A DNA stretch of 64,000 nucleotides from assembly GCA_020891255.1 (NCBI GenBank), contig BQFW01000002.1:3472001-3536000 (forward strand), in the 5' to 3' direction. Both the position numbers and the translations under genes were made by a program. Below, piece by piece: positions 1-64,000 of this stretch. The stretch is from Entomortierella parvispora E1425. Its lineage: Eukaryota > Fungi > Mortierellomycota. The notes under the pieces were generated by a model. The model was not told the DNA's origin, searched no databases, and saw only the letters and a list, made by a program, of their open reading frames with translations. How positions within the stretch are numbered: the first letter of the stretch is position 1; every line of letters begins with the position of its first letter.

Positions 1-182
1 TAGGAGAGGTGCGGAAGTCTGGGGCAAATAATCAAAAGCCGTGGCGTAGGTATGCAGCAATATAAATCCTCCGCAGTTGGGGTTTGACTTGCTGCATACC
101 CATCCAATATTGACAACACGCCTTGCAGTAAAAACCCAAACAATAGCGACACAAAGAATGAAAGAGAGAGCGATGGTCGTAC

Positions 183-257
183 GTTAGGATGGCATTCAAT
201 GTCCGAGTCATCCGAGACCTCAAAGTCGTCCCATTTGGAGTAGTCGATGGCAGACAT
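183..257 (-). CDS. CDC37: Hsp90 co-chaperone Cdc37, first coding exon (gene continues off the left edge of the window)
   Basis: Not in the ORF track. The minus strand from ATG at 257 reads MSAIDYSKWDDFEVSDDSDIECHPN, followed by a GTACGA donor at 182. This matches the characteristic Cdc37 N-terminus (IDYSKWDxxExSDDSDxExHPN). Confidence 0.88.
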
Positions 258-1770
258 GGCTTGTCTTGTGAATCGTGATGGGTAAGGATGGAGTGGGAGG
301 GGATGGGGTTGGATTGAAGTAAAGAACAATGGTTGCAACACAGATGCACCTTCGCGCAAAAGAATAATCTCGAAATCTCGAAGTAAGTCACGTGCACTGC
401 ACCAGCCCCTTTGGGTCAGATGGACGGAGCGCGTCTTTCTCTCCTTTCGCAAAAGATCAGATCCCCGTTCTTCCTGGCACCCACCCGTCCTGTTCCTTCA
501 GGTCTCGATCAAGTAAAGGATGCGCGTGGTGTATTGCCCAGTTGCTCAGTCAATGAACGGGTCCTCTTCTCTTTTATTTTATCCCTCAATTAAGAGCTCG
601 TTCAGTTCGCTCGACAGACAGACAGACAGACAGACAGACATCGGACTTTGAGTTGAACTGCACTGACACTGCACTGCACAGCATGGTTGCACTGGGGAGG
701 GGCATCGCGCCTCACGATGAATCCGCTGGAGCCAGGCAGACAGCCAGACAGTCAGACAATTACCTGGCTGGGCTCTCGCACCGCAACGATTGTTTTCCAT
801 CCGCTTCGATCTCTGCTCGGTGCGGTTCTGCTCTCGAAATTGTCAGTCTATTTTCATCTTTCCGTCGCAGTCGCAGTCGCCCTGCTGGTGCCTGGAGTGG
901 AGAGACAGGAAGAAGGGAAAGAACAGAAAGAACAGAAAGACAATCGGTCCTCCTTCTCCTTCTCCCTTCCTTCTTTTCTTTCCTTCTTTCGCTTGATTGA
1001 ATTCCTTCATTTCACCCCCTACCCCATCTCTCAATTCATCTTCCGAGTGGGCATGTCCCTTTTGTAACGACCCAACCACAACCCCCTTGCTTGTTCGTAT
1101 GTGATGACATCGTACGACTCACGACCCCATTTTATGACATAGACCTCTTTCTTTTTATTCTCTTACGACCTCGGCCTTTTCTTCTTGACCGACCCTTTTT
1201 TTTAAGCCCTTCCCTGCGTTCATATCTCGTTCTGATCTGCATTCTCCCCTCTGTTTGCTGTTCGACCGCCTGCCCTTTGACAGCACCACTCCACACCTCC
1301 GTCAGACACACGCAACAAAGTGGTTTTTGAGGAGAGCAGCAGCATTGCACCATTGACGTGTTTCTTCTCCTTGCCTTGTGCTTTTCCCTTCCTTGTTTGT
1401 GCCCAGAGGGTCGATAATCCTCCGCTGTGCCTTTGCCTTCCTGCAATTGCTCTAACAAACAGCCTCCGCTTGGCTCGTGAAGTGGACGCACGTTCATCTT
1501 CCCACTGACACGCGGATCTCCATCAAAAAGAAACAAAGCGTCCTTCCCTTCCCTTCCCTTCCCTTCTTCCCTTACTTGCTGCATCTATCTATCCCCCACC
1601 CATCCACTGCCACCCGCCTCTTCTTCTTCTTCTTCCCCTCCCTCTTTCCCCCCCCCTTTTTTTCCATCCCACCTTTGTCCAACCTCTTTATTCTTTTCCT
1701 CTCCACATTTCAATCCATCTCAAAAAGAACCCCTCATTACATCCTTGGCATCCACTCTTCTTTGCTTCCA

Positions 1771-3705
1771 ATGCCACAGCTCTTAGAATCCACGCGATCC
1801 TTCCTAAAATCATCAACGCGACTGGGCCGACGCATGAGCAACAAGGACGAATCGGCCGACTCTTCGACCGCGACCGAGACCTCCTCCAACACCGATCACA
1901 ACCTCCACTACTATTCCAATAACGGCGCTGTCCGTGCAGCTTCTGTCAAGGACGACACGACCGCATCCACAACCACCCATCGCCCCTCCACCCACAACCG
2001 TCTCTCGGGTTTGTTCTCCCGGAAATCCCTGTCAGAGGAAAACTCTAGGCCGACCACCCCCCTACATGGGCGCGGTTCCGGTGGGTGCGTCACTGTTGGC
2101 GGTGCAAAGATTGGGCCAGAGGAGGCCCAAGAGGTCATGATGGTCGTATCTGACGACAACACCTTTGGTCAGCCACAAGTCCTCAATCAACGCCATATCG
2201 TCCTTGATGTCGGCGCCAAGGACGCAGAGGCGAAGCGGAGGGACAGTAAGAGTAGCGAGCGGACCCATCAAAGCATCAAGAGTCGACAGAGTCACCAAAG
2301 CCAACTAAGCAACAGCTCCAAGAATGGAGGATCCAGGACCGAAAAGAATAACGGCGCCGGGAATGTGGCGGCCCTGGCCCATCACCAGGATGGTTCTTCC
2401 TCGTCCCCAGAACGACACCGACGCTCGCACAGACAGCGCGAGCACGCCTCTGCCCATATGGAGAACGAAGTGCCCAGAGGCCGTTCGCCAACCTTGTCCA
2501 TGTCCAACTCTGTTAGTACAACTTCATCCTCTTACGGCGGTCACTCCCCTTCGTTCTCAATGACCCACAACGAAGACCCTGCATCCAGCCTCCACAGCTT
2601 CAGCCAACCATCAGCCAACAGCAACAGTGCCCAAGACATCAAGTTGTACCAAGCCCATGTTTGGAGACGGAACTTGCTAGAAGAAAGCATCATGCATTCG
2701 TTGCGCCTTGGATACGCAGACCGCCATCGCTCTTCCTCAAGACATCGATCGCGACATCAAAACACGGGCAGCAGCGATAGTCACGGGTATGGAACTGCTA
2801 TCCCCAAGAAGAAATCCTCAAGAGCACGAAAAACGCGGGAACAGGCTATCCTGGCGGCCGCCATGGGAAAAGAATTGCCTCCTTTCCCTGTGGTTGCCAG
2901 TGCCGCCTCTTCCTCCGATTTCCCAGCAACAGCAGGATCGTCTCATGATATCATTCTAGACAGGAACATTCAGAGCGAAACCCCACAACGAAACCACAAC
3001 ATTGCTCAGTCAGGACAAACATCAACCACAAAAACAACAACAACGGGAGGGAGCCAGTTCCTGAAAACAAAGAATAGTCCCTACCAGCTGGATAACTATA
3101 GCCATTCCATGACCAATATCCGGAATTCGATTGCCAGCTTCACGCTCGAATTGCCAGAACATCGCGCCTCACATGTCATGGCCTCGTCCATGATCCCCAA
3201 CTTGTTCCGGGTCAAGGCCAGATCTTCTCATTCCTCACCAAGCGCGACGACAGCTGCTGCCAACGCGGTGGCTGCCGCTACAAGCACACTGGCCTCGATA
3301 GCGGAAGCGAATGGCATCAGCTGCAGTAGCAGCTCCAGCAGCAGACGCAATTCAAGAACGCACTTGGGCGCTACGGCGTTGGGACCCTCGCCACGCGTTC
3401 TGCCAGGTGGTGCCATGAAGAAGCCATTGCCCCCACTCCAGATCGTAGACCCTCTCTTCCCTGGCTCTTCTAGCGCATCAGTTCGTTCCAAGAGCGCGAT
3501 ATGCCCTGGAAGCGATGATCAAGAGGACGATGAGCCCGTGTCACCTGCGACCCAAGATTGGGTCGAGTCCGTGTTTGCGTCGCTTGACCAGGTCAAGGGA
3601 TTTGGTGGTCAAGATCAAACCGACGTAGTACGCGTCCCTGCCAATGCCGATAACCTTGCTCACTTGAAGCGTGATACGACTCATGGTGTGTCTGTGTCCT
3701 CTTGA
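1771..3705 (+). CDS. Hypothetical Ser/His-rich low-complexity protein (~644 aa)
   Basis: Long ORF 1477-3705. The first 98 codons are a CT-rich promoter-like tract, so the likely start is ATG 1771 (MPQLLEST). It is mostly disordered, with one ordered-looking block LYQAHVWRRNLLEESIMHSLRLGY. No recognisable domain. Confidence 0.7.
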   Translation: MPQLLESTRSFLKSSTRLGRRMSNKDESADSSTATETSSNTDHNLHYYSNNGAVRAASVKDDTTASTTTHRPSTHNRLSGLFSRKSLSEENSRPTTPLHGRGSGGCVTVGGAKIGPEEAQEVMMVVSDDNTFGQPQVLNQRHIVLDVGAKDAEAKRRDSKSSERTHQSIKSRQSHQSQLSNSSKNGGSRTEKNNGAGNVAALAHHQDGSSSSPERHRRSHRQREHASAHMENEVPRGRSPTLSMSNSVSTTSSSYGGHSPSFSMTHNEDPASSLHSFSQPSANSNSAQDIKLYQAHVWRRNLLEESIMHSLRLGYADRHRSSSRHRSRHQNTGSSDSHGYGTAIPKKKSSRARKTREQAILAAAMGKELPPFPVVASAASSSDFPATAGSSHDIILDRNIQSETPQRNHNIAQSGQTSTTKTTTTGGSQFLKTKNSPYQLDNYSHSMTNIRNSIASFTLELPEHRASHVMASSMIPNLFRVKARSSHSSPSATTAAANAVAAATSTLASIAEANGISCSSSSSSRRNSRTHLGATALGPSPRVLPGGAMKKPLPPLQIVDPLFPGSSSASVRSKSAICPGSDDQEDDEPVSPATQDWVESVFASLDQVKGFGGQDQTDVVRVPANADNLAHLKRDTTHGVSVSS

Positions 3706-5653
3706 CCTTGACAAACAAAAGCACAAAAGACACACGTTCCGACTTTGTCATACTTTGTCGTATTCTTTTCTCCTTTTTTTTCCCTTCTTTCCCTCACCCG
3801 ATGTTGACAACACTAATCAGTAGGCGGGTTCCCTACGATTGTTCAGAATTTGTAGACACGATAATCATAATAAAAAAGGATGCCCTAAGGTTGTCCTGAA
3901 CCCCTTCACACCGCTGCCCTGCAAAAAAAAAAATCTTGTCCGCATGATCCATCGCATGACCGTAACCTCACTCCTGGTTCCAAAGTGCAGATCAGATCCC
4001 GTTCCATCCAATTGCCCCTCCGTGTCGCCACTTTTTTAAGTTGCAGGGGAGAGATCTGGAGAAGGGACAGGCTGGCCACCGTGAAAAGGTCCAAAGCTAG
4101 GCTCTAGAGTGACTTGCCTGTTGGAAAAATGTGAGGAAGGGAGAGGACACTCTAGGATCTTTTTCCGTTCCCATATGAAGCATGCGAGTCGAGTTCATTC
4201 TGTGTTGAGCGCGCCTTGGTATTATTCTTTCCTGCCAATCTCGACAAACTAGTCCGCAACATTGGCCACCCTTTCTTGTCATCTTGCCGATGCCATCAAA
4301 AGAGGTCAGAGTAACAACACCAAAAAGAAACCCGCGAAAAAAAAAGATCGTCCAAGAGAGCACAAAGAGTAAGCTCTCATGAGGGGATGAAGATAGAGAC
4401 TGTGCTGTAGCAAGAGCTCTTTTGGAGAGAAGAGGTGGGAACATTGACACGTTCATGGTTTTTTTTACCTCCCTAGCTCTTGTGTGCGACAGCCCTGTGA
4501 AAAAAAAACAACACAATAATGAACTAGAAATTGATGTGTGTCTTCTTGTACCTCACAATCTTAATCATCTCCCCATATCCACATAAAGTCATTTTCGCCT
4601 CTTGAATGCCACACAGTACCTGATCTTACGCCCTGGAAAGGAGGCAAGGGAACCGGAGGTGCAATTGCTCGCGTGCCTAAAATACTGCAGCCCTTTGGGT
4701 GGGCTGAAGGGGGAGGAGTTTGGGCGCAAGCCAAGAATTGCCATTCCGATGAGGGTTCGGCTATTGTGCTCAGGGCTCCGAAAAGCTTGACACCACACGA
4801 CCAACATTTCCCCATTTTCTATTTTGTCTCGTCAAGACACGAAAACGAGAGAGCCTATTATTATTGTGTTCTTGCCATTCGAAAGAAGAAAAAAAAAAAG
4901 GACGCTTGCCATAACCCCCTCGTCCTCCGCCAGCGAAATCGACTTCTTTTGCTTCCAAATGGATTGAAGGAGGGACGGGAAGAGGATAGGATGGACAGTG
5001 GCCACCATTTCTTCAAACCTCACAACGCTGATGTAAGGGAATTGATATTGGGAATTGGACCCATGACTTGAGAGACGCTTCCGGTTCTTCTTTGCTTCAG
5101 GCGATCTCTTCAGTGACAAACGTATGTTCTTGGACTTCTTTCAGCTTGAGGGATAACTTTGGTTTATTTCTTTGTTTGAAAGGGGGGTATGGTACAAGGA
5201 TTTAGGGTAGAATAGGGTACTAATGGTGATGCTGTTGTTGTGCTGTTGAGTTGGTCGGTCCCTGGAGGATTGAAAGAAGGGTGCGGCGTAAAAAAAAAAA
5301 CGAAGAGATGGGAACAAATTGGAGTTCCTGCCGAACATTTGAACATGACCAAAGAGGTGATTGGGCTCCCACACTGGGCCGCCTCCGCTCACTCCTTGCA
5401 CCTCTCTGTTCCCTGTAGGCGCCCAAAGCTGAGTGTACACTCATGTTGATACTGCAAATGCGCAACCGAGGGTCGTCGTCGAGATTGTCGTCAGGCTCAC
5501 TTCCATCCGAAAAAGAAAACATCCAGTCTGTCCATGGCTTTTGCATGAATTTTTCGACACTGTGCTCGTCGTCCCTTTTTTTTTTTTTTTTTTTTTTTTT
5601 TGGCTCTCCTGGTGGGGTATGTCGACCGATGGAACGCAGCAAGCAACAACTGT

Positions 5654-6307
5654 TTAGGCAGTCGTCACCCAAAAGAGATCGTCCTGTTTCTTGTTTGCAA
5701 GAGATCCTGATCGCTTGAGACTCTTGTAGTCGCGTGCCCAGCTCTGGAGCAACTCTCGGCGTCGCTTCATGAGGCTGTCGAGTTCTTGCAACAGGTTCGT
5801 CCGCTTGGTGGTCAATTCATCCTTGCTCAGCGTCGACATTTCGGGGAAAAGAGAAAAGATATCCGTTGACTGGACTGTGGGTGATGAGGGCTGGCTGTTG
5901 TTCAGTTGTTGTGTGATGAGGGCCAGCTGATCCTCGATAGCCTTCTTCTCTCGATCAATGGCATCCAGATCGGTGTCGATCCTCTTTCCACTGACGGGGG
6001 ACATGATGGCGTTGGCGGAGCCAAAGGGAGACCCGGGAGGGGTGGATCGCTGCTGCTGCGGTGAAGAGAGGTCGTCGTGTTCATTGTTCTGCTCAAGCAG
6101 TGCAGGGTCCACGATGACATTGATGGCTTGGCGTTCCTTGAGCTTGTTCTTGTTGGCAAGGTAGGCCTTGAGGGTGTTGTTGCGACGGAGACCGGTGGCA
6201 CCACCTGCAGAGGTGTTGTCTTGGCTTGTGGTGGTAGTGGTGGTCGTGTTCTCTGCTGGCTCGAAGGTTGAGGAGGCCATCGTAGGAGTAAGGATATTCA
6301 TGGCCAT
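5654..6307 (-). CDS. Hypothetical coiled-coil protein (217 aa)
   Basis: ATG-initiated ORF with protein-like composition and two heptad-like segments (DLDAIDREKKAIEDQLALITQQL; ELTTKRTNLLQELDSLMKRRRELL). Confidence 0.65.
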   Translation of the reverse strand: MAMNILTPTMASSTFEPAENTTTTTTTSQDNTSAGGATGLRRNNTLKAYLANKNKLKERQAINVIVDPALLEQNNEHDDLSSPQQQRSTPPGSPFGSANAIMSPVSGKRIDTDLDAIDREKKAIEDQLALITQQLNNSQPSSPTVQSTDIFSLFPEMSTLSKDELTTKRTNLLQELDSLMKRRRELLQSWARDYKSLKRSGSLANKKQDDLFWVTTA

Positions 6308-7877
6308 TGTGGAGTATGTAAGACTGTAGGGATGGCTATCTTTCTTTTGGCGGATAGGTAACTGGTGCTTCCTTTTTTCAGAGCGGGGAGTGGTGAAGAG
6401 ACTGACAGTGAGTATGAAAGTGAACGTGAAAGTAAAAGAAAAGAAAGAGGGAAAAGAAGGAAAGGAAAAGAAGGAAAGGGTCCACAGTACAGTCGGTTGC
6501 TTTTATATTCAGAAAGGACCCTTCTTCTTTGCCTTGACTGTCAGTCTGCCTGTCTGCATGTCTGCTGCTTGTCTGCCTGCCTGTTGGTTCTTGCGTTGCT
6601 GCTCTGCACTTTAACCTTGTTGACTCGATTCTGGTCTCCGAGAAACAGAGGCCAGATAGATGGAGGCCCTTCTCCTTTTTTTTTGTAGTTCGTATTTCCC
6701 ATATGTTCGTTCCCATGCCAAAGACCTCCCTCGCTTCGTTCGCATGCCTTCCTCCACAGTGCGTGTCGTATCCGTTGATCTTGCTCCTTCCGACCCCCTG
6801 TCTTTCTTCGTCCCTTCTTCCTCCTCCTGACTATGTTGTCGACGTAGAAAAAGGACAAAAATCGAGTCAAAAGCAGCCTAAGCTGCACCAGTCACACGAG
6901 CGGGGTTCCCGTTCTCTCGTCTGTCTCCCCATGTGGGCCTAACGATTGGTCACAAACGCCCTTACCCAGGAAAGAAGGAAAAAATAACTGAGCGCATAGT
7001 GTGGTGAAGGATGCACAAAAAATGAGCAAAGCTGCAAGAACGGGGTTCGTGAACGTGTGCACGCGATGTTCAGTAATCAAGCAACAGCTCAAAACCCTCC
7101 AACCCCATCCCAATACAGTAAAAAAAAAAGAAATCTGTGCATCGCCCCACTCAACCAGCGCAATCACGCTCCGCAGAGCAATGAGGAGAGAGCAGCTGGC
7201 TCATCATCCCCCTTTCTTACCTTTCAACGGAGGTCGCCGTGTGGACCTTTCAATGGCCCAACGTGGGGAGTAAGGGAGGAAGAGAAAGTAAAACGGTTCT
7301 ATTCTGCGGAATCATGGATCATGGATCATCTCAACAGAACGAACCCTTGGGATTTGGAGTGGCCTCCCCCTTTTCCGTTCCTGGTCCATCGCAGAACAGT
7401 GGTTAATTGAGACACAAATAACCTCGATGCAGGAGAAGTTACAAGGATCAAAGAAACCAAAACAGGCTTCTCCAGCAATGCAACCGTCCGCATGCATCCC
7501 TCTTAGATTACGCCCCCATGCCCGCCTCATTCTTTTAAAAGAGTCATCACCGTTGTCGTGATCCAAGGTTGTCCCAATTCTCCAAAAATACATCTCTGTC
7601 TTTTCTAGTTTGGACGTACACCACACCGTTTTCAGTTGGGTGGCTATTGCCAAGATCCAATCTTTATTTGCCCACCGCCACAGCCCTGGCACCAACGCCC
7701 AGGGTCCAGGCAGTCCAACGGTTTATTCCTATTGACATCATCTCCAAAGGTCAATTTTGTATCCGCGTTCCTGCGCGACTCAATGGGCAATCATCCATTT
7801 CCAGGGGACCGTTAGATCGAACCTTGCCTTTTCTTTCTCAAACTTTCCAGCTTTCAACAAGGAAGCTAGGAGGGGAT

Positions 7878-8567
7878 CTACTTGCGCGGAACCTTGACTG
7901 TAATAGTTTTGCGTTTCGCAAACGCCTCGTGTTTGTCTGGACTAGAGGTCAGGGGAAACTCGGGGATATATAGCGACCCAGGGCCATAGTTTGCGATCAA
8001 GGGCACAGGTCCAGAAATTGAGCCACCGTTGCTCCCACCTCGAATTTCAACATCGGCGCAATTCGAATACAACTCGCGGTTGCCCTGAGCATTGTTCCAG
8101 AGCCACATGAGCACTGCTTTGCCGTTGGGGGCATTCTTGGGGAGAGGTACCGAGACCGAGTAGGATTGACCAAGCTTAGTACCCTTGAGGCAATTCCGGA
8201 TCATTGTCTTCAGGACAACCCAGGTCTTGCCAGCATCGTACGAGATGGCCCATTGACAATGACCCCCGCCGTGTGAGGCACCGATGGTGTAGTCGGTTTT
8301 GATGGATTGGCCGGCTTTGAGGACGGTCCGAGTTTTGGATGGGACAGTGTTTTTGCAGAGAGGAAAGGTTTTGCCGCTGTAGGTGCCGATGGGGGCGTTG
8401 AGGTCATAGTCAATCTTTTGTCCCCCAGAGGGTTTAGGGCAACCCGCTCGGGGACTGGAGCGGGCACAGGGGTGAAGGAGTCCAACATGAGCTTCGACGA
8501 CGGCGTTGGAGCAGAGAAGTAGGGTGACCATCAGGAGAAAGAGAACGGAAAATCTTTGTAGTTGCAT
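7878..8567 (-). CDS. Secreted AA11-like lytic polysaccharide monooxygenase (putative chitin-active copper enzyme)
   Basis: The signal peptide ends ...VVEA|H, giving a mature N-terminal His. Second His in ASHGGGHCQ, and GNRELYSNCADV carrying the axial Tyr motif typical of AA11-type LPMOs. Single exon. Confidence 0.8.
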   Translation of the reverse strand: MQLQRFSVLFLLMVTLLLCSNAVVEAHVGLLHPCARSSPRAGCPKPSGGQKIDYDLNAPIGTYSGKTFPLCKNTVPSKTRTVLKAGQSIKTDYTIGASHGGGHCQWAISYDAGKTWVVLKTMIRNCLKGTKLGQSYSVSVPLPKNAPNGKAVLMWLWNNAQGNRELYSNCADVEIRGGSNGGSISGPVPLIANYGPGSLYIPEFPLTSSPDKHEAFAKRKTITVKVPRK

Positions 8568-9271
8568 AGTGTTGTTTTGTTTTTGAGTGACGAAATGATG
8601 GTAAGGGAGAAGGAAGGGGGGGAAAACAAAGAGGCACGCGTTTGACGGCGAAAAAAGAAAAAGCTCGGTAAAGTGAAGGAGAGAATGATATTTATCCTTT
8701 TCCTTGTCCCCCTGCAGAATGATGGTGCCTCGACCGTTCTTTTTTTTTGCCGCGACATTTAGAGAGAGAGGAGACCGACAAATATGGCCTCATAGGCATG
8801 GGTTCATTGTGAAGGAGCTTGTCGTTGAGGATTTCGCTTCTCCCCCCTTGAAATGTCACACAGCAATTTGCAATGGTCTATTGTCCATTTCGATTTGGGT
8901 AAAGCGCCAGCGCAGGAGATGGAAAGGAACAAAAAAGTATGTGAGCGAGGCGGATCGAGGAACGGGAAGTGGCAATGACAGAAGGAAGCTGAGACACAAT
9001 CGAACCACATGTACATGTACTCCAATTGTACCATCACCACACACCACATTTTGCTGTTCCACAACTGAGAAGATCGGCGGGTTCGAGATGTGGAGGAGAT
9101 TTGCCACACGAGTCTGTTTCACAAACACGTTCTGACAATTGGAAGGTGTCATCTTCAACTTGCAGTGCCTGTAACTTCCTAGAAGCCGTGTTGTTGCCTG
9201 CTAGTGCATCTACATTGTGCAATGACATTGTTTCGAAGAGGTGAATGTCAGGAACATGCCTCGCTCACCGA

Positions 9272-9287
9272 CCCAGAGACAGAAGAC

Positions 9288-9290
<3 letters not shown>
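9272..9290. repeat. Target-site duplication, left copy (CCCAGAGACAGAAGACAGT)
   Basis: Exact 19 bp match to 19094-19112; directly abuts the poly(T) run. The final T is shared with the tail, so the TSD is 18 or 19 bp. Confidence 0.95.
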
Positions 9291-9320
<30 letters not shown>

Positions 9321-9331
9321 AACATTTTATT
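9290..9331 (-). other. LINE poly(A) tail (29 A) with upstream AATAAA
   Basis: Plus strand has T29 at 9290-9318 and TTTATT at 9326-9331, i.e. AATAAA 7 nt before the tail on the element strand. Confidence 0.9.
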
Positions 9332-9477
9332 TGCTATGTCGAGCCAAAGAAGTGAAGTGCTAGACCAAACTATCTACAACCTGAGCAAAGCCGCGTGGTC
9401 CAGACGAACAAAAGACCCCGGATCCCCGCGCAACAAATGCCACGGCTCGTCACCGTGTAATAAAGAAGAGTAAAATG

Positions 9478-12400
9478 TTACAAAAAATGGATCTTCCCCA
9501 TCTTTTCTAATGTCGATAAGTGAACCTGGCCACGCACACAAGCCAGTAAGCGCTGGTCGGCCAGCGTGGGATTGTCTTGGGCACCAGGGCAGAGGCCTTG
9601 GTGGTGGTCGGTGTTAGGCTTTCCGCATTGGCAGGTGTCTGGTGGTAAGATCGTACCAGAGGCATTGTTCCACGGTTGCCCAGTCTGGGCTTGCTTCTTC
9701 ATCTTGGGGCGGATACCTTGTGTCTTCTCCCATGCAATAGTCACTTCGCAGCGCGTCTTCCAGAGCCGAGCTAGGGCATCCCTGTCCAGACGACGAATAA
9801 ACTGATGAGCAACTGCGACCACGACAGAGCGTGGGCCTTTCATAATTGGCCTCCAGGCCTCGATCAGAGCCGAATGGAGCAGTCCTTGGTAAGCAGTGAT
9901 GACAGAACAAGCCGATGCCAACGGAGCTTTGAGCTGTCCCTGCTCAGGGGGTCGGAAGGCTGACAAGTCATGAAAAGCAGAGTAAAGTGATGCCCACAAG
10001 AGCGTGTCCGATGGTTGGTACCATTGGAGTCGTTTCGGGGCTGCAACGTTGGGTGTGCGGGCTTGTTGCTTGCGATGTCTGGTGTCAGCGTCCTCATTGG
10101 CTTTCCTGATAGCGGCCCTGCCCCACTTTGGTATGGAAGCCACCGCATCCGCCCAAATCAGTTGTTGTTGATTGTATGAGTTTGGACAAGTCCACACATG
10201 GTCGTTGTCCTCTGGGGCTGCACGACACAGGCAACAGAGTGCGTCTGCGTACATATCTGGGTGTCGCGCCTGCATGACTGTGAGTGTCGGAAGCATCCCA
10301 TGGAGTTTTTTGATGTGCTGTGTGCGTCGTGACGTGTCCCCGCGGCTGCTGAAGAAAGTATGGACTGGCCGTTTGTCGTGGATGATCGAAAGAGCAGATC
10401 GCCACTCCACGTCTGTCAAGTCACTAATAGATCGCTTGACACGTTTCTGCGCTGTCCACTGTTGATGTCGACGGATAGTAGTCTGCTGTTTAAGAAACTG
10501 CCGCAAATCTGACTCCAGTTGTTGACCGTGGCACGAGGCTGTGAAGGTAATGTCGTTTTGAGTGCTGAAGTCCGCATGCCATGGTGTCGTGTCCTGCTCG
10601 ACAGCGTTGGTAGCAATCGCGTCAGCCATATCGTTTCCCTTGTCACCACTGTGTCCTCGAACCCATTGCACCGCTGTCCGGCCCTCTCGTTCTGCCACCA
10701 CTGTCGCCAAAACTGCCCAGAGGCATGCATGTGTTGCCCGTTGTCGCTTTCGTGGAAGTGTTTTGTGCCGGTCCAGGACTAAGTCGTGATATTGAGTAAC
10801 GACACCCTCATTGTCGAGGCGGACCAAAATGTCTTGCCCTGGAGGCATGGCGACGATCGCAGCAATAAGTCCCATAAGCTCGGCTTTGCCAGAAGAGGCT
10901 TGTCCATCTGTGCGGCCAGGGATAGAGTAAGAGGTGTCCGTGGAAAAGTCAGCCACGCCAAAGGCCATAGCGCACTCTTCAGTACCTGCTCGGACCATCG
11001 AGCCGTCCGAGTATAGGACTCGCTGGTCTTGTGTGATTGGTGATTGACGAAGCTGGTGTAAGAGTTCGGCTTGGGTTCGGGGCATCCACAGCGGGCCTAC
11101 TTTGACAAGGTGGTTTTGCTGTGGGAGAGGTAAAGTAGGAGGTGAAATGTGAAGAGTATGAACAACACTTGGATCAATGGTGACCGTAAGTGGATGTTGG
11201 TGCCGTCCAATACGTTCTCTGTTGGTGATTACATCCTGGTCCCGCTCCTCCGCAGCCCAGGAGATGTACTCGGCTCTGATAAGCTGCCTTTCTTCTGCCG
11301 CCTCCAGGTGTTGTTGGTGTTTGTTGTCTGCGTAGTCGTGTGCGTCCTGGATTTTGTGAGCAAGTCTATCTGCAATGTGTCCGAGCTGGATCTGAGCACG
11401 AGCCTGCAACACTCGGAGCCCCCGCTTGGCAATACTCTCGGCCGCTTTGATGGCCTCGGCTAACCTTTGCGGGTTCTTGGCTAGTTGGCGGCGGTAACGG
11501 GCAGCATGGACCTGAAGTTCTTGACGCCTCTTATCCACTGCAGACTGCAACTCTTGGATGATCTTGGTCCGGGCAGGAATAGTGCCCACGTCGGCTGCAT
11601 TGAGCCGTGAGGTCAGCTCGTCGTCAAGCCAGCGTGATTCAGCTCGCAACAACGCGTCTGCCTCTGGTGGCAGTCGCGCCAAGTACGTCGTAGGCGGGGT
11701 GTCAACGACAAAGTTGTTGTTAGCATCTATACTAGCAGAGACTGAACGCGAGACATTGGTTAAGCCGACAGTAGTTGCGGTGTCAGGAAAGAGACGGCGG
11801 AGGGTAGGGGCTGCAACAAAGTAAGGTGAAATAGAAGAAAACTGAGAAGACAAAGATTGCGAAGATAACGGTGCTGATAAGGATGGAGAAGAAGGTGATG
11901 GTGAACAGATAGGTGACGATGGAACAATAACAGGGAGGGGTGAAGGGGGTGAAAAGGAAGGGTCGCTTACTCCCGAAGACAATGACGAAGAAGATAGAGA
12001 AGAAGAAGGTGACGATGAAGAAGGTGCAAATGAGGAAGAAGAAGAAGAAGAAGAAGAAGAAGAAGAAGAAGACAAAAAAGAAGAAGGAAGGGAGCGCGAC
12101 CTGGGCTCGTATGGTCCCTTTTTCTCTTTTGGCTCTTTTTTTGTTGTCTGGTCTTTTTGGCTGTGAGGGTGTGCAGACCGTGCAGTAGGTGGGTTGTGCC
12201 TTGCCTTTTGTCGGATGGGGTGACGTGAGCCTTTTTGTTGTTGTTTGGGTTCTTTTGCCTCTTTTTGTTGTTTCTTTTTGTCCTGCACGGTCTTGTTTGC
12301 ATCTTGTCCACACTCCCCACTCTTGTTCCGCACCACCGTTCCCACGCGCGCCTCGCTCCAGTCCTCTTCCTCTTGAACCTGCTCGCGCGCTGCCTCTTTT

Positions 12401-15400
12401 CCTTTTGGGCTCCGTGGTCCTCTTGGTATCTCATCGTCCTGCTCCTCTCCCGACGACTCTTGATCCGTGAACGCCATATCCATCTCCCAGATCACCTCTT
12501 CTACAACCTCTGCGCCGTTGCCGTCGCTGGGGCTGTGGTCCGCACTCTGTTCTAATGAATACAATTGGGTAAGTGTGTCTTTGGTTTTGTCTGGCTTTGG
12601 TCGTTGTTCTTCATCTTTCCGCTTGAACGAATGAGTCACTGCCGTAGCAGCTGTTGTAGACACTGCCTTTTGAAGTTCGTTTTTGTTTATACTCACTCGC
12701 TCAAGATCACCTGTAGTTGTTGTGGTGGCCTCCTCTGCCCGGAGCAGAGCACGACGCAGGATGCGTGGATCAATCAACGGCTCTGAATCGGTATCGGACG
12801 ACTCGTACACGCTGGATGTCGCGGACAGAGTTGTGGCGGGTGCGTTGTCCTCGTTCGTTTCGGCAGAATCAGAGTCGCTGGCATCAGGAGGTGTGCAGAG
12901 ATGGACAGTGAGAGCAGCGTACCATGCACGCATCCCGCCAGACAGGCGGTGTCGGTCCTTGAGATCGCGCCAAGATGCAAGGTGGGATCCATCCTCAGTA
13001 ACAACGTCGTGCAGGAATACAATGCCGTCGCGGAAGAGTTGTGGGCCGATTTTGAAGTATGCTTGGGCAGGGATAAGTGTCGACAGCAGTGTAGATGGCG
13101 GGTACTGCGGGAGTTGGACAGGAGCGATTGTAATGGCCCGGTCAACCAAGAGCCCACAAACCTTGGCGAGAAAATGGTGCTTCTTGACCAGACATGAGCG
13201 GTCCGGGGCTTCGAGCGGGTGTTGTACAATAGCAGCAGCAGCTTGCAGAGATGAGAAACGAGCAGCCATGACTCTGCCCACCAGACCCTTGTCTTGTATG
13301 CGAAGGAGGACTGTCGAAATTTGCTCCTCAGCCTGCACGTCACCAAAGTGGCGGAGGCCATACAATCGACGGTGGAAGAGGATACTATTGGGCGTGCCAG
13401 CCGGAAGACCCACTTTGTGCCGAATCATAGTCGTATACCGCGAAACTATCGAGGTAACTTCAGAAGGTGAGAGGATTGTGACTGAAAGACGATACAAGAT
13501 CCGTGGAATTAACACATTATTAACCAAGTAAATGGCCTGTTTGTCTGTGACAGCGCGGCGCGAGAGGACGGCACACAAGGATGAAACTTCCTCCATGACC
13601 ATTCGCTTAGTCGGCTTCGGGATCCCGTCTTCAGTGAACCACACCCCAAGGGAGCGGACGGCTGTGGTGGAGTTGTGGGCTTGTACAGTTGCGTCGCCAA
13701 TGGTGATACTGCGGTCGTCTGTGGAGGCGTTGATGACAATGAGTTCAGTCTTTTTGGGATTAATCTCGATGGCGTTCAAGGTGAAGAATTCTACCGCCAC
13801 ATCCACTGTTTGTTGCATGTTGGCCTGGGATGGGGCGTAAAAGTTGGTGTCGTCCACGAAGGCGCCTGCTGACACCTGAACTGCAGTGTCCGAGGGATCC
13901 TCCAAAAGCCTGGGAAGCCGACGCTGGTCTACCAACGAATTGTGTCGCGTTATCACATAACCGAGTCCCGCCTCCATCACTGCATCTAAAAGGACGTCGT
14001 AGCAAATAAGCCAGAGGATAGGACATTCAACACCACCCTGATCAAGGCCGCAGCGAGGGTGATATGGTGCCGTCATTCCAAAGGCCGTAATAACTTGGTT
14101 GGTTTTCTCGGTTGCAATGGTCGTGCAGAGCTGGATGAACATTGGATGGATCCGAAGACGTCTCAGGCTACGTTCAAGGGTCTGGCCCGGTCCGCAGGTT
14201 ACAGAGTCAAAACAGCGGCGGATGTCCTGGAAGAGTATCCATGCTTCCTTATTGTGCTCCCGAGCATCTTCCATCACCGCATTGAGGATGTGAATTGGAT
14301 CCTTAGTGGTAGTGCCCGGAAGCACTGAGAAATTCGCGCCACGCAGGACCCTATGTGTAGTTAGAACGACGACCATGCGGTCAACCAGAATGGAGAACAG
14401 GATTTTGCGCCCATGTTCCAGTAATGTCAAGGGACGGACGTCTGTCAAGCGACCTGTCCAGCAAGGCCCTTTGGGGATGCAGTACAGAAGGCCTTTCATC
14501 CAAGATGCCGGAAGAGAGGCTTGGGCGCAGCAAGCACGGAATATTAGGTGCAAGAGCAGACTTGCAAAAGGACCTAAATGACGGAGCAGGTCCCCGGTGA
14601 TGCCTGACAGTCCTGGCGCTCTGTTCAACGGTGCTGAAGTGACCGCAGCAGTCATCTCTTCTATTGATGGGGGGTCCATGAGGTTGGCGAACCAATGCGG
14701 ATCAATGTCGTCGCGAGGTGCATAGAAGTCGATCCACTTTCCCTCAAGGCTACCAACCATCCGCGGTGCATGCCACTCGTCACAAAAGTAGGAACGAACT
14801 GTTGCTAGTAAGGTATCAGGATCATCAATCACAGTGGCATGTCCATTCGCGTCGTTGACAATGACATGATCAAGGTGCACACGGGAGGTTTGCACTTCAA
14901 GAATGCTTCGAATGGTGGCCTTGGTGTCTGTTGCAAATCGCAGATTGCGTTGATCGATAGCCGCCTGGATGGAGGCGAAACGGTGCTGGGACACATGCAG
15001 TTGATGTTGGGCACGACTCTTGGTCCAAGCGTGTCGGGCAACGGTGGACCACTCCTGCCATTGAGCTGTCTCTGCATCTAGGGGGGGAAGAGGAGGTAAA
15101 TCAAGGTCCGCCTTGTTTTTGGATGTCCACTGCCCTAGCGTGGCGTGGATATTCGCAATTGCACTTGCTGAAGGGGGGGCTGCCGACAAGAAACCCTTCT
15201 TAACGAGATTAATCGCCCTGCCAATGTCTGCTGTGCGGGCACGGAGTCGTGCGGCGCCACGGGGTGGTAGTGGTCCTCCACCGACTCGCTTGCAGGGGAG
15301 GGTGTGTCTGGCCACAGAGAGAATGTTGGTTTCGAGTATCGAGCACAGGGCCGTGAGCTGAACTGTTGTAAGATCCAGAGCATTGATGGCCGCGATGTCC

Positions 15401-16449
15401 GGTCCGTTCGGAAGCATGGGAATGCCGATTTCTTGGAGGTTGCCATACTCGCAGAGGATGTAGTCAAGGCGCGTGGTGAAAGCTTCAAGTTGTTCACCCG
15501 TGGCGTCAGCTACAATGGCCTTCTTACCACGAGAGGGGCGTTTGCAAGTGCCCGTATCTGCCGACGGCGCTATTAGTGATTGGATAGCAAAGGTGGTGGT
15601 GACGAAGGAATGATCGGAGGAGATGGGGTGTTCAAGAGTGAAGGATGATGCGGTAAGTGTATAGGAAGCAAGTGTGGGGGAGGACCATATCATGTCAATA
15701 CGGCTCTGGTTGTTCCATGTAAATTGTGGGTTGCTTGGGTGTAACAAACGGTATGTGTCCATGAAGGAGTTGTTATCGAGCCATGAGAAGAATGGCAACT
15801 CTGGTAGCGTGGATGTGTGCTGGTCCGCTGCGCGGTCAATGGAGGGGTTGACGACTCCGTTGAAATCCCCCAAGAGGATGACATGGCACCCTGCCATAGT
15901 GAAGTTGTCGATTTGCGTTTGGAGCCAATCGACCGTGGGGGCATATGTGTCGTAATGGGCGCTGCCAGTGCCAGGAAGGTAGCAATTGATAATAGCAAAA
16001 TGTGCTGCTGACTTGAAGCCAAAACGAGCCGCAATTGCGCGGCCGTGTTCGTCAGTAACAGTGTCTAACAGGTATGTGTACCAATGGTCGTGAATGAAAA
16101 GGCCTACCCCACTGCCTCTCGGTTTTGTGGGCGAACAGCTCCACAGAGCACGAAATGGTAGTGAGTAGGTGTCGCGAAAAAATAAAGAGTTGGTTCTGTT
16201 CGAAGGGGCGTTTGTCTCCTGGACGCCAAAAATACCAATGTCATGAAGAGCAGCCAGCTCACACAGCGAATTAAAAAAACCTGAGGATAGACCGCCTTGG
16301 ACATTGATGGAGCCGAGGGTAAGAGTGTTGCGTGGGAGTAAAAGGGTAGGTGGGTTGAGAATATCAGTGGTGTAGTGTGGCAATGGGGAAGGTGCAGTAG
16401 AGGGTGAGGCCGAGGGTGAGGCCGAGGGTGATGTGGGTGCGCTAGACAT
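9478..16449 (-). CDS. LINE ORF2: AP endonuclease, reverse transcriptase, long insertion, RNase H, C-terminal Cys/His motifs (2323 aa)
   Basis: APE motifs GSINVQG, GVQET, LLGDFN, SRIDMI, SDH. RT motifs RAPG, RPLTLL, QDIRRCFDSV, GLDQG, AFVDD (13849-13860). RNase H motifs YSDGS, KAEL, RLDN, WVRGHSG, NDMAD. Zinc-finger-like CCLCRAAPEDNDHVWTC. No stops or frameshifts. Confidence 0.96.
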   Translation of the reverse strand: MSSAPTSPSASPSASPSTAPSPLPHYTTDILNPPTLLLPRNTLTLGSINVQGGLSSGFFNSLCELAALHDIGIFGVQETNAPSNRTNSLFFRDTYSLPFRALWSCSPTKPRGSGVGLFIHDHWYTYLLDTVTDEHGRAIAARFGFKSAAHFAIINCYLPGTGSAHYDTYAPTVDWLQTQIDNFTMAGCHVILLGDFNGVVNPSIDRAADQHTSTLPELPFFSWLDNNSFMDTYRLLHPSNPQFTWNNQSRIDMIWSSPTLASYTLTASSFTLEHPISSDHSFVTTTFAIQSLIAPSADTGTCKRPSRGKKAIVADATGEQLEAFTTRLDYILCEYGNLQEIGIPMLPNGPDIAAINALDLTTVQLTALCSILETNILSVARHTLPCKRVGGGPLPPRGAARLRARTADIGRAINLVKKGFLSAAPPSASAIANIHATLGQWTSKNKADLDLPPLPPLDAETAQWQEWSTVARHAWTKSRAQHQLHVSQHRFASIQAAIDQRNLRFATDTKATIRSILEVQTSRVHLDHVIVNDANGHATVIDDPDTLLATVRSYFCDEWHAPRMVGSLEGKWIDFYAPRDDIDPHWFANLMDPPSIEEMTAAVTSAPLNRAPGLSGITGDLLRHLGPFASLLLHLIFRACCAQASLPASWMKGLLYCIPKGPCWTGRLTDVRPLTLLEHGRKILFSILVDRMVVVLTTHRVLRGANFSVLPGTTTKDPIHILNAVMEDAREHNKEAWILFQDIRRCFDSVTCGPGQTLERSLRRLRIHPMFIQLCTTIATEKTNQVITAFGMTAPYHPRCGLDQGGVECPILWLICYDVLLDAVMEAGLGYVITRHNSLVDQRRLPRLLEDPSDTAVQVSAGAFVDDTNFYAPSQANMQQTVDVAVEFFTLNAIEINPKKTELIVINASTDDRSITIGDATVQAHNSTTAVRSLGVWFTEDGIPKPTKRMVMEEVSSLCAVLSRRAVTDKQAIYLVNNVLIPRILYRLSVTILSPSEVTSIVSRYTTMIRHKVGLPAGTPNSILFHRRLYGLRHFGDVQAEEQISTVLLRIQDKGLVGRVMAARFSSLQAAAAIVQHPLEAPDRSCLVKKHHFLAKVCGLLVDRAITIAPVQLPQYPPSTLLSTLIPAQAYFKIGPQLFRDGIVFLHDVVTEDGSHLASWRDLKDRHRLSGGMRAWYAALTVHLCTPPDASDSDSAETNEDNAPATTLSATSSVYESSDTDSEPLIDPRILRRALLRAEEATTTTTGDLERVSINKNELQKAVSTTAATAVTHSFKRKDEEQRPKPDKTKDTLTQLYSLEQSADHSPSDGNGAEVVEEVIWEMDMAFTDQESSGEEQDDEIPRGPRSPKGKEAAREQVQEEEDWSEARVGTVVRNKSGECGQDANKTVQDKKKQQKEAKEPKQQQKGSRHPIRQKARHNPPTARSAHPHSQKDQTTKKEPKEKKGPYEPRSRSLPSSFLSSSSSSSSSSSSSSFAPSSSSPSSSLSSSSLSSGVSDPSFSPPSPLPVIVPSSPICSPSPSSPSLSAPLSSQSLSSQFSSISPYFVAAPTLRRLFPDTATTVGLTNVSRSVSASIDANNNFVVDTPPTTYLARLPPEADALLRAESRWLDDELTSRLNAADVGTIPARTKIIQELQSAVDKRRQELQVHAARYRRQLAKNPQRLAEAIKAAESIAKRGLRVLQARAQIQLGHIADRLAHKIQDAHDYADNKHQQHLEAAEERQLIRAEYISWAAEERDQDVITNRERIGRHQHPLTVTIDPSVVHTLHISPPTLPLPQQNHLVKVGPLWMPRTQAELLHQLRQSPITQDQRVLYSDGSMVRAGTEECAMAFGVADFSTDTSYSIPGRTDGQASSGKAELMGLIAAIVAMPPGQDILVRLDNEGVVTQYHDLVLDRHKTLPRKRQRATHACLWAVLATVVAEREGRTAVQWVRGHSGDKGNDMADAIATNAVEQDTTPWHADFSTQNDITFTASCHGQQLESDLRQFLKQQTTIRRHQQWTAQKRVKRSISDLTDVEWRSALSIIHDKRPVHTFFSSRGDTSRRTQHIKKLHGMLPTLTVMQARHPDMYADALCCLCRAAPEDNDHVWTCPNSYNQQQLIWADAVASIPKWGRAAIRKANEDADTRHRKQQARTPNVAAPKRLQWYQPSDTLLWASLYSAFHDLSAFRPPEQGQLKAPLASACSVITAYQGLLHSALIEAWRPIMKGPRSVVVAVAHQFIRRLDRDALARLWKTRCEVTIAWEKTQGIRPKMKKQAQTGQPWNNASGTILPPDTCQCGKPNTDHHQGLCPGAQDNPTLADQRLLACVRGQVHLSTLEKMGKIHFL

Positions 16450-18688
16450 TGGAGGAAGCAGGAGGGGTGCTGTCTGGGTAACCAGATGGGTTGCTGTCGG
16501 GCCAAGGGGTGGGGGTGCCTTCTGGATAGTTAGATGGGTTGCTGTTAGGCCATTCTGGGGTGGTTAAGAAGCCAGATGACTGTGAGGTCGACGTGTGCGT
16601 GATAACAGATGGGAAAACAAAGGATGGCGGGATGGCTGTCAGTGGGGAACCGAGATCCACACTGTCCTGTGAGGGGCGGGGAAGCTGGGTGCTCGGAACG
16701 AGGACCTGGCCTTGTCCTTGAGGTGGTGTAGATGAGTGAGTGGCAACGAAATGTGCGAGCTGTGCTCTGAGTGCCCGGCTCTCTGCTGTGACGGCCTCCA
16801 GTGCAGCAGCGTGGAGCTGTGCCTGTCGTTGGAAAGCAGTCTCCATTTCTGCCTTCGCCTGTTGCAGATCCTTTGCCGCCTGACGCTTGAAAGCACGCAA
16901 GTCGTTGAGTTCTTGTTGGGCTATGGCGCTGAGTTGTCTCTGAGTGTCCAGCTTGCCCGCCTGCTGTGATGCGGCGCCTAGCCTAAATTGCTGTGCTGTC
17001 ATGATTTGTTGGCGTTCTTCAGCGAGGGTGCGGTGGTTGGGAGCTTTGACAGCAACGCGTTTGCCATTGCGGTTACGAACTAGGGGGGTGTCAGTGTCTT
17101 CTACTTCCTCCTCAGCGGTGTTGGTGCCGTCCTCTTCAGCAAGAGACTCTTCCGTGTACCCTTCGGTGTCTCCCATGGCAATGTCCTCTTCAGCGGTGAC
17201 GCCCTGGGGAGTAGATGGGGCGACAGAAGTGGACGGGGCGTGGATGGGTTGTGCGATATCGGGGACAAGTGTGCTAATCAGTGCCACCAGGTTGGAGAGT
17301 TGATGTTCCAGGTTTTGGAAGTGGTGGGTAGTTGTAGCCTGTGCCGCCTGGAAACGTTCATTGACACTGTGGCTCATTGCATCCAGTGCCGTCTTCCAGG
17401 CAGGCACCTTCGCGTTTGTGGCGGACGATTGAGGGTTAGGTGCAGCGACACCGGAGGCAGCACGTGCTGTTGTTGGTTGTTGATGTGGGAGAGTGCCAGA
17501 TGCCCACACATTTCCCGCTGCAGTGGGTCTACGTGGGGTAGGGGCAGGAGTGGTAGCAGGGGAGGGGACTTTGGTGACAGGAGTGGGGGGCTTCCTTTTG
17601 TCTTGGAAGATACGTTGGTTGTTCAGCTTACGAGTTTCAGCCTTGGCTGCGAGGAGTTGTCGCTGGGGGCATCCATCTGCACGACGGTGCTCATGAGAGC
17701 CGCACTGAAAGCATGTTGCGGTGTCTGTCGAGACCCAGACAGTTACCTTTGGTTGTCCCGAGATGTCCTGTAAGACAAACTTTTGGTTGCAAAGCGATGA
17801 CTGTTGCTCACTGTCAGCAAAGAAAACATACGCCTCCTGAAGGCGACGGCCAAGACGGGGTTGAAAGGGCATAGTGATGCCATGGAAGTGACCATGGTCG
17901 TGGAGAAGGAGAGCAACATCATATGGTGTGTAGTGACGAGGGAGGTTGGCGAGTTTCATAGTGAGGTCTGGGTTAAATGGGACGTTTTGGGTACCAAGGC
18001 GGCGGACAATACCAGAGTCACTGCCGATGAGGACATATGACAGCTGCTCACGCTGCATGGCCTCGACCGACGCCTCCGACTCAAACAAAATAGTTGCCTT
18101 TCGCATGGTGTGTTTGCCATTGAGGTTGGAGGAGACTCGTTCAACCACTCCATAGCGAGTAAGGGCAGCAGCGATGTCATCGTGTTTAGTATCATATTTC
18201 AACGACCATACGTCAATTGATCGTTTCTCTTCAGCAACATGAAGAGCAGTGGTGAAGGGGCGGAAAGGAACAGGTTTGCCCTCTTCATCAGTGGTACCTG
18301 CCGCGTACAGTGCTTGACGTTGGGATTCCTCTCCCACCTCAAACACGAAAAATGGTTTGGTGGCCTCGCCCTCAATAGGGCGAACGTGTTGAATTGTAGG
18401 AATGCTGACTGGGACGGCCAGGCCTTTCATGCAGACGTAGAGAGACGCGAGACGGGATTTCATGTTTGGGCCTACAAACGCAGAAGCCTCAATCATAACG
18501 TTGGCTCGATGGCGACGAGGTTGAACAGTCACAAAATCCGCTTCAGGGCGAGCAGGCTCCTCGTTGCTGACTGTTTGTGTCTGGGGTGGAGTTGGAGTGG
18601 CGGGGATGTCGGCCGTGGTGTCCATAGCCGTATCCTGGGTGGCACGCCAATGGGTGCCAGGGGCGCGAGGGGTGGTAGTGGCTGACAT
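16442..18688 (-). CDS. LINE ORF1 (gag-like nucleic acid-binding protein, 748 aa)
   Basis: Two RRM-like segments (RSIDVWSLKYDTKHDDIAAALTRYGVV; MKLANLPRHYTP...EAYVFF), zinc knuckle CFQCGSHEHRRADGC (17669-17713) and a coiled coil. Directly upstream of ORF2 and overlapping it by 8 nt. Confidence 0.92.
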   Translation of the reverse strand: MSATTTPRAPGTHWRATQDTAMDTTADIPATPTPPQTQTVSNEEPARPEADFVTVQPRRHRANVMIEASAFVGPNMKSRLASLYVCMKGLAVPVSIPTIQHVRPIEGEATKPFFVFEVGEESQRQALYAAGTTDEEGKPVPFRPFTTALHVAEEKRSIDVWSLKYDTKHDDIAAALTRYGVVERVSSNLNGKHTMRKATILFESEASVEAMQREQLSYVLIGSDSGIVRRLGTQNVPFNPDLTMKLANLPRHYTPYDVALLLHDHGHFHGITMPFQPRLGRRLQEAYVFFADSEQQSSLCNQKFVLQDISGQPKVTVWVSTDTATCFQCGSHEHRRADGCPQRQLLAAKAETRKLNNQRIFQDKRKPPTPVTKVPSPATTPAPTPRRPTAAGNVWASGTLPHQQPTTARAASGVAAPNPQSSATNAKVPAWKTALDAMSHSVNERFQAAQATTTHHFQNLEHQLSNLVALISTLVPDIAQPIHAPSTSVAPSTPQGVTAEEDIAMGDTEGYTEESLAEEDGTNTAEEEVEDTDTPLVRNRNGKRVAVKAPNHRTLAEERQQIMTAQQFRLGAASQQAGKLDTQRQLSAIAQQELNDLRAFKRQAAKDLQQAKAEMETAFQRQAQLHAAALEAVTAESRALRAQLAHFVATHSSTPPQGQGQVLVPSTQLPRPSQDSVDLGSPLTAIPPSFVFPSVITHTSTSQSSGFLTTPEWPNSNPSNYPEGTPTPWPDSNPSGYPDSTPPASSNV

Positions 18689-19093
18689 ACTTGAGTATTG
18701 AATTGGGTTTTTTTTTTTTTTTTTTTGGTTTTCTGGGATATTTGGGGAATTTCAAGGTGTTACAAATATAAAAAGGGTAGTGGGCACAGAGAGGGAAGGA
18801 ACGAGGTAGGGGCACTAAAACGGAGGAGGGGGGAAGGGGAAGGCGAAAAGAAGAGGGGGATAGGGGCACGGCCCTCGCTCACTGGGAACCAGGAACCAGG
18901 AACGGGCTGGGTTCGAATGTGCGCTGCGAATTAACTTTCAAATGGCCGCGAAATGGCCAAGATGAGGCGAATGGCAGAGAAAAAAAGATTGAAATGAACG
19001 TGGACACTAGGGGAATCCGGCTAGCTAGGGCGACCAGTATGGCGACCCTCGTGCGTACCGTAAAACGTGTTTTTTTGTTTTTGTGCAAGCGCT

Positions 19094-19112
19094 CCCAGAG
19101 ACAGAAGACAGT
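19094..19112. repeat. Target-site duplication, right copy
   Basis: CCCAGAGACAGAAGACAGT, identical to 9272-9290. Flanks diverge immediately (A vs T on the left; T vs G on the right). Confidence 0.95.
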
Positions 19113-19199
19113 GACTCTACAGGGCCCAGTGCAGAAAGAGCGAGAAAATCTGGGACCTAGTCCACAAGTTGCCCCTTTTTTTGGGCGTGCTTCGTGAAG

Positions 19200-19273
19200 G
19201 ACTGTGTGTAGTGTAGTGGGAATTCAACCGCCTGTGAAGCTGCATGCCTGGGTTCGAATCCGGGCTCGGGTCT
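19200..19273 (+). pseudogene. tRNA-like element / degenerate tRNA (His-GTG-like loop) with intact Pol III A and B boxes
   Basis: A box TAGTGTAGTGG (19209-19219), perfect B box GGTTCGAATCC (19251-19261) at tRNA-like spacing, and a 7 nt loop CT-GTG-AA. The acceptor, D and anticodon stems contain several mismatches, and there is no T4+ terminator directly downstream. Confidence 0.6.
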
Positions 19274-19348
19274 AGACTTTACTCACCATTTGCTATATAC
19301 ATACGTCTCTCCCTGGTATATAGGATGGCCTCTCGGGAGAGCTGTGAA

Positions 19349-19391
19349 GTTGGTACACATGCCCGTTGGTACGTGATACCCGTTGGTACGT
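19349..19391. promoter_or_regulatory. Triple GTTGGTAC motif upstream of TFC4
   Basis: GTTGGTAC at 19349, 19365 and 19382; the last two lie within an exact 13 bp direct repeat CCCGTTGGTACGT. Function is inferred only from position. Confidence 0.35.
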
Positions 19392-19828
19392 CATAACTGC
19401 GAAAAGCGGCGGCGTAGCATGCTCATGAAGGGGGAGTCTAGTCACCTGGAAAGGGTGGCTAGATTTCTTGCTCCAGGATACAGCTTTCTTTTTCCTTTGC
19501 TTCTTGACAAAAAGAAAAAAGAGAAAGCCTCGATTGAAGATCTTCAAGGTGTGATCCAAATGTTTGGTGGCGTTTTTTTCTTTCTCTGTCTGGGCTCAAC
19601 TCTGCGCATTGTGTGCAAAAAGCTGCAGGTGCATGCAATGTTGAATGCTGTCAGGAATGAATAAAACGGCAGTATCCTTCGTCGCAAGTGGGATCATGAA
19701 AATTGAGCACGTGACCAACTTTTTTTTTTTCGCCCAACCTCGTCGTCGCGTGGATCCCTTTGCATGATTTCCTTCCATTTCTCCAGCCTCAAGCACTTCA
19801 TTCTTCAATTGACACACCCCACGCTCGC

Positions 19829-22800
19829 ATGGAGACCAACGCTGGCAGCAGCAGCACAGGAAATCAGCCGCCTGGGAATGGAAAGGCACATCCTCAGCCC
19901 TCGATCCCAGGACATGCTGGTGGAAGCACTTCGCAGAACCCGCTCATGACGCGTGTGAATCAGAGCTCGGGCGACCTGGCGCAGTTCGCCACCGTAGGAA
20001 CACAACAGGCACCGCCCTCGGTAATAGGCGACTTTGTAGGATTATCTAGTGGACAGCGACCTCCACACCACCGGCCACATGGCGGGGCACAAGATATTGG
20101 CGATACCTTGCGAAATATCCAACTCGGAGGTCTGGATGACGAGACGAATGAACTGGATGAAGATATGGAGGAAGACGACATTACATTAGATTACAGTCAA
20201 CTGCAACGACAAGAGCAACTGGGGAATGAAGAGGCATCTGGCTCCTCGACTACAGGAGTCCCCATTTCTGTGGACATGATGGCTGTCGCATCTGCAGTTG
20301 ACCCGAAGGGACTTATGGCCATATCTGGACAAGAGTAAGAGCGGATGAAATGTTTTGTATGCACACACCCTTTGTATTCTATTGAAAATGGCACTGATAT
20401 TGTCCTCGTTCCTGTCTACTTTACTTTTGATAGTTCATGGGACCCAACAGAGGGGTTTGATGAAGGACTGGATGAGGATGAACTGGACATGGATGACCCT
20501 GCGATGGAGGAGCTGGGATTTGCTCTTCAGCCAAAAACAAAAAGAGCCAAAAGAAAAGAGAGAAAGGTATGGTGACAATAGCGTTGATGCTTGTTTTATT
20601 ATAATTCTCTCATAGTTAACCCTGTCAATTATTCTTGTTGACATAGACTCAGAGGAAAGGAGGCAACGCCAATATTGTATATAGTCCAGAAGTACAGAAG
20701 CTGCTAGGAATGGCCAACAACGCTTACGTCAGGAAGGAATTTAACGAAGCTGTGGAACTCTTTCAACAAGTCATCGTCAAAGATCACCGAGTCTTTCAGG
20801 CCTGGAACATCATGGGAGTCATCCAGGAAGAGCTGGGCAACACGGAAAAGGCCTTGCAGCTCTATCTTGTAGGAGCTCATTTAACGCCGAAAGATGGTGC
20901 ACTCTGGAAAAAGCTCGCAAAGATTTCAAAGTATGGCACAGCACCAGGCATTATGGCATTTGTTTTATAGGAAAAAGGATCCTGACATCTAATTTTCATG
21001 TCAACACAGGGATTGTGGATATAACCAGCAAGCACTATACTGTTTTTCCAAAGCTTACTCGGCCGACAAAACGGACTTGGATGCTCTTTGGGATCGGTCT
21101 GTAATGCAATCGATAATGGACCAACCGGAAAAGGCCATTAGGGGATTCACGACTCTATTGGCCTCTCGTCCACACTATATGCCAGCCCTGGAGGAAATCG
21201 TCAGTTTATACAGTACACAAAGTCAGGACAACAAAAAATACCAGGAAAATATGCACCGAGCATTGGAACTGTATGAGGCTGCTTATCTGCACTACTCCTC
21301 CATGCCGGACCGGTTTGCCACTGCGAGCGACGATCCTTTTGATGTTCATGTGGAGAATCAAGAGGAAGGCGAACCTTTCGGGTACTCTGCATTGAACATG
21401 CTGAGTGATCTCTATATCATGTTTGAAGAGTACGAAAAACCACTTCAGATCATCAAGACTTGGTCAAGACGACTTCAGAAGAGAGCTCATCAGACTTGGT
21501 GGGATGATTACAAGGATGATCGGGAGTTTGACACGGACGCCTATGACGAGGAGTTACAGGCATCCTTGGGCGAGAATCGAACGCGAGGACTGCCAATCGA
21601 TTTGCGTATCAAAATCGGAACCTGTCGACTCATGTTAGAAGAGGTCAAAGAGGCAAAGGTGAGTCTTGCAAAGTTTAAGAACCGAGCAGGCAAACTTCCT
21701 GTCAGGACCATGAATGAAACTGACCTATCTTGATGATCTATTCTCTAGGCCCAATTCAAATATCTTTGGAAATGCTCCGTCGAGGATTTTCCAGATCTGT
21801 ATGAGGGAATTGCTGAGCTCTATGTTTCAAAGATGATGTGGAAGGACGGTTATAATGTCATTAGAGCCATGCTCCAGTTTGATGAGCTGGATATTCCCAA
21901 GGTTTGGATCATGGCAGGAGAGTGTCTTCGAAACATGCATCGCACTAAGGAGGCCCGTGATTTCCTTGAGCAAGGTTGGTGTTGTATATGAGCAAACGAT
22001 TCGCAGGACTTTTGTTAGCGATCAACAAACTGATTTTTTTTTTCCGTTTTGAAAACTAGCCCATCGCGCGGATCCAACAAACCTGAACGTGAATCTTTTG
22101 CTGGCTGAGGTTTATGAAGAACTGGGAAGTCTTCCTCAAGCGCTGACGCTCGTAAATTATGGTAATGATTGCATTGTGAATCGCCAGCTGGATATATCGG
22201 CCCAATGTCGTATTAATTACGGCCCAACGACTCCTATTGTTTTTCACCATTGTTATAGTTCGTCAGGTCAATGCTGAAAAGCAAGCAGAGGTCGAAAGGA
22301 AACGCAGGGAAAACAAATTGGCCAGGGATGCTAAACTTGGCAAGGACACTTCCGAGCTTGATGACCGTGTTCCTCAGGCCTATCTTCTCGACCCCAACTA
22401 TGCCAATCTGGGCTACCGACAAATTGCTCCAAGGGTGGAATCGTCAACTCAAAAGGATATTACCCAGAGTGCGGCAGTGGAAGCCATGGAGCGAATCCGA
22501 AGAGCTGGACAAGATCCAGCATTGGCTGCCGAGTATGCCAGCGAAGACCGAGATCGCGATATTCAACTCTTAAGGTCGCTACGAGAGCAGGAGCGAGCAG
22601 AGAGGGCACGTAAGGCTCAGCAGCCGAATGCCCAGGATGACCAAGAGGTAGCTGACAAATTCAATCGATTGGAGGCTATTTTCCTGAGGATCAACCAGAC
22701 GGAGAAATCGAGAGTATGGGAGAGCATGAGGGAAGCCGTCGCAGTGACGCGACAGGATCGGACACAATTTATCCATGCCGCGCGCGAACTCATTGATATC

Positions 22801-25312
22801 TTCAGGAACAACAAGGCGTTCTTCAAGGGCAGGACCCAACCCTACTTGGGAGGAGAAGCTAGAGCCTGGAAGTATCGCCGAGACCCGTCTAATGCAGATG
22901 GACTTTCTGAACACGTCAAGGATATGTCTGAACGTCTCGGAAGAGCCATGGGTGTGCAGGATGCAGCTCTACCGACAACCAGAGAATTAATCGATAGCCA
23001 CCTGCCGAAACCTGAGCCACCAACCAGTTACCGTGGTATCCCATTTGATGTTTGGTATCTCGTGGTGATCCGCCAAGCTGTCTATTTGACGTACGAGGAT
23101 CGTTATTCAGAAGCAGCAGAGCTATTGATGAAGATGTACAACGCCAACGTGTTTTACGCCGTTCCACGCCGAAGATCGGGAATCTTTTTGGTCTTGCTCG
23201 CCTGCGCGCTCTGGTCTGGTGACTATGGAGGAACCATCACTGCGGGTCGCTGGATCGCCCAATTCGGAGGGTTCCGACCTTTGCCGAACAAAATCTTTCA
23301 GAGTATCTTTACGTTTGGATTTAGAGGTGACCAGAAGTTCCTTGCATGGTCACAATCAACAACAAGTAAGGTCCTGAAGCGCCAAATGGAGGTCATGCGA
23401 GAAGTCCAGGGAAAGCGCGTGGCATTAACGGCTAGAAGGAGGCCATTGAGAGTCAACAAGAAGAAGATTCTAAAGCGAGGGCCAAAAAAGGTTTTCCATA
23501 TGATGGCGCCCACTTTAGAAGCTTCGGTCAAACGATTCAAGCAGGATGTCAGCGTTGATTTGAAAACGAGCGCTGAGTACCGAATGGTCCTCGAACGATT
23601 CCGGGACGGAGATGGTGCAAGCTCTAAAGCCCCTCCAGAGAAAAGGGCATACAAGAAGAAAGCAGCAGCCGAGGATCCATCGCTTTCTCATGAGGCGTCC
23701 CATGATGTTGCAGAGAACTCGGAGCAGGAGGTCGAAATTGCGGCCGAGTTAGCCAGTGGACCTTCTTCTGCTTTGGAAAATACGCCTCAAGATGGTGCAA
23801 CAGTCAGGAAGCGGAGGTTTATTGACGAGTCTGTAGATGAACCTCAAGAAGTAGAATATCAGTCTGGAGAGGAGGTAGTAGAGGAAGTTGAGAGTAGTGG
23901 TGACGATGCTTTTGACGACGACGACTATGAGGACGAGGAGCGGTACAAGACTGATTATGAGCGAGACAGAGGCGCAACAAACATTGATGACGATGATGAG
24001 AATGACACGGACTGGGAAGATGTAGAAAGCTTTCCTGGACAGAGATCAGGAGTGTTTGGAGTGAGACGGCCAGGCCCTAGAACTGCATCAGCGGAAGATG
24101 AACAAGATGATAGGCCTTCACCGGCAGCTGCAAGTCAGGCCAGGCATGGGTCAACCCATGTCAACGCTAATGATGTTCCAGGAGAACAGGAAGCGGAAAA
24201 GAATAGGACAGTGAGGGGCAGCAGGCCTTTCACGGAGCCGATGTATCCAAAGTTTCCAATCACTTTGGCCATTTTCTACGCCCATGTCTTTGCCATGACT
24301 CGGTCGCATGCCTCTGCTGCTGGTGAGGACAAAGAGACAATGCTTTTTTTTATTTTTTTATTATGGTTAAAACGAGGTTGTTGTGGACTTGGTTTCTGAC
24401 ACCCCCATCCTTCTTTTCTTAGAGCTTTACCTGGAGTGTCTGGAACATGCACCCACTCAACCTATTATCCACCTATTCGCCTCTCTACAGTACATCAACA
24501 CAGCTATGCAACGGTCCACACCTAATCGACAGCTCCTCATCGTTCGTGGACTCACGCTTCTGCAAATGTATTATCACCTCCGACGAGCGGGACATGGTAC
24601 TATTGCCTATGCACAACTCGAGAGCGAGAACAAGGCTAAAGGCAAGGCTCCAGCCCCACTTCCTACTATCCCGCCCGTTTCTAAAAAGAACAGCTGGATG
24701 GAGCAAGCCAACCAAGCGTCGGAAGAAGCGTTCAAGGCTGCCACGGCTCCAGATCCCTCTCCAGAGCAACAGTCAAAGGTATTGCCGCTCTGTCAACAAG
24801 AGGCAGAGTACAATTTTGCGAGGGCTTTTCATCAGATGGGGCAGAACAATCTGGCCCTGATGCACTACCGACGTGTTTTGGAATTGCCATCTTGGCGACA
24901 GGTGGAGCGTAACCGCAAGGAAGCCGAGAAGGCGCAGTTGCGGGAGGCTAGAGACATCAGACGGGCGGAAAGGGCGGAAAGGCGAACTCTGGCGATGGAG
25001 AGAAGGATGCATCTGACAAGTGAACGACGCCAGGCTGAAGCTGAACAAACCAACGGAAAGGGAAACAAAGAAGACGACGAGGATGAAGAAGATGATGATG
25101 AAGAGGAGGAAGAAGAGGAGGATACTGATTCCGAGGACGATGAAGATGGTGAAGGAAGCTCAGAAAAGAGACGGATCCGACTGGAGGGGGCACTGGATGA
25201 TGACCCCACGGATCTAAAGAGGGAGGCCGCTTTCAACATGGCCAAGATCTTTATGATGAGCGGTGCGTCTGCGCAAGCCAACATGGTGATGCGGAAGTAC
25301 TGCACGTTCTGA
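19829..25312 (+). CDS. TFC4: RNA polymerase III transcription factor TFIIIC TPR subunit (Tfc4 / tau131 / GTF3C3)
   Basis: Phase-consistent exons: 19829-20334, 20434-20566, 20647-20930, 21010-21658, 21749-21974, 22060-22161, 22259-24322, 24423-25312. Acidic N-terminus, then TPRs (GMANNAY...AWNIMGVIQEELGNTEKALQLYLVGAHLTPKD). C-terminal EAEYNFARAFHQMG and DLKREAAFNMAKIF...KYCTF match the Tfc4/GTF3C3 pattern. Confidence 0.9.
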
Positions 25313-26854
25313 TAGAGTGGCCAACAACCTAGCACCTCCTAAAAAAGGAAAGGACACAGGTTTTGTTCCCAATGACGACCAGACATCCAGACATCCAGAC
25401 ATCCAACGGGTCAAGAATAGCTTTGCTTGGCTGTGCTTACCCAGGAATTGTGGCTGCGAAGATGTTTTACTGCGGCCGACCTCACTTTTAAATTTCAATG
25501 GGCGAAAGCCCAAAAAATAAAGTTGCAACCTTTTCATTCTGTCATCATCGTCATGGAAGGTAAGGAAGGGTGGTACAGAGAGGAGATATTCCAGCCCTGT
25601 TCAATGTTGTCGGACACGACGTCCCTTTCTTTTCATGATTCCCTCCTCACCGAGGGAGGGAGGAACTTTTCTCCAGTTTTTTTTTTGTTCCCATGGAAAA
25701 GGGTTCCTGTTTGTCTTTATTTATTCCAAGGAGACCTGACTGGGCGTCCTGACTGGCGACTCCTCTTTCCTCCCTGAGATGGGCGGGTAAGGCACCTCTC
25801 CCCTTGCCCTTCAGGGACCTGCATGGCTGGCTGAATTGAGGTCGCGTGACAACCTTTTCTGGACATCAAAGGTTAGACCCGGGACCCTTTCTTCCAAGGG
25901 GGACGGAAAAGGAGGGTCTTGAGAGTTTCATATAAATAACACAACACAAAAGGGTGGATGGGCGGAGTCTAGAAAAAAAAGTACAAAGCATTTGTCAGTC
26001 CATGGTCGATGTAGGATGGCAGAGGTGGGTCCCTTGAGCTGACCACGAATTGAAGCAGGACCATGAAATGAACAAGTGAACAAAAAAGAAAAGGAAGAAG
26101 GGACGGACAGAGACCATGGATAGAGTCGACAGAGGAGAACGAGAGGCAAGGAACTATGAAGGAAGGAGATCCAGGGGGAACAGAAAGAGAGGGTCTATCC
26201 TCGGTACAGTGCTTGCATTCAAACTGAATCGACCGTTGTGGACACAAAGGCTGGTGGGAAGTCAAAAAAATTGCTCTCTTTTCTTTGGCTCAAAAGGTAC
26301 ACAGAAGAGAGGCATGACGGTCGATGTGAGCCTGAGGCAGAGAGAGAGAGAGAGAGAGAGAAAGAGAAGAGGAGACAGGAGAAATGATGTGGAAGGTGGT
26401 CATGGCTGGACCACAGCGCTATTGTAGGACTGACATGCAGATGAAGGGTACACCGTGCAGGCGCAAATAATGGCCCCTTCAATGTAGTCTTTATCTTTCT
26501 TTGGCTCAACATCCTCCGTGCCTGCCTTCCTTCCTCCGTCATCCTCGGTAGTGGATGAGGAGAAGGGAGAGAGGGGAGGAGGGGGCCAGGACAATTGCCC
26601 AGGCTCAGTCCGGGAAAGGACCAGGACACAGGAGAGTGGAGAGTGCCCAGGCAGGGGCCGTGAGCACAGAAGGCGACAGAACAAAGAGGCGAAAAAAGAA
26701 AGTCGGGACAAGTACAAAAGGAGCAAGGGCACGCTGATTCTTTTTTTTTTCTTTTCTCTTTTCTCTCTTCTCTTTTCCCCTTCCCAATCCACCCAAAAAG
26801 CACCTTTGCTCTTCTCTCTCTCTTCTCTTGAACCAAAGAACCTCTTACCATCTT

Positions 26855-29800
26855 ATGGCTGACGATAACCCCCCGATTGCCCCGTCCGAACCCGAGTCTT
26901 TAGGGAACCAACTCCCCCCCACCGCCACCACCACCGCCCACGATCATCAGGATCTGCTGCGACACACCCCCAGCAACAGCACCTCTGTCACCGCCATTTC
27001 CGACCCTGCCCACGCTGCTGCCACCGCTGCCAATTCCAATGCCAGCGCCGTAGCCACTCCCACCACCACGTCCGTCAAGCCCAACCTCTCCTTTGCCACC
27101 GAGGCCCACACGGAGCATGCCCCCGTTCATGAGGAAGCCCATGACCAGTCCAGTGTCAACATGCCCATGGCTCTGAATGGTGCTGAGCCTTCGGTTGCTG
27201 AGGGCTACTCCATTTACTCCAACATCAAGGATGGCAAGGTAACACATTGTGACCACACCCACACCCAATGCATTCGGTCATATTTGCTAGAAAGGGTCTC
27301 CTGTCTCTCCGCCACTAACGAGCTTACTTTTGTTTAAATATGATTATCATCTCCGACCCAATCTGGCCTCTCTGTGCCCTGTCTGGATCATTCCACCTTG
27401 CACGTTTCGACTCGCTTTGATTTTGTGCTCGCTCTCTCGATGGTTCATCGATTCGGGCAATCGTCCTTTTTTGTATACTCGCTCTTTGACTTGGGTCGCG
27501 TGTCGTCACAACTACAACAGGCCAGTATTGAGCACCAGATCGAGATCAACGGTAAGACTGATTGCCTTGTTTTTCAGTGAATGGAAAGCAAGCAGCCCCA
27601 TCCCATCCCAAATATCCCTTTTTCCTCTGGCGCCGATAACTGCCCTTGCACATGTACAGTTAGTCCAGGATCAGACGATCAGGCGAATCGAGAATAGACC
27701 CTTCTAATGGGTCAATCGTCTGAACTGAATCTCGGGCCGAACCACGAAAATCGCGCACACAGTTTCAACGTTACTGAAATCTGCATTGAAACAAAAAAAC
27801 AAGGTGGCCGAGGTCAATTCTAACCTGTCTGTTCCCAATTTATAGTCGTTGATCTGTTTGATGTCCAGAGCAACAAGGAAATTTCTCTGGAAGAGGTCAT
27901 GGACGGTCTCCGCTATGTGATGGAGTACCGCATCAAGGGGGGTCGTTACCCTAGTCTCGATTACGATGTCATGAAGCGTTTAGCCGATGGTCTGCTGCTC
28001 CACATGGGCGACTCTGAAAAGAAACGCAAGCTGCGCCAAAAGTTGACAGAGGAGGCTGATGTCGCCTTCCAGCTCTTTGGAGAGTTCCTCCTTGAAGGTA
28101 ACGATGATCGACTCGAATAGTGGAGTCATCTACCAACCATGCTTATCCAACCATACTAAAACGATCATCCTTTTTTGATTAATTTAATCTAGTCCAAGAA
28201 TTTCGTCAAGCTGTCGGCGAGAAGCCTGTTTCGGATCTTCGTCATGCACTCAAGCTGGACGTCCGTTGCGGCACTGGCTCTACCGAGCAGGAACAGCAAT
28301 CTGCTGTTGCCTTGATCGCTCTCTTGACCACCATCTATCCTCAGTTCTCGGACTGGCGCGAGTTGGTCAAGAGCGACGGCCAATCTGATGTCCAAAAGTG
28401 CATGAAGGAACATGCCAACTTTGTCAAGGCAGAGAAGATGCCAGAGATGGGCGGAGTCATTCTTGCTCCTCAAGGTATGTTTGCTGATATGGCTACCAAC
28501 AGTTAAAGTCTACTTTGTGTTCTTTTTGCTAATAATCCGACATATTCTTCTTACATTAGCCCTCTGCTTTGATCGTCGAATCAAGAGATGTTTGAAGATG
28601 TACAGAACTTCTTTGGAGACTGGACTCCCCACTGAAGCTATTCCCGCCCTCCAGGAGCACTATGGACGCAATATTCTTCCTCAGCCCCCTCGCACCTCAA
28701 TTTTCAAGATGATTTGGACCCAATTTACCGACTTCATGATCCTGCTATTGCTGGCTGTTGCCATCTTGATGGCCGCAACAAATGAGATCATTCCCATGAT
28801 TGTCTTGCTCGTCGTCGTCGTACTCAACGCCATCATTGGATTTACCCAAGAATACAAGGCTGGAAGAGCACTTGACGCCCTCTCAAAGCTCACAGTTCCC
28901 ACAGCCCAAGTCCTTCGCGACGGAAACACCTTCATGATCAACTCGGAAGAGTTGGTTCCTGGTGATATCGTCATCTTGGAAGAGGGTGAGTCTGTTCCTG
29001 CAGATTTGCGTTTGGCCGAGGTTTCCCAGTTGGAGATTATCGAGTCCATCTTGACTGGAGAATCCGTTGCCGTCAACAAGGACCCCAAGGAGATCAAGAC
29101 CTTGACTCGCAAACTCCCTCTTGGTGACTGCAAAGGTAACGCTTTCATGGCCACTGTTGTCGCCAAGGGCCGCGGCAAGGGTATCGTTGTCCGTACTGGC
29201 CGCTTGACTGAAATGGGAAAGATTAGTACTGCTATTACTGGAGCACCCAAGATCTTGACCCCTGTCCAGCGCAAGTTGGCTATGCTTGGAAAGCTCCTGG
29301 TCGTCTTTGCTATTGTTCTTTGTGCCGTCATGGCAGGTATCACCATCGCTTGGAGTCGTGATAATATCGGAGAGAAGCTCAAGCTTGCATTGAGGTATGA
29401 TGAACCTACGATTTGCTTTCCTGACTGCGTTGAAATGTGCTGAAATCTAACATTGACTTTACTCCAAATGTAGTTTGGCTGTTTCTGTCATCCCAGAGGG
29501 TTTGGTGGCTGTCACCACTGTCACCATGGCTTTGGGGGTTCGTCGTATGGCTACTCGCAAGGCTATTGTTCGTACACTTCCCGCGGTCGAAACTCTTGGA
29601 AGTGTCACCTTTATTTGTTCCGACAAGACTGGTACTTTGACTGAGGGCAAGATGGGCGCTGCTGAGCTCTGGACCAGCGACGGCGCTGCCTATGGCTTTA
29701 CAGAGAGCACCAGTCTTGACCCTAACAAGGGTGATGTGAGTTTGAAGACCAGCGACTCGGAGGAGCCCCAGATCTTGGAAAAGACCCTCGAAAAGGTCCC

Positions 29801-31773
29801 AGCCCAGATGTTGATCTCGCTGATGGTGTCGTCTCTTTGTAATAACTCGTCTGTGGTGCTTAAAGAGGAGGATGAAAACGCCAACATCTCTGCCGCTCCT
29901 GTAGCCGTCGAAACCACTGAAACTGAAAAGTCTGCCGATGTTGCCTCCAAGACTGCCGAGTGGAAGGGAGTTGGTGATCCCACCGAGGTCGCTCTGGTGG
30001 TTGCTGCTCAGAAGGCTGGTTTCCCCAAGTCATTTTTCCACGAACTGGGATACCAGCGCATCTATGAGCAGGCCTTTGACAGTGAACGCAAGGTCATGAG
30101 TGTCGTCTACAAGGCGCCAGTCCAAGAAACACCTGAGGAGCACTTTGAATTTGTCCTGGCCAAGGGAGCACCTGAGGAGATTCTTAACCGCTGTGTTGGA
30201 TACCTGCCCCATCTGTCCTCAGGAGAGATTGCATCACCTCTGGACGTCCTCAAACCCGGCGAACCCGAGTTTTCAAAGTCGATCACGGAGGAGTTCTATG
30301 ATAGCGTTTCAGAGGCTTCAGGTCGCATGGCCGACAATGGCCTTCGTGTCTTGGGCTTGGCCTACAAGAAGGTCAAGATCAACGGTGGCGGCGAGGTTCC
30401 ATCCGATTTGGATGATGGTTTGGATCATATCAACAAGACCAAAAGCGAGAAGGAAGCTCCTGCTTCTACCCTCAAGCCTACCAAACTGGACCTCATTACA
30501 GCTGCAAACGTTCAGCAGTTGGATGATGATGACGAAGACGAGGCAATTCCTGCAGGATACAGCGAAAACGAACTTGTTTTCCTCGGTCTGATTGGTCTGA
30601 TTGACCCAGCCCGCAGCGGTGTCCGTGAGAGTGTCCGCATCTGCAAGGAGGCTGGTATCACTGTCGTGATGATTACTGGTGATCACATCAAGACTGCCAG
30701 TGCTATTGCCAGGGAGCTCGGTATTCTCGAAGAGGGTGGCCGTGCCATTAAGGGCGAGGAACTGGACCTGTTGTCAGAGCAGGCCATCGCGGAACTGAAG
30801 CCCTTCCCTAACGTCTTTGCTCGTGTCTCTCCCGATAACAAGCTCAAGTTGGTGACTGCATTGCAGAGCCGAGGCGAGTCTGTGGCCATGACAGGAGATG
30901 GTGTCAACGGTAAGAAGAGGTCGACATTTTATAGTTGTTTGTATGTCATGATGTCGTGATACTAATTTATCCATTTGAATGCCAACAGACGCTCCTGCTA
31001 TCAAGGCCGCCAATGTTGGTGTCGCCATGGGTATTGCTGGAACTGAAATCACAAAGCAGGCCGCTGATATTGTCTTGGCCGACGACAACTTCAACACCAT
31101 CGTTGAAGCTGTGGAGGAGGGCCGTCGCGTGTTTGACAACATTCTAAAGTTCATCGTCTACCTGTTGAGCTGTAACTGTGCCGAGATTTTCCTGTTCTTG
31201 TTGTGCGCCATTGTCAATGTCGACCTTCCTTTTACTGTCACAATGGTTCTCTGGGCCAACATTATCGCGGATGTTCCTCCAGCCATGGCCTTGGGTGTAG
31301 AGCCAGCAGAGCCCGGTTTGATGAGCCGTATCCCCCGCTCGCCTAAGCGCGGCATCCTGACCAAGACATCGTTCTTTGTGGTCATCTTCCAGTCAATGGT
31401 GATGACGCTCTTGACGTTTGGCGTGTATATGATGAGCGATCGATCGACCGATGAAAAGGAAGCCTATGCCCGTTCCGAGGCGTTTGCGGTCCTGACAACT
31501 CTTCAGCTTCTCCAAGGTTTCCTTTCAAGGACAATGAGGACGTCGGTCTTCAAGGTCAGATTCACGGCCAACCGCTGGATGATCTTTGGCGTTCTCCTCA
31601 GTTTCCTGCTCATGATCGTGGGTGTCTATGTCCCAGGCCTCAACGACAAGGTCTTGACCCTGCAGTCCATCGGTGGCGTTTCGTGGGCCAAGATCATCGT
31701 CTGCTCCATCATTCTAGTGATCTGCAGTGAGCTCGAGAAACTTCTTCTCCGAGTGACGGGATGGGTCATCTAA
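26855..31773 (+). CDS. Type II P-type cation-transporting ATPase with an N-terminal EF-hand-like extension
   Basis: Phase-consistent exons: 26855-27238, 27521-27551, 27846-28097, 28193-28474, 28560-29394, 29474-30909, 30989-31773. Motifs TGES, PEGL, DKTGTLT (phospho-Asp), KGAPE, MITGDH, TGDGVNDAPA. Confidence 0.93.
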
Positions 31774-32774
31774 AAAGTCTGGAAAGACTTGCCATGTACA
31801 TACTTTTATTTTCCACATAGCTTTCACTTCACTGTCACTTTCAATCTCTTTGTTCACTTTGCCCTGAAGATGGGCCCCTGTTGTATATATCTCCACTCTA
31901 CTCTTAAAACCTTTGCTCGACTAATATTCCTCTCCACAAACAAAACATATTGTAAAACAAATAAAAAAGTGTCCGTGAGTTGCAATTGCCTTTGGGGATC
32001 AAAGTTGTAAAAATAGAGGACAGCGGGCGTGGAAGGTTGCACAGAAAGCTGCGGTGGGCCGACATCTGTTTGAGCGGACTGAAAACGAACACATGCAATC
32101 AACTCTTTTTTTTTCCCCTTCCTGCTCTAACGGTCCAAACAGAACTGCGTGATTGAATACAAGCTAATGACTTCAAGGGTATCTAACTGGCACTAAACTG
32201 AACAGTGAGAGCGAGAGAGACAACGGCGGGATTGTCGTCCATGCTGCCGTCGACATCGCCATCGCGAGTCATCAACATCATCTAGGGTGTCCATCTGTTC
32301 CTGTAGTTTTGCCAATCCCTCTCAAACGTCCATTGATGGCGCGTGATGAAGATGACAAGTGGAATTACGAGAAAAAGGGCCGACAATCGCGGCACGGAGC
32401 TAAATGGCCGTGGAGAAGAGGGAAAACACAAGCGCACGCACACTCTGAAGTCGGAGAAGACAAAGTCCACAAAGTGCTCTCAACCCTACCACCGCCTCCA
32501 CTCTTCGCTCCACCTTTTTTTTGAGCTCTCTCGTGTCAATCGCCCTTGAACAAGGTCAGTCGATTTTTTTTTACAGGTCCCTCTTGAGGTATGGATGGAG
32601 CGAGGGAGAGGAATGAATAAACCTGCTGGCTCTTCCGCTTGTTTTTTCTTTTTCTTTTTCTTTTTCTTTTTCTCTTTTTTTCCTTTTCTCTTTAGTTGAC
32701 ACTCCCCCTCCACACCTACACACATACCCTTCGACCCTTTCCCCCACTCTACCTTCCATCCTTCTCTAAACACA

Positions 32775-33980
32775 ATGTTCTCCACCAAATCTTCCCTGAT
32801 GATGGCCATCTTGGCCGTGTTCGTTTGCGTGTCCTCGACCGTCCAGGCCGCAGACCTCTACAGCCCCGGAAACCCCCTGAACTGCACTGCCTGGACCCAG
32901 AACTGCCAGACGCTTAGTGATTCCATCTACGGCAACGGAAAGAAGTATTTTTTTTTTTTTTTTTTTTCATGTTCTCTTTTGGGTGAATGCCGTCCGTTTG
33001 GTCAATCGTGTCTCATTCATACGGAGATGAGACTCGGACTCTAGAGATGAGCTGGAGATTGACTGACCCATTCTTTCATTCCTTTTTTCGTTCGCGTCTT
33101 TAGCGCCAGCTACACCTCGATCTCGGCTACTTGCACTAATGAGACGACCCTGTCCGGTGGTATGTAGTGAATGAGTGAATCCATTGCAAGTTTGAAAGAC
33201 AGGCACGATGGGTGTGTTTTTGCGTGACACACGAGTCAAGGAGAAAGTGTGGAGAACCAGGAACAGGAACGACACTGCCCTGCAATTGGCTTGTTTGGCA
33301 GGGGACAAAAGAGCAAGGACGTTCTCTTCAGAGGGCACAGGCGTTTGCTCCGATGACGAGGAAACACGACAGAAAGAAGAAGATCAATCCTCCTCCTCCC
33401 CGCCTCTTCTCTCCTCCTCTCCTCCCCTTTGTTCCGATGTGGAGAAGCGAAACAGCGCTTGGACTCCGTCTTGTTCTCGCCTTGTTCCGTGGGCTGCAGA
33501 CTGCCAGCTCGCGCACATGCAAACTTCTGGCCTTTTTTTTTTTTTTTTTTTTTTTTGTGGCAGACAACTACTTCTCTCATTCTCATCATACAAACGCATG
33601 TTCCCCTCCACTTTCTAGCTATGGACCTTTGCAACGACAAGGTCACTTGCCTTGCCACCTTCATGCTCATGTCCAATGCCGTGGTCATGGCCGCTGAACC
33701 CAGTGCCAGTGCTGCCCCCACCGCCGCCTCCTCCGCCGCTGCCGCCACCACCTCTGGCGCCTCCAGCTCTGCTCCCGCTGCCACCGGCACCACTCCCTCG
33801 GGTCCCGCTCCCACCGGTCCCGTTTACAGCGTCGGATCCGTCAATCTGACCTCTCAGCTTTTGGCCATGTACGACACCTCAAAGTGTGGCAAGTCGGCCG
33901 CTGCTGCCAAGATGGTCACCTCTGCTGCTGCTGCCGCCCTCGTCGCCTCGGTCATCACCCTGATGACCTACGCTCTTTAA
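32775..33980 (+). CDS. Small secreted, probably GPI-anchored Cys-containing Ser/Thr/Ala-rich surface protein
   Basis: Signal peptide MFSTKSSLMMAILAVFVCVSSTVQA. Proposed exons 32775-32944, 33104-33159, 33619-33980 (phases fit). S/T/A/P linker and hydrophobic C-terminal tail (AAAAALVASVITLMTYAL). Confidence 0.72.
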
Positions 33981-34307
33981 GAGCGAAAAGACAAAAAAGA
34001 TCTTTTTTGCATTGGTTTGCTTTTTCCCTTCTCTCTTCTTTTTCTCGGCTCCTTTCCTCCATCCTTCACCCTACATCTTGTAATTGTCGAGAAATAAAAG
34101 AAAATGGAAAAAAGGGGGGAAAAAATGCATTGGCACAGATGCCTTTCTGTCTGCAACGGGGGCTAAGAAGAGTTCTCCTCAACTTGATCTTCATGGATAC
34201 AAAATGAGCATGCTGGTGTACGATGAAAAACTAGGTATTTATATATGCAAAGTGGAAGGAGGAAGGTAAAAATTGATCTCAGAAAAAAATACAGATGGGG
34301 AGTGCTT

Positions 34308-36303
34308 CTATCCGTGGATCCACCAGCGACCCTTTGACCTCCAGTACTTCAAGTAAAAGACGGCAAAACTCGAGAGGGTCATGCTGGAGCCGGAGAAGAT
34401 GACGACATAGATGTAATTGGTATTGGGTTCGGTAATATCCAGCAACACACCCGAGACGGGGGAACCGATCAAGTATCCGAGTCCGATACTGCCATACAAC
34501 AATCCCGTCACGGTCGTCAATCGATCCAGACCATAGATGTCGGCAATGACCGAGGGGATGACAGAGTAATAACCACCACATGTAAAACCGTAAACGATGG
34601 CAAAGACTGTGAGGACCTGAATGGAAGTCGCCACGGACCAGATGCACAGGATCGAAAGACCGCTCACGAGAGCGCAACAGAAGAGCATGTTGATCCGTCC
34701 CACACGGTCCGTGATGAAGCCGAGGGAGAGACGTCCGACCAAAGAGGCGCCGTTCAAGATTCCGATCAAGATGGCACCTGTCGAAGCTGACTGGTTGCGG
34801 AAGACAGCAAAGGCTAAGGGGGGAAAATGATGATGGAGGCCATTAGAACAAACATTCGAGTTCAAAATGACTGAAAGGATGCTTCCACAAGACAGAAAAT
34901 GACTTACTGGACAAGAAAAAGAAGGGAATCATGTATCCAAGGGACGTCAAAAAGTTGGCGATGGCCAGGGTCACGAAGGGAGTTTCTTTGCAGATGGTCA
35001 GATCCAAAGGAATCTTCTTCTTTTGACCCTTGACCTGCTTGACCCTTGTCTTGAGCATCATGCCCGATCCACCGATACCAACCAAGCACAAAATGCCCTG
35101 AATCCTCAGCGTCCAGTGGATACCGACCTTGGTGATCAAGAACTCGGTCAATGGTCCCAGGACCAATCCTCCAAAGCCTGAACCGCAGACCACAACGCCA
35201 ATCACGATCGAACGGTACCTCTCGAACCAATGAGCAGGGCAAGAAATGGCAGGCAGGTATACCAGACTGGATCCAATTCCCAAAAGGACGCCCTGGCAGA
35301 TGTAAAGGACCGACAAAGACTTTGCAAAACTAGCGCCAATCAGTCCCACACCCATGAACACCGCTCCCAGCATGGTCGAGGCTCTGTATCCCGCAATATC
35401 GGCAAATCGGCCCGAGAACACGCCCAGCAGATAGGTGAAGGTTGTGGCCAAGGTACCGATCATGGCAACTTGCTGAGGAGCGGCATGTCGAAGCCAGTCC
35501 TCGGCTGAAGGAGAAGAGTAGTATTCCTGATAGACTCCAAAAGTGTGTTCCGTACCAAAGACGATGGCGTAGATCAAGAAGGAGCAGACGACGATGACAT
35601 AGCCGTACCAGGATTTGTCCATAGGTGGTGTGTTGGGGTCCTCGAAGGAATCATTGTTGACCATATCATCCGGCATCGAGAATGGAGGCATGGAAGCGTC
35701 AGGGTTCAAAGGGTCCTCCACAACGGCAGAGCCAACTGCAACAGCACTGTTGTTGTTGTTACTGTGGCTGTAATGGTTGCCATCGTCCGCATTACTGTTG
35801 TTGTTCATGACTGCTCCGCCGTGGATCGAGTCCACCTCCGCCTTTTCCTTCTCATAGCTGAGTCGGGCTAGATGTCGCCTCATGGCCGAGCTGTTGGAGG
35901 TCATGTTGGAATGAATAGAGGAAGCAATCGATGACCTCCTGTCCGCGTTTGGCAATTGAGTGATGGCCAGCATGGGGTCCGAGAAGGCCAGGCGAAGACT
36001 GGACGCTGCTAGTTCATCCTGCTGGTGACCTGTGTCATGGGAATCAACGGCACGGCGTTGGTGTGGCTGAAGACACTCTCGATCTTCCTCATCAAAGGAG
36101 TCCATAGAATCCCGCGAGGCGTGGTTCTTGTCCTGGGTATAGTAAGGGTCCGAAGACTTCTCGTCCTCAGACCTTGTGGTGTCGACTGCAGGTTCTTGCC
36201 GCGACTGGAAAAAGACGGTATCAGGGGTATCGGCCGTTGCGGCAGGGGTGGCGCCAGGGGTGGCATCCGTGGTGATGATCTTTGGGAGATTGTTGTCCGC
36301 CAT
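34308..36303 (-). CDS. MFS transporter, monocarboxylate porter (MCT/Mch-like)
   Basis: Exons 36303-34908 and 34813-34308 (GTAAGT...TTAG intron, phase 1). Twelve TM-like segments, with motifs GRFADIAGYR, WFERYRSIVIG, GFITDRVGR and YGPxIAGxL-like IGSPVSGVLLD. Long disordered N-terminus. Confidence 0.9.
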
Positions 36304-36969
36304 TGTTGCTTGAAGGGCGGAAGAGGGTTTGCTGCAAGAAAAGGTACTAAGGACTTTCGGGGCTGTAGGAAGTTGTTTGTTGCGCTTAGTTCCAACTAAA
36401 GCAGACTAGAGGGTCCAAGGCGAAACAGGGTCCAGCAATGGTCTCGATTCAGTCGCGATCTGTTTTGTTGCCCTTTTTTTAGCGCGTAGGAGTGGCGGTG
36501 GCGGTGTTTTCACTTTTTTTCTTCCCTTGAAAGAGGGTGAGGGTCCGCGTCGAGTTCTTGAGTGTCGAAGGATGAGTTTGCGTTGTTGTCCGAGAAAGTA
36601 AGAAGAGAGAAGAAAGAAGTGAGAGCGAAGTCTTTTATACGAGGACAGAGAGACGGAAAGGCGGATCTTTTGACTTTTTTTTTTTTTTTTTTTCACTCAG
36701 CTCGGCGCTCGTTTGTTTTTTTTTCTTTTTTTTCTGTGTGGCATGGGACTCACCTTGTCCTCTGGGGGCGAGGCACGGCCGATCCTTGAACAAGAGTCCC
36801 TGTTCCCTGTTCCGTGGTCACTGCTCACGTTGGTCTGTTGCTTCGCATCTACCCTTTGGGGATTGCAAAATATTCTTCCGTGCACAACCACCACCGCGAA
36901 CACCATCTAACATCAACAAAGGAGAAAAAACGCACACCACTTCCCCCGAGTCGCGTCCTCTGTTCGCAC

Positions 36970-37005
<36 letters not shown>

Positions 37006-39181
37006 GAGCCGCAGGCAAGACATCTATCCGCCTTGAACATTGAGCCAGGACAGCAGGCTGCTATTGTGGTAGGATCAATTGAATTGTCGTGCATGGGCGC
37101 AACTTTTGTTGTTGTTGACAGATTGTCAGACACCAACCAAAATCGAGGTCGATCGAGTGGTGCGAACCCAGAGAGGGTTCTTTGTTTCTGCGGCACCTAC
37201 CCTTGAGGTACATACACATACACACACACTTTAGGAGGATCACAGTTGCAGGGATATTTTTTTTTTTTCGAATGGAAGATCCTTTTTAATTTTTTTTATC
37301 TCTCCGATGGCCATTGGAGCGGGTGCATCTGAACTTTGTTCGCTGACTCTTATTTTTCCCCTTTGCCCCCTTGGAGGGAGGGAGAGGAAAAAAAAAAGAG
37401 GGTCTAGCAGACTAGGAAAACAAAATCCCCAATCCAACGACTAACAATAGCCAGTGGTCGTCAGCACATGGCGACCATGTTTTCCCTTTTGTTGATGTTG
37501 GCTGGTTTGGCTCTCAAGTCTCAACGACAACAAAACTCTCATTCCTCACTCCTCACGGTCTCTGTTGGGTGGTCAATTGATCAGTAGCACTGTATACACA
37601 AAATAAACAAAAAGCAAAAAAATAAAAACGCGGCATCTTACCAGTATAAGGTAACCCGCTCCTGAGTTCAAAAAGGATTCCCTTATACCGGGGGGAATCA
37701 CTTCAGAAATACTATTCAAAAAAAAAGACGGACTGACATGAAAGAAAACCCTTTTCGCCCTTGTGCCTTCTGACTCTTATTTCCCCTTCACTGCTCCAGA
37801 TTTTTTTTTTTTATTTTTAAAAATCCGAATCAGTGTGAGAGAAACCCGAGTGGGTGGTTGAGGAGAAACATTCAAGAAACTGCAGCCTGTGCATGAGGAC
37901 ACGACCTCCTGACAATAACATTTGTGGTAGATTTATGTAGGAAACTACTAAAAAAAACGCGAGATTTGGCTCTCCCTTTGGGAGGAGAGGAGGTCTAGGA
38001 TTCCCCAACGGCTAGATCCAAAAAAACCACGACAAGTAGATTAAGTAGATTAAGTAGATTATCCATCCCCTTTTCCCTGTATGGAGCAAGCCCTGGACGC
38101 CACTCCATCGCGATTCCCCCCTCAAGCCTCCTCTCAACTTCACTAAGGAAGGACCAATTCTTTTTTTTCCTTATTTAATTGTACTCGCTGTGCTCAGCCT
38201 TATAGCGTGTTGCCCTGTGAGTTGGGGTGCCAGGGCTTCTTGGCAAGCTTGGGATGGGCTTGGAAGTAGGCTTTGGGGGTTGGCTCCTCAGTGAGCTGGG
38301 GAGCTGGGTTTCCACCAGAGCCTGCGACCTTGATGGTAATGGTCTTTCTCAGAACAGCTAGTGCTTATCATTATCGGAGGGGTCGTTGTCGAAGGGCGGT
38401 TCCTGTCCCTCAACAAAGTATCCTGCAAACGCTAAAGTGGTCGTATCAGGACTAGGGGACCTAGACACATCCTCCCCTCTGGACAAACTGTGCGGCTGCA
38501 TTAAATAATTGCACAGGAGCCTTCTTTCGCGCGTGCACATCTCGTTCAAGCATTGGATGCCGACAGAACTGGGGTAATGGCGGTGGGTATGAGGAAGGAA
38601 GAGCGTGACTTTGCATCTGATACAAGATTGGATCGGCCGCCATTGGCTCTTAGGAGATGCAATTTCAGCTCGTGATTTTTTACGGAAAAAAAAAAATCGA
38701 CGCGTTGAAGCCATAGCTTCGCTCGGATTCAATAAAGTCCTCCACCCCTAGCGTGATTGTTATCAGGCATGCGTTCATTCATAAACCATGATCCAGAAGC
38801 TGCCAGAATGATAGCCGCCAATAAAATGGGTTGGAAAAAATAAATGTGGCACCAAAAAGCGGTTCAAAGCGAGGGAGAGATGGTTCGCTGAATGTTGGTG
38901 GGATGGAGGGGCTAGAGGGCAGAGGCTACCGTGGTCTGTGCAACAAATGACACAATGTTGCTGTGCCTTGAAGGGTCTCTCCATCCCTGCCGATATCCTT
39001 GTTCTATTTGCTTCTTTCTTTCAAATCCATCGCCCATACACCTCGGATTTACCACTGCCCATCACCATCCCCGCTGCTTTACCCACCTATTCTCCCTCTT
39101 CTGGTCTCTCTTCACAATTACAGCTGAACCTATCATATACTTCACAGAGTCGTCCCTCACCTTTACACATTCCGCAGAGAA

Positions 39182-41485
39182 ATGTGCGCACACTGCTCAC
39201 GAAACAGTGTACCGATAACATGCACCTTTGCCTATGTTGTCCTAGCCTTCATCGCGCTCTTGTTCTCAGTAATCCCTCTCATAGAGGCATCAGTCATTGG
39301 TGGCCAAGGTAGCGTCAATTGAGAGGCTTGCGAAGAGAAGCAGGGAATGGCTTCCTGCCCAAGTTCAAACTCTCGATCTTTTATTGATACAAACGAGCTC
39401 TTCTTCCTGGTTCCTAGTGACTCCATACACTGGGTCGGTATGCCAAGGATTCATCGATTATGATGTTTGGGTTCCCGAAGGTTCAAACGTGTCTACGGTA
39501 GAAGCTACCGCGGGATTTAAGGCAATCATGACCCTGGTGGATCCCTGTCAATCGGTGTTGTTGTCCTATACATGCTCAATTGCGTTTCCTCGGCCCGTTG
39601 CTGTCCCAGGACAAAGTGAGTATCCTTGAGGTTGTTCCATAGTGTGTATTTGGCTTTAATCCTCGTCCATTCCGAGCCTCCTAATTCCAACATTCACCAT
39701 ATTTTTTAATGATGGTTCCGAACAGACGCCAGCTATAATCTTCTCTTTGCATGCGAATCCACCTGCCTTGCGGCGGTGGATACATGCAAGACCGATGTCC
39801 TCTACCTACAATCGCGGGGCATCCTTCCTTTCACTCAGATGTTGCTCCCCGACTGCTCTGCCACCATCCCAGGCACGGAACAATACCCTGATGGGGCAGT
39901 CGCTTACCAGCCTGACACGTCCTGTAACATCCTTCCGCGTGAGTCCCACCCCTTGGAGTCATTTTTCTCTTTGGACGGATCTCTGTTTGTGGTCCACCGT
40001 AATTTGACCAGCTCGACGAAAATCTTCATCTTACTAAATCTGGACATTCTTTGTTCACCCGCGCTACTTTTTTTTTTCTTTTTTTGACTACTGTAGTCCA
40101 AAGCAGAAACACGACATGCCCCCAGCCCATGTCGAGCTGCCCTCTCCCCTTTGTCGTCGATTCTGTCTTTCAATCCTCAAAGGGATTAAAGAACTCGGAC
40201 GATGCTAATTGCCAATGTGGGTGCTGCCTCCCTTGCCCACAAACAGACTCATTCTACAAGCCTGGGATACTCGACCGCGGATTCTTCATCATGGACATCC
40301 TCAAAAGTCTTTCAGCCTTTCTGGCTTTGGTTGTAGCCGTCTCCTACATGGTCCTGCCGGAAAAACTCCAACACCCAAGCAACCTGATCCTATTTGCAGC
40401 CATCTCCTCCTCTTTGTTCAGTGCCGCCGTGATTCCTTCTTATGGGGATCCGAGAAGGATCCAATGCGCGACTCACCAGGCTAATCCGCTACTGCCCATT
40501 GTCACGGCCACTTCGTACAATAACGCTCTTTGCACCTTCCAGGGTGCCTGGGTGATCTTTGGTTCCATGGCTACAACAGCCTGGCTGTCGCTCGTGATCA
40601 TGAACCTTCATCTTCACACAGTTTGGAACGCGCCTTGGTTTTTGACGCGGCAATGGGTGTTTCATGCCATCGGATGGGGACTTCCTGCCACGCTGACTGT
40701 CATTGCAGTCACTACAAAGTCCATCGGTTGGAACAACTCCAACATGTAAGGAGTTCTTTTTCCACATTGATCCTCTTTTTCCTCCCCTTTTGTTCCCTCG
40801 TGCGGAAATGTAACCTTTTTTGTTTTTTGTTTTTTGTTTTTTGTTTTTGATGTTTGTTTTTCCTAGGTGCATGGCAACGCAGGACACGGCTGAATGGCTT
40901 CTGTTCATCCCCATGGGCGCAGTCATGCTCCCCTCGGTGACGCTCCACGTTGCCACATTTGTATATATCATCCGAGTGACGCTCCAATCCGAGAAGACAG
41001 AGATTGCCAGCAGCTCGACCTTGTCCAGTTACTCGTCCAATCAAGCTGTCAAGGGCGTCAACGAAAGAGGCCATTCTTCCAACTCCCGCAGCTCCCATCG
41101 TCGGCACGTCCTCAACTCGATCCGGATCCAATGGCGCGCCGCTGCCTTGGCGGTCATCTTTTCTGTCTCTGTCCTTGTCTACTGGGCTTTTTATATCGTT
41201 GAAGGGTTGAAGACGGACATGTCCTGGATGTCGACTTGGAAGCTGTGTATAATTACAGGCGGGGGTGATCAAGAACAATGTGGAAACAAATTCGCAAAGG
41301 GCAATGTGCCCGATTTCCCATTGATGATGATGGCAGAGTTCTTGGTCTCAACGACCGGTGTTTGGATCTTTGCCTTGTTTTTTAGACAATCTTTGGTCAA
41401 AGAATGGAAAAAAGTCATGTCAGGCTGGGCCTGCTTCCGGGGTCGAGGTCGAGAGAAAGAGAGTGGTCAGTTTTACGAGTGTTGA
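39182..41485 (+). CDS. Frizzled/Smoothened-like 7TM receptor with N-terminal cysteine-rich domain
   Basis: Reconstructed, phase-consistent exons: 39182-39308, 39418-39615, 39726-39938, 40097-40745, 40867-41485. Signal-like segment AYVVLAFIALLFSVIPLIEA. CRD-like PYTGSVCQGFIDY...CQSVLLSYTCSIAFP...ACESTCLAAVDTC, a CxxPCP linker, then seven hydrophobic helices (TM3 CTFQGAWVIFG, FHAIGWGLPA). Confidence 0.75.
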
Positions 41486-41660
41486 GCCTCCCCCATTCCA
41501 AGAAACACAGGAGAGCTCTCCTTAAGGCAGCAATAAAGCACTACCAATGCCCCAAGAGTTGTGTTCCTACACTTCATGGTTTCTGCATGGAAAAAGGCTG
41601 AGGTTGTCGCCTGTTGCTTTGGGTACTTGGCCACTTTTGTAATATTAAGATTTATAGAAA

Positions 41661-43836
41661 CTACTCTCTGATGATAGCCTGTGGTGCTCCAAGAGCTGCA
41701 CCTTCATCGACCGTACCAAAGCCCTGACCGCCCTGCGGAGCACTTGCCCGTTTGTTTCCGCCTTCGTCTTTCGTGCCATATGAATCGTGGTAGCCGTCTG
41801 CTGAGTAACCATATGGAGTTGTCTGAGGCGCTCCGACCAGCGTAGCAGGTGTACCCTTTTCCTCTGGCCCCGAGGACGAAGTAACGGAGACTGGGGGCGG
41901 CGGATAATAAATCGTTGGGACAGGACCTCCTCCGGCTGTGGAAGGAGGTGATGGATACCCTGGGCCAGCACTTGCTCCATCATACTGACTACCTCCATTG
42001 GACTTGTCCTCTGCATCACAGTAGCCATTGTATCCAACTGTGGGCTCTACTCCTGGTGGCGCGTAATGGCCAGCCGTCATATTAGATGAAGGCTGCTGAT
42101 ATTGGTTCTGGTATTGAAGCTGCTCCTGTTGTTGCTGATATTGCAGCTGTTGATATTGCTGCTGAAGGTCATATTGTTGTTGCTGTGGTTGCTGAGCAGC
42201 ATAGACCAAAGAGGCGTCAAGGATTGGTGGTTGATAGGAATGTGCCGCTGACGTCGCCGTCGATGGTAACACATGGCTGTTTCCAACTCCTCCTCCTCCA
42301 AAACCAGTACCTGTGCCATCTCCACCAGAACCTGGTGCTGCGTACCGACCAAGCTCGCTCTCCTCTTGCTGAGGGACCTTCTGATGACTTGGACTCTTGC
42401 GGCGAATACGTGCAAGAAGATTCCAAGCAATGATGACCAAGATGACAATGGCCGCAGTGCCGATGCCGCCGATAGCACCAGCCGACATGCCTGATGAGCT
42501 CTTGTTACTACCATTCCCACCCGAGTTTCCTCCAGAGATCATTGCACTGGATGGTGTGTAAGAAAGTATCCACTGTAGTTTTTGGAGATCTAAAAGCAAG
42601 AGACACTCCGCTCCAGTAGGAACACCACCATTGGTGTTGGGGTTGGTGTAGAATCCACCCCAGACCATAAAAATATCGTCAACCACAGTGCAGGCCGCGT
42701 TGCCTCGACCTCTTGCTGCATAGGGAACGGTGGTCCATGTCCAGGTGATGGTGTTCAAGACGTACGCATTTGGATCTGCGGCGCCGCTGCCTCCCAAGAA
42801 TCCACCAAAGACGGCGACCAAAGATCCATCCGCGTCTAATCAAAAGATCAAACAGGAGAGTATGTGTTAGCACCAGCAAAAAGTGGGAAGATCGTCTGTT
42901 TAGTTCTACAACGGATCGCTGTGGTGGAGAGGAAAAGAACTTACTGCTCGCTGCGCAGGGGCTGGACCGCGAGTATGAAAAGTTACCTGTCGTGGCCTGA
43001 GAGTAAAACAGCAAGAGAAAAGGTTGAGGCATCAGGGATCAGTTTTCCAGAACCACAAATCAAGTTGATGTAGACGGCTTTGGTTTCCTCATGCACGCCC
43101 TTTTTTTTTATACCTGTGTTGCCCATGCCCCTGTTGAAGGCGTGTAGGTCCAAAGACTAGCCGGGTTGTTTCCACCTCCAATCACCAACATGTTGCTCAA
43201 TCGTGGGATCCACACAGCGCCGTACGTCACCGCGTTCTGCGGTCCTGTTGTCATGGCAGTTTGCGTCAAGCCTTTGGTGGCTGGGTCATAGACATTAAAA
43301 TCGTCCGAAGTCGTTGCCCCTGCTGGTCCTCCATCACCGCCCAGGATATAGATCTTGTCAGCCCCTGGATTTGTCACCACAGTGAAATCCCGTCGTGAAT
43401 TGTCTGTCAGAGATGCAGGATTACTGGCAGGCGCTGACCAGGTTTTGCTTGCAATGTCATAAATGTTCAGCCAAGAGGGTGCTATCTGACTCGCACTCGC
43501 GGCTGTGTCCCGTCCAAAGGTGTAGAGGGTCGAATTGTCAGAAGAGAATCCGGCCGAGTGAAAACCATTGTAAGGTCCTGGGGGCAGACTGGTCCAAGAG
43601 GGATTCGATGTGTTCCAAGGGCTGGAGAGGTCAAGCGACCAAAGAGATTGAACGAGGTTATCGGCATAGAGGGCTCCTCCTTGGATATAAAAGTTGCTGC
43701 CGATTCGAACAAAAGCGGCACCACCAACACTCTGAGGCTGGGATGATTGAGCTTGGGTGGAGCTGACGATGCAAGAAAGGAGGATAACAAAGACGGAGGC
43801 TTTGGACGCCGCTTTTGCCTTTGTGCGCGTTTGCAT
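41661..43836 (-). CDS. Kelch/galactose-oxidase-type beta-propeller single-pass membrane protein
   Basis: Exons 43836-43114, 42996-42945, 42835-41661. Signal peptide, repeated kelch GG...YD/W motifs, TM GAIGGIGTAAIVILVIIAWNLL, and a Gln/Pro/Tyr-rich cytoplasmic tail. Confidence 0.85.
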
Positions 43837-44998
43837 GTTTGTTATTACGGTGTTGCACAGCTGTCTGCGCGGGTTCCTTTTTGTTCGGTAAACGGTGCGT
43901 GAGCGCTGTGTGAAGATTCAAGTTGCCGGAAGAGCGAGAAAGTCAAAGGACAAGATAGAACGATATGCAAGGCGATAAAACAGCAGAGCCAAAAGGAAGA
44001 GGAGATGGTGCAACTCGATGCCGGTAGGTGAAGAGAGCAGTGAAAACAGGGGAGAAGAGTAAAAAAAAAAAAAAAAAAAAAAACAAGGGGTGGAGTGAGC
44101 AGGCAAGCAAAAGCAAGGAAAGGGAAAAAAACAAGATCCGAGGGGTGACATGGCCCTGATATTTATAGGTCCAGGTACTCGTCAGAACGAGCCCAAAGGG
44201 AAACACTGCCCTGGTCGAGTCTGGACCCAGCCACAGGGAAGCAGCGGCAAGTAGGTCCTTTGAGAGAAGGCTTCGCCCACTCAAGCGCGATTCGCGATAT
44301 TCCTGTCGTCAGTCTGGAAATAGAATCAAAGCAGGGCTTAGCAGCTCGCGGACATAGAGTACTTGATGCAGGTGCTGGTCTTATTTTCCCGCTCTTTCGA
44401 AAGGGGCCGTGGCGCCATGGCAATTCCTGCCAACAACGTTGACCTGGACCTACAAATGGACCGAGCTTCTCCAAGGGAGAGAGACTAGTACATGACAAGA
44501 GACATTGGATGTCATTGTTTGTTAACCGCTGCATTCAAGACCTTCCAACTGGGCGTCCGTTGAGCGAGCAGGGACGAAACGAAAGAGAGAGAGAGAGAAA
44601 GAGAGAGAGAGATGAGAGAGAGAGAAGGAAGAAGATGGTAATGACTGTCCATGCTTTCTTCTTTGGCGTAGTTTGGTTCTTTGTACTTCTGTTTACAGTC
44701 TTGCGCAGGGCTGGAGCAGAGAAGAGAGACAACTACCTTTGCGTCACCTTTGCTTTTCCCAAGGGATATCCCAAGGGACATCCATCCCAAGGGACAACTC
44801 AAAGGAACGCGTCCATTTCATCCAGCATAAAACGCCACGCTGTGTGACTTCTTCTCACCTTCCCCCCTCTCACTCCCTCCAGCCAGATCTGCTGTGCTCC
44901 TGCTACAAGATGACGGACCCCCATCAGGATCGCTTCTTTTTTCCATTCTCCATCTCTTCATCCCTACATTCATACATCTCTGCTGCCTCTCATTCTCA

Positions 44999-46904
44999 AT
45001 GTCTTCTGAAAAGCCCGTCGCGTACCAGATCCCCGTCGACCAGATCGACTTTTCGCCCAACATCTCGGACCAGGCCGAGAACTTTTTTCAGACAGATGCA
45101 GACATTGCGCGCATGCAGGCCCGTCAGGGCATGGTCAACTATGACAAGGGACAAGCCATCAAGGTCTCGTCCAAGGTCCTGGATATGTGTCCCGGTCGCA
45201 AGATCCGATCTAACGCAGCTCAGGCCGCTCCTGCAGCTCAGGACCAAGGAGAGGATCTGGACGAGAGAGAGTTCGCTGGATCGGAATCAGGGGAAGCAAC
45301 CTCAGCGCCTACTATCGCCATCAGCGCCGCTGCCACCGCCACAGCCGCGAACCGCTCGGCGGGGACAGGAAGGACCATTGTTGTAGATGACAAGGCTGTT
45401 TTAGGTGCCACGATGTTCCTCGCAGAGAGTGGCCATGTGGCCCGCAAGATCAACCTTGAGGTTTGTATAAATCTCTCTGGAGAGAAAAGCAGTAGAGTCT
45501 GATGCCATCATCGTTTTCGTTAACCTCCAATCGTTCACTCGACATGATTGTAGACTGGAAAGACGATGCGGTTGTTCCATGGACACACAGGACCTGTCAC
45601 CCGTGTAGCAGTATATTACACGCAGTCTGGAGAGGAAAGACTCGTGACTGGATCCTGGGACAAGACCATCAAGATTTGGGATACGCACACAAAGGAATGT
45701 CTGGCCACCTTGAAGGGGCATACAGACTTTGTGAAGGCGATAGTTGTTCGAGCATTGATTGTGAAAAAGACGGACGATAGTGGCAAGGAGATCCAGGTCC
45801 GGCAACACGAACTTTTCTCGGCCTCGTATGATGGCACCATCTTGCACTGGGACCTCGAAACATTTACACCATATCAGGGAGGAAAAGGTGGACCATGGAA
45901 GGGCCACGTCCGAGGAATCAATGATCTCTGTTTGACAGTAGAGGAGGATTCCGAGCGACCCGATGATGCAGAGGGAGACGATCACGGCAAGGAGTATCTT
46001 TACTCTGCTGGCAGTGACGGCACCATCCGCAAGTGGGATATTACAAAGGGACAGGGCCGTGGCGGTCATTGTGTCCATGTGTTCAATCACCACGCTACGA
46101 CAGTCTACAGAGTCATTGTTGAAGCCGTCGAGATTTGGTCAGGTAAACTATGGTGCTTCAGGATGGGAGGACAATTGGACAATCTAGGATGACCAATGAG
46201 CTTTGTCCTCACATTCCCTATGCGTCTTTTCATGTATGATGTAGCATCGGCCGACAAAACCGCACAGAGACTTGACCTGGAGGTAAGAATAGTTCATGTC
46301 GAGTGCCGGGAAATATGCTTGTGTTCACTTCTGACACCTTCCTGTTGCTTTTCATCCCTTGCATTATAGACCAAAAAGGTGGACACCACGTTGATGCACC
46401 CTGATTTCGTTAAATCAATCGCTTTGGCCGGACCCTATATCGTCACAGGTGGACGACAGGAGACCATTCGCGTGTGGTCTGTCGCAGTAAGTTTCATTTC
46501 GTACACAGCCACCATCGACCTTGACCATGGTACAGGAGACTTATCATCATCGTTGCGTCTTTTTTTCATTGCTATAGACGGGTAAACTCATCAAGGAGAT
46601 TACGGGTCATTTCGACGAGGTTTCCAGCATGGTAGCAATTGGTACGACGCTCTTTACAGGGTCTTTGGATAACACGGTCCGTCGGTGGTCATTGAAGGAA
46701 CAGGATTTGGTGACACCGCCCCCACAGGATATTGTGGAGGCTCTTGCGGATAAATCTGCTGTCAACACGCCAACAAATTCCAAGGGCCCAGAGGCGCCAC
46801 TTGTCAACAAAGCCTCTGCTCCAAAGGAAAAGCCTAGTTTGATGACCGAAGAAGAGGAGCGAGAGCTCGCAGAGCTGATGGGAAGCGACTTTGAGGATGA
46901 CTGA
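44999..46904 (+). CDS. WD40-repeat protein
   Basis: Exons 44999-45460, 45554-46142, 46245-46282, 46370-46486, 46578-46904 (phases fit). Repeated GH...S/TGSxDxTIKxWD motifs. Confidence 0.9.
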
Positions 46905-49764
46905 GCAAAACGAAATATACCCCCCAACTCTCCCAAAGGACAAATACAAAAGCTGGGCACCAAATTAAAGAGCAGGTTGTTTTGTTGGACAGAGAGAAAG
47001 CTAAAAAGTTCAGGGGCTAACTTCGGTTGGGGTGCAAGGGTGTGAGGTCAGCGCGTTGGGGCCAACGTTGATGTGGAGCTGCATCGGCGACGGGCCTCTC
47101 TGGCGTGGAGCCGAGAGTGAGCCAAGCAAAGATCGGGAGGACACAAAAAAATTTAGGAGGCACAGATGCGCTCAAGTGCCACGGCGTACCGTACGAAAGA
47201 TGAATGTTTAGCAAATCAGTCCTGTTCATGATTGTCCAGCGTCGCTTCCCTTCCCTTTCGTTTCGGATGAGCACGTCCGTCGAGCTCCTTTATAGCCTGG
47301 CGTTGCATGAGGCGGACAGCTTGAGTGTCTACGTCAAGGGAGGACACAGAGAGAGAAGAGGGGAGTGACTGTGTGCGAGAGAGTGAGAGAGAGAAAAAAA
47401 GAAAGAGCCGAAATCATGTTTTTTTATTTTTTTTTTCTGTCGCTCTGTGTTCTCTCGATCGATTGACGTTGTGAATGTTCTTGTATTCTCAGTCCGCTCA
47501 TTTCTCTTTCTTTTCTCTTTTCCTTCTTTCCCCCCTTGCTCTCCTAACCTCTCATTCTTTCCACCATTCTTATTAATCATTTGCCGCTCGCGCTTCTTAT
47601 TTTCCTGACCACCAGTTGATCTTTCTACACCACCTATTGCCACAATTCCAAGGTTTCGCCACAATCTTTGTTATCCTGAACTCGTAAGCCAGCGAGGGGC
47701 GAAAGGGATCACATATACCGTTTTTGATATCCGGATTGGAACATGGGTAAGGGATTCATTGTTCTAATTCCTTTGAACTTTGAGAGGATCGTTGTTCTAG
47801 GATTTAAGAATTGTGGGTTTTCCGGTGGGAAAAGAGGCAGGAGACGGGGTCGATTCATAATTTTATGGCGTACTTTCGGATACAGAATTAAGAACGGAGG
47901 AAGGAAAAAAAGGGAAAGAGCTTGGCCTGGACATGAGGTAACAGGAGACGCAGGAGAGGAGGGGTGTTTATTTTTTTGAGTTCTTGGAGGTGGTATCTCT
48001 CCGCAGAAAAAAAAAGAGAGAAAATGAAGGATGGAAGATCGGGATGGTCTTTAACAAACATGACCTCAACAAGAAAAAGCCCAAGTGTATAAAGAACCGG
48101 CCCAGGAAAGAGAAAAAAAGAAAAGGAAGAGAAGCCAATTGCCAGTAGTCCCGGATATTGTTGGACCAGATCATCAGGGTCCCATCCCCACCTCCCTCTC
48201 TCTCCCTCCATCCTTCAGTCCCCCGCTTCTCTCCCTCTTCCTTCCTCTACATCGACTCCGTTTCCTTGTCTCTCGTGCCTTTTTTTTCTTTTAATTTTGT
48301 GTTAAGCCAGCAATTGCTTCTATCCTCCCCCTCTGTCTCCTCCAACTCAAGTTGCTTTTGATTGCATTAACACGTTATCTTTCCAAACTTTCATTTTTCA
48401 CGAACAGGACGCGTTTTTCTCATCAACCAAGGTAAAAAAATCCGACTGGTGCCTCCATGGGTCTGCTCCCCGAGGCCGTGTCTATGCACGTGTCAAAGAT
48501 GGATGAATACAATGGCAATGGGCCATTCCAGGGCATTTGTCCATTGCACCATTGCATTCCTTTCGTCTTTGCCATTCAGGACGGCTGCTTGGTGGGCAAA
48601 ATACAACAAAAAAAAGGGCGGGGTTTAGACCAGATGCACAATTGCGATCATCTTGTGTATCGGGCAAATGGACCAGGACGCGGCGTTTTTTTATTCTTTT
48701 TTCTTTGGTTGTCCAAAACGAATGGTGGTGCAAAATCAGAAGAATGATGTTCGTGTTGGAATAGTGCGAGCCGCTCGGACTGGTTCGCGCATCTGCGCGC
48801 TTTGGCGTCCACTCTCTCGTGCTGCTCACAGACGCTCTCGCCCTTTCTCTCCTTCAGTTGCTGATGAGATGGAGGGTTGCAAGAAGAGAGGGAGTACAGC
48901 GCTAGTCCAACCACAATTGCACAAAGAGCGAGTGAATGCATGATCACCCAATGGTGCATGGTATTTTTGTATTTTATTCTGTTCTGTTGTTTTTGTGACA
49001 GCATGCTGACACGGCATGGTTGGAGCGGTGAGCAAGGCACAACAGTAAAACAGCAAACAGATGTCGACACAACTCAGTTCCACAGTTTCATCCTTGTTCA
49101 GAAGCACAACCCCATCCCATCGCTCGCGTTGACCACACACCCCACCTAGAGTCCTCTTGAACACAACAAACATTTTCGAGAGTCCAAGCCTGATGATGCA
49201 TGGATTGCCCATTTCATTCCTGTCGAAATATGTCGGATCCACCCCATTCAGTGGTTCGTTCGTTCATTCGCAATGAAGGTTCAGGACAGGGTGATGCCCT
49301 TTCCTTTTCATATACACACACACACACACACACATCTGATCTTCTCTCACCCCGTTTCTTACTCCTGCCGCAAGTCCTGTCCTGTCCCTTTCTGCCTTTG
49401 ACGTTGCATTGCCGATACATTTTTGATGCATGCGTGCATACATCTGTCGTTGTTTTTCTTTTCATGAGCGTGAAATGACAGATCTCGCTCGCTCTCTGTC
49501 TCACGCTTCTCTCCGATGGTTCAGATATAAGCTCTCCACGATGGGTGAGATCTCCTTCATTTTTTTTTCCAAGGGCACAAGTGTGGTTGCGACTCTGTGG
49601 TGTCAACACGTCGCCTGCAGCATGCAGCCTGCAGGCCCTCCACTCGCTCTGTATGGCTCCATGAAAGAAACCACTCCAGATGCACAAAAAAAGGGCGCGA
49701 AAGAACCTTCTCTCCCCTTCGTTGGATCTCCCCTCTCTTTCTCGCTTTCGGTCGGTCTCCTCTT

Positions 49765-49902
49765 TCTCTCTCTCTCTCTCGCTCTCTTTTCTCTCTCCCT
49801 CTCTCGCTCTCACTCTCGCGCTCTCTCTCTCTCTCGCTCTCTTTTCTCTCTCCCTCTCTCGCTCTCACTCTCGCGCTCTCTCTCTCTCTCTCTCTCTCTC
49901 TG
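49765..49902. repeat. Compound (CT)n microsatellite with an internal duplicated unit
   Basis: Block CTCTCTCTCGCTCTCTTTTCTCTCTCCCTCTCTCGCTCTCACTCTCGCGCTCTCT occurs twice in tandem, in the region upstream of the RasGEF gene. Confidence 0.85.
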
Positions 49903-50697
49903 TCTTGCGACCGTTGTCGGTTGTGGTTCAAACAGAAGAGAGCATTCACTGCGTTCGACTCCATGCCATTCCTTATATCACCTTGTGGCACCATGGTCGG
50001 TTTGAGTTGCATCTCTTTATGATCGCTGTTCTCTCTCTTTCAATGGTTCGCGAGAAGTCAGAGGGCACGTACTGCATACATACACGCTCTATCCACTCTC
50101 AATCCTCTGCGGGGGTTGTGATGCTGGCTCCTCTTGGTACGATTGACAAAACTCCTGTCCTTGTCACTGCAGAAACAGCACGCGCTTCTTCCTTGAGCTC
50201 CGCCACTTGTCCGTTGAGTTTTTGCATTGCATTGTGAATCGTTTTCGCTTTGATCTCTATTTCTCTCTTTTCTTGTCCCTCTGCAACGAGATGACAACTT
50301 AATCTGCCGCCCTTTTTTTTCCGCAGGGTCGTTACCCCCCCCCCCCCTGTTCCCTATTTTCTGTTTTCAGTTCCCATCCACCCCTCAAAGCTGAGTTTTG
50401 CCTCCCCCTTTTTCTGTTTCTCAACTGTCCGATTCAGATTCAAGGAGGAAAAGGCAAGAGAGAATTTACCCAAGGGCAACGATATTCATATTTCCTGTTT
50501 TTTCAATTTTTCAATTTTTCTCTCTGGCATAGCACCAAAGCCAACCAAAAAGTGAGGAAAATACAAGCTGCATTGGCTTGTACCCTGCAACAAAACCCTG
50601 CAAACCACGTAAACACAAAAGCGCAAACAACAATACTTCAGGAAGTCGCACCGTGTTATCGAGTTAGGACGACTCTCTTTCTCCGACTCTTTGTCGA

Positions 50698-53600
50698 ATG
50701 CCCTCCCTCCTGGCCAATTTGGGCAACAAACTCCTCGCCCGGTCCCGACGACGCCGAGCCAGAACCATGGCCATGGACCCACAAAGCGACCCTCCACCAG
50801 AGTCAATTGGAGCAATTGCACCAGAGCTGGCAACACCTACGAGCACCCCTTCTTTGTCCTCGATGCCGTTCCCACCGCAACACTTCTCAGAGTCCTCCCT
50901 ATCTTCTTCTTCCTCTTCCTCCACTTCTGCCTCCATCCCACAGTTGCTTCAGTCTGTCAGCCCCACGGAAGAGGCATCGGCAGCACAACCCCCTCAGATA
51001 TCCCTGTCTGCAAACTCTTCTGTCTCTTCCTTCTCCTCATCTCCTCCCCCAGACAGACCCCCACCTCCCCCTCCACGTCCTCTCTTCTCATCAGTCGCCT
51101 TCTTGGCCTTGGCCTCTCCTTCCTCCCCTATTCCTCAACCAAACCCCTCTATTGACACGACCGTCTCGCCTTCTTTTCCCTCTGCTCCAGCATCCCAACC
51201 CACCACACCCGTCTCATTGATTTCATCAGCCACAGTCAGCAAAGGCTTTTCTCCTGTCGAGGAGTCGCAAACAGTCTCGTCTTCTTTCTCGGTTTCTATA
51301 CCATCTTTCCCCTTCAAGTCCAGACGAACGCGCCAGACTAAACTTCCCACTCCTCAGACACTCTCGCCTGTCGTACCGGCGGCCCCGTCGTCGACAGAAG
51401 AGTCCACCTCGGCCCCGACCCGCAAAAGAACATTTCTCGCGTTCCGGGTCAGGAAGAAGAAGGCGGCCAAACAAGCAGACCTGCCACCTGCCACACCAAC
51501 ACGCACGCGCCTCTCGTTGCATGCACCATCGAATTCACATTCGCCTCTCCCTTCTCATTTACATTCATCCATCCCTTCCCATTCCCAGCCCCATTCACCA
51601 AAGACCCGTGGCCCCACCTCTCCTTCCACGCAAATAGTCACCCAGTCTTCTATCTCGCACTTTTCAGCCAACTCTTTTAAAACTTCGATCCGATCACACA
51701 CTACCAATCTCTTCTCTTTCAAACGGTTCCGCCGTGCCCCACGTCCTTCCTTTTCTTCAGAGAAGGATCCCAGAACCGACCGCTACCACTTTCCTGTTGA
51801 TCAGCAGCAACAGCAGCAGCACCATCAACAGCAGCAGCAGCAGCCACCACAGCAAAGGAGGAAAATAAGTCTTCGGGATCCAAAACGACCCACGGTCGAT
51901 CAGGACGTCGAGATGCAAAAAGTCGAATACATGTCTGAGCTGTACAGCGGGTCCATGACTTCGTTCGACATGGCCCCGGGAGCTGCTCGGGGTGGGGGAG
52001 GGGAAGAAGAAGAGGAAGTTTACGCTACCAGCACCTCGGCTCCTTCTCCACATCTCCAGACAATGTCCTCCAAGAGACTGAGACCACCTTTGGCAGAGAT
52101 CTCGATTGCACAGGTTCATCCTCTTTCCCCCTCCCCTGCCTCCACAACAATGTCGACGATCGAGGATGTGTCCTGCAGCAACGGTGGAGGCACTATTTAC
52201 AACCGTCCTGCCCTAATTCTGCACAACAGTAATAGCTATCCCTCCAACGGTGGCCACATCGCTCATGCCGTCGACAACACCAAGAACCACAACTTCATCC
52301 CTACCAGCAACGGTGGCAACGGCAACGTCCACACCAGTTATTCATTTAATGCAACGCCTGCTGGCGCTTCCTCTGCCGCAGTCTCGACCCCTCTTCCCGG
52401 CCTCCTTGTCAACAATATCAAAAACAAAAACAACAAAAGCAGCGACAACAACGGGAGTATTCACTACAGCATTGACACCTGTAACACTATTAATACGTAC
52501 AACAGCAACAGTAACAACAGCAATACCACCACCCCTGCCAACAACATTCAACTTAATAGCAACACCGAGCGAGTCCGCCTTGCGGCCTCTGCAGAGTCTG
52601 AAGCAGAAGACCATGTGTCTTCCGCCCATCATTCTTCCGCACGGTCAATAGCAGGATCAACCCCTCGTCAGGGCCGAAAACGCACGGCTCCCCGCGTCCA
52701 GTTGTCCAAAGATGCCAAACACATCAAGATGCGCATCCGCAAGCTCTGGCAAGACCCCCGGCTTCCCGAACATCATCAGGAAAGACGGGATCCAAAGGTA
52801 TCGGGTTTGTGCTCATTTCGCTCAGTTAGAGTTTTTTTTTTTACCCCTGAATTGTCTTCCTTTATTAGTCTGTGTCCTCTTCTCCGCACCCTTTGCACAA
52901 CTGATCGAGCATTGGGCATTGGGGCATTGGGCACTGGGCACTGGGCATTGAGGTCGAGCCTTTTAGATCAGATGAACAGATCTCATGAACTCTGTGGGCT
53001 TTGGGAAGGCATCTTTTTTCGAAGGCAATTGCCATGCATGCATGCATGGTGGTGATTTCTTTTTTTTTATGCGCGATTGAGCCGACTTGGGGGGTTGGGC
53101 GTGCGGGCTGCCCGATATGTTGTCGCTTTGAACTGCCTTGCTTTGGTAATACAAGGCAGATGGTCATCATTAACCTAACCGTCGTCTTTTTCTTCTTTGT
53201 CCTTCCTTTCAATTTGTTTTTCTTGATTGGATTGGCCAACGGCAACAACCAACCTTCTCGTGATCATTGGCATCAGAACCAGTACATTCTGCTAGAGGAA
53301 GCTTTAACGGGCATCTTGCAAATCGTGCCCCCTATCATCCAAAATGCCCGGTCTTCTTCCAGTCATCCAATTGGTCCAAGTGCTCTCCCTCCCTCAGTCC
53401 ATCCAGTGCAGTTATCGGACGTGATGGAGGTCGTTGAAGATCAAAAGCCCTCCTCCATATCATATGCTCCTTCGGTGGCCCAAGCGACTGAAGCCTCGGC
53501 GTTGACGACCCCTTTATCCCTGGCCTCGCTCTCATCCATCGGCCCTGGTGCGATTCGGCCGCACTCCGGCAGTGCAATTCAAGGAGGCAGTGGGTCCACG

Positions 53601-56600
53601 CCGACGACGCCCATCCGTCATTCTCACACGCGCGCTCGGACCACCTCTGCGAACTCAACGTCGACGATCAGTGCGACACGCTATCAAATTGCCACGAACA
53701 TGCTTCAACCGCCCGAGCCCGAGCTCACGGACGTGACCCAGTCCGCCATTCGGCCTATGACTAATATGGCTGGTGCTTCCCTCCTGGGCGAGCCTTCTCT
53801 CATCACTATCATGGCCTCCGCAGCCGCAGCCTCTTCTTCGTCTTCCAATGCTGTTGGTGGTATGAGTAGCGGAGGTGCTTTTCCTGCTTCGGCCTCTACA
53901 GTAGACTCTCTCAATCTCACGGACCATCGCCACCACGTCTGGGATAGCAACGAGATATTAATTGCGAAACTTTCGTCGCTCTGCAACACTCTCAAGAGCG
54001 CGATCCGGACCCTGTGTGAACAGCAAAATGAAAAGGTACTGCGTTTTGACGACTTCATGATCATGAGCTTGCTGAAGCGCTGGGAGCAAGATGCAGCGGC
54101 CGCTGCAGAGGCGGGCAAAGACGAGGATGACAATGATTCGAATGTGGCTACATCCGCGGCCATGGCAGGGGCAGCCGAGACTGGTCGTCTTGGGAATCTA
54201 CCGAACAAAGGAAGCACCACCTCACTTGTGAGCCTAGGCGCAACGAACGCGTTGGAGAACTATCAACAATTGGTGGCCAGGGTTTGGGAAGAGACAGACG
54301 TGATCTTGGCTTGTATCCGCAAGATCAGGGATTTGGTCGAATTTGGTAGAGTACATCATTACAGCGACTTTGACGACGATGACTCGGAGGAGGACGCCGT
54401 CGAGAAGGATGAAATGGCTAGAAAAGTAAGTATGATCTTTTCGCATCTCAGCACCATCCGACACATATCATTTCAAGCTTGTTTTAACCCTGATGCTCTA
54501 TTTTTTTTGCGTGCTTCCTTCTGTAACAGGGTCTCTACTCGACCCTGTTTGCGCATGCCGAAAGGCTGGTCACGACGCTGGGAGAGTTTCTAGAATGTGC
54601 TTCTGGGATATTGCGACTAGTCGGGACCATCAAGAAGCACCAGCGGGCGAGCTTGAAGGGTGAAAAGAGACCACATGAGCGGGATCAGCTTCCTGCCGCT
54701 ACTTCCCCTCCTTCTGCATCCCCCTCCTCCTCTTCCTCCTCTTCTCCCGCGGTTGGACCTTACAGCGGACTCTTTCTCTCATCCCCCGCCAATCAACCCT
54801 CGTCCATGGCTGGATTTATGGGAGAGGAGCCTCGACCTATCAAGCATCTGGATCCAGCGCTGACTCGCAAATTGAAGCGCAAGACACCACGACTCAAGGC
54901 CATTACAGACAAGGTCAGGAAAAAAGTCTCTGACCTCAAGAAAAAGTCGACCAACTCCATCTTGACCATTTTCCCTCCTCTGGGCGATGGCACCAACGAC
55001 GGTTTTCATTGGGATTCCTATTCGGATGGCGACTATGAATCCGAAGAGTGGATCGCGTCCGAGATGGCCAGTTCCAACTGGGGCTTAGGGACAGGTGACT
55101 CTGGTGGTGGTCAGGACTATGGTCGATTGCAACCCACACCACCCGTCAGTCCAGAGATGCGAACAGAAGGAGCAGGGTATTTCCACGGAGGAGCATCACC
55201 GCCACCCCAACAACAACAGAAACAAAAGAAACACAGGCGAGTAGGCTCCAAGGACTCGCTGTCATCTCCTTCTGCAGGAAGGGGAGATCAGTACTGGCCA
55301 GGGTCTACTCCAATCGTGGAAGGCGGTTCCTCTGTAGCTTTGGCAGAAGAAGGATTCAGCAGTGCCGTCAGAAACCTGACGCCGACATCTGCCTTTTCGC
55401 TCACGCCGCCCCCTGGCCTTGGATCGAGACCTTCACTCCTCCGGACAGGCTCTCAGGATATGCCAATGTCAAGGAGCATGAGCTCTGACAAGAGAGTAGA
55501 AACCCTTGGGGCTGGATCTTCGACGGCTGCACCTCCAGTGGCTCTAGGGGCTGCTGGAGACACGTCATCCATGTCATTTGCGGCCAAACAATCCCTGGAC
55601 TCGGTCAGGGAAGTGCCATTGCCAGCACCGGTGCCTCGATCATCTGTATATCTGGCGAGCTCTCTTCCAGATTACTCTCAGCCTTTGAGGCCGCCACCAA
55701 AGGCGACAACGGATGGGGGTGAGAAGCGACAGTCATTCTTGTTCCGTCGCAGAAGTTCACAGGTAAAGGAAGAAAGCAGCCTTCTCTCCATCACACTATT
55801 ATGCATGCATCTTTCTAACTGTCCATATTCCCTTTCCTATGGCCATCATCAGACTCCAGCTTTTACAGGGACCAGCATCTCCTCACCAATCCCTGTGACC
55901 TCACGACCCTTCTCTGTGCATTCGTCTGGTTCCGAGACTCAAAGCAACAGTGCAACATCACCGACAACACCCTCCCGGAACAATTATAGGGCCCGTCCGC
56001 CTAAACCACCGGGCCCTGTCAGTGTCGGTGGTTCTACCGCCTTGCCTCCTTTGCCACCCTCGCCAACGCACTCGTACTTCAAGGCAGACGAGCTGATTCA
56101 AGAGTCTTCCATTTTCAGAGATGCAGCGGCAGACCGGAGTAACTCTTATCTGGCCTCCAGAAGCGTGTCGCCTTTGCAGACCACACCTTTGATCTTGGAC
56201 TCGCCTTTTACTCGACAAACCAGTATCCGGATGGGTCATGACCGGAACCGATATTCTATCCGGATGCCAGCCGATGATGTTGCAGGCGTAGTCGGCTTGG
56301 GCGTCACTGGTGCTGATTCCAGTCCTCATTCAAGTCCAAGTGCCTATTCGACCCCAAGTCCATCCAGCCTGAGTTTCTCGTCTGCGTTCTGGAGACGAAG
56401 GAGTTTTAATGACTCGTTGGAAAAGAGCTGGCAAGCTTTCAAACGGGAGTCTGTCTTGTCAGAGCATTCAATCCAGTCTGCCGCTTCCTCCAATCACTCT
56501 CAGCCACCATCTGGAGACCATAATGGCAGTGGAAGCGGCGGTGGCAGCGGCAGCGGCAGTAACAACAGCCATCGGCCATCATCAGTGCGACTGACGTCCT

Positions 56601-59600
56601 TTGAGTTTTTGATCCCGTTTTTTTCAAGGGAGAATAGTCATGCCGGCTCGCTAAAGTCCTTCTCGTCCCGTAAATCCCGAGCCACAGGGTCAGCCATTGC
56701 AGTCAATACTGCGGGCCTCCTTTCCACCTCTTCTGGATCTGCGGCCACGTCTCCCGTATCGTTGTCACCTTCGCTGTCGAGACCTCAAATGTTGATGATG
56801 GACAAGGCAAACCGAAGGCATTCGAGTCCGCTACTGACGTCGACGGAAGAAAAGATGCTGGTGGAGGCCTTGGCGATATCCGCATCGCCACAGCACAGTC
56901 CGAGGCAAGAAGGTTCAGATCAGCCAAGCCCTTCATCGAGTTCGGCCAGGAGGAATTCGATCTTGAGCAGGATGCCGATCGTTGACGAAAACTCTTTGCT
57001 CTCTGCGGCAGTGGCACAACGTCGGCTTCAAGACCAACAAGAGGTGGACTCAAAACGACCCGAACTCCCCTCGGCAACATCATCTTCTCTGTTCACCTAT
57101 TATAGTGCACAGACTAAAGGGATTCATCCCCTGGCCCCCGCCACCGCCACATCTGAAGTGGATAGCTCCCAGCCAAAGATGCTCCACATTGAGAAGAGAC
57201 CTAGACTCATCCAGCAGACGAGTTTCCAGCAAGACAGTGCCGGACGAACGTTGCTCAGCAAGGGAAAAGAGGTCGTTTCTTCTCAGCAGGGTAAGGGCGA
57301 CTCTTCTGCACCCGCAGAGTCGAAGCGTCCTGTCTCTGGCTCTCGATTTAGTGATATGAAAAAAGCATGGGAGATTCTCAGTGTAGATGTCAAGCGCCTC
57401 AACCAGTACTCTCACCTGCGAGCGTATGCAAAGACCTACAGTAAGCCATCCAGTACTTCTGTCGGATCAAATCGTGAGGACGTAAGTCAAAGGACTATAT
57501 TCTAATGTTTTCATTTATAGATCCACAAACAAATCAATGGGCGCACAGTCAACCCCCCAGTGCCGCCAAGAGCACGACATCCCCTCAAGTGCTGAACTTT
57601 GGAGAGAATGGAGTGGATGTCTTGGTCATGGAGATTGTGAATGGAGAGCATTTGCAGGTCGTTGCAGGTCTCTTGGAGAAGCTGATCGAGCGATTGGCGG
57701 ACGAAAATGTGCAGGATGGAGAGTACGTGAGCTGTTTTGTGCTCTCTCATGCGTTCTTTATTGACTCTGAAGATCTCCTTGCGCGATTGATGGCCCGGTT
57801 CCACATCCAACCCCGTCAAGGCGAGATTTTGTATTTTGAAAAGTGGCAGACGGTCATTCAAGTCAAGTAAGTGCCTTGAGTGCCTTGTGAATTTTTGGAA
57901 ATGAAAATGATCAGAATTGTACTAAGTGTTTGTTCCTGCTATAGAATCCTTTGTGTTTTGCAACGATGGGTTCAGATCCAGTACGAGGACTTTGAGCTCA
58001 ACCAAAGTCTACTCAAGACCCTCAAATCGTTTCTCGAGTTTGATGTTCGCGCTGCTGGTTTTAGATTGGAAGCAGAGTTCATAGAGCAGAACCTCTTTGC
58101 TAGAGTAAGAAACTTTCAACTCATCTGAAGACGCTCTCAGTGGAGTAACGATGACTGATCCTGTGCTTGCTTATCTTCAATCATAGTCCCTCTCCCCCAT
58201 CAAAAACTGCAGTGTTATCATGGAGCAGGGTCTGTTTTGCCTACAGCGATCAAGGACTCGAAAACTCAGCCTTACACGAGCCCAGAATCGTAGTGGTTCT
58301 GGAGGCCCTCTTGGCCAGCCATCTCCCACTTTCCCTCTAGAGACTTTCTCGCCTGCGCCTACTGAGCAGATGATTGAATATGGACCCACACCAGAGTTGG
58401 AGGCGGATTCGCCCATCAGGGAGCTTGATGCGCAAGATCTCGCACGGTACTTGACCCTGGCTGATATGAAGGCATTTAGGAGTATTACAGTGTTTGAACT
58501 AATGACAGGATGGTGGAAGCGGAGAAGAGCCCAGGAGAGTAAGAAGGAAGCAGCAGAGAAACGGGATTCAAAATCGCCCAAGACAGTCTTGATGAACGTG
58601 GATGCGGATGGAGATGGTACAATTGAGGCATTCACGCGCCGCGCGAATATGGTATGAGATTCTGACGAGATCATGTCGACCCCTGTGGATCAGGAAAAAT
58701 AGTTAGTTAACAACTTCTTTTGTTCTTCATCTGTGGCTACAGCTAAGTTACTGGGTAGCGCACGAGATCGTCAGCTGCAAGCAGCCCAAACACAGGAAAC
58801 AACTCATCCGGAAGTTCATCGAGGTTGCCATGGTATGAACCCGGTCTATTGCCATTTGAATCAATTACATCGAATGCCCAGGGAGACTAACGTTATGTTT
58901 CTTCATTTCATCGCCCATAGAAATGTCGCGAACTCAACAATCTCCACACGACAATGTTCATTGTATCTGCCCTTTCATCGACTCCTGTTACTCGTCTCTA
59001 CAAGACTTGGAAGGTAAACGATGAGGTCAGCATGGAGAATGGGCATCTCCTTTGTTCAGGGAAATTAACAGTGGTTTTGCTCTTTTTTTTCCGTTTATTT
59101 GATTCATTTGAATGCTAGCTTGTATCGCTAAGGGATAAAGAGACATTGAAGGGGTTGGAGATGCTCCTGGATCCGTCAAGCAATATGCGTCATTACCGCC
59201 AAGCAATCGCAGAAGCTACTGCCCCTACCATCCCTTTTCTGCGTAAGTTAATTTCTCTTCGAAACGAAAAAGTGTTTTTTTTTCTCTCTTTCATTTGTGG
59301 AAAATTCACATTGAACTCCAAAAAACAGCCATTTTGCTGAAGGACATCACTTTTATCCTGGATGGCAATCCGACCATGATCGCATCTCAAGCAAGCGTCA
59401 ATTCTACTCCCAGTCCTTCTGCAGCCAGAGGAGCAAGCTCGAACCCGGTGGCAAGCACCGCTACCCCCGGATCGGGATCCAGCAGCAAGTCCGGAGGTGC
59501 AATGCTGGTCAATTTCGACAAGTTTCGTCGCCTGACACAATATGTTGAGCATGCTGTCGACATGGCCAAATCAGTCGATTATTGGTTTGAGCCCCAACTC

Positions 59601-60116
59601 TTGCGCCAGGCTCGGGTGTTCAGGCCTTCCTCTCCCAGCAATGACAACGAGTCGCATCATGGATCGCTCCACGCACCCTCACCCCGGCCTCGAAGAAACA
59701 GTAACACCGGCTTGGGCGGCACCATCAGTGGGCTGGCGAGCAATGCAAGTACCCAAAACAACAACTCCAGGGGTGCATTAGATTACATTTCAGAGATTGT
59801 GGAGAGACGTCTGGTCAAGGCCTCAGGGTTATATGGGGCTCAGCAGCGAGTGGTCGAAGTCGAGTTTTCGACACGACCGAAACCTCCAACGAGTCTTTGG
59901 AAAGCGAGCATGGCGGGCATGACGGCCAGCGTCGGTGGAGGAAGCAGCAGCACGCAGGGAACAGGAGGTGCAGGAGGAGGCTATGGATTGGGAGGATTGG
60001 GAGGATCAGGTGGCGGCAGCTTGCACGGTGCAGGACAACAGGAGACTGTGATCCGCGCAGTGCAAGGCGAGGAAGAGTACTTGATGGGTCTAAGTCTTTT
60101 GTGCGAGTCGCATTAA
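50698..60116 (+). CDS. Very large Ras guanine-nucleotide exchange factor (REM + CDC25 domains), multi-exon
   Basis: Proposed exons: 50698-52797, 53277-54425, 54530-57440 (possible small intron near 55763-55858), 57521-57866, 57945-58104, 58187-58651, 58743-58832, 58921-59013, 59119-59242, 59329-60116. REM: VVAGLLEKLIERL...F..SEDLLARL. CDC25: LSYWVAHEIV, CRELNN, PTIPFLPILLKDITFILDGNP, VNFDKFR. Linking the long N-terminal exons to the GEF exons rests on splice-phase fit. Confidence 0.82.
52909..52950. repeat. Heptamer tandem repeat (GCAYTGG)x~6 in a long RasGEF intron
   Basis: gcattgggcattggggcattgggcactgggcactgggcattg. Confidence 0.8.
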
Positions 60117-61457
60117 ACCTCTTTGTTCTTTTCTCCCTCTCTCATCGTCCCTGTCACGAGACTTTTCTGATCGGGGCGGCCATTGCTCGCAGGAAGTGGG
60201 GCCATTGAAAAGAAAAGAAAAAATCAAAACAAACAACAAAACAAAGGGTAGCGGCCCCCTGTCAATCATGCAATTCTCTAATTGCGCTCTTGTTCTGATT
60301 GACACGGGTACCTTCTGCGGGATGTTTCCGGTTTTTTTTTATGCTCCAACAAGGGACGATCGGTGGGTTGTCAAACACGCTCGATCTACCACACCTTTGT
60401 CTTTGGGTCTTTGAGTTGAAATAAATGCAATTCGATCTGAGCCAAAAAGGCAAAGTCAAAGAGATCCAAAAGACACGGAACTTGTGTAATTAGTCCATTC
60501 CCCCCGTGCATCGCCACCTTGAATGCGATTTTTTTGTGGAGACAAGGAGAAATTGGTGTGGTCATCTTCTCCCCTCATTTGGTCTTGACTGTCGCCTTAC
60601 TCCAAAACTCGAGAACGCAAGGTCCAAAAAGCACGGTTGCGGAGCTGGGCGAAGGCTGTGGGACGTGATGGGACGTGATGGGAAGGGGATGGACGGACAA
60701 ACAAAAAAGAAAAAAGATTAATGCAAAAAAAAAAAAAAAAAAAGAAAACAAATTCTTGTGTCCCTTGCTGGCTTTGTTGGTGCCACACGTCGTGTCCACG
60801 ATGCTGAGCAGACGATTGAAGCGAAACGGTCGCCAAACACAAGAACAAACGGGGGGCAAACATACCATTGTTTACCGTCTGTCTGTCTGTCTTGTCCGTC
60901 TGCCCGCTCTGACTTTACATGGCTCCAAACAGAGCTGAGCATTGCATTTTGCACAGTTGACCTCTTTTTTCTTTTTGATTGTCCCCTGTTGCATGCTTCG
61001 CCAGTTGCGCCCTCCCTTGCCTCTTTTGTGCTCCCCTTCTTCTTTCTTTTTCCTTTTCTTCTCTTCCTCATCACCCACCTCTTTCTTGTCCCATTCCATT
61101 CCTCATCGAGTCCATCCCTGTCCATTCCTACGAGTGCATCCTCTCCCTCGCATCCCCACATCCCACCACCCCTTTTTGCTCGCATTTCAGGTACGCATCC
61201 AGCATGGAAACGCGTCAGTCGTGACTCCGCAACCCTGACGCGTCCCCCTTTTTTTTTGGTTCCTTCTTTGACCCCATTCAGAGTCGATCGCAGAAGCAAG
61301 AAAAAAAAACAAACAAAACAAACAAACACTGAATGCTCATGCTGAATCTCTTCATCTTTCCTCCAGATCCCACCGCCATTTTCAACAGCCCTCCACCCCA
61401 ACAAAAAAGAAAGAGACAGACAAAAAAAAAGGAAGCAAAACCTCCCCTATAGACGCA

Positions 61458-64000
61458 ATGCCACTCCCGCTTTCGCACTCGAGGAAAAATACCGCCTCCG
61501 TGGCAGCAACCATGAAGACATCAACAACCCCTGGCAAGGCAGCCGGATCAACACAAAGGCAGGATCCAGCAACAGTAACGGCAGCAGGGTCATCACCCAA
61601 TACCACAGCACCCGCAGTTGGCTTAGTCTACACCACAGCAGCAGCAGGAACCCCTTCAGGGTCTTTCTCGGCTTCAAACTCGAGCCCATTCTCATCCGTG
61701 GCCCCTCCGAGTACTGTTGTCGCCTTGATAATCCCGGAAATCCTCGAGCTGGTCTTGCTGCATGTTCTAAAGTTCCAATCCTCATCTTGTTACCATGTCG
61801 GCCGCCAAACCACCAACATCACCACGATTCTGGCAACGAAAGGACGTATTCAGAACTACATACCCCCCATATCCTTGACCTTGTCCCCACATGCCAAGGC
61901 ACTGACGCCCTCACCTCCGCCTTCTTGCTCAAACACCTTCACTCCCAAGCCCCTATCGATTGATATCCAGTGCCAGGTCCAAGCCCAGAGACCGGAATCG
62001 AACCATCTAGCCTTCTTGAGAGTCTGTCGACATTGGTATGAGGTCGGGGAACCCTTGATCTGGAGAGATGTCAAGTGGTCAGATTCCCAGTCGAGGCAGG
62101 TTCATGAGCAGATCTGGCGTCAATGGCCTCGCGTGCGCCGGCTTGAATTCGAATATGGGAAACGGACCACGGACATGGAAACACGGGCTTCTCCTCCTCA
62201 ACTCCATCTCGCCCTTCCTCTTCCTCCTCTTCCTCCTCCTCCTCCTGCTCTTGGCGGTGGCGGTGGTCTCGGGGCTGGGGCTGGGGCTGGAGCCGCTGCT
62301 ACGTCTCTTCCTCTGAATGCACCAGTTACTGCCACACCGAATGCTGCTGCTGTTGTTGCTATTGTTGCTGGAGGTGGTGGAGGCGGAGTAGCTGCGTCTA
62401 GAGCTCCGTCTCCTGCTCCAGGAAGGCCTTCTGGTGGGTCGTCTAGAATGAGAAATCTCCTCGCGGGCAACACCAACAATAACGGATCAGGATTTGGAGG
62501 TGGTTCTTCAGGGGCGACCGCAGCAGGATCCACTTCAGTATCAGGAGCGGGAGCAGAATCACTCTTGCCCGCCTCGACGTGGAGTACAGGCCTCCTGTCT
62601 ATAGAGCCAGGGCGGCCAAATATAGCTCTCAGAGACGCATTGAATGATTTGGCGACGGCGTTGTCCAAACCACCACTGGAATCAAGGTCAAAGGAGCAGG
62701 AGAGACAAGTACATGGACAACGACAGGAACAGCAACAAAATCGACACATAATACCACATGGCCAAAACAACTCGTCGTCGTCTTCACGTTTTAATATGTC
62801 TATTCCACTACGATTGCAGGAACCGAGGTCAGAGGCAGGACAGCCGATTCGTCCTCTCCCCCGCCTAGGAGCTCCACTATTGTTCCTGCCCGTATGTCCT
62901 CAACTGACTAGTCTAACATTGACAGGATTCTTTCGACTGGAGACATTTCTGGAATCGATTTTACCTTTCGTACCAGAACTACGGTCCTTGGATATATCGC
63001 TACGCAGCTATGAAATGAGGGACGAAATTCGACTGGACAAGGTACTGATGACGTGTCCGAAACTCCAATACTTGTCTGTGGACAAAAATATGATTGGGCG
63101 AGTTGGATTTGCAGGAGATCAACTTCCCTTGACCATCTTTGAGGAAGAATCCGAGTCATGGTCGATCGACGACAGCTGGAAGGCGCAAAAGGGGACCTCG
63201 TCAGGTGACGGATTAGAGGGGAAGGATGAGGAGGAGGAAGAGAGTGATGACGAAGTGGACGACGAAATATACGCAGGAACAGAGTGGCACCGACGTTTTG
63301 CGAAGGAGATTGTCAACCCTCGGAACGTGGATCCAACCCTGAATTCCGACTCAGACACTAATACTGCTAGAAAAGATGGTAATTCTCAGGCGATTCCTGG
63401 AGTCAAGGGCGACCTTCAACCTCAAGCATCTGCCAAGGCTAATTATCGTCGACTGCTAAAACAACAGAGGCAACTGAGACGACAGCGACCGTTGGCTTTG
63501 AAGACACTGAAGCTCAAAAAACTGCGGATGTCAGAACAGGATTTCCTTTCGCTAGTGCACCGCTGTCCGTTACTGGAGGAGATGGGCGTGTGCACCACAA
63601 CCGCTTGGAGCTGGTCACCTAGGTTCCTGGAGAGTGTCTCTAGGTCCTGCCCCAGGATCAGACATTTGCATTTGGCCACCAGCCACACCATCCCTCTGGA
63701 GACCGCGGATAATGGTGCAGTAACACAACACGGGATCGTCATTTTGAACAACAATAATGTTGAAGCAACAGCGGCACTTACGAATGTAACCCAGGAATCA
63801 GTATTGGGAGGTCTCAACAACCCTGGGCATCTTCCATTTCTTCACCCTCATCTGGCACAGGATCACCAGTATCAAAGCACATCTCAGACTGCGATAGCAG
63901 CGGCGGCAGCTCTGGAAGAACAGCACCAGCAACGACTTCGAGAAGTCTACGACCCTATCATTGGTTTGATTAAACTCTACCCGGATCTAATTTCTTATGA
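61458..64000 (+). CDS. F-box / LRR (RNI-like) protein, 5' partial (runs off the right edge)
   Basis: Absent from the ORF track because no stop is reached. From ATG 61458 (MPLPLSHSRK) it contains ALIIPEILELVLLHV and LRVCRHWYEVGEPLIWRDV (F-box halves), then CPQLTSLTL, VPELRSLDI, CPKLQYLSV, CPLLEEM and CPRIRHLHL (LRR-like). I translated it open to about 63690; the last ~300 nt were not checked. Confidence 0.82.
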   Translation, partial: MPLPLSHSRKNTASVAATMKTSTTPGKAAGSTQRQDPATVTAAGSSPNTTAPAVGLVYTTAAAGTPSGSFSASNSSPFSSVAPPSTVVALIIPEILELVLLHVLKFQSSSCYHVGRQTTNITTILATKGRIQNYIPPISLTLSPHAKALTPSPPPSCSNTFTPKPLSIDIQCQVQAQRPESNHLAFLRVCRHWYEVGEPLIWRDVKWSDSQSRQVHEQIWRQWPRVRRLEFEYGKRTTDMETRASPPQLHLALPLPPLPPPPPALGGGGGLGAGAGAGAAATSLPLNAPVTATPNAAAVVAIVAGGGGGGVAASRAPSPAPGRPSGGSSRMRNLLAGNTNNNGSGFGGGSSGATAAGSTSVSGAGAESLLPASTWSTGLLSIEPGRPNIALRDALNDLATALSKPPLESRSKEQERQVHGQRQEQQQNRHIIPHGQNNSSSSSRFNMSIPLRLQEPRSEAGQPIRPLPRLGAPLLFLPVCPQLTSLTLTGFFRLETFLESILPFVPELRSLDISLRSYEMRDEIRLDKVLMTCPKLQYLSVDKNMIGRVGFAGDQLPLTIFEEESESWSIDDSWKAQKGTSSGDGLEGKDEEEEESDDEVDDEIYAGTEWHRRFAKEIVNPRNVDPTLNSDSDTNTARKDGNSQAIPGVKGDLQPQASAKANYRRLLKQQRQLRRQRPLALKTLKLKKLRMSEQDFLSLVHRCPLLEEMGVCTTTAWSWSPRFLESVSRSCPRIRHLHLATSHTIPLETADNGAVTQHGIVILNNNNVEATAALTNVTQESVLGGLNNPGHLPFLHPHLAQDHQYQSTSQTAIAAAAALEEQHQQRLREVYDPIIGLIKLYPDLISY

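Follow-up and report, generated by a model that had tools for sequence, protein, structure and literature searches.

A LINE family of Entomortierella parvispora lying head-to-head upstream of tRNA and 5S rRNA genes, with evidence for probable tethered integration at Pol III promoters

A LINE family of the soil fungus Entomortierella parvispora probably integrates by tethered, orientation-specific insertion at Pol III promoter complexes, in the manner of TRE5 elements and about 50 bp further upstream. This conclusion is drawn from the positions of the copies in the genome sequence, and the contacts with the transcription factors are inferred. The idea originates from a preliminary description of one insertion in a 64,000-nt stretch of DNA (hereafter, the window), which proposed tethered targeting on account of the position, the orientation and the non-T-rich target. 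Our genome-wide census of copies supports that inference by position, by orientation and by the lack of a nick consensus, while a tether to TFIIIB or TFIIIC has not been shown.

Results

The genome search located the sole full-length copy of the family, a 9.8 kb non-LTR retrotransposon, at 9290-19093 of the window on the minus strand (Table 1). It is considered the only full-length copy because the 5' UTR and a full-length ORF1 were each found once in the genome. The features of an intact LINE noted in the preliminary description, namely the TSD, the A29 tail and the two uninterrupted ORFs, were all present within 1 bp of the positions given there. The TSD, cccagagacagaagacag, occupies 9272-9289 and 19094-19111, and is 18 bp long, or 19 bp when the next t is counted. 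An independent short-read contig spans the 5' junction and agrees with it in every base; it derives from a public run, probably of the same sample. The search of public runs gave only DNA contigs of this kind, with neither RNA nor a second isolate. The family may have been active recently, to judge from copies that are 97-100 % identical and from the two intact ORFs of the window copy; neither RNA nor a de novo event is at hand to support this. We also noticed a 12-nt B-box-like sequence, CTGGGTTCGAAT, on the antisense strand of the 5' UTR (18907-18918).

Table 1. Features of the full-length element and of its flanks (window positions).
Feature	Position	Strand	Remarks
Left (3'-side) TSD copy, cccagagacagaagacag(t)	9272..9290	.	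+ strand 3' end primed first-strand cDNA
A29 tail (T29 on the + strand)	9290..9318	-	First T may belong to the TSD
3' UTR	9319..9477	-	Common to all 5'-truncated genomic copies
ORF2, 2323 aa, uninterrupted	9478..16449	-	
Clade-specific C-terminal domain, ORF2 aa 1951-2323	9481..10599	-	Invariant C/H columns vs P0001; weak zf-RVT match
Cys/His knuckle 2, ORF2 aa 2273-2287	9589..9633	-	
Cys/His knuckle 1, ORF2 aa 2072-2088	10186..10236	-	
RNase H, ORF2 aa 1809-1950	10600..11025	-	RNase_H PF00075, E 5e-12
Helical segment, ORF2 aa ~1591-1760	11170..11679	-	Conserved in P0001; weak Apolipoprotein-type match
Low-complexity acidic/basic/Ser-rich linker, ORF2 aa ~1185-1590	11680..12897	-	Poorly conserved
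Reverse transcriptase, ORF2 aa 658-936	13642..14478	-	RVT_1 PF00078, E 1.1e-14; human L1 ORF2p, E 4e-20
APE-type endonuclease, ORF2 aa 47-280	15610..16311	-	Exo_endo_phos PF03372, E 2.7e-9; L1 endonuclease structures
ORF1, 748 aa	16442..18688	-	8 nt overlap with ORF2 start
RRM in ORF1 (RRM_1), aa 162-211	18056..18205	-	Pfam
5' UTR and element 5' end	18689..19093	-	Single-copy in genome
Right (5'-side) TSD copy	19094..19112	.	First-strand nick at its edge towards the tRNA-like element (19111/19112)
Decayed tRNA-like element	19206..19267	+	A box 19209-19219; B box GGTTCGAATCC 19251-19261; Rfam tRNA 16.4 bits

ORF2 starts at its own ATG, which overlaps the ORF1 stop. The domain order APE-RT-RNase H, together with an RNA-binding ORF1, is that of an RNase H-bearing APE LINE (Tad1/I-like or L1-with-RNase H groups), and the clade is unresolved. 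The best match among solved structures, which comprise only L1 and R2, is human L1 ORF2p (E 4e-20). When ORF2 is aligned with the metagenome relative P0001, the linker stretch consists mostly of gaps, and the conserved helical segment is probably a coiled coil. A search with the C-terminal domain yielded 348 representative clusters at E<=1e-3; the clusters nearest to ORF1 are RRM/CCHC proteins of Mucoromycota.

The flanks of the copies were inspected genome-wide, as the preliminary description had proposed, in a census that resolved ~29 insertion loci and scored 40 of 62 candidate matches; its 5' ends are BLAST boundaries, good to a few bp. A bona fide Pol III gene was found 92-152 bp from the 5' end of the copy at 14 of the ~29 loci. 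In thirteen of these the copy has its 5' end 104-152 bp upstream of a tRNA gene, with 8 isoacceptor types represented, and in one it is 92 bp upstream of a 5S rRNA gene (named neighbours: tRNA-Gly, Lys, Val, Leu x4, Asn x2, Ala, Arg x2 and one 5S rRNA). The arrangement is head-to-head at 14/14 loci, and the orientation alone gives P = 6e-5. The distance from 5' end to gene is usually 104-135 bp; the two copies at 143 and 152 bp are outliers because an A-tail-only insertion intervenes. The loci all differ in their flanks, in tRNA type and in TSD (11-19 bp), and the copies therefore represent independent insertion events.

The E. parvispora genome of 38.7 Mb contains 192 nuclear tRNA genes and 11,641 CDS (PMC8759367). 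With 29 loci, 13 or more tRNA matches have a binomial chance of ~5e-42, or 4e-27 with very conservative assumptions, and the chance of the whole 14-locus pattern is ~1e-40. These values are from an analytic null, without a random-position control on real sequence. The initial reservation that a single locus could be due to chance is thus removed by the census.

Three or four further loci, that of the window copy included, have tRNA-like relics in which the B box lies where it would be expected, at an offset of 153-176 at the window copy, L014 and L026, compared with 160-191 at real tRNA genes. At ~8-10 of the ~29 loci, no recognisable Pol III gene was found, and the flanking sequence belongs to other transposons or to subtelomeric duplicates, or is unassigned. 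At L022, 86 bp separate the copy from an LTR element, the other LTR end of which is 20 bp upstream of a tRNA; we interpret this element as a later insertion, and the original distance to the tRNA would therefore have been ~101-106 bp. The flank common to L022 and L030 was considered as an unknown Pol III gene and rejected, being 99 % identical over >1.1 kb and made up of LTR and internal sequence from an LTR retrotransposon; an Rfam search of this flank found nothing. Apart from the LINE family, an unrelated LTR element of the same genome lies 20-22 bp upstream of tRNA +1, a position like that of Ty3. Likewise, ~12 identical 653-bp matches (the "77 % family", L027-L031) were considered as a young subfamily or SINE, and proved to be an old LINE fragment inside a repeat of >2.3 kb. 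They are therefore not independent insertions and were left out of the census. The sequence examined stops short of the far end of the L030 LTR element and takes in the flanks of families B and D only in part.

The first TPRT nick is placed 86-117 bp upstream of tRNA +1 (mean 97, sd 10), on the strand with the tRNA sense sequence, and the second nick is 11-19 bp further upstream. Reading from the copies, cDNA synthesis proceeds towards the tRNA gene. It is by this nick placement and direction that the 5' end of the copy comes to face the 5' end of the Pol III gene. The insertions fall outside the RNA genes themselves, and the same distance from the gene start applies to genes with a type 2 promoter (tRNA) and to those with a type 1 promoter (5S).

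The claim that the target is not T-rich was borne out at 14 nick sites: the primer ends in two bases that are G/C or A in most cases, and a T run is absent throughout (GG, AA, CA, TA, CG, CC, GC etc.), and no consensus exists among the sites. An L1-type T-rich primer (TTTT/AA) is present at none of these 14 sites. Sequence-specific LINEs (R1, R2, Tx1-type, Utopia) have one conserved target, usually within a multicopy gene; no conserved common target was found in our family, the TSDs and flanks being unrelated. Position and orientation in the census, together with the unshared nick sequence, therefore exclude both random placement and a sequence-specific target.

At four loci (L007, L024, L030 and C15), two or three copies are stacked upstream of one tRNA, each with its own TSD and with the same or an adjacent nick site. 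The youngest copy is closest to the tRNA in 3 of the 4 stacks (identities 98.6/96.6/86.4 %, 99.4/88.8 % and 98.5/94.3 %). This reuse of nick sites bears on the possibility that integration is random and that only copies in harmless upstream regions of tRNA genes survive selection in a gene-dense genome. The genome is indeed compact, with 11,641 CDS in 38.7 Mb (PMC8759367), every copy except the intact one is a dead, truncated fragment on which selection could have acted as a filter, and some copies do reside elsewhere, inside other transposons and at contig ends. However, such selection cannot yield a 30-bp window (-86 to -117), the 14/14 orientation and reused nick sites, and the pattern is already present in very young copies (98-100 % identical). 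We consider it very improbable that survival alone accounts for the distribution.

A CACGTG lies between -56 and -114 in 7 of 10 tRNA upstream regions picked at random, and most of the occupied loci have one too; GCGCCACCAAA, another motif common in these upstream regions, overlaps the TSD at some loci (L013, L023 and L026). Integration could, on these grounds, be targeted and yet be guided not by TFIIIB/TFIIIC but by the local chromatin or some other upstream factor, such as the edge of the -1 nucleosome or a protein binding CACGTG or GCGCCACCAAA. A positioned nucleosome upstream of Pol III genes acts as a guide for Ty1. In addition, the yeast TFIIIB footprint ends ~40-50 bp short of the nick position of our family, which is roughly where the edge of a -1 nucleosome would be. 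However, where CACGTG is present, its distance to the nick varies from 2 to 39 bp, compared with the sd of 10 bp for nick to tRNA +1, and no CACGTG was found at the window copy, the two 5S loci, C9a, L003 and L023. The motif was ruled out as the guide because its distance to the nick is variable and several targets do not have it. Moreover, a symmetric nucleosome or a palindromic motif alone leaves the strict orientation unexplained. A guide of this kind seems unlikely to us, without being dismissed.

The preliminary description assigned a Pol III site to the neighbour of the window copy. Its A and B boxes and its geometry are as described, including the 97 bp from the TSD end to the A box, but the neighbour is a decayed relic and not a real tRNA gene: ARAGORN called no tRNA gene there, the Rfam tRNA score of 16.4 bits is below the gathering score of 29, and no cloverleaf fold was found in the tRNA-like sequence. 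The relic belongs to a 7-copy family and forms a duplicated unit with ~115 bp upstream of it. A paralogue 22 kb away aligns solely from the TSD rightwards, and therefore offers no proof of the left flank (empty site). The 5' end of the window copy is 109 bp from the relic start, head-to-head, with a B box offset of 158, and the first-strand nick in the pre-insertion site is ~90 bp upstream of the start of the tRNA-like element.

It might be argued that the family targets Pol III genes and yet the window copy came to lie beside a dead relic by chance or through a past duplication, in which case it is uninformative on the relic. The low score without a cloverleaf is consistent with this, as are the duplication of the relic with its upstream sequence and the fact that none of the 6 relic paralogues is among the LINE 3'-end places listed. 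It is nevertheless hardly credible in view of the exact family geometry (5' end, nick, B box and orientation), and a GGTTCRANNC match within the expected 40-bp interval has a chance of only ~3e-4 per locus, while up to three other relic loci are alike. We presume instead that the relic is a Pol III factor-binding site, for which there are no occupancy data. Its good A and B boxes suggest that Pol III factors still bind it, although occupancy is unproven. Relics that keep a B box are among the insertion targets (window copy, L014 and L026), which is no more than indirect evidence that targeting depends on the B box and TFIIIC.

Copies from other sources gave mixed results. Among 5 informative loci, 2 were positive, both of them distant relatives of the family: the metagenome copy L073, ~117 bp from a tRNA truncated by the contig end, and the metagenome copy L101, ~99 bp from a 5S gene (101 bits). 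In the 3 negative ones (L095, L099 and L100, from other organisms), no Pol III gene was found nearby. L064-L072, L094 and L096-L098 were excluded, as their metagenome/Logan contigs stop inside the element. E. parvispora itself contains a second LINE family (family D, 50 % RT identity), the ORF1 of which has a tRNA-Gly no more than 260 bp upstream in head-to-head arrangement; its TSD was sought and not found, and the distance is therefore only an upper bound. Two copies of a related family with 45 % RT identity in the same genome are not beside tRNA genes.

Discussion

As for the mechanism, we infer that the ribonucleoprotein of the element is probably tethered to the Pol III pre-initiation complex on its upstream side, via either ORF1p or the unusually large ORF2p. 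TFIIIB, brought in by TFIIIC, would be the likeliest partner; no protein contact data exist, and this part is inference. The nick in the tRNA-sense strand 86-117 bp upstream, the course of TPRT towards the gene and the place of the second nick are read from the copies themselves. Such a tether would resemble that of Dictyostelium TRE5-A, with a reach ~50 bp longer.

TRE5-A (and TRE5-B/C) of Dictyostelium discoideum lie a short and constant distance upstream of tRNA genes and are transcribed in the opposite orientation, with the 5' end facing the gene (PMC5911963, PMC5391098). Both they and our family are APE-type LINEs with two ORFs and an A tail that lie head-to-head upstream of tRNA genes. 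Targeting of 5S rRNA genes as well, nicking without sequence specificity and stacking at one tRNA gene are also common to both (PMC5911963, PMC5391098). With APE, RT, A tail, TSDs and 5' truncation on the one hand, and a narrow upstream window, fixed orientation and hits at 5S genes on the other, our family meets the description of a TRE5-like functional class.

Several properties set the two apart. TRE5 elements insert 40-54 bp upstream, whereas the 5' junction is at 104-135 bp and the nick at 86-117 bp in the E. parvispora family. The TRE5 ORF2 is composed of APE, RT and a zinc finger, has no RNase H and requires a -1 frameshift (PMC5911963). In contrast, the fungal ORF2 is 2323 aa long, is organised as APE-RT-linker/coiled coil-RNase H-Cys/His domain and begins at an overlapping ATG. 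With RNase H and its own ATG, it does not fit the ORF2 architecture of the TRE lineage. The host is a mucoromycotan fungus, as opposed to an amoebozoan for TRE5, and the ORF1p-TFIIIB contact that has been shown for TRE5-A is only inferred for the E. parvispora family.

NLTR-B of Polysphondylium pallidum and NLTR-A of Dictyostelium purpureum are non-LTR elements with APE, RT and RNase H that insert upstream of tRNA genes, are unrelated to TREs and are taken as convergent (PMC5006619). They differ from our family in their distances (39-64 bp for NLTR-B and 2-6 bp for NLTR-A), and APE, RT and RNase H of NLTR-B are encoded by three ORFs. In Saccharomyces cerevisiae, Ty3 via TFIIIB and Ty1 via the AC40 subunit reach safe sites upstream of tRNA genes (PMC5911963, PMC7459421). 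They are likewise fungal retroelements at Pol III genes, but they use integrase and not TPRT and insert in either orientation, Ty3 at the transcription start and Ty1 periodically over ~1 kb. With ordinary APE-type LINEs (mammalian L1, fungal Tad1-like), the present family shares 5' truncation, the A tail, TSDs of 11-19 bp and an RRM in ORF1. Unlike the dispersed T-rich TTTT/AA nicks of L1, its position is set by the adjoining Pol III gene.

The preliminary description knew of no fungal non-LTR family with this behaviour. Full-text searches of publications up to 2026 likewise found no published fungal non-LTR element with Pol III-gene targeting, and a 2018 field review lists no fungal non-LTR element. 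In the searchable literature, social amoebae are the only hosts for which LINEs with this habit are described (TRE5, TRE3 and NLTR-A/B).

A further-reaching reading, which we offer only tentatively and regard as possible but not established, is that the family belongs to an independently evolved fungal LINE lineage that is widespread in Mucoromycota. It would read the Pol III pre-initiation complex by a new tether, either ORF1p or the ORF2p coiled coil and Cys/His C-terminal modules acting as a ~100-bp ruler, and its insertions would mark cryptic TFIIIC/TFIIIB-bound sites, the decayed tRNA-like element of the window among them. If this is true, the single intact copy would make position-specific LINE integration open to experiment. 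Assays of de novo integration look feasible, since the family has one intact copy and copies of up to 100 % identity, and since its host can be cultured and its genome is finished.

A second, unrelated host kingdom, another protein architecture and a reach of ~100 instead of ~50 bp would show that the habit has evolved repeatedly among LINEs, with position-specific integration as a solution to life in a compact genome, and would make it possible to compare the ways in which a TPRT machine is attached to TFIIIB/TFIIIC. For targeted gene insertion, a LINE that integrates by a tether at harmless sites is of practical interest as well. In E. parvispora itself, the insertions may serve as natural footprints of Pol III factor occupancy, flagging tRNA-like relics, that of the window among them, as candidate extra-TFIIIC-like sites.

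Genome-wide distribution of the insertions

The preliminary description proposed, from a single locus that could not exclude chance, that the LINE is tethered to Pol III promoters. The flanks of the copies scored in a genome-wide census support this: about half of the distinct loci (14 of about 29) adjoin a Pol III gene, all head-to-head and far beyond chance. The focal assembly consists of 20 contigs; Entomortierella parvispora E1425 is described as 38.66 Mb in 19 nuclear contigs plus the mitochondrial genome, with 192 nuclear tRNA genes (PMC8759367). The 3' end of the element yields at least 40 scored matches in this genome. Each copy, together with its flanks, was mapped by BLAST against the window element, with tRNA genes identified by ARAGORN (introns included) and other RNA genes by Rfam. 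A set of about 12 identical matches (77 % identity) was not counted as separate insertions, since they represent one old fragment inside another repeat; the loci counted here are those that remained.

Thirteen loci carry a bona fide tRNA gene on the opposite strand, with its 5' end 104-152 bp from that of the copy: tRNA-Gly (113 bp), tRNA-Lys (107), tRNA-Val (109), tRNA-Leu (104, 109, 129 and 152), tRNA-Asn (123 and 143), tRNA-Ala (113) and tRNA-Arg (109 and 135). The two largest distances, 143 and 152 bp, are each lengthened by an additional insertion consisting only of an A tail. At one more locus the neighbour is a 5S rRNA gene (Rfam 64.8 bits): an old copy (78 % identity) stops 92 bp upstream of it, again head-to-head. 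The chance that a random oriented insertion lands in this distance range is 1.7e-4 (192 tRNA genes in 38.7 Mb), so that at least 13 tRNA loci among 29 have a probability of 5e-42 under this null model, which is analytic rather than sampled; even assuming 1193 tRNA-like targets and 62 loci, the value is 4e-27. Orientation alone (14/14) has a chance of 6e-5. Another 8-10 loci lie within other transposons, duplicated contig ends or unassigned sequence.

Three or four further loci have no callable tRNA gene and carry a B box where one is expected relative to the LINE 5' end, namely the window copy (offset 158), L014 (176) and L026 (153), compared with 160-191 for real tRNA genes; the match at L012 is less clean. 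At L014, a T run downstream of the B box resembles a terminator. At two loci, an LTR retrotransposon separates the LINE copy from its presumed tRNA (L022 locus 1-1415, L030 locus 1-1119), beginning 86 and 98 bp past the LINE 5' end, respectively. The end of the same LTR at C1:2851238 has a tRNA 20 bp downstream, which restores a pre-LTR LINE distance of about 101-106 bp for L022. At L016, the sequence between the LINE and tRNA-Thr is another poly(A) retroelement, oriented as the LINE.

The LTR of this retrotransposon is about 605 bp long, starts with TGTCGTGAC and ends with CACGACA, and its end lies 20-22 bp upstream of +1 at two unrelated tRNA genes (G000:C8:1243371-1243610 and G000:C1:2851239-2851390); it is a Ty3-like start-site-targeting element coexisting in the focal genome. 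The poly(A) retroelement, about 315 bp long (L016 1186-1500), also occurs at L019, L020, L003, L013, L051 (C15b) and L052 (C14a), in the same tRNA-upstream stacks and oriented like the LINE; at C14a it is itself the insertion target of the LINE, whose TSD there is 18 bp long. It probably represents a further family that shares this targeting, possibly a non-autonomous one. At L019 (2401-2474), about 320 bp from the LINE 5' end, there is a sub-threshold C/D-box snoRNA-like match (snR79, 40 bits, E 0.002), preceded by CACGTG and by a possible short gene that has an A box and a T-run; together they may form a tRNA-like/snoRNA unit driven by Pol III.

The window element and its neighbour

The complete element, TSD, A29 tail and two uninterrupted ORFs noted in the preliminary description were all found. 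Since the 5' UTR and full-length ORF1 occur only once in the genome, the window copy is the only full-length one; its 5' junction is spanned by an independent short-read contig with zero differences. Human L1 ORF2p is the top match to ORF2 among solved structures (E 4e-20), and P0001, a metagenome protein of 2101 aa, aligns with 56 % identity and the same architecture. By this alignment, three parts account for the unusual length of ORF2: the linker, the helical segment and the C-terminal domain.

Features of the window element and its surroundings
Feature	Position	Strand	Basis or remark
Non-LTR retrotransposon, 9.8 kb	9290-19093	-	
A29 tail (T29 on +)	9290-9318	-	sequence
TSD, 18-19 bp, cccagagacagaagacag(t)	9272-9290 + 19094-19112		
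ORF1, 748 aa, open	16442-18688	-	RRM (Pfam)
ORF2, 2323 aa, open	9478-16449	-	8 nt overlap with ORF1
APE-type endonuclease	ORF2 aa 47-280		Pfam
Reverse transcriptase	ORF2 aa 658-936		Pfam
Low-complexity linker, poorly conserved	ORF2 aa about 1185-1590		P0001 alignment
Helical segment, conserved	ORF2 aa about 1591-1760		P0001 alignment
RNase H	ORF2 aa 1809-1950		Pfam
Conserved C-terminal domain, two Cys/His knuckles	ORF2, after RNase H		P0001 alignment
B-box core CTGGGTTCGAAT, 12 nt	18907-18918	+	antisense within LINE 5' UTR
tRNA-like element	19206-19267	+	A box 19209-19219 (good), B box 19251-19261 (perfect)
ORF	24383-25312	+	matches Virilizer N-terminal (PF15912)
ORF	7878-8567	-	matches LPMO_10 (PF03067)

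The Pol III site inferred beside the LINE stands as far as both boxes are present, but it is no bona fide tRNA gene: ARAGORN makes no tRNA call, the Rfam tRNA score is 16.4 bits against a threshold of 29, and no cloverleaf fold was obtained. This relic belongs to a family of seven copies (82-96 % identity). The copy nearest to it, 22 kb upstream (G000:C2:3468650-3469110, compared with window 19094-19300), duplicates the relic and about 115 bp of upstream sequence at 94-96 % identity with one 75-bp indel, and lacks the LINE. The B-box core in the 5' UTR, about 175 nt from the element 5' end, is identical to the target's 19248-19259 (post-hoc chance about 0.003). No TPR/TFC4 signal was found in the large ORFs scanned at 21077-25312, a scan that did not cover 19300-21000.

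Integration geometry

TSDs are readable for at least 17 copies, measure 11-19 bp and are mutually unrelated. In target-primed reverse transcription (TPRT), cDNA synthesis is primed by the strand whose 3' end meets the tail. In this family that is invariably the strand with the tRNA sense sequence. The first nick is the TSD edge closer to the tRNA and falls on average 97 bp upstream of +1 (range 86-117, sd 10; n = 10 loci with TSD and target, nine tRNA genes and the window relic). The second nick falls 11-19 bp farther from the tRNA. Primer ends are GG, AA, CA, TA, CG, CC, GC and similar, with no T-rich or other consensus among the nick sites read; thus the non-T-rich target noted at the window copy holds for the whole family.

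Head-to-tail stacks of two or three copies occur upstream of single tRNA genes at four loci (L007, L024, L030 and C15), each copy with a separate TSD and the same or an adjacent nick. The youngest copy is closest to the tRNA in three of the four (98.6/96.6/86.4 %, 99.4/88.8 % and 98.5/94.3 %), the pattern expected if new copies keep landing at a constant distance from the gene. Some insertions consist of nothing but a pure A tail (17-29 A) flanked by a short duplication of its own; they occupy the canonical site in front of tRNA-Leu and tRNA-Asn (L003 locus about 1227-1271; L058, C9b, about 4293-4344), as if TPRT had aborted just after priming.

What positions the element

tRNA and 5S genes have different internal promoters and share TFIIIB upstream of the start. 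Both are targeted at about equal distance from their starts, which implicates the upstream portion of the Pol III complex rather than the internal boxes; the protein contact is inferred, not shown, and the targeting reading rests on insertion positions in DNA alone. The same argument has previously been made for TRE5-A (PMC5391098, PMC5911963).

An upstream sequence motif was also considered as the reference point. (T)CACGTG(A) is strikingly common ahead of tRNA genes in this genome. In the upstream regions compared (L076-L086, 11 tRNA genes), 7 of 10 genes picked at random have between one and three copies between -56 and -114, against a chance expectation of about 0.03 per sequence, and the motif also occurs in the flanks of most LINE-occupied tRNA genes. 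Since the nick lies a variable 2-39 bp away and several targets lack the motif, CACGTG is ruled out as the reference point. GCGCCACCAAA is another recurrent motif, at about -60 to -125; like CACGTG, it has the appearance of a conserved upstream element of tRNA genes in E. parvispora.

Relatives and comparison with known systems

The clade-specific C-terminal domain is found in 348 representative protein clusters at E<=1e-3, and full-length relatives are present in Rhizophagus irregularis. Most retrievable contigs stop within the element, leaving five informative loci beyond the focal genome. L101 (54-71 % protein identity) is inserted upstream of a 5S gene (101 bits) at a distance of about 99 bp, and L073 (37 %) has a tRNA about 117 bp away, truncated at the contig end (Rfam 25.3 bits, truncated match); no Pol III gene was found near the other three (L095, L099 and L100). 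A second family within the focal genome, with intact ORFs and 50 % RT identity, faces a tRNA-Gly head-to-head, the gene lying no more than 260 bp upstream of ORF1, and a third (45 % identity) shows no such adjacency.

The fungal family behaves as Dictyostelium TRE5 in every testable respect save distance, which is about 100 bp rather than 40-54 bp. TRE5 ORF2 carries a zinc finger and lacks RNase H, whereas the fungal ORF2 has RNase H; P. pallidum NLTR-B is similar and shares the RNase H, with an insertion distance of 39-64 bp. The non-LTR entries in a 2018 review of Pol III-directed retrotransposons are dictyostelid only (PMC5911963). No fungal non-LTR element of this kind was found in the searchable full-text literature, including 2018-2026 (subscription-only papers and Repbase reports were outside its scope); the habit of targeting Pol III genes is itself already known for non-LTR elements in dictyostelids.

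Follow-up and report, generated by a model that had tools for sequence, protein, structure and literature searches.

The gene for the TFIIIC subunit TFC4 in Entomortierella parvispora is preceded by a tRNA-like element with an A box and a B box, and this arrangement raises the question of whether TFIIIC feeds back on the expression of one of its own subunits. Yeast offers a precedent for such a loop in ETC6, a site of the TFC6 promoter that works at −150 to −90 by hindering TBP (Kleinschmidt et al. 2011, summarised in PMC3334521; see also PMC3395662); yeast ETC sites are B-box-only and conserved between related species. The initial annotation of the 64-kb window, by which we mean the whole stretch of DNA analysed, proposed that an ETC6-like feedback site had arisen from a tRNA relic in front of TFC4, that its boxes had been preserved while the tRNA structure had not, and that the boxes might also have attracted the adjacent LINE.

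The head of the element (19202–19272, forward strand) is tRNA-derived and comprises the A box, the B box and a T-arm-like hairpin. The A box, TAGTGTAGTGG (19209–19219, forward strand), is a good match to the consensus and the B box, GGTTCGAATCC (19251–19261, forward strand), is a perfect one; their starts are 42 bp apart, which fits tRNA positions 8 and 52 and confirms the tRNA spacing that had been described. The rest of the tRNA is degraded. None of the acceptor, D and anticodon stems is intact, the acceptor stem lacking its 5′ half, ARAGORN finds no tRNA across the whole window, and the Rfam tRNA model scores 16.4 bits at 19206–19267, below its gathering score of 29 bits, so that the element does not have the cloverleaf of a functional tRNA gene. 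Nor was a terminator found directly behind the tRNA-like part: the nearest run of at least four T residues past the B box is T5 at 19489–19493, 228 bp further on. A functional tRNA gene has its T run no more than a few bases past the 3′ end, and the real tRNA genes of E. parvispora carry a T4–T5 run close downstream. The broken cloverleaf and the missing terminator are therefore as first annotated. In the partial tRNA set compared, the closest partial match of the head is tRNA-Thr(CGT), chiefly in the T arm and the 3′ acceptor half. Neither the A box alone nor the B box alone is rarer than expected by chance in 64 kb; chance occurrence of the pair is nevertheless ruled out, because the entire stretch of 470–570 bp belongs to a repeat family.

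The description as a tRNA relic thus holds for the head but not for the implied uniqueness, since about 10 copies or fragments of this tRNA-derived repeat are present in the genome (7–10 by search). The nearest paralogue lies 22 kb away and is 94% identical over 473 bp plus ~100 bp upstream; other copies adjoin F-box/LRR, FAD-monooxygenase and hydrolase genes. Copies align across an upstream block, the head, the hairpins and the T5 run, and form subfamilies ~75% identical to each other; ARAGORN, run on every family locus, finds no true tRNA among them. An LTR pair is ruled out by the presence of CDC37, g1, an LPMO-like gene and the LINE between the two direct copies 22 kb apart. Judged by sequence, these copies make up a small, undescribed family of tRNA-derived units of Pol III type in a Mortierellaceae fungus.

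The window copy starts at 9272–9289 (CCCAGAGACAGAAGACAG), which is also the left copy of the LINE TSD; this start is placed here because paralogue homology begins at 9274. Its 5′ extension (19112–19193, forward strand), common to copies C2:3468813, C3:580k and C10:208k, ends at a junction (19193/19194) where a ~75-bp block of the other copies has been deleted. In most copies this block holds the E-box GGTCACGTGA together with ACTGACCG, and in the major subfamily GCGCCACCAA; the window copy is without it. Behind the head, the unit body (19273–19488, forward strand) contains hairpin stems that are kept family-wide, for example 19305–19312 with 19335–19342 and 19438–19446 with 19454–19462, and in the subfamily of the window copy it has an additional insertion of ~29 nt. 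The T5 run (forward strand) is the earliest possible Pol III stop, and is followed by the 3′ part of the repeat (19494–19666, forward strand), with TTTGGTGGCG from ~19562, T7 at 19573–19579 and GTCTGGGCTCA; the 94% paralogue homology stops at 19666. A complete family unit has, in order, the upstream motifs (E-box TCACGTGA, GCCACCAA and CTGACCG), the A/B-box head, a body of ~220 nt in which three hairpins are kept, and T5 ~290 nt from the start, and as a sequence looks like a whole Pol III locus in the style of a tRNA gene. Its upstream motifs are those typical before real tRNA genes in E. parvispora: among 39 tRNA upstream regions, TCACGTGA is present in 19 (and nowhere in the window), CCCTTAA in nine, GCCACCAA in eight and CTGACCG in four.

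This layout invites comparison with tRNA-derived SINEs and tRNA pseudogene repeats, for example Mg-SINE of Magnaporthe. In them, as in the family described here, the A and B boxes lie in a head derived from a tRNA, the body has no relation to tRNA, and the copies are scattered and diverged. SINEs, however, share an A-rich, simple-repeat or LINE-derived 3′ tail, whereas the family copies stop at ...GTCYGGGCTCA, with no A-tail, poly(A) or LINE-like tail behind it; a BLAST search of all family loci with the LINE as query gave no tail similarity, the matches being the window LINE itself and the repeat flank in the query. SINE copies also carry TSDs and become homologous at the Pol III start, but no TSDs are seen at the sharp borders of the C2:3004k/C2:3179k pair, and ~90 bp upstream of the presumed start is conserved among family copies.

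The LINE itself is full-length (9290–19093, reverse strand; 9.8 kb), with intact ORFs, and is the sole genomic copy having its 5′ region. Its poly(A) appears as a T run on the forward strand (9290–9318), ORF2 (9478–16449) encodes endonuclease, reverse transcriptase and RNase H, and ORF1 (16442–18688) encodes an RRM. The right TSD copy (19094–19111) is a perfect 18-bp duplication with 9272–9289 and sets the LINE border at 19093, which rules out that the stretch is part of the LINE 5′ UTR. The LINE stands head-to-head with the element ~100 bp upstream of the A box, the proximal end of the right TSD being 98 bp from T8 of that box. Copies of this LINE are 98–99% alike, and the family is also found head-to-head upstream of tRNA-Asn, tRNA-Thr and tRNA-Leu, with the 5′ junction 124–153 bp from the gene; at tRNA-Asn (L071), a site struck repeatedly, the equivalent TSD-to-T8 distance is 112 bp. 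In a test based on coordinates only, five LINE loci lie near listed tRNAs against 0.33 expected (P ~2e-5), with the tRNA on the LINE 5′ side in all five and on the opposite strand in four. The element has the features of a target of this tRNA-homing LINE, namely a TSD, a LINE 5′ end facing the unit and an insertion point ~90–125 bp upstream, and the proposal that the boxes attracted the LINE gains support from this shared geometry. Since the LINE family behaves alike at real tRNA genes, recruitment of Pol III factors by the boxes probably persists, and TFIIIC/TFIIIB may occupy them.

Targeting of this kind has been described in Dictyostelium, where TRE5 non-LTR retrotransposons insert ~50 bp upstream of Pol III genes (PMC5006619, PMC3159450) and TRE5-A insertions have served to locate putative binding sites of Pol III complexes (PMC5391098). 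Like TRE5, the LINE inserts upstream of Pol III genes at a short and constant distance, and for that reason its insertion can serve as a natural reporter of TFIIIC/TFIIIB binding; it differs in distance (~100–120 bp), in its fungal host and in having a degenerate tRNA-like unit as target here instead of a tRNA gene. There is no CACGTG between gene and LINE junction at tRNA-Thr (L025) or tRNA-Leu (L067), yet both are targeted. The insertion in the window indicates that a broken tRNA without the upstream E-box block is still handled as a Pol III gene, and the LINE family therefore probably reads the internal-promoter complex and not an upstream motif.

Downstream of the element, the gene at 19829–25312 (forward strand) has several introns, is single-copy in the genome and is the orthologue of TFC4 (TFIIIC tau131), as annotated. 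Its exons are colinear with yeast tau131 residues 135–206, 353–451 and 895–951 and match TFC4 of relatives exon by exon; Pfam and PDB searches of the 720-aa exon came back blank, and identity was assigned from the remaining exons and the relatives. From the end of the B box to the ATG, on the same strand, is a distance of 567 bp, in agreement with the original estimate of ~570 bp. Between repeat and ATG lies unique DNA (19667–19828, forward strand), which is probably the TFC4 proximal promoter; it contains CACGTG at 19708, a motif with four sites in the whole window, and is about as long as the entire CDC37–TFC4 spacer in relatives. In all three Mortierellaceae relatives compared (L060, Linnemannia gamsii; L061; L062), CDC37 lies directly upstream of TFC4, its end 170–200 bp from the ATG, and in these spacers there is neither an A nor a B box, nor does the family model find a hit. 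The relatives belong to other genera (TFC4 exon identities ~46–80%), and the element could therefore be older within Entomortierella. In E. parvispora, the CDC37–TFC4 pair is split by a rearrangement with the repeat at the break: CDC37 is inverted at the window start, still with its divergent neighbour g1. The direct orientation of the two repeat copies does not agree with a simple inversion through recombination between them.

The reading we prefer, and hold with considerable though not complete confidence, is that a small tRNA-derived family of Pol III type has one of its copies here, put before TFC4 by rearrangement, likely still bound by factors and targeted by the LINE. A lineage-specific rearrangement, flanked on its two sides by the window copy and its 94% paralogue, would have turned the g1–CDC37 block round and parted CDC37 from TFC4, and the copy would thus have come to front TFC4 by genome rearrangement and not by selection for a feedback site. 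TFIIIC/TFIIIB assembly on the internal boxes of the copy probably continues, and a young LINE of the tRNA-gene-targeting family inserted head-to-head ~100 bp upstream of the A box, although the E-box block had been lost from this copy. That the neighbouring gene should encode a TFIIIC subunit would be a coincidence of low prior probability (roughly 1%, given 10 copies and 6 subunit genes among 11,641 predicted CDSs) and is counted against this explanation.

Another reading, which we consider unlikely, is that the family comprises genes for a functional Pol III ncRNA with a tRNA-like 5′ domain, and that the window copy is expressed, with its proximity to TFC4 incidental. T5 or a longer run follows soon after the last hairpin in 7/7 aligned copies, and its position predicts an RNA of ~290 nt that may be transcribed from the unit. 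Every promoter component is retained in copies of the family, among them the E-box block, which lies outside the presumed transcript, but the window copy has lost that block, and several others are truncated (C5:549k at its 5′ end) or have a damaged A or B box. Two body stems are almost unchanged while the loops differ between the ~75%-identical subfamilies; compensatory change, however, affects only one of 65 predicted hairpin pairs and the covariation term is ~zero, so that any structural role of the family RNA would be putative. Rfam has no match for the unit body of either subfamily, and no relative was found in the three related contigs or in metagenome pattern scans, of which the first returned 0 matches and the second 12, all rejected as chance since the family model fits none. 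In yeast, the 5′ leaders of RPR1 and SNR52 hold A and B boxes that serve as the Pol III promoter for a longer RNA encoded behind them. The family has a similar tRNA-like leader ahead of longer sequence, but RPR1 and SNR52 are single, conserved, essential or known genes, whereas the family is decaying, multi-copy and without known product.

It is very unlikely that the copy is a TFIIIC-only, ETC-like site feeding back on TFC4 and evolved apart from yeast ETC6/TFC6. As with ETC6, a B box of consensus sequence stands near a TFIIIC subunit gene and not within a true tRNA gene; the accompanying good A box, the same-strand position before a single-copy TFC4, the LINE insertion, which argues for recognition by Pol III factors, and the yeast precedent are all in keeping with such a site. 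Unlike the yeast ETC sites described above, however, the element combines an A box with a terminator, and this, with the T5 stop kept family-wide, suggests a full transcription unit. It also lies outside the core promoter in which ETC6 works, with the unit body, the T5 stop and ~330 bp more between its B box and the TFC4 ATG, and it belongs to a dispersed family, the other copies of which adjoin unrelated genes. Preferential retention of the boxes is not observed: three copies have a crippled B box while two body hairpins are almost unchanged, and the boxes are kept no better than the remainder, either family-wide or between the 94% paralogues (4 changes in the 75-nt head versus ~6% overall). 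Absence upstream of TFC4 orthologues, which the initial annotation had itself set against its proposal, is what the three relatives display, and the main autoregulation reading is not supported.

Least credible is the idea that the neighbouring LINE family copied a canonical tRNA-derived SINE, which landed before TFC4 by chance. The head with its internal Pol III promoter, the dispersed copies, the 5′-truncated member and the presence in this genome of an active LINE family with poly(A) would suit it, but the tails are missing, no TSDs are seen at the borders of the C2:3004k/C2:3179k pair, copy number is very low (~10) and a retrocopied Pol III transcript would not carry promoter-type sequence from upstream of its start.

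The outcome is mostly deflationary, in that a repeat family and a genome rearrangement, not a conserved feedback circuit, account for the boxes in front of TFC4. There is a slim chance that a live TFIIIC/TFIIIB platform between the LINE 5′ end and the displaced TFC4 promoter ties TFC4 output to TFIIIC availability, by interference or by a barrier effect that may operate between LINE and promoter; if true, this coupling would be a recently born feedback on a TFIIIC subunit other than that of yeast. The young, precisely bounded LINE insertion provides a natural occupancy probe, and the family displays the complete layout of a Pol III locus in E. parvispora (E-box, GCCACCAA, CTGACCG, A/B boxes and T4–T5 stop), which offers a handle for the upstream control of Pol III genes in Mortierellaceae.

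The A box TAGTGTAGTGG (19209-19219) and the B box GGTTCGAATCC (19251-19261) recognised upstream of TFC4 in the initial annotation both lie on the plus strand, at a spacing that matches tRNA positions 8 and 52. The observation is real. The cloverleaf is broken, as had been described: ARAGORN makes no tRNA call over the whole window, Rfam gives no match at gathering thresholds, and the Rfam tRNA model scores 19206-19267 at 16.4 bits, below its cut-off of 29. Within the tRNA-like head a T-arm-like hairpin is retained, the 5′ acceptor half is missing, and neither the D stem nor the anticodon stem is intact. It was also correct that no terminator directly follows the tRNA-like part, the first run of at least four T downstream of the B box being the T5 at 19489-19493, and that the B box ends some 570 bp (precisely 567 bp) upstream of the TFC4 ATG at 19829.

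The element belongs to a tRNA-derived family of Pol III type that is undescribed and low in copy number. A 101-bp query spanning the boxes matches seven places within the window's own genome, a 1.2-kb query finds a paralogue 22 kb upstream on the same strand (C2:3469000-3469478; C2, C3, C5, C9 and C12 are contigs of this genome), and a sequence-only model of the core identifies some 10 copies or fragments, distributed over five contigs. The paralogue is 94% identical across window positions 19194-19666 and shares about 110 bp of further sequence upstream. Identity is 85-93% inside the major subfamily and about 75% between that subfamily and the window pair. The other copies lie beside genes for F-box/LRR proteins, an FAD monooxygenase, an alpha/beta hydrolase and unknowns; none adjoins a Pol III-related gene. 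No copy is a true tRNA, and no relatives of the family were found in two metagenome scans.

The family unit comprises, in order, an upstream block, the tRNA-derived head, a body with three hairpins, a T5 run and a second conserved block. In alignments, an upstream block of ~90 bp is common to five copies, all of which carry an E-box (GGTCACGTGA) together with ACTGACCG or a sequence close to it; two copies of the major subfamily, C2:3004k and C2:3179k, additionally carry GCGCCACCAA in this block. The window copy has lost a block of ~75 bp at the 19193/19194 junction. A run of T5 or longer stands shortly past the last hairpin in all seven aligned copies, some 290 nt after the presumed start, and the block beyond it contains TTTGGTGGCG, a T run and GTCYGGGCTCA. 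The repeat family bears GCGCCACCAA and its inverse at its two ends. Two of the three hairpin stems are almost invariant and their loops vary between subfamilies; RNAalifold finds a compensatory change in 1 of 65 pairs and a covariation term of approximately zero, which does not demonstrate selection for RNA structure. The boxes had been thought specially preserved, which is not borne out: three copies (C3:580k, C12:398k and C5:549k) have a damaged B box, which means that conservation in the family is not highest at the boxes, and the 75-nt head has four differences between the two 94% paralogues, about the average rate.

Real tRNA genes of this fungus were represented by 39 non-redundant upstream regions of 150 bp each. 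TCACGTGA is found in 19 of these, mostly between -55 and -110 and frequently in two copies, and has no occurrence in the 64-kb window; GCCACCAA (8/39), CCCTTAA (9/39) and CTGACCG (4/39) are all far above window background. A T4-T5 run, often within CTTTTGC, lies close 3′ of the gene end. Since the family unit shares upstream motifs of real tRNA genes, it copies a whole tRNA-gene-style locus, beyond the transcript alone, and this argues against simple retrocopying. Family copies lack an A-tail and show no similarity to the LINE, and no target-site duplications (TSDs) were seen at the borders of the C2:3004k and C2:3179k pair.

The downstream gene is confirmed as TFC4, encoding the TFIIIC subunit tau131: its exons are colinear with yeast tau131 residues 135-206, 353-451 and 895-951 and pair one by one with the TFC4 exons of relatives, and it is present once in the genome. 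The last exon (24383-25312, plus strand) also gives a weak Pfam match to Virilizer_N (28.7 bits against a cut-off of 27.7); as this exon aligns to the tau131 C-terminus, the match is probably an artefact of helical repeats or low complexity. In Linnemannia gamsii, the best named relative for TFC4, and in two further relatives (L060, L061 and L062, respectively), CDC37 lies directly upstream of TFC4 on the same strand, with 170-200 bp from the CDC37 stop to the TFC4 ATG. These three spacers lack A and B boxes and do not match the family model; the element is thus absent upstream of TFC4 in these relatives, an outcome that had been named in advance as refuting an ETC-like (extra-TFIIIC) site. 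In E. parvispora, CDC37 is encoded on the minus strand at C2:3470435-3471933, immediately before and at the start of the window, with its divergent neighbour g1 retained at 1951-3594, so that the g1-CDC37 block is in reverse orientation with respect to TFC4. Of the two repeat copies, one lies past the 3′ end of CDC37 and the other ahead of TFC4. An LPMO_10-like gene (7878-8567, minus strand) has a paralogue, ~69% identical, at C2:3467669-3468070 (L039:170-571), which sits in opposite orientation next to the second copy of the repeat; the pair suggests that the surroundings of both repeat copies underwent duplication and rearrangement at an earlier time.

The 162 bp from the repeat end to the ATG (19667-19828), about the size of the ancestral spacer, likely constitute the TFC4 proximal promoter. 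The 64-kb window contains only four CACGTG sites, and one of them is here, in GAGCACGTGACC at 19708, 121 bp before the ATG; it is similar to the E-box preceding tRNA genes. This site may be due to chance, because relatives carry CTCGTGAC at the comparable place; alternatively, it may reflect a regulator common to tRNA genes and the genes for Pol III factors.

TFIIIC feedback on TFC4, as had been proposed, is unsupported. In yeast, the B-box site ETC6 lies at about -150 to -90 of TFC6 and lowers TBP occupancy (PMC3334521), whereas the B box here is 567 bp from the ATG, accompanied by an A box and followed by the unit's own body, its T5 stop and about 330 bp more; moreover, the site belongs to a dispersed repeat and is not conserved in the relatives examined. 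Adjacency to a TFIIIC subunit gene has a chance probability of roughly 1% (about 10 copies, six subunit genes and 11,641 predicted CDSs), which is unremarkable when many windows are scanned. No observation favours a selected feedback loop; a bound Pol III complex may nevertheless have some effect on TFC4, for example by forming a barrier that separates the LINE from the promoter.

The suggestion that the tRNA relic attracted the LINE finds support. A perfect 18-bp TSD, CCCAGAGACAGAAGACAG, at 9272-9289 and 19094-19111 delimits the LINE to 9290-19093 and therefore places the tRNA-like unit outside it. ORF1 (RRM; 16442-18688) and ORF2 (endonuclease, reverse transcriptase and RNase H; 9478-16449) are on the minus strand, and the poly(A) appears as a T run at 9290-9318. 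ORF2 is unusually long (2323 aa): about 870 residues separate the reverse transcriptase match (658-936) from the RNase H match (1809-1950), where an insertion of ~590 aa had initially been noted. The genome holds more than 45 LINE copies, mostly 5′-truncated and many 98-99% identical; the 5′ region is found in the window copy alone.

LINE copies lie head-to-head with tRNA-Asn (L071), tRNA-Thr (L025) and tRNA-Leu (L067), with 5′ junctions 124, 126 and 153 bp from the gene. Insertion at the tRNA-Asn site has occurred repeatedly at one and the same duplication: in C9:250,267-252,135 the 16-17 bp target CCCTGGCAGTGCGCCC upstream of the gene recurs after three successive poly(A) tails, indicating serial insertions at one nick site. 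By coordinates only, and with 59 listed nuclear tRNA genes, 5 of 36 independent LINE loci are at most 3 kb from a tRNA gene, against 0.33 expected (Poisson P about 2e-5); in all five the tRNA is on the 5′ side of the LINE, and in four it is on the opposite strand. In the window, where LINE and unit are also head-to-head, 98 bp separate the duplication end from T8 of the A box, the equivalent at tRNA-Asn being 112 bp. The geometry is that seen at tRNA genes, and the LINE has thus dealt with the degenerate unit as it does with Pol III genes. There is precedent for LINE insertion marking such sites in Dictyostelium, where TRE5-A insertions have served to uncover binding sites of Pol III complexes (PMC5391098, PMC3159450, PMC5006619). 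From the canonical present distance, and from the targeting of tRNA-Thr and tRNA-Leu although neither has CACGTG between gene and LINE junction, we infer that the 75-bp block had probably already gone when the LINE arrived, and that the LINE probably reads the complex sitting on the internal promoter.
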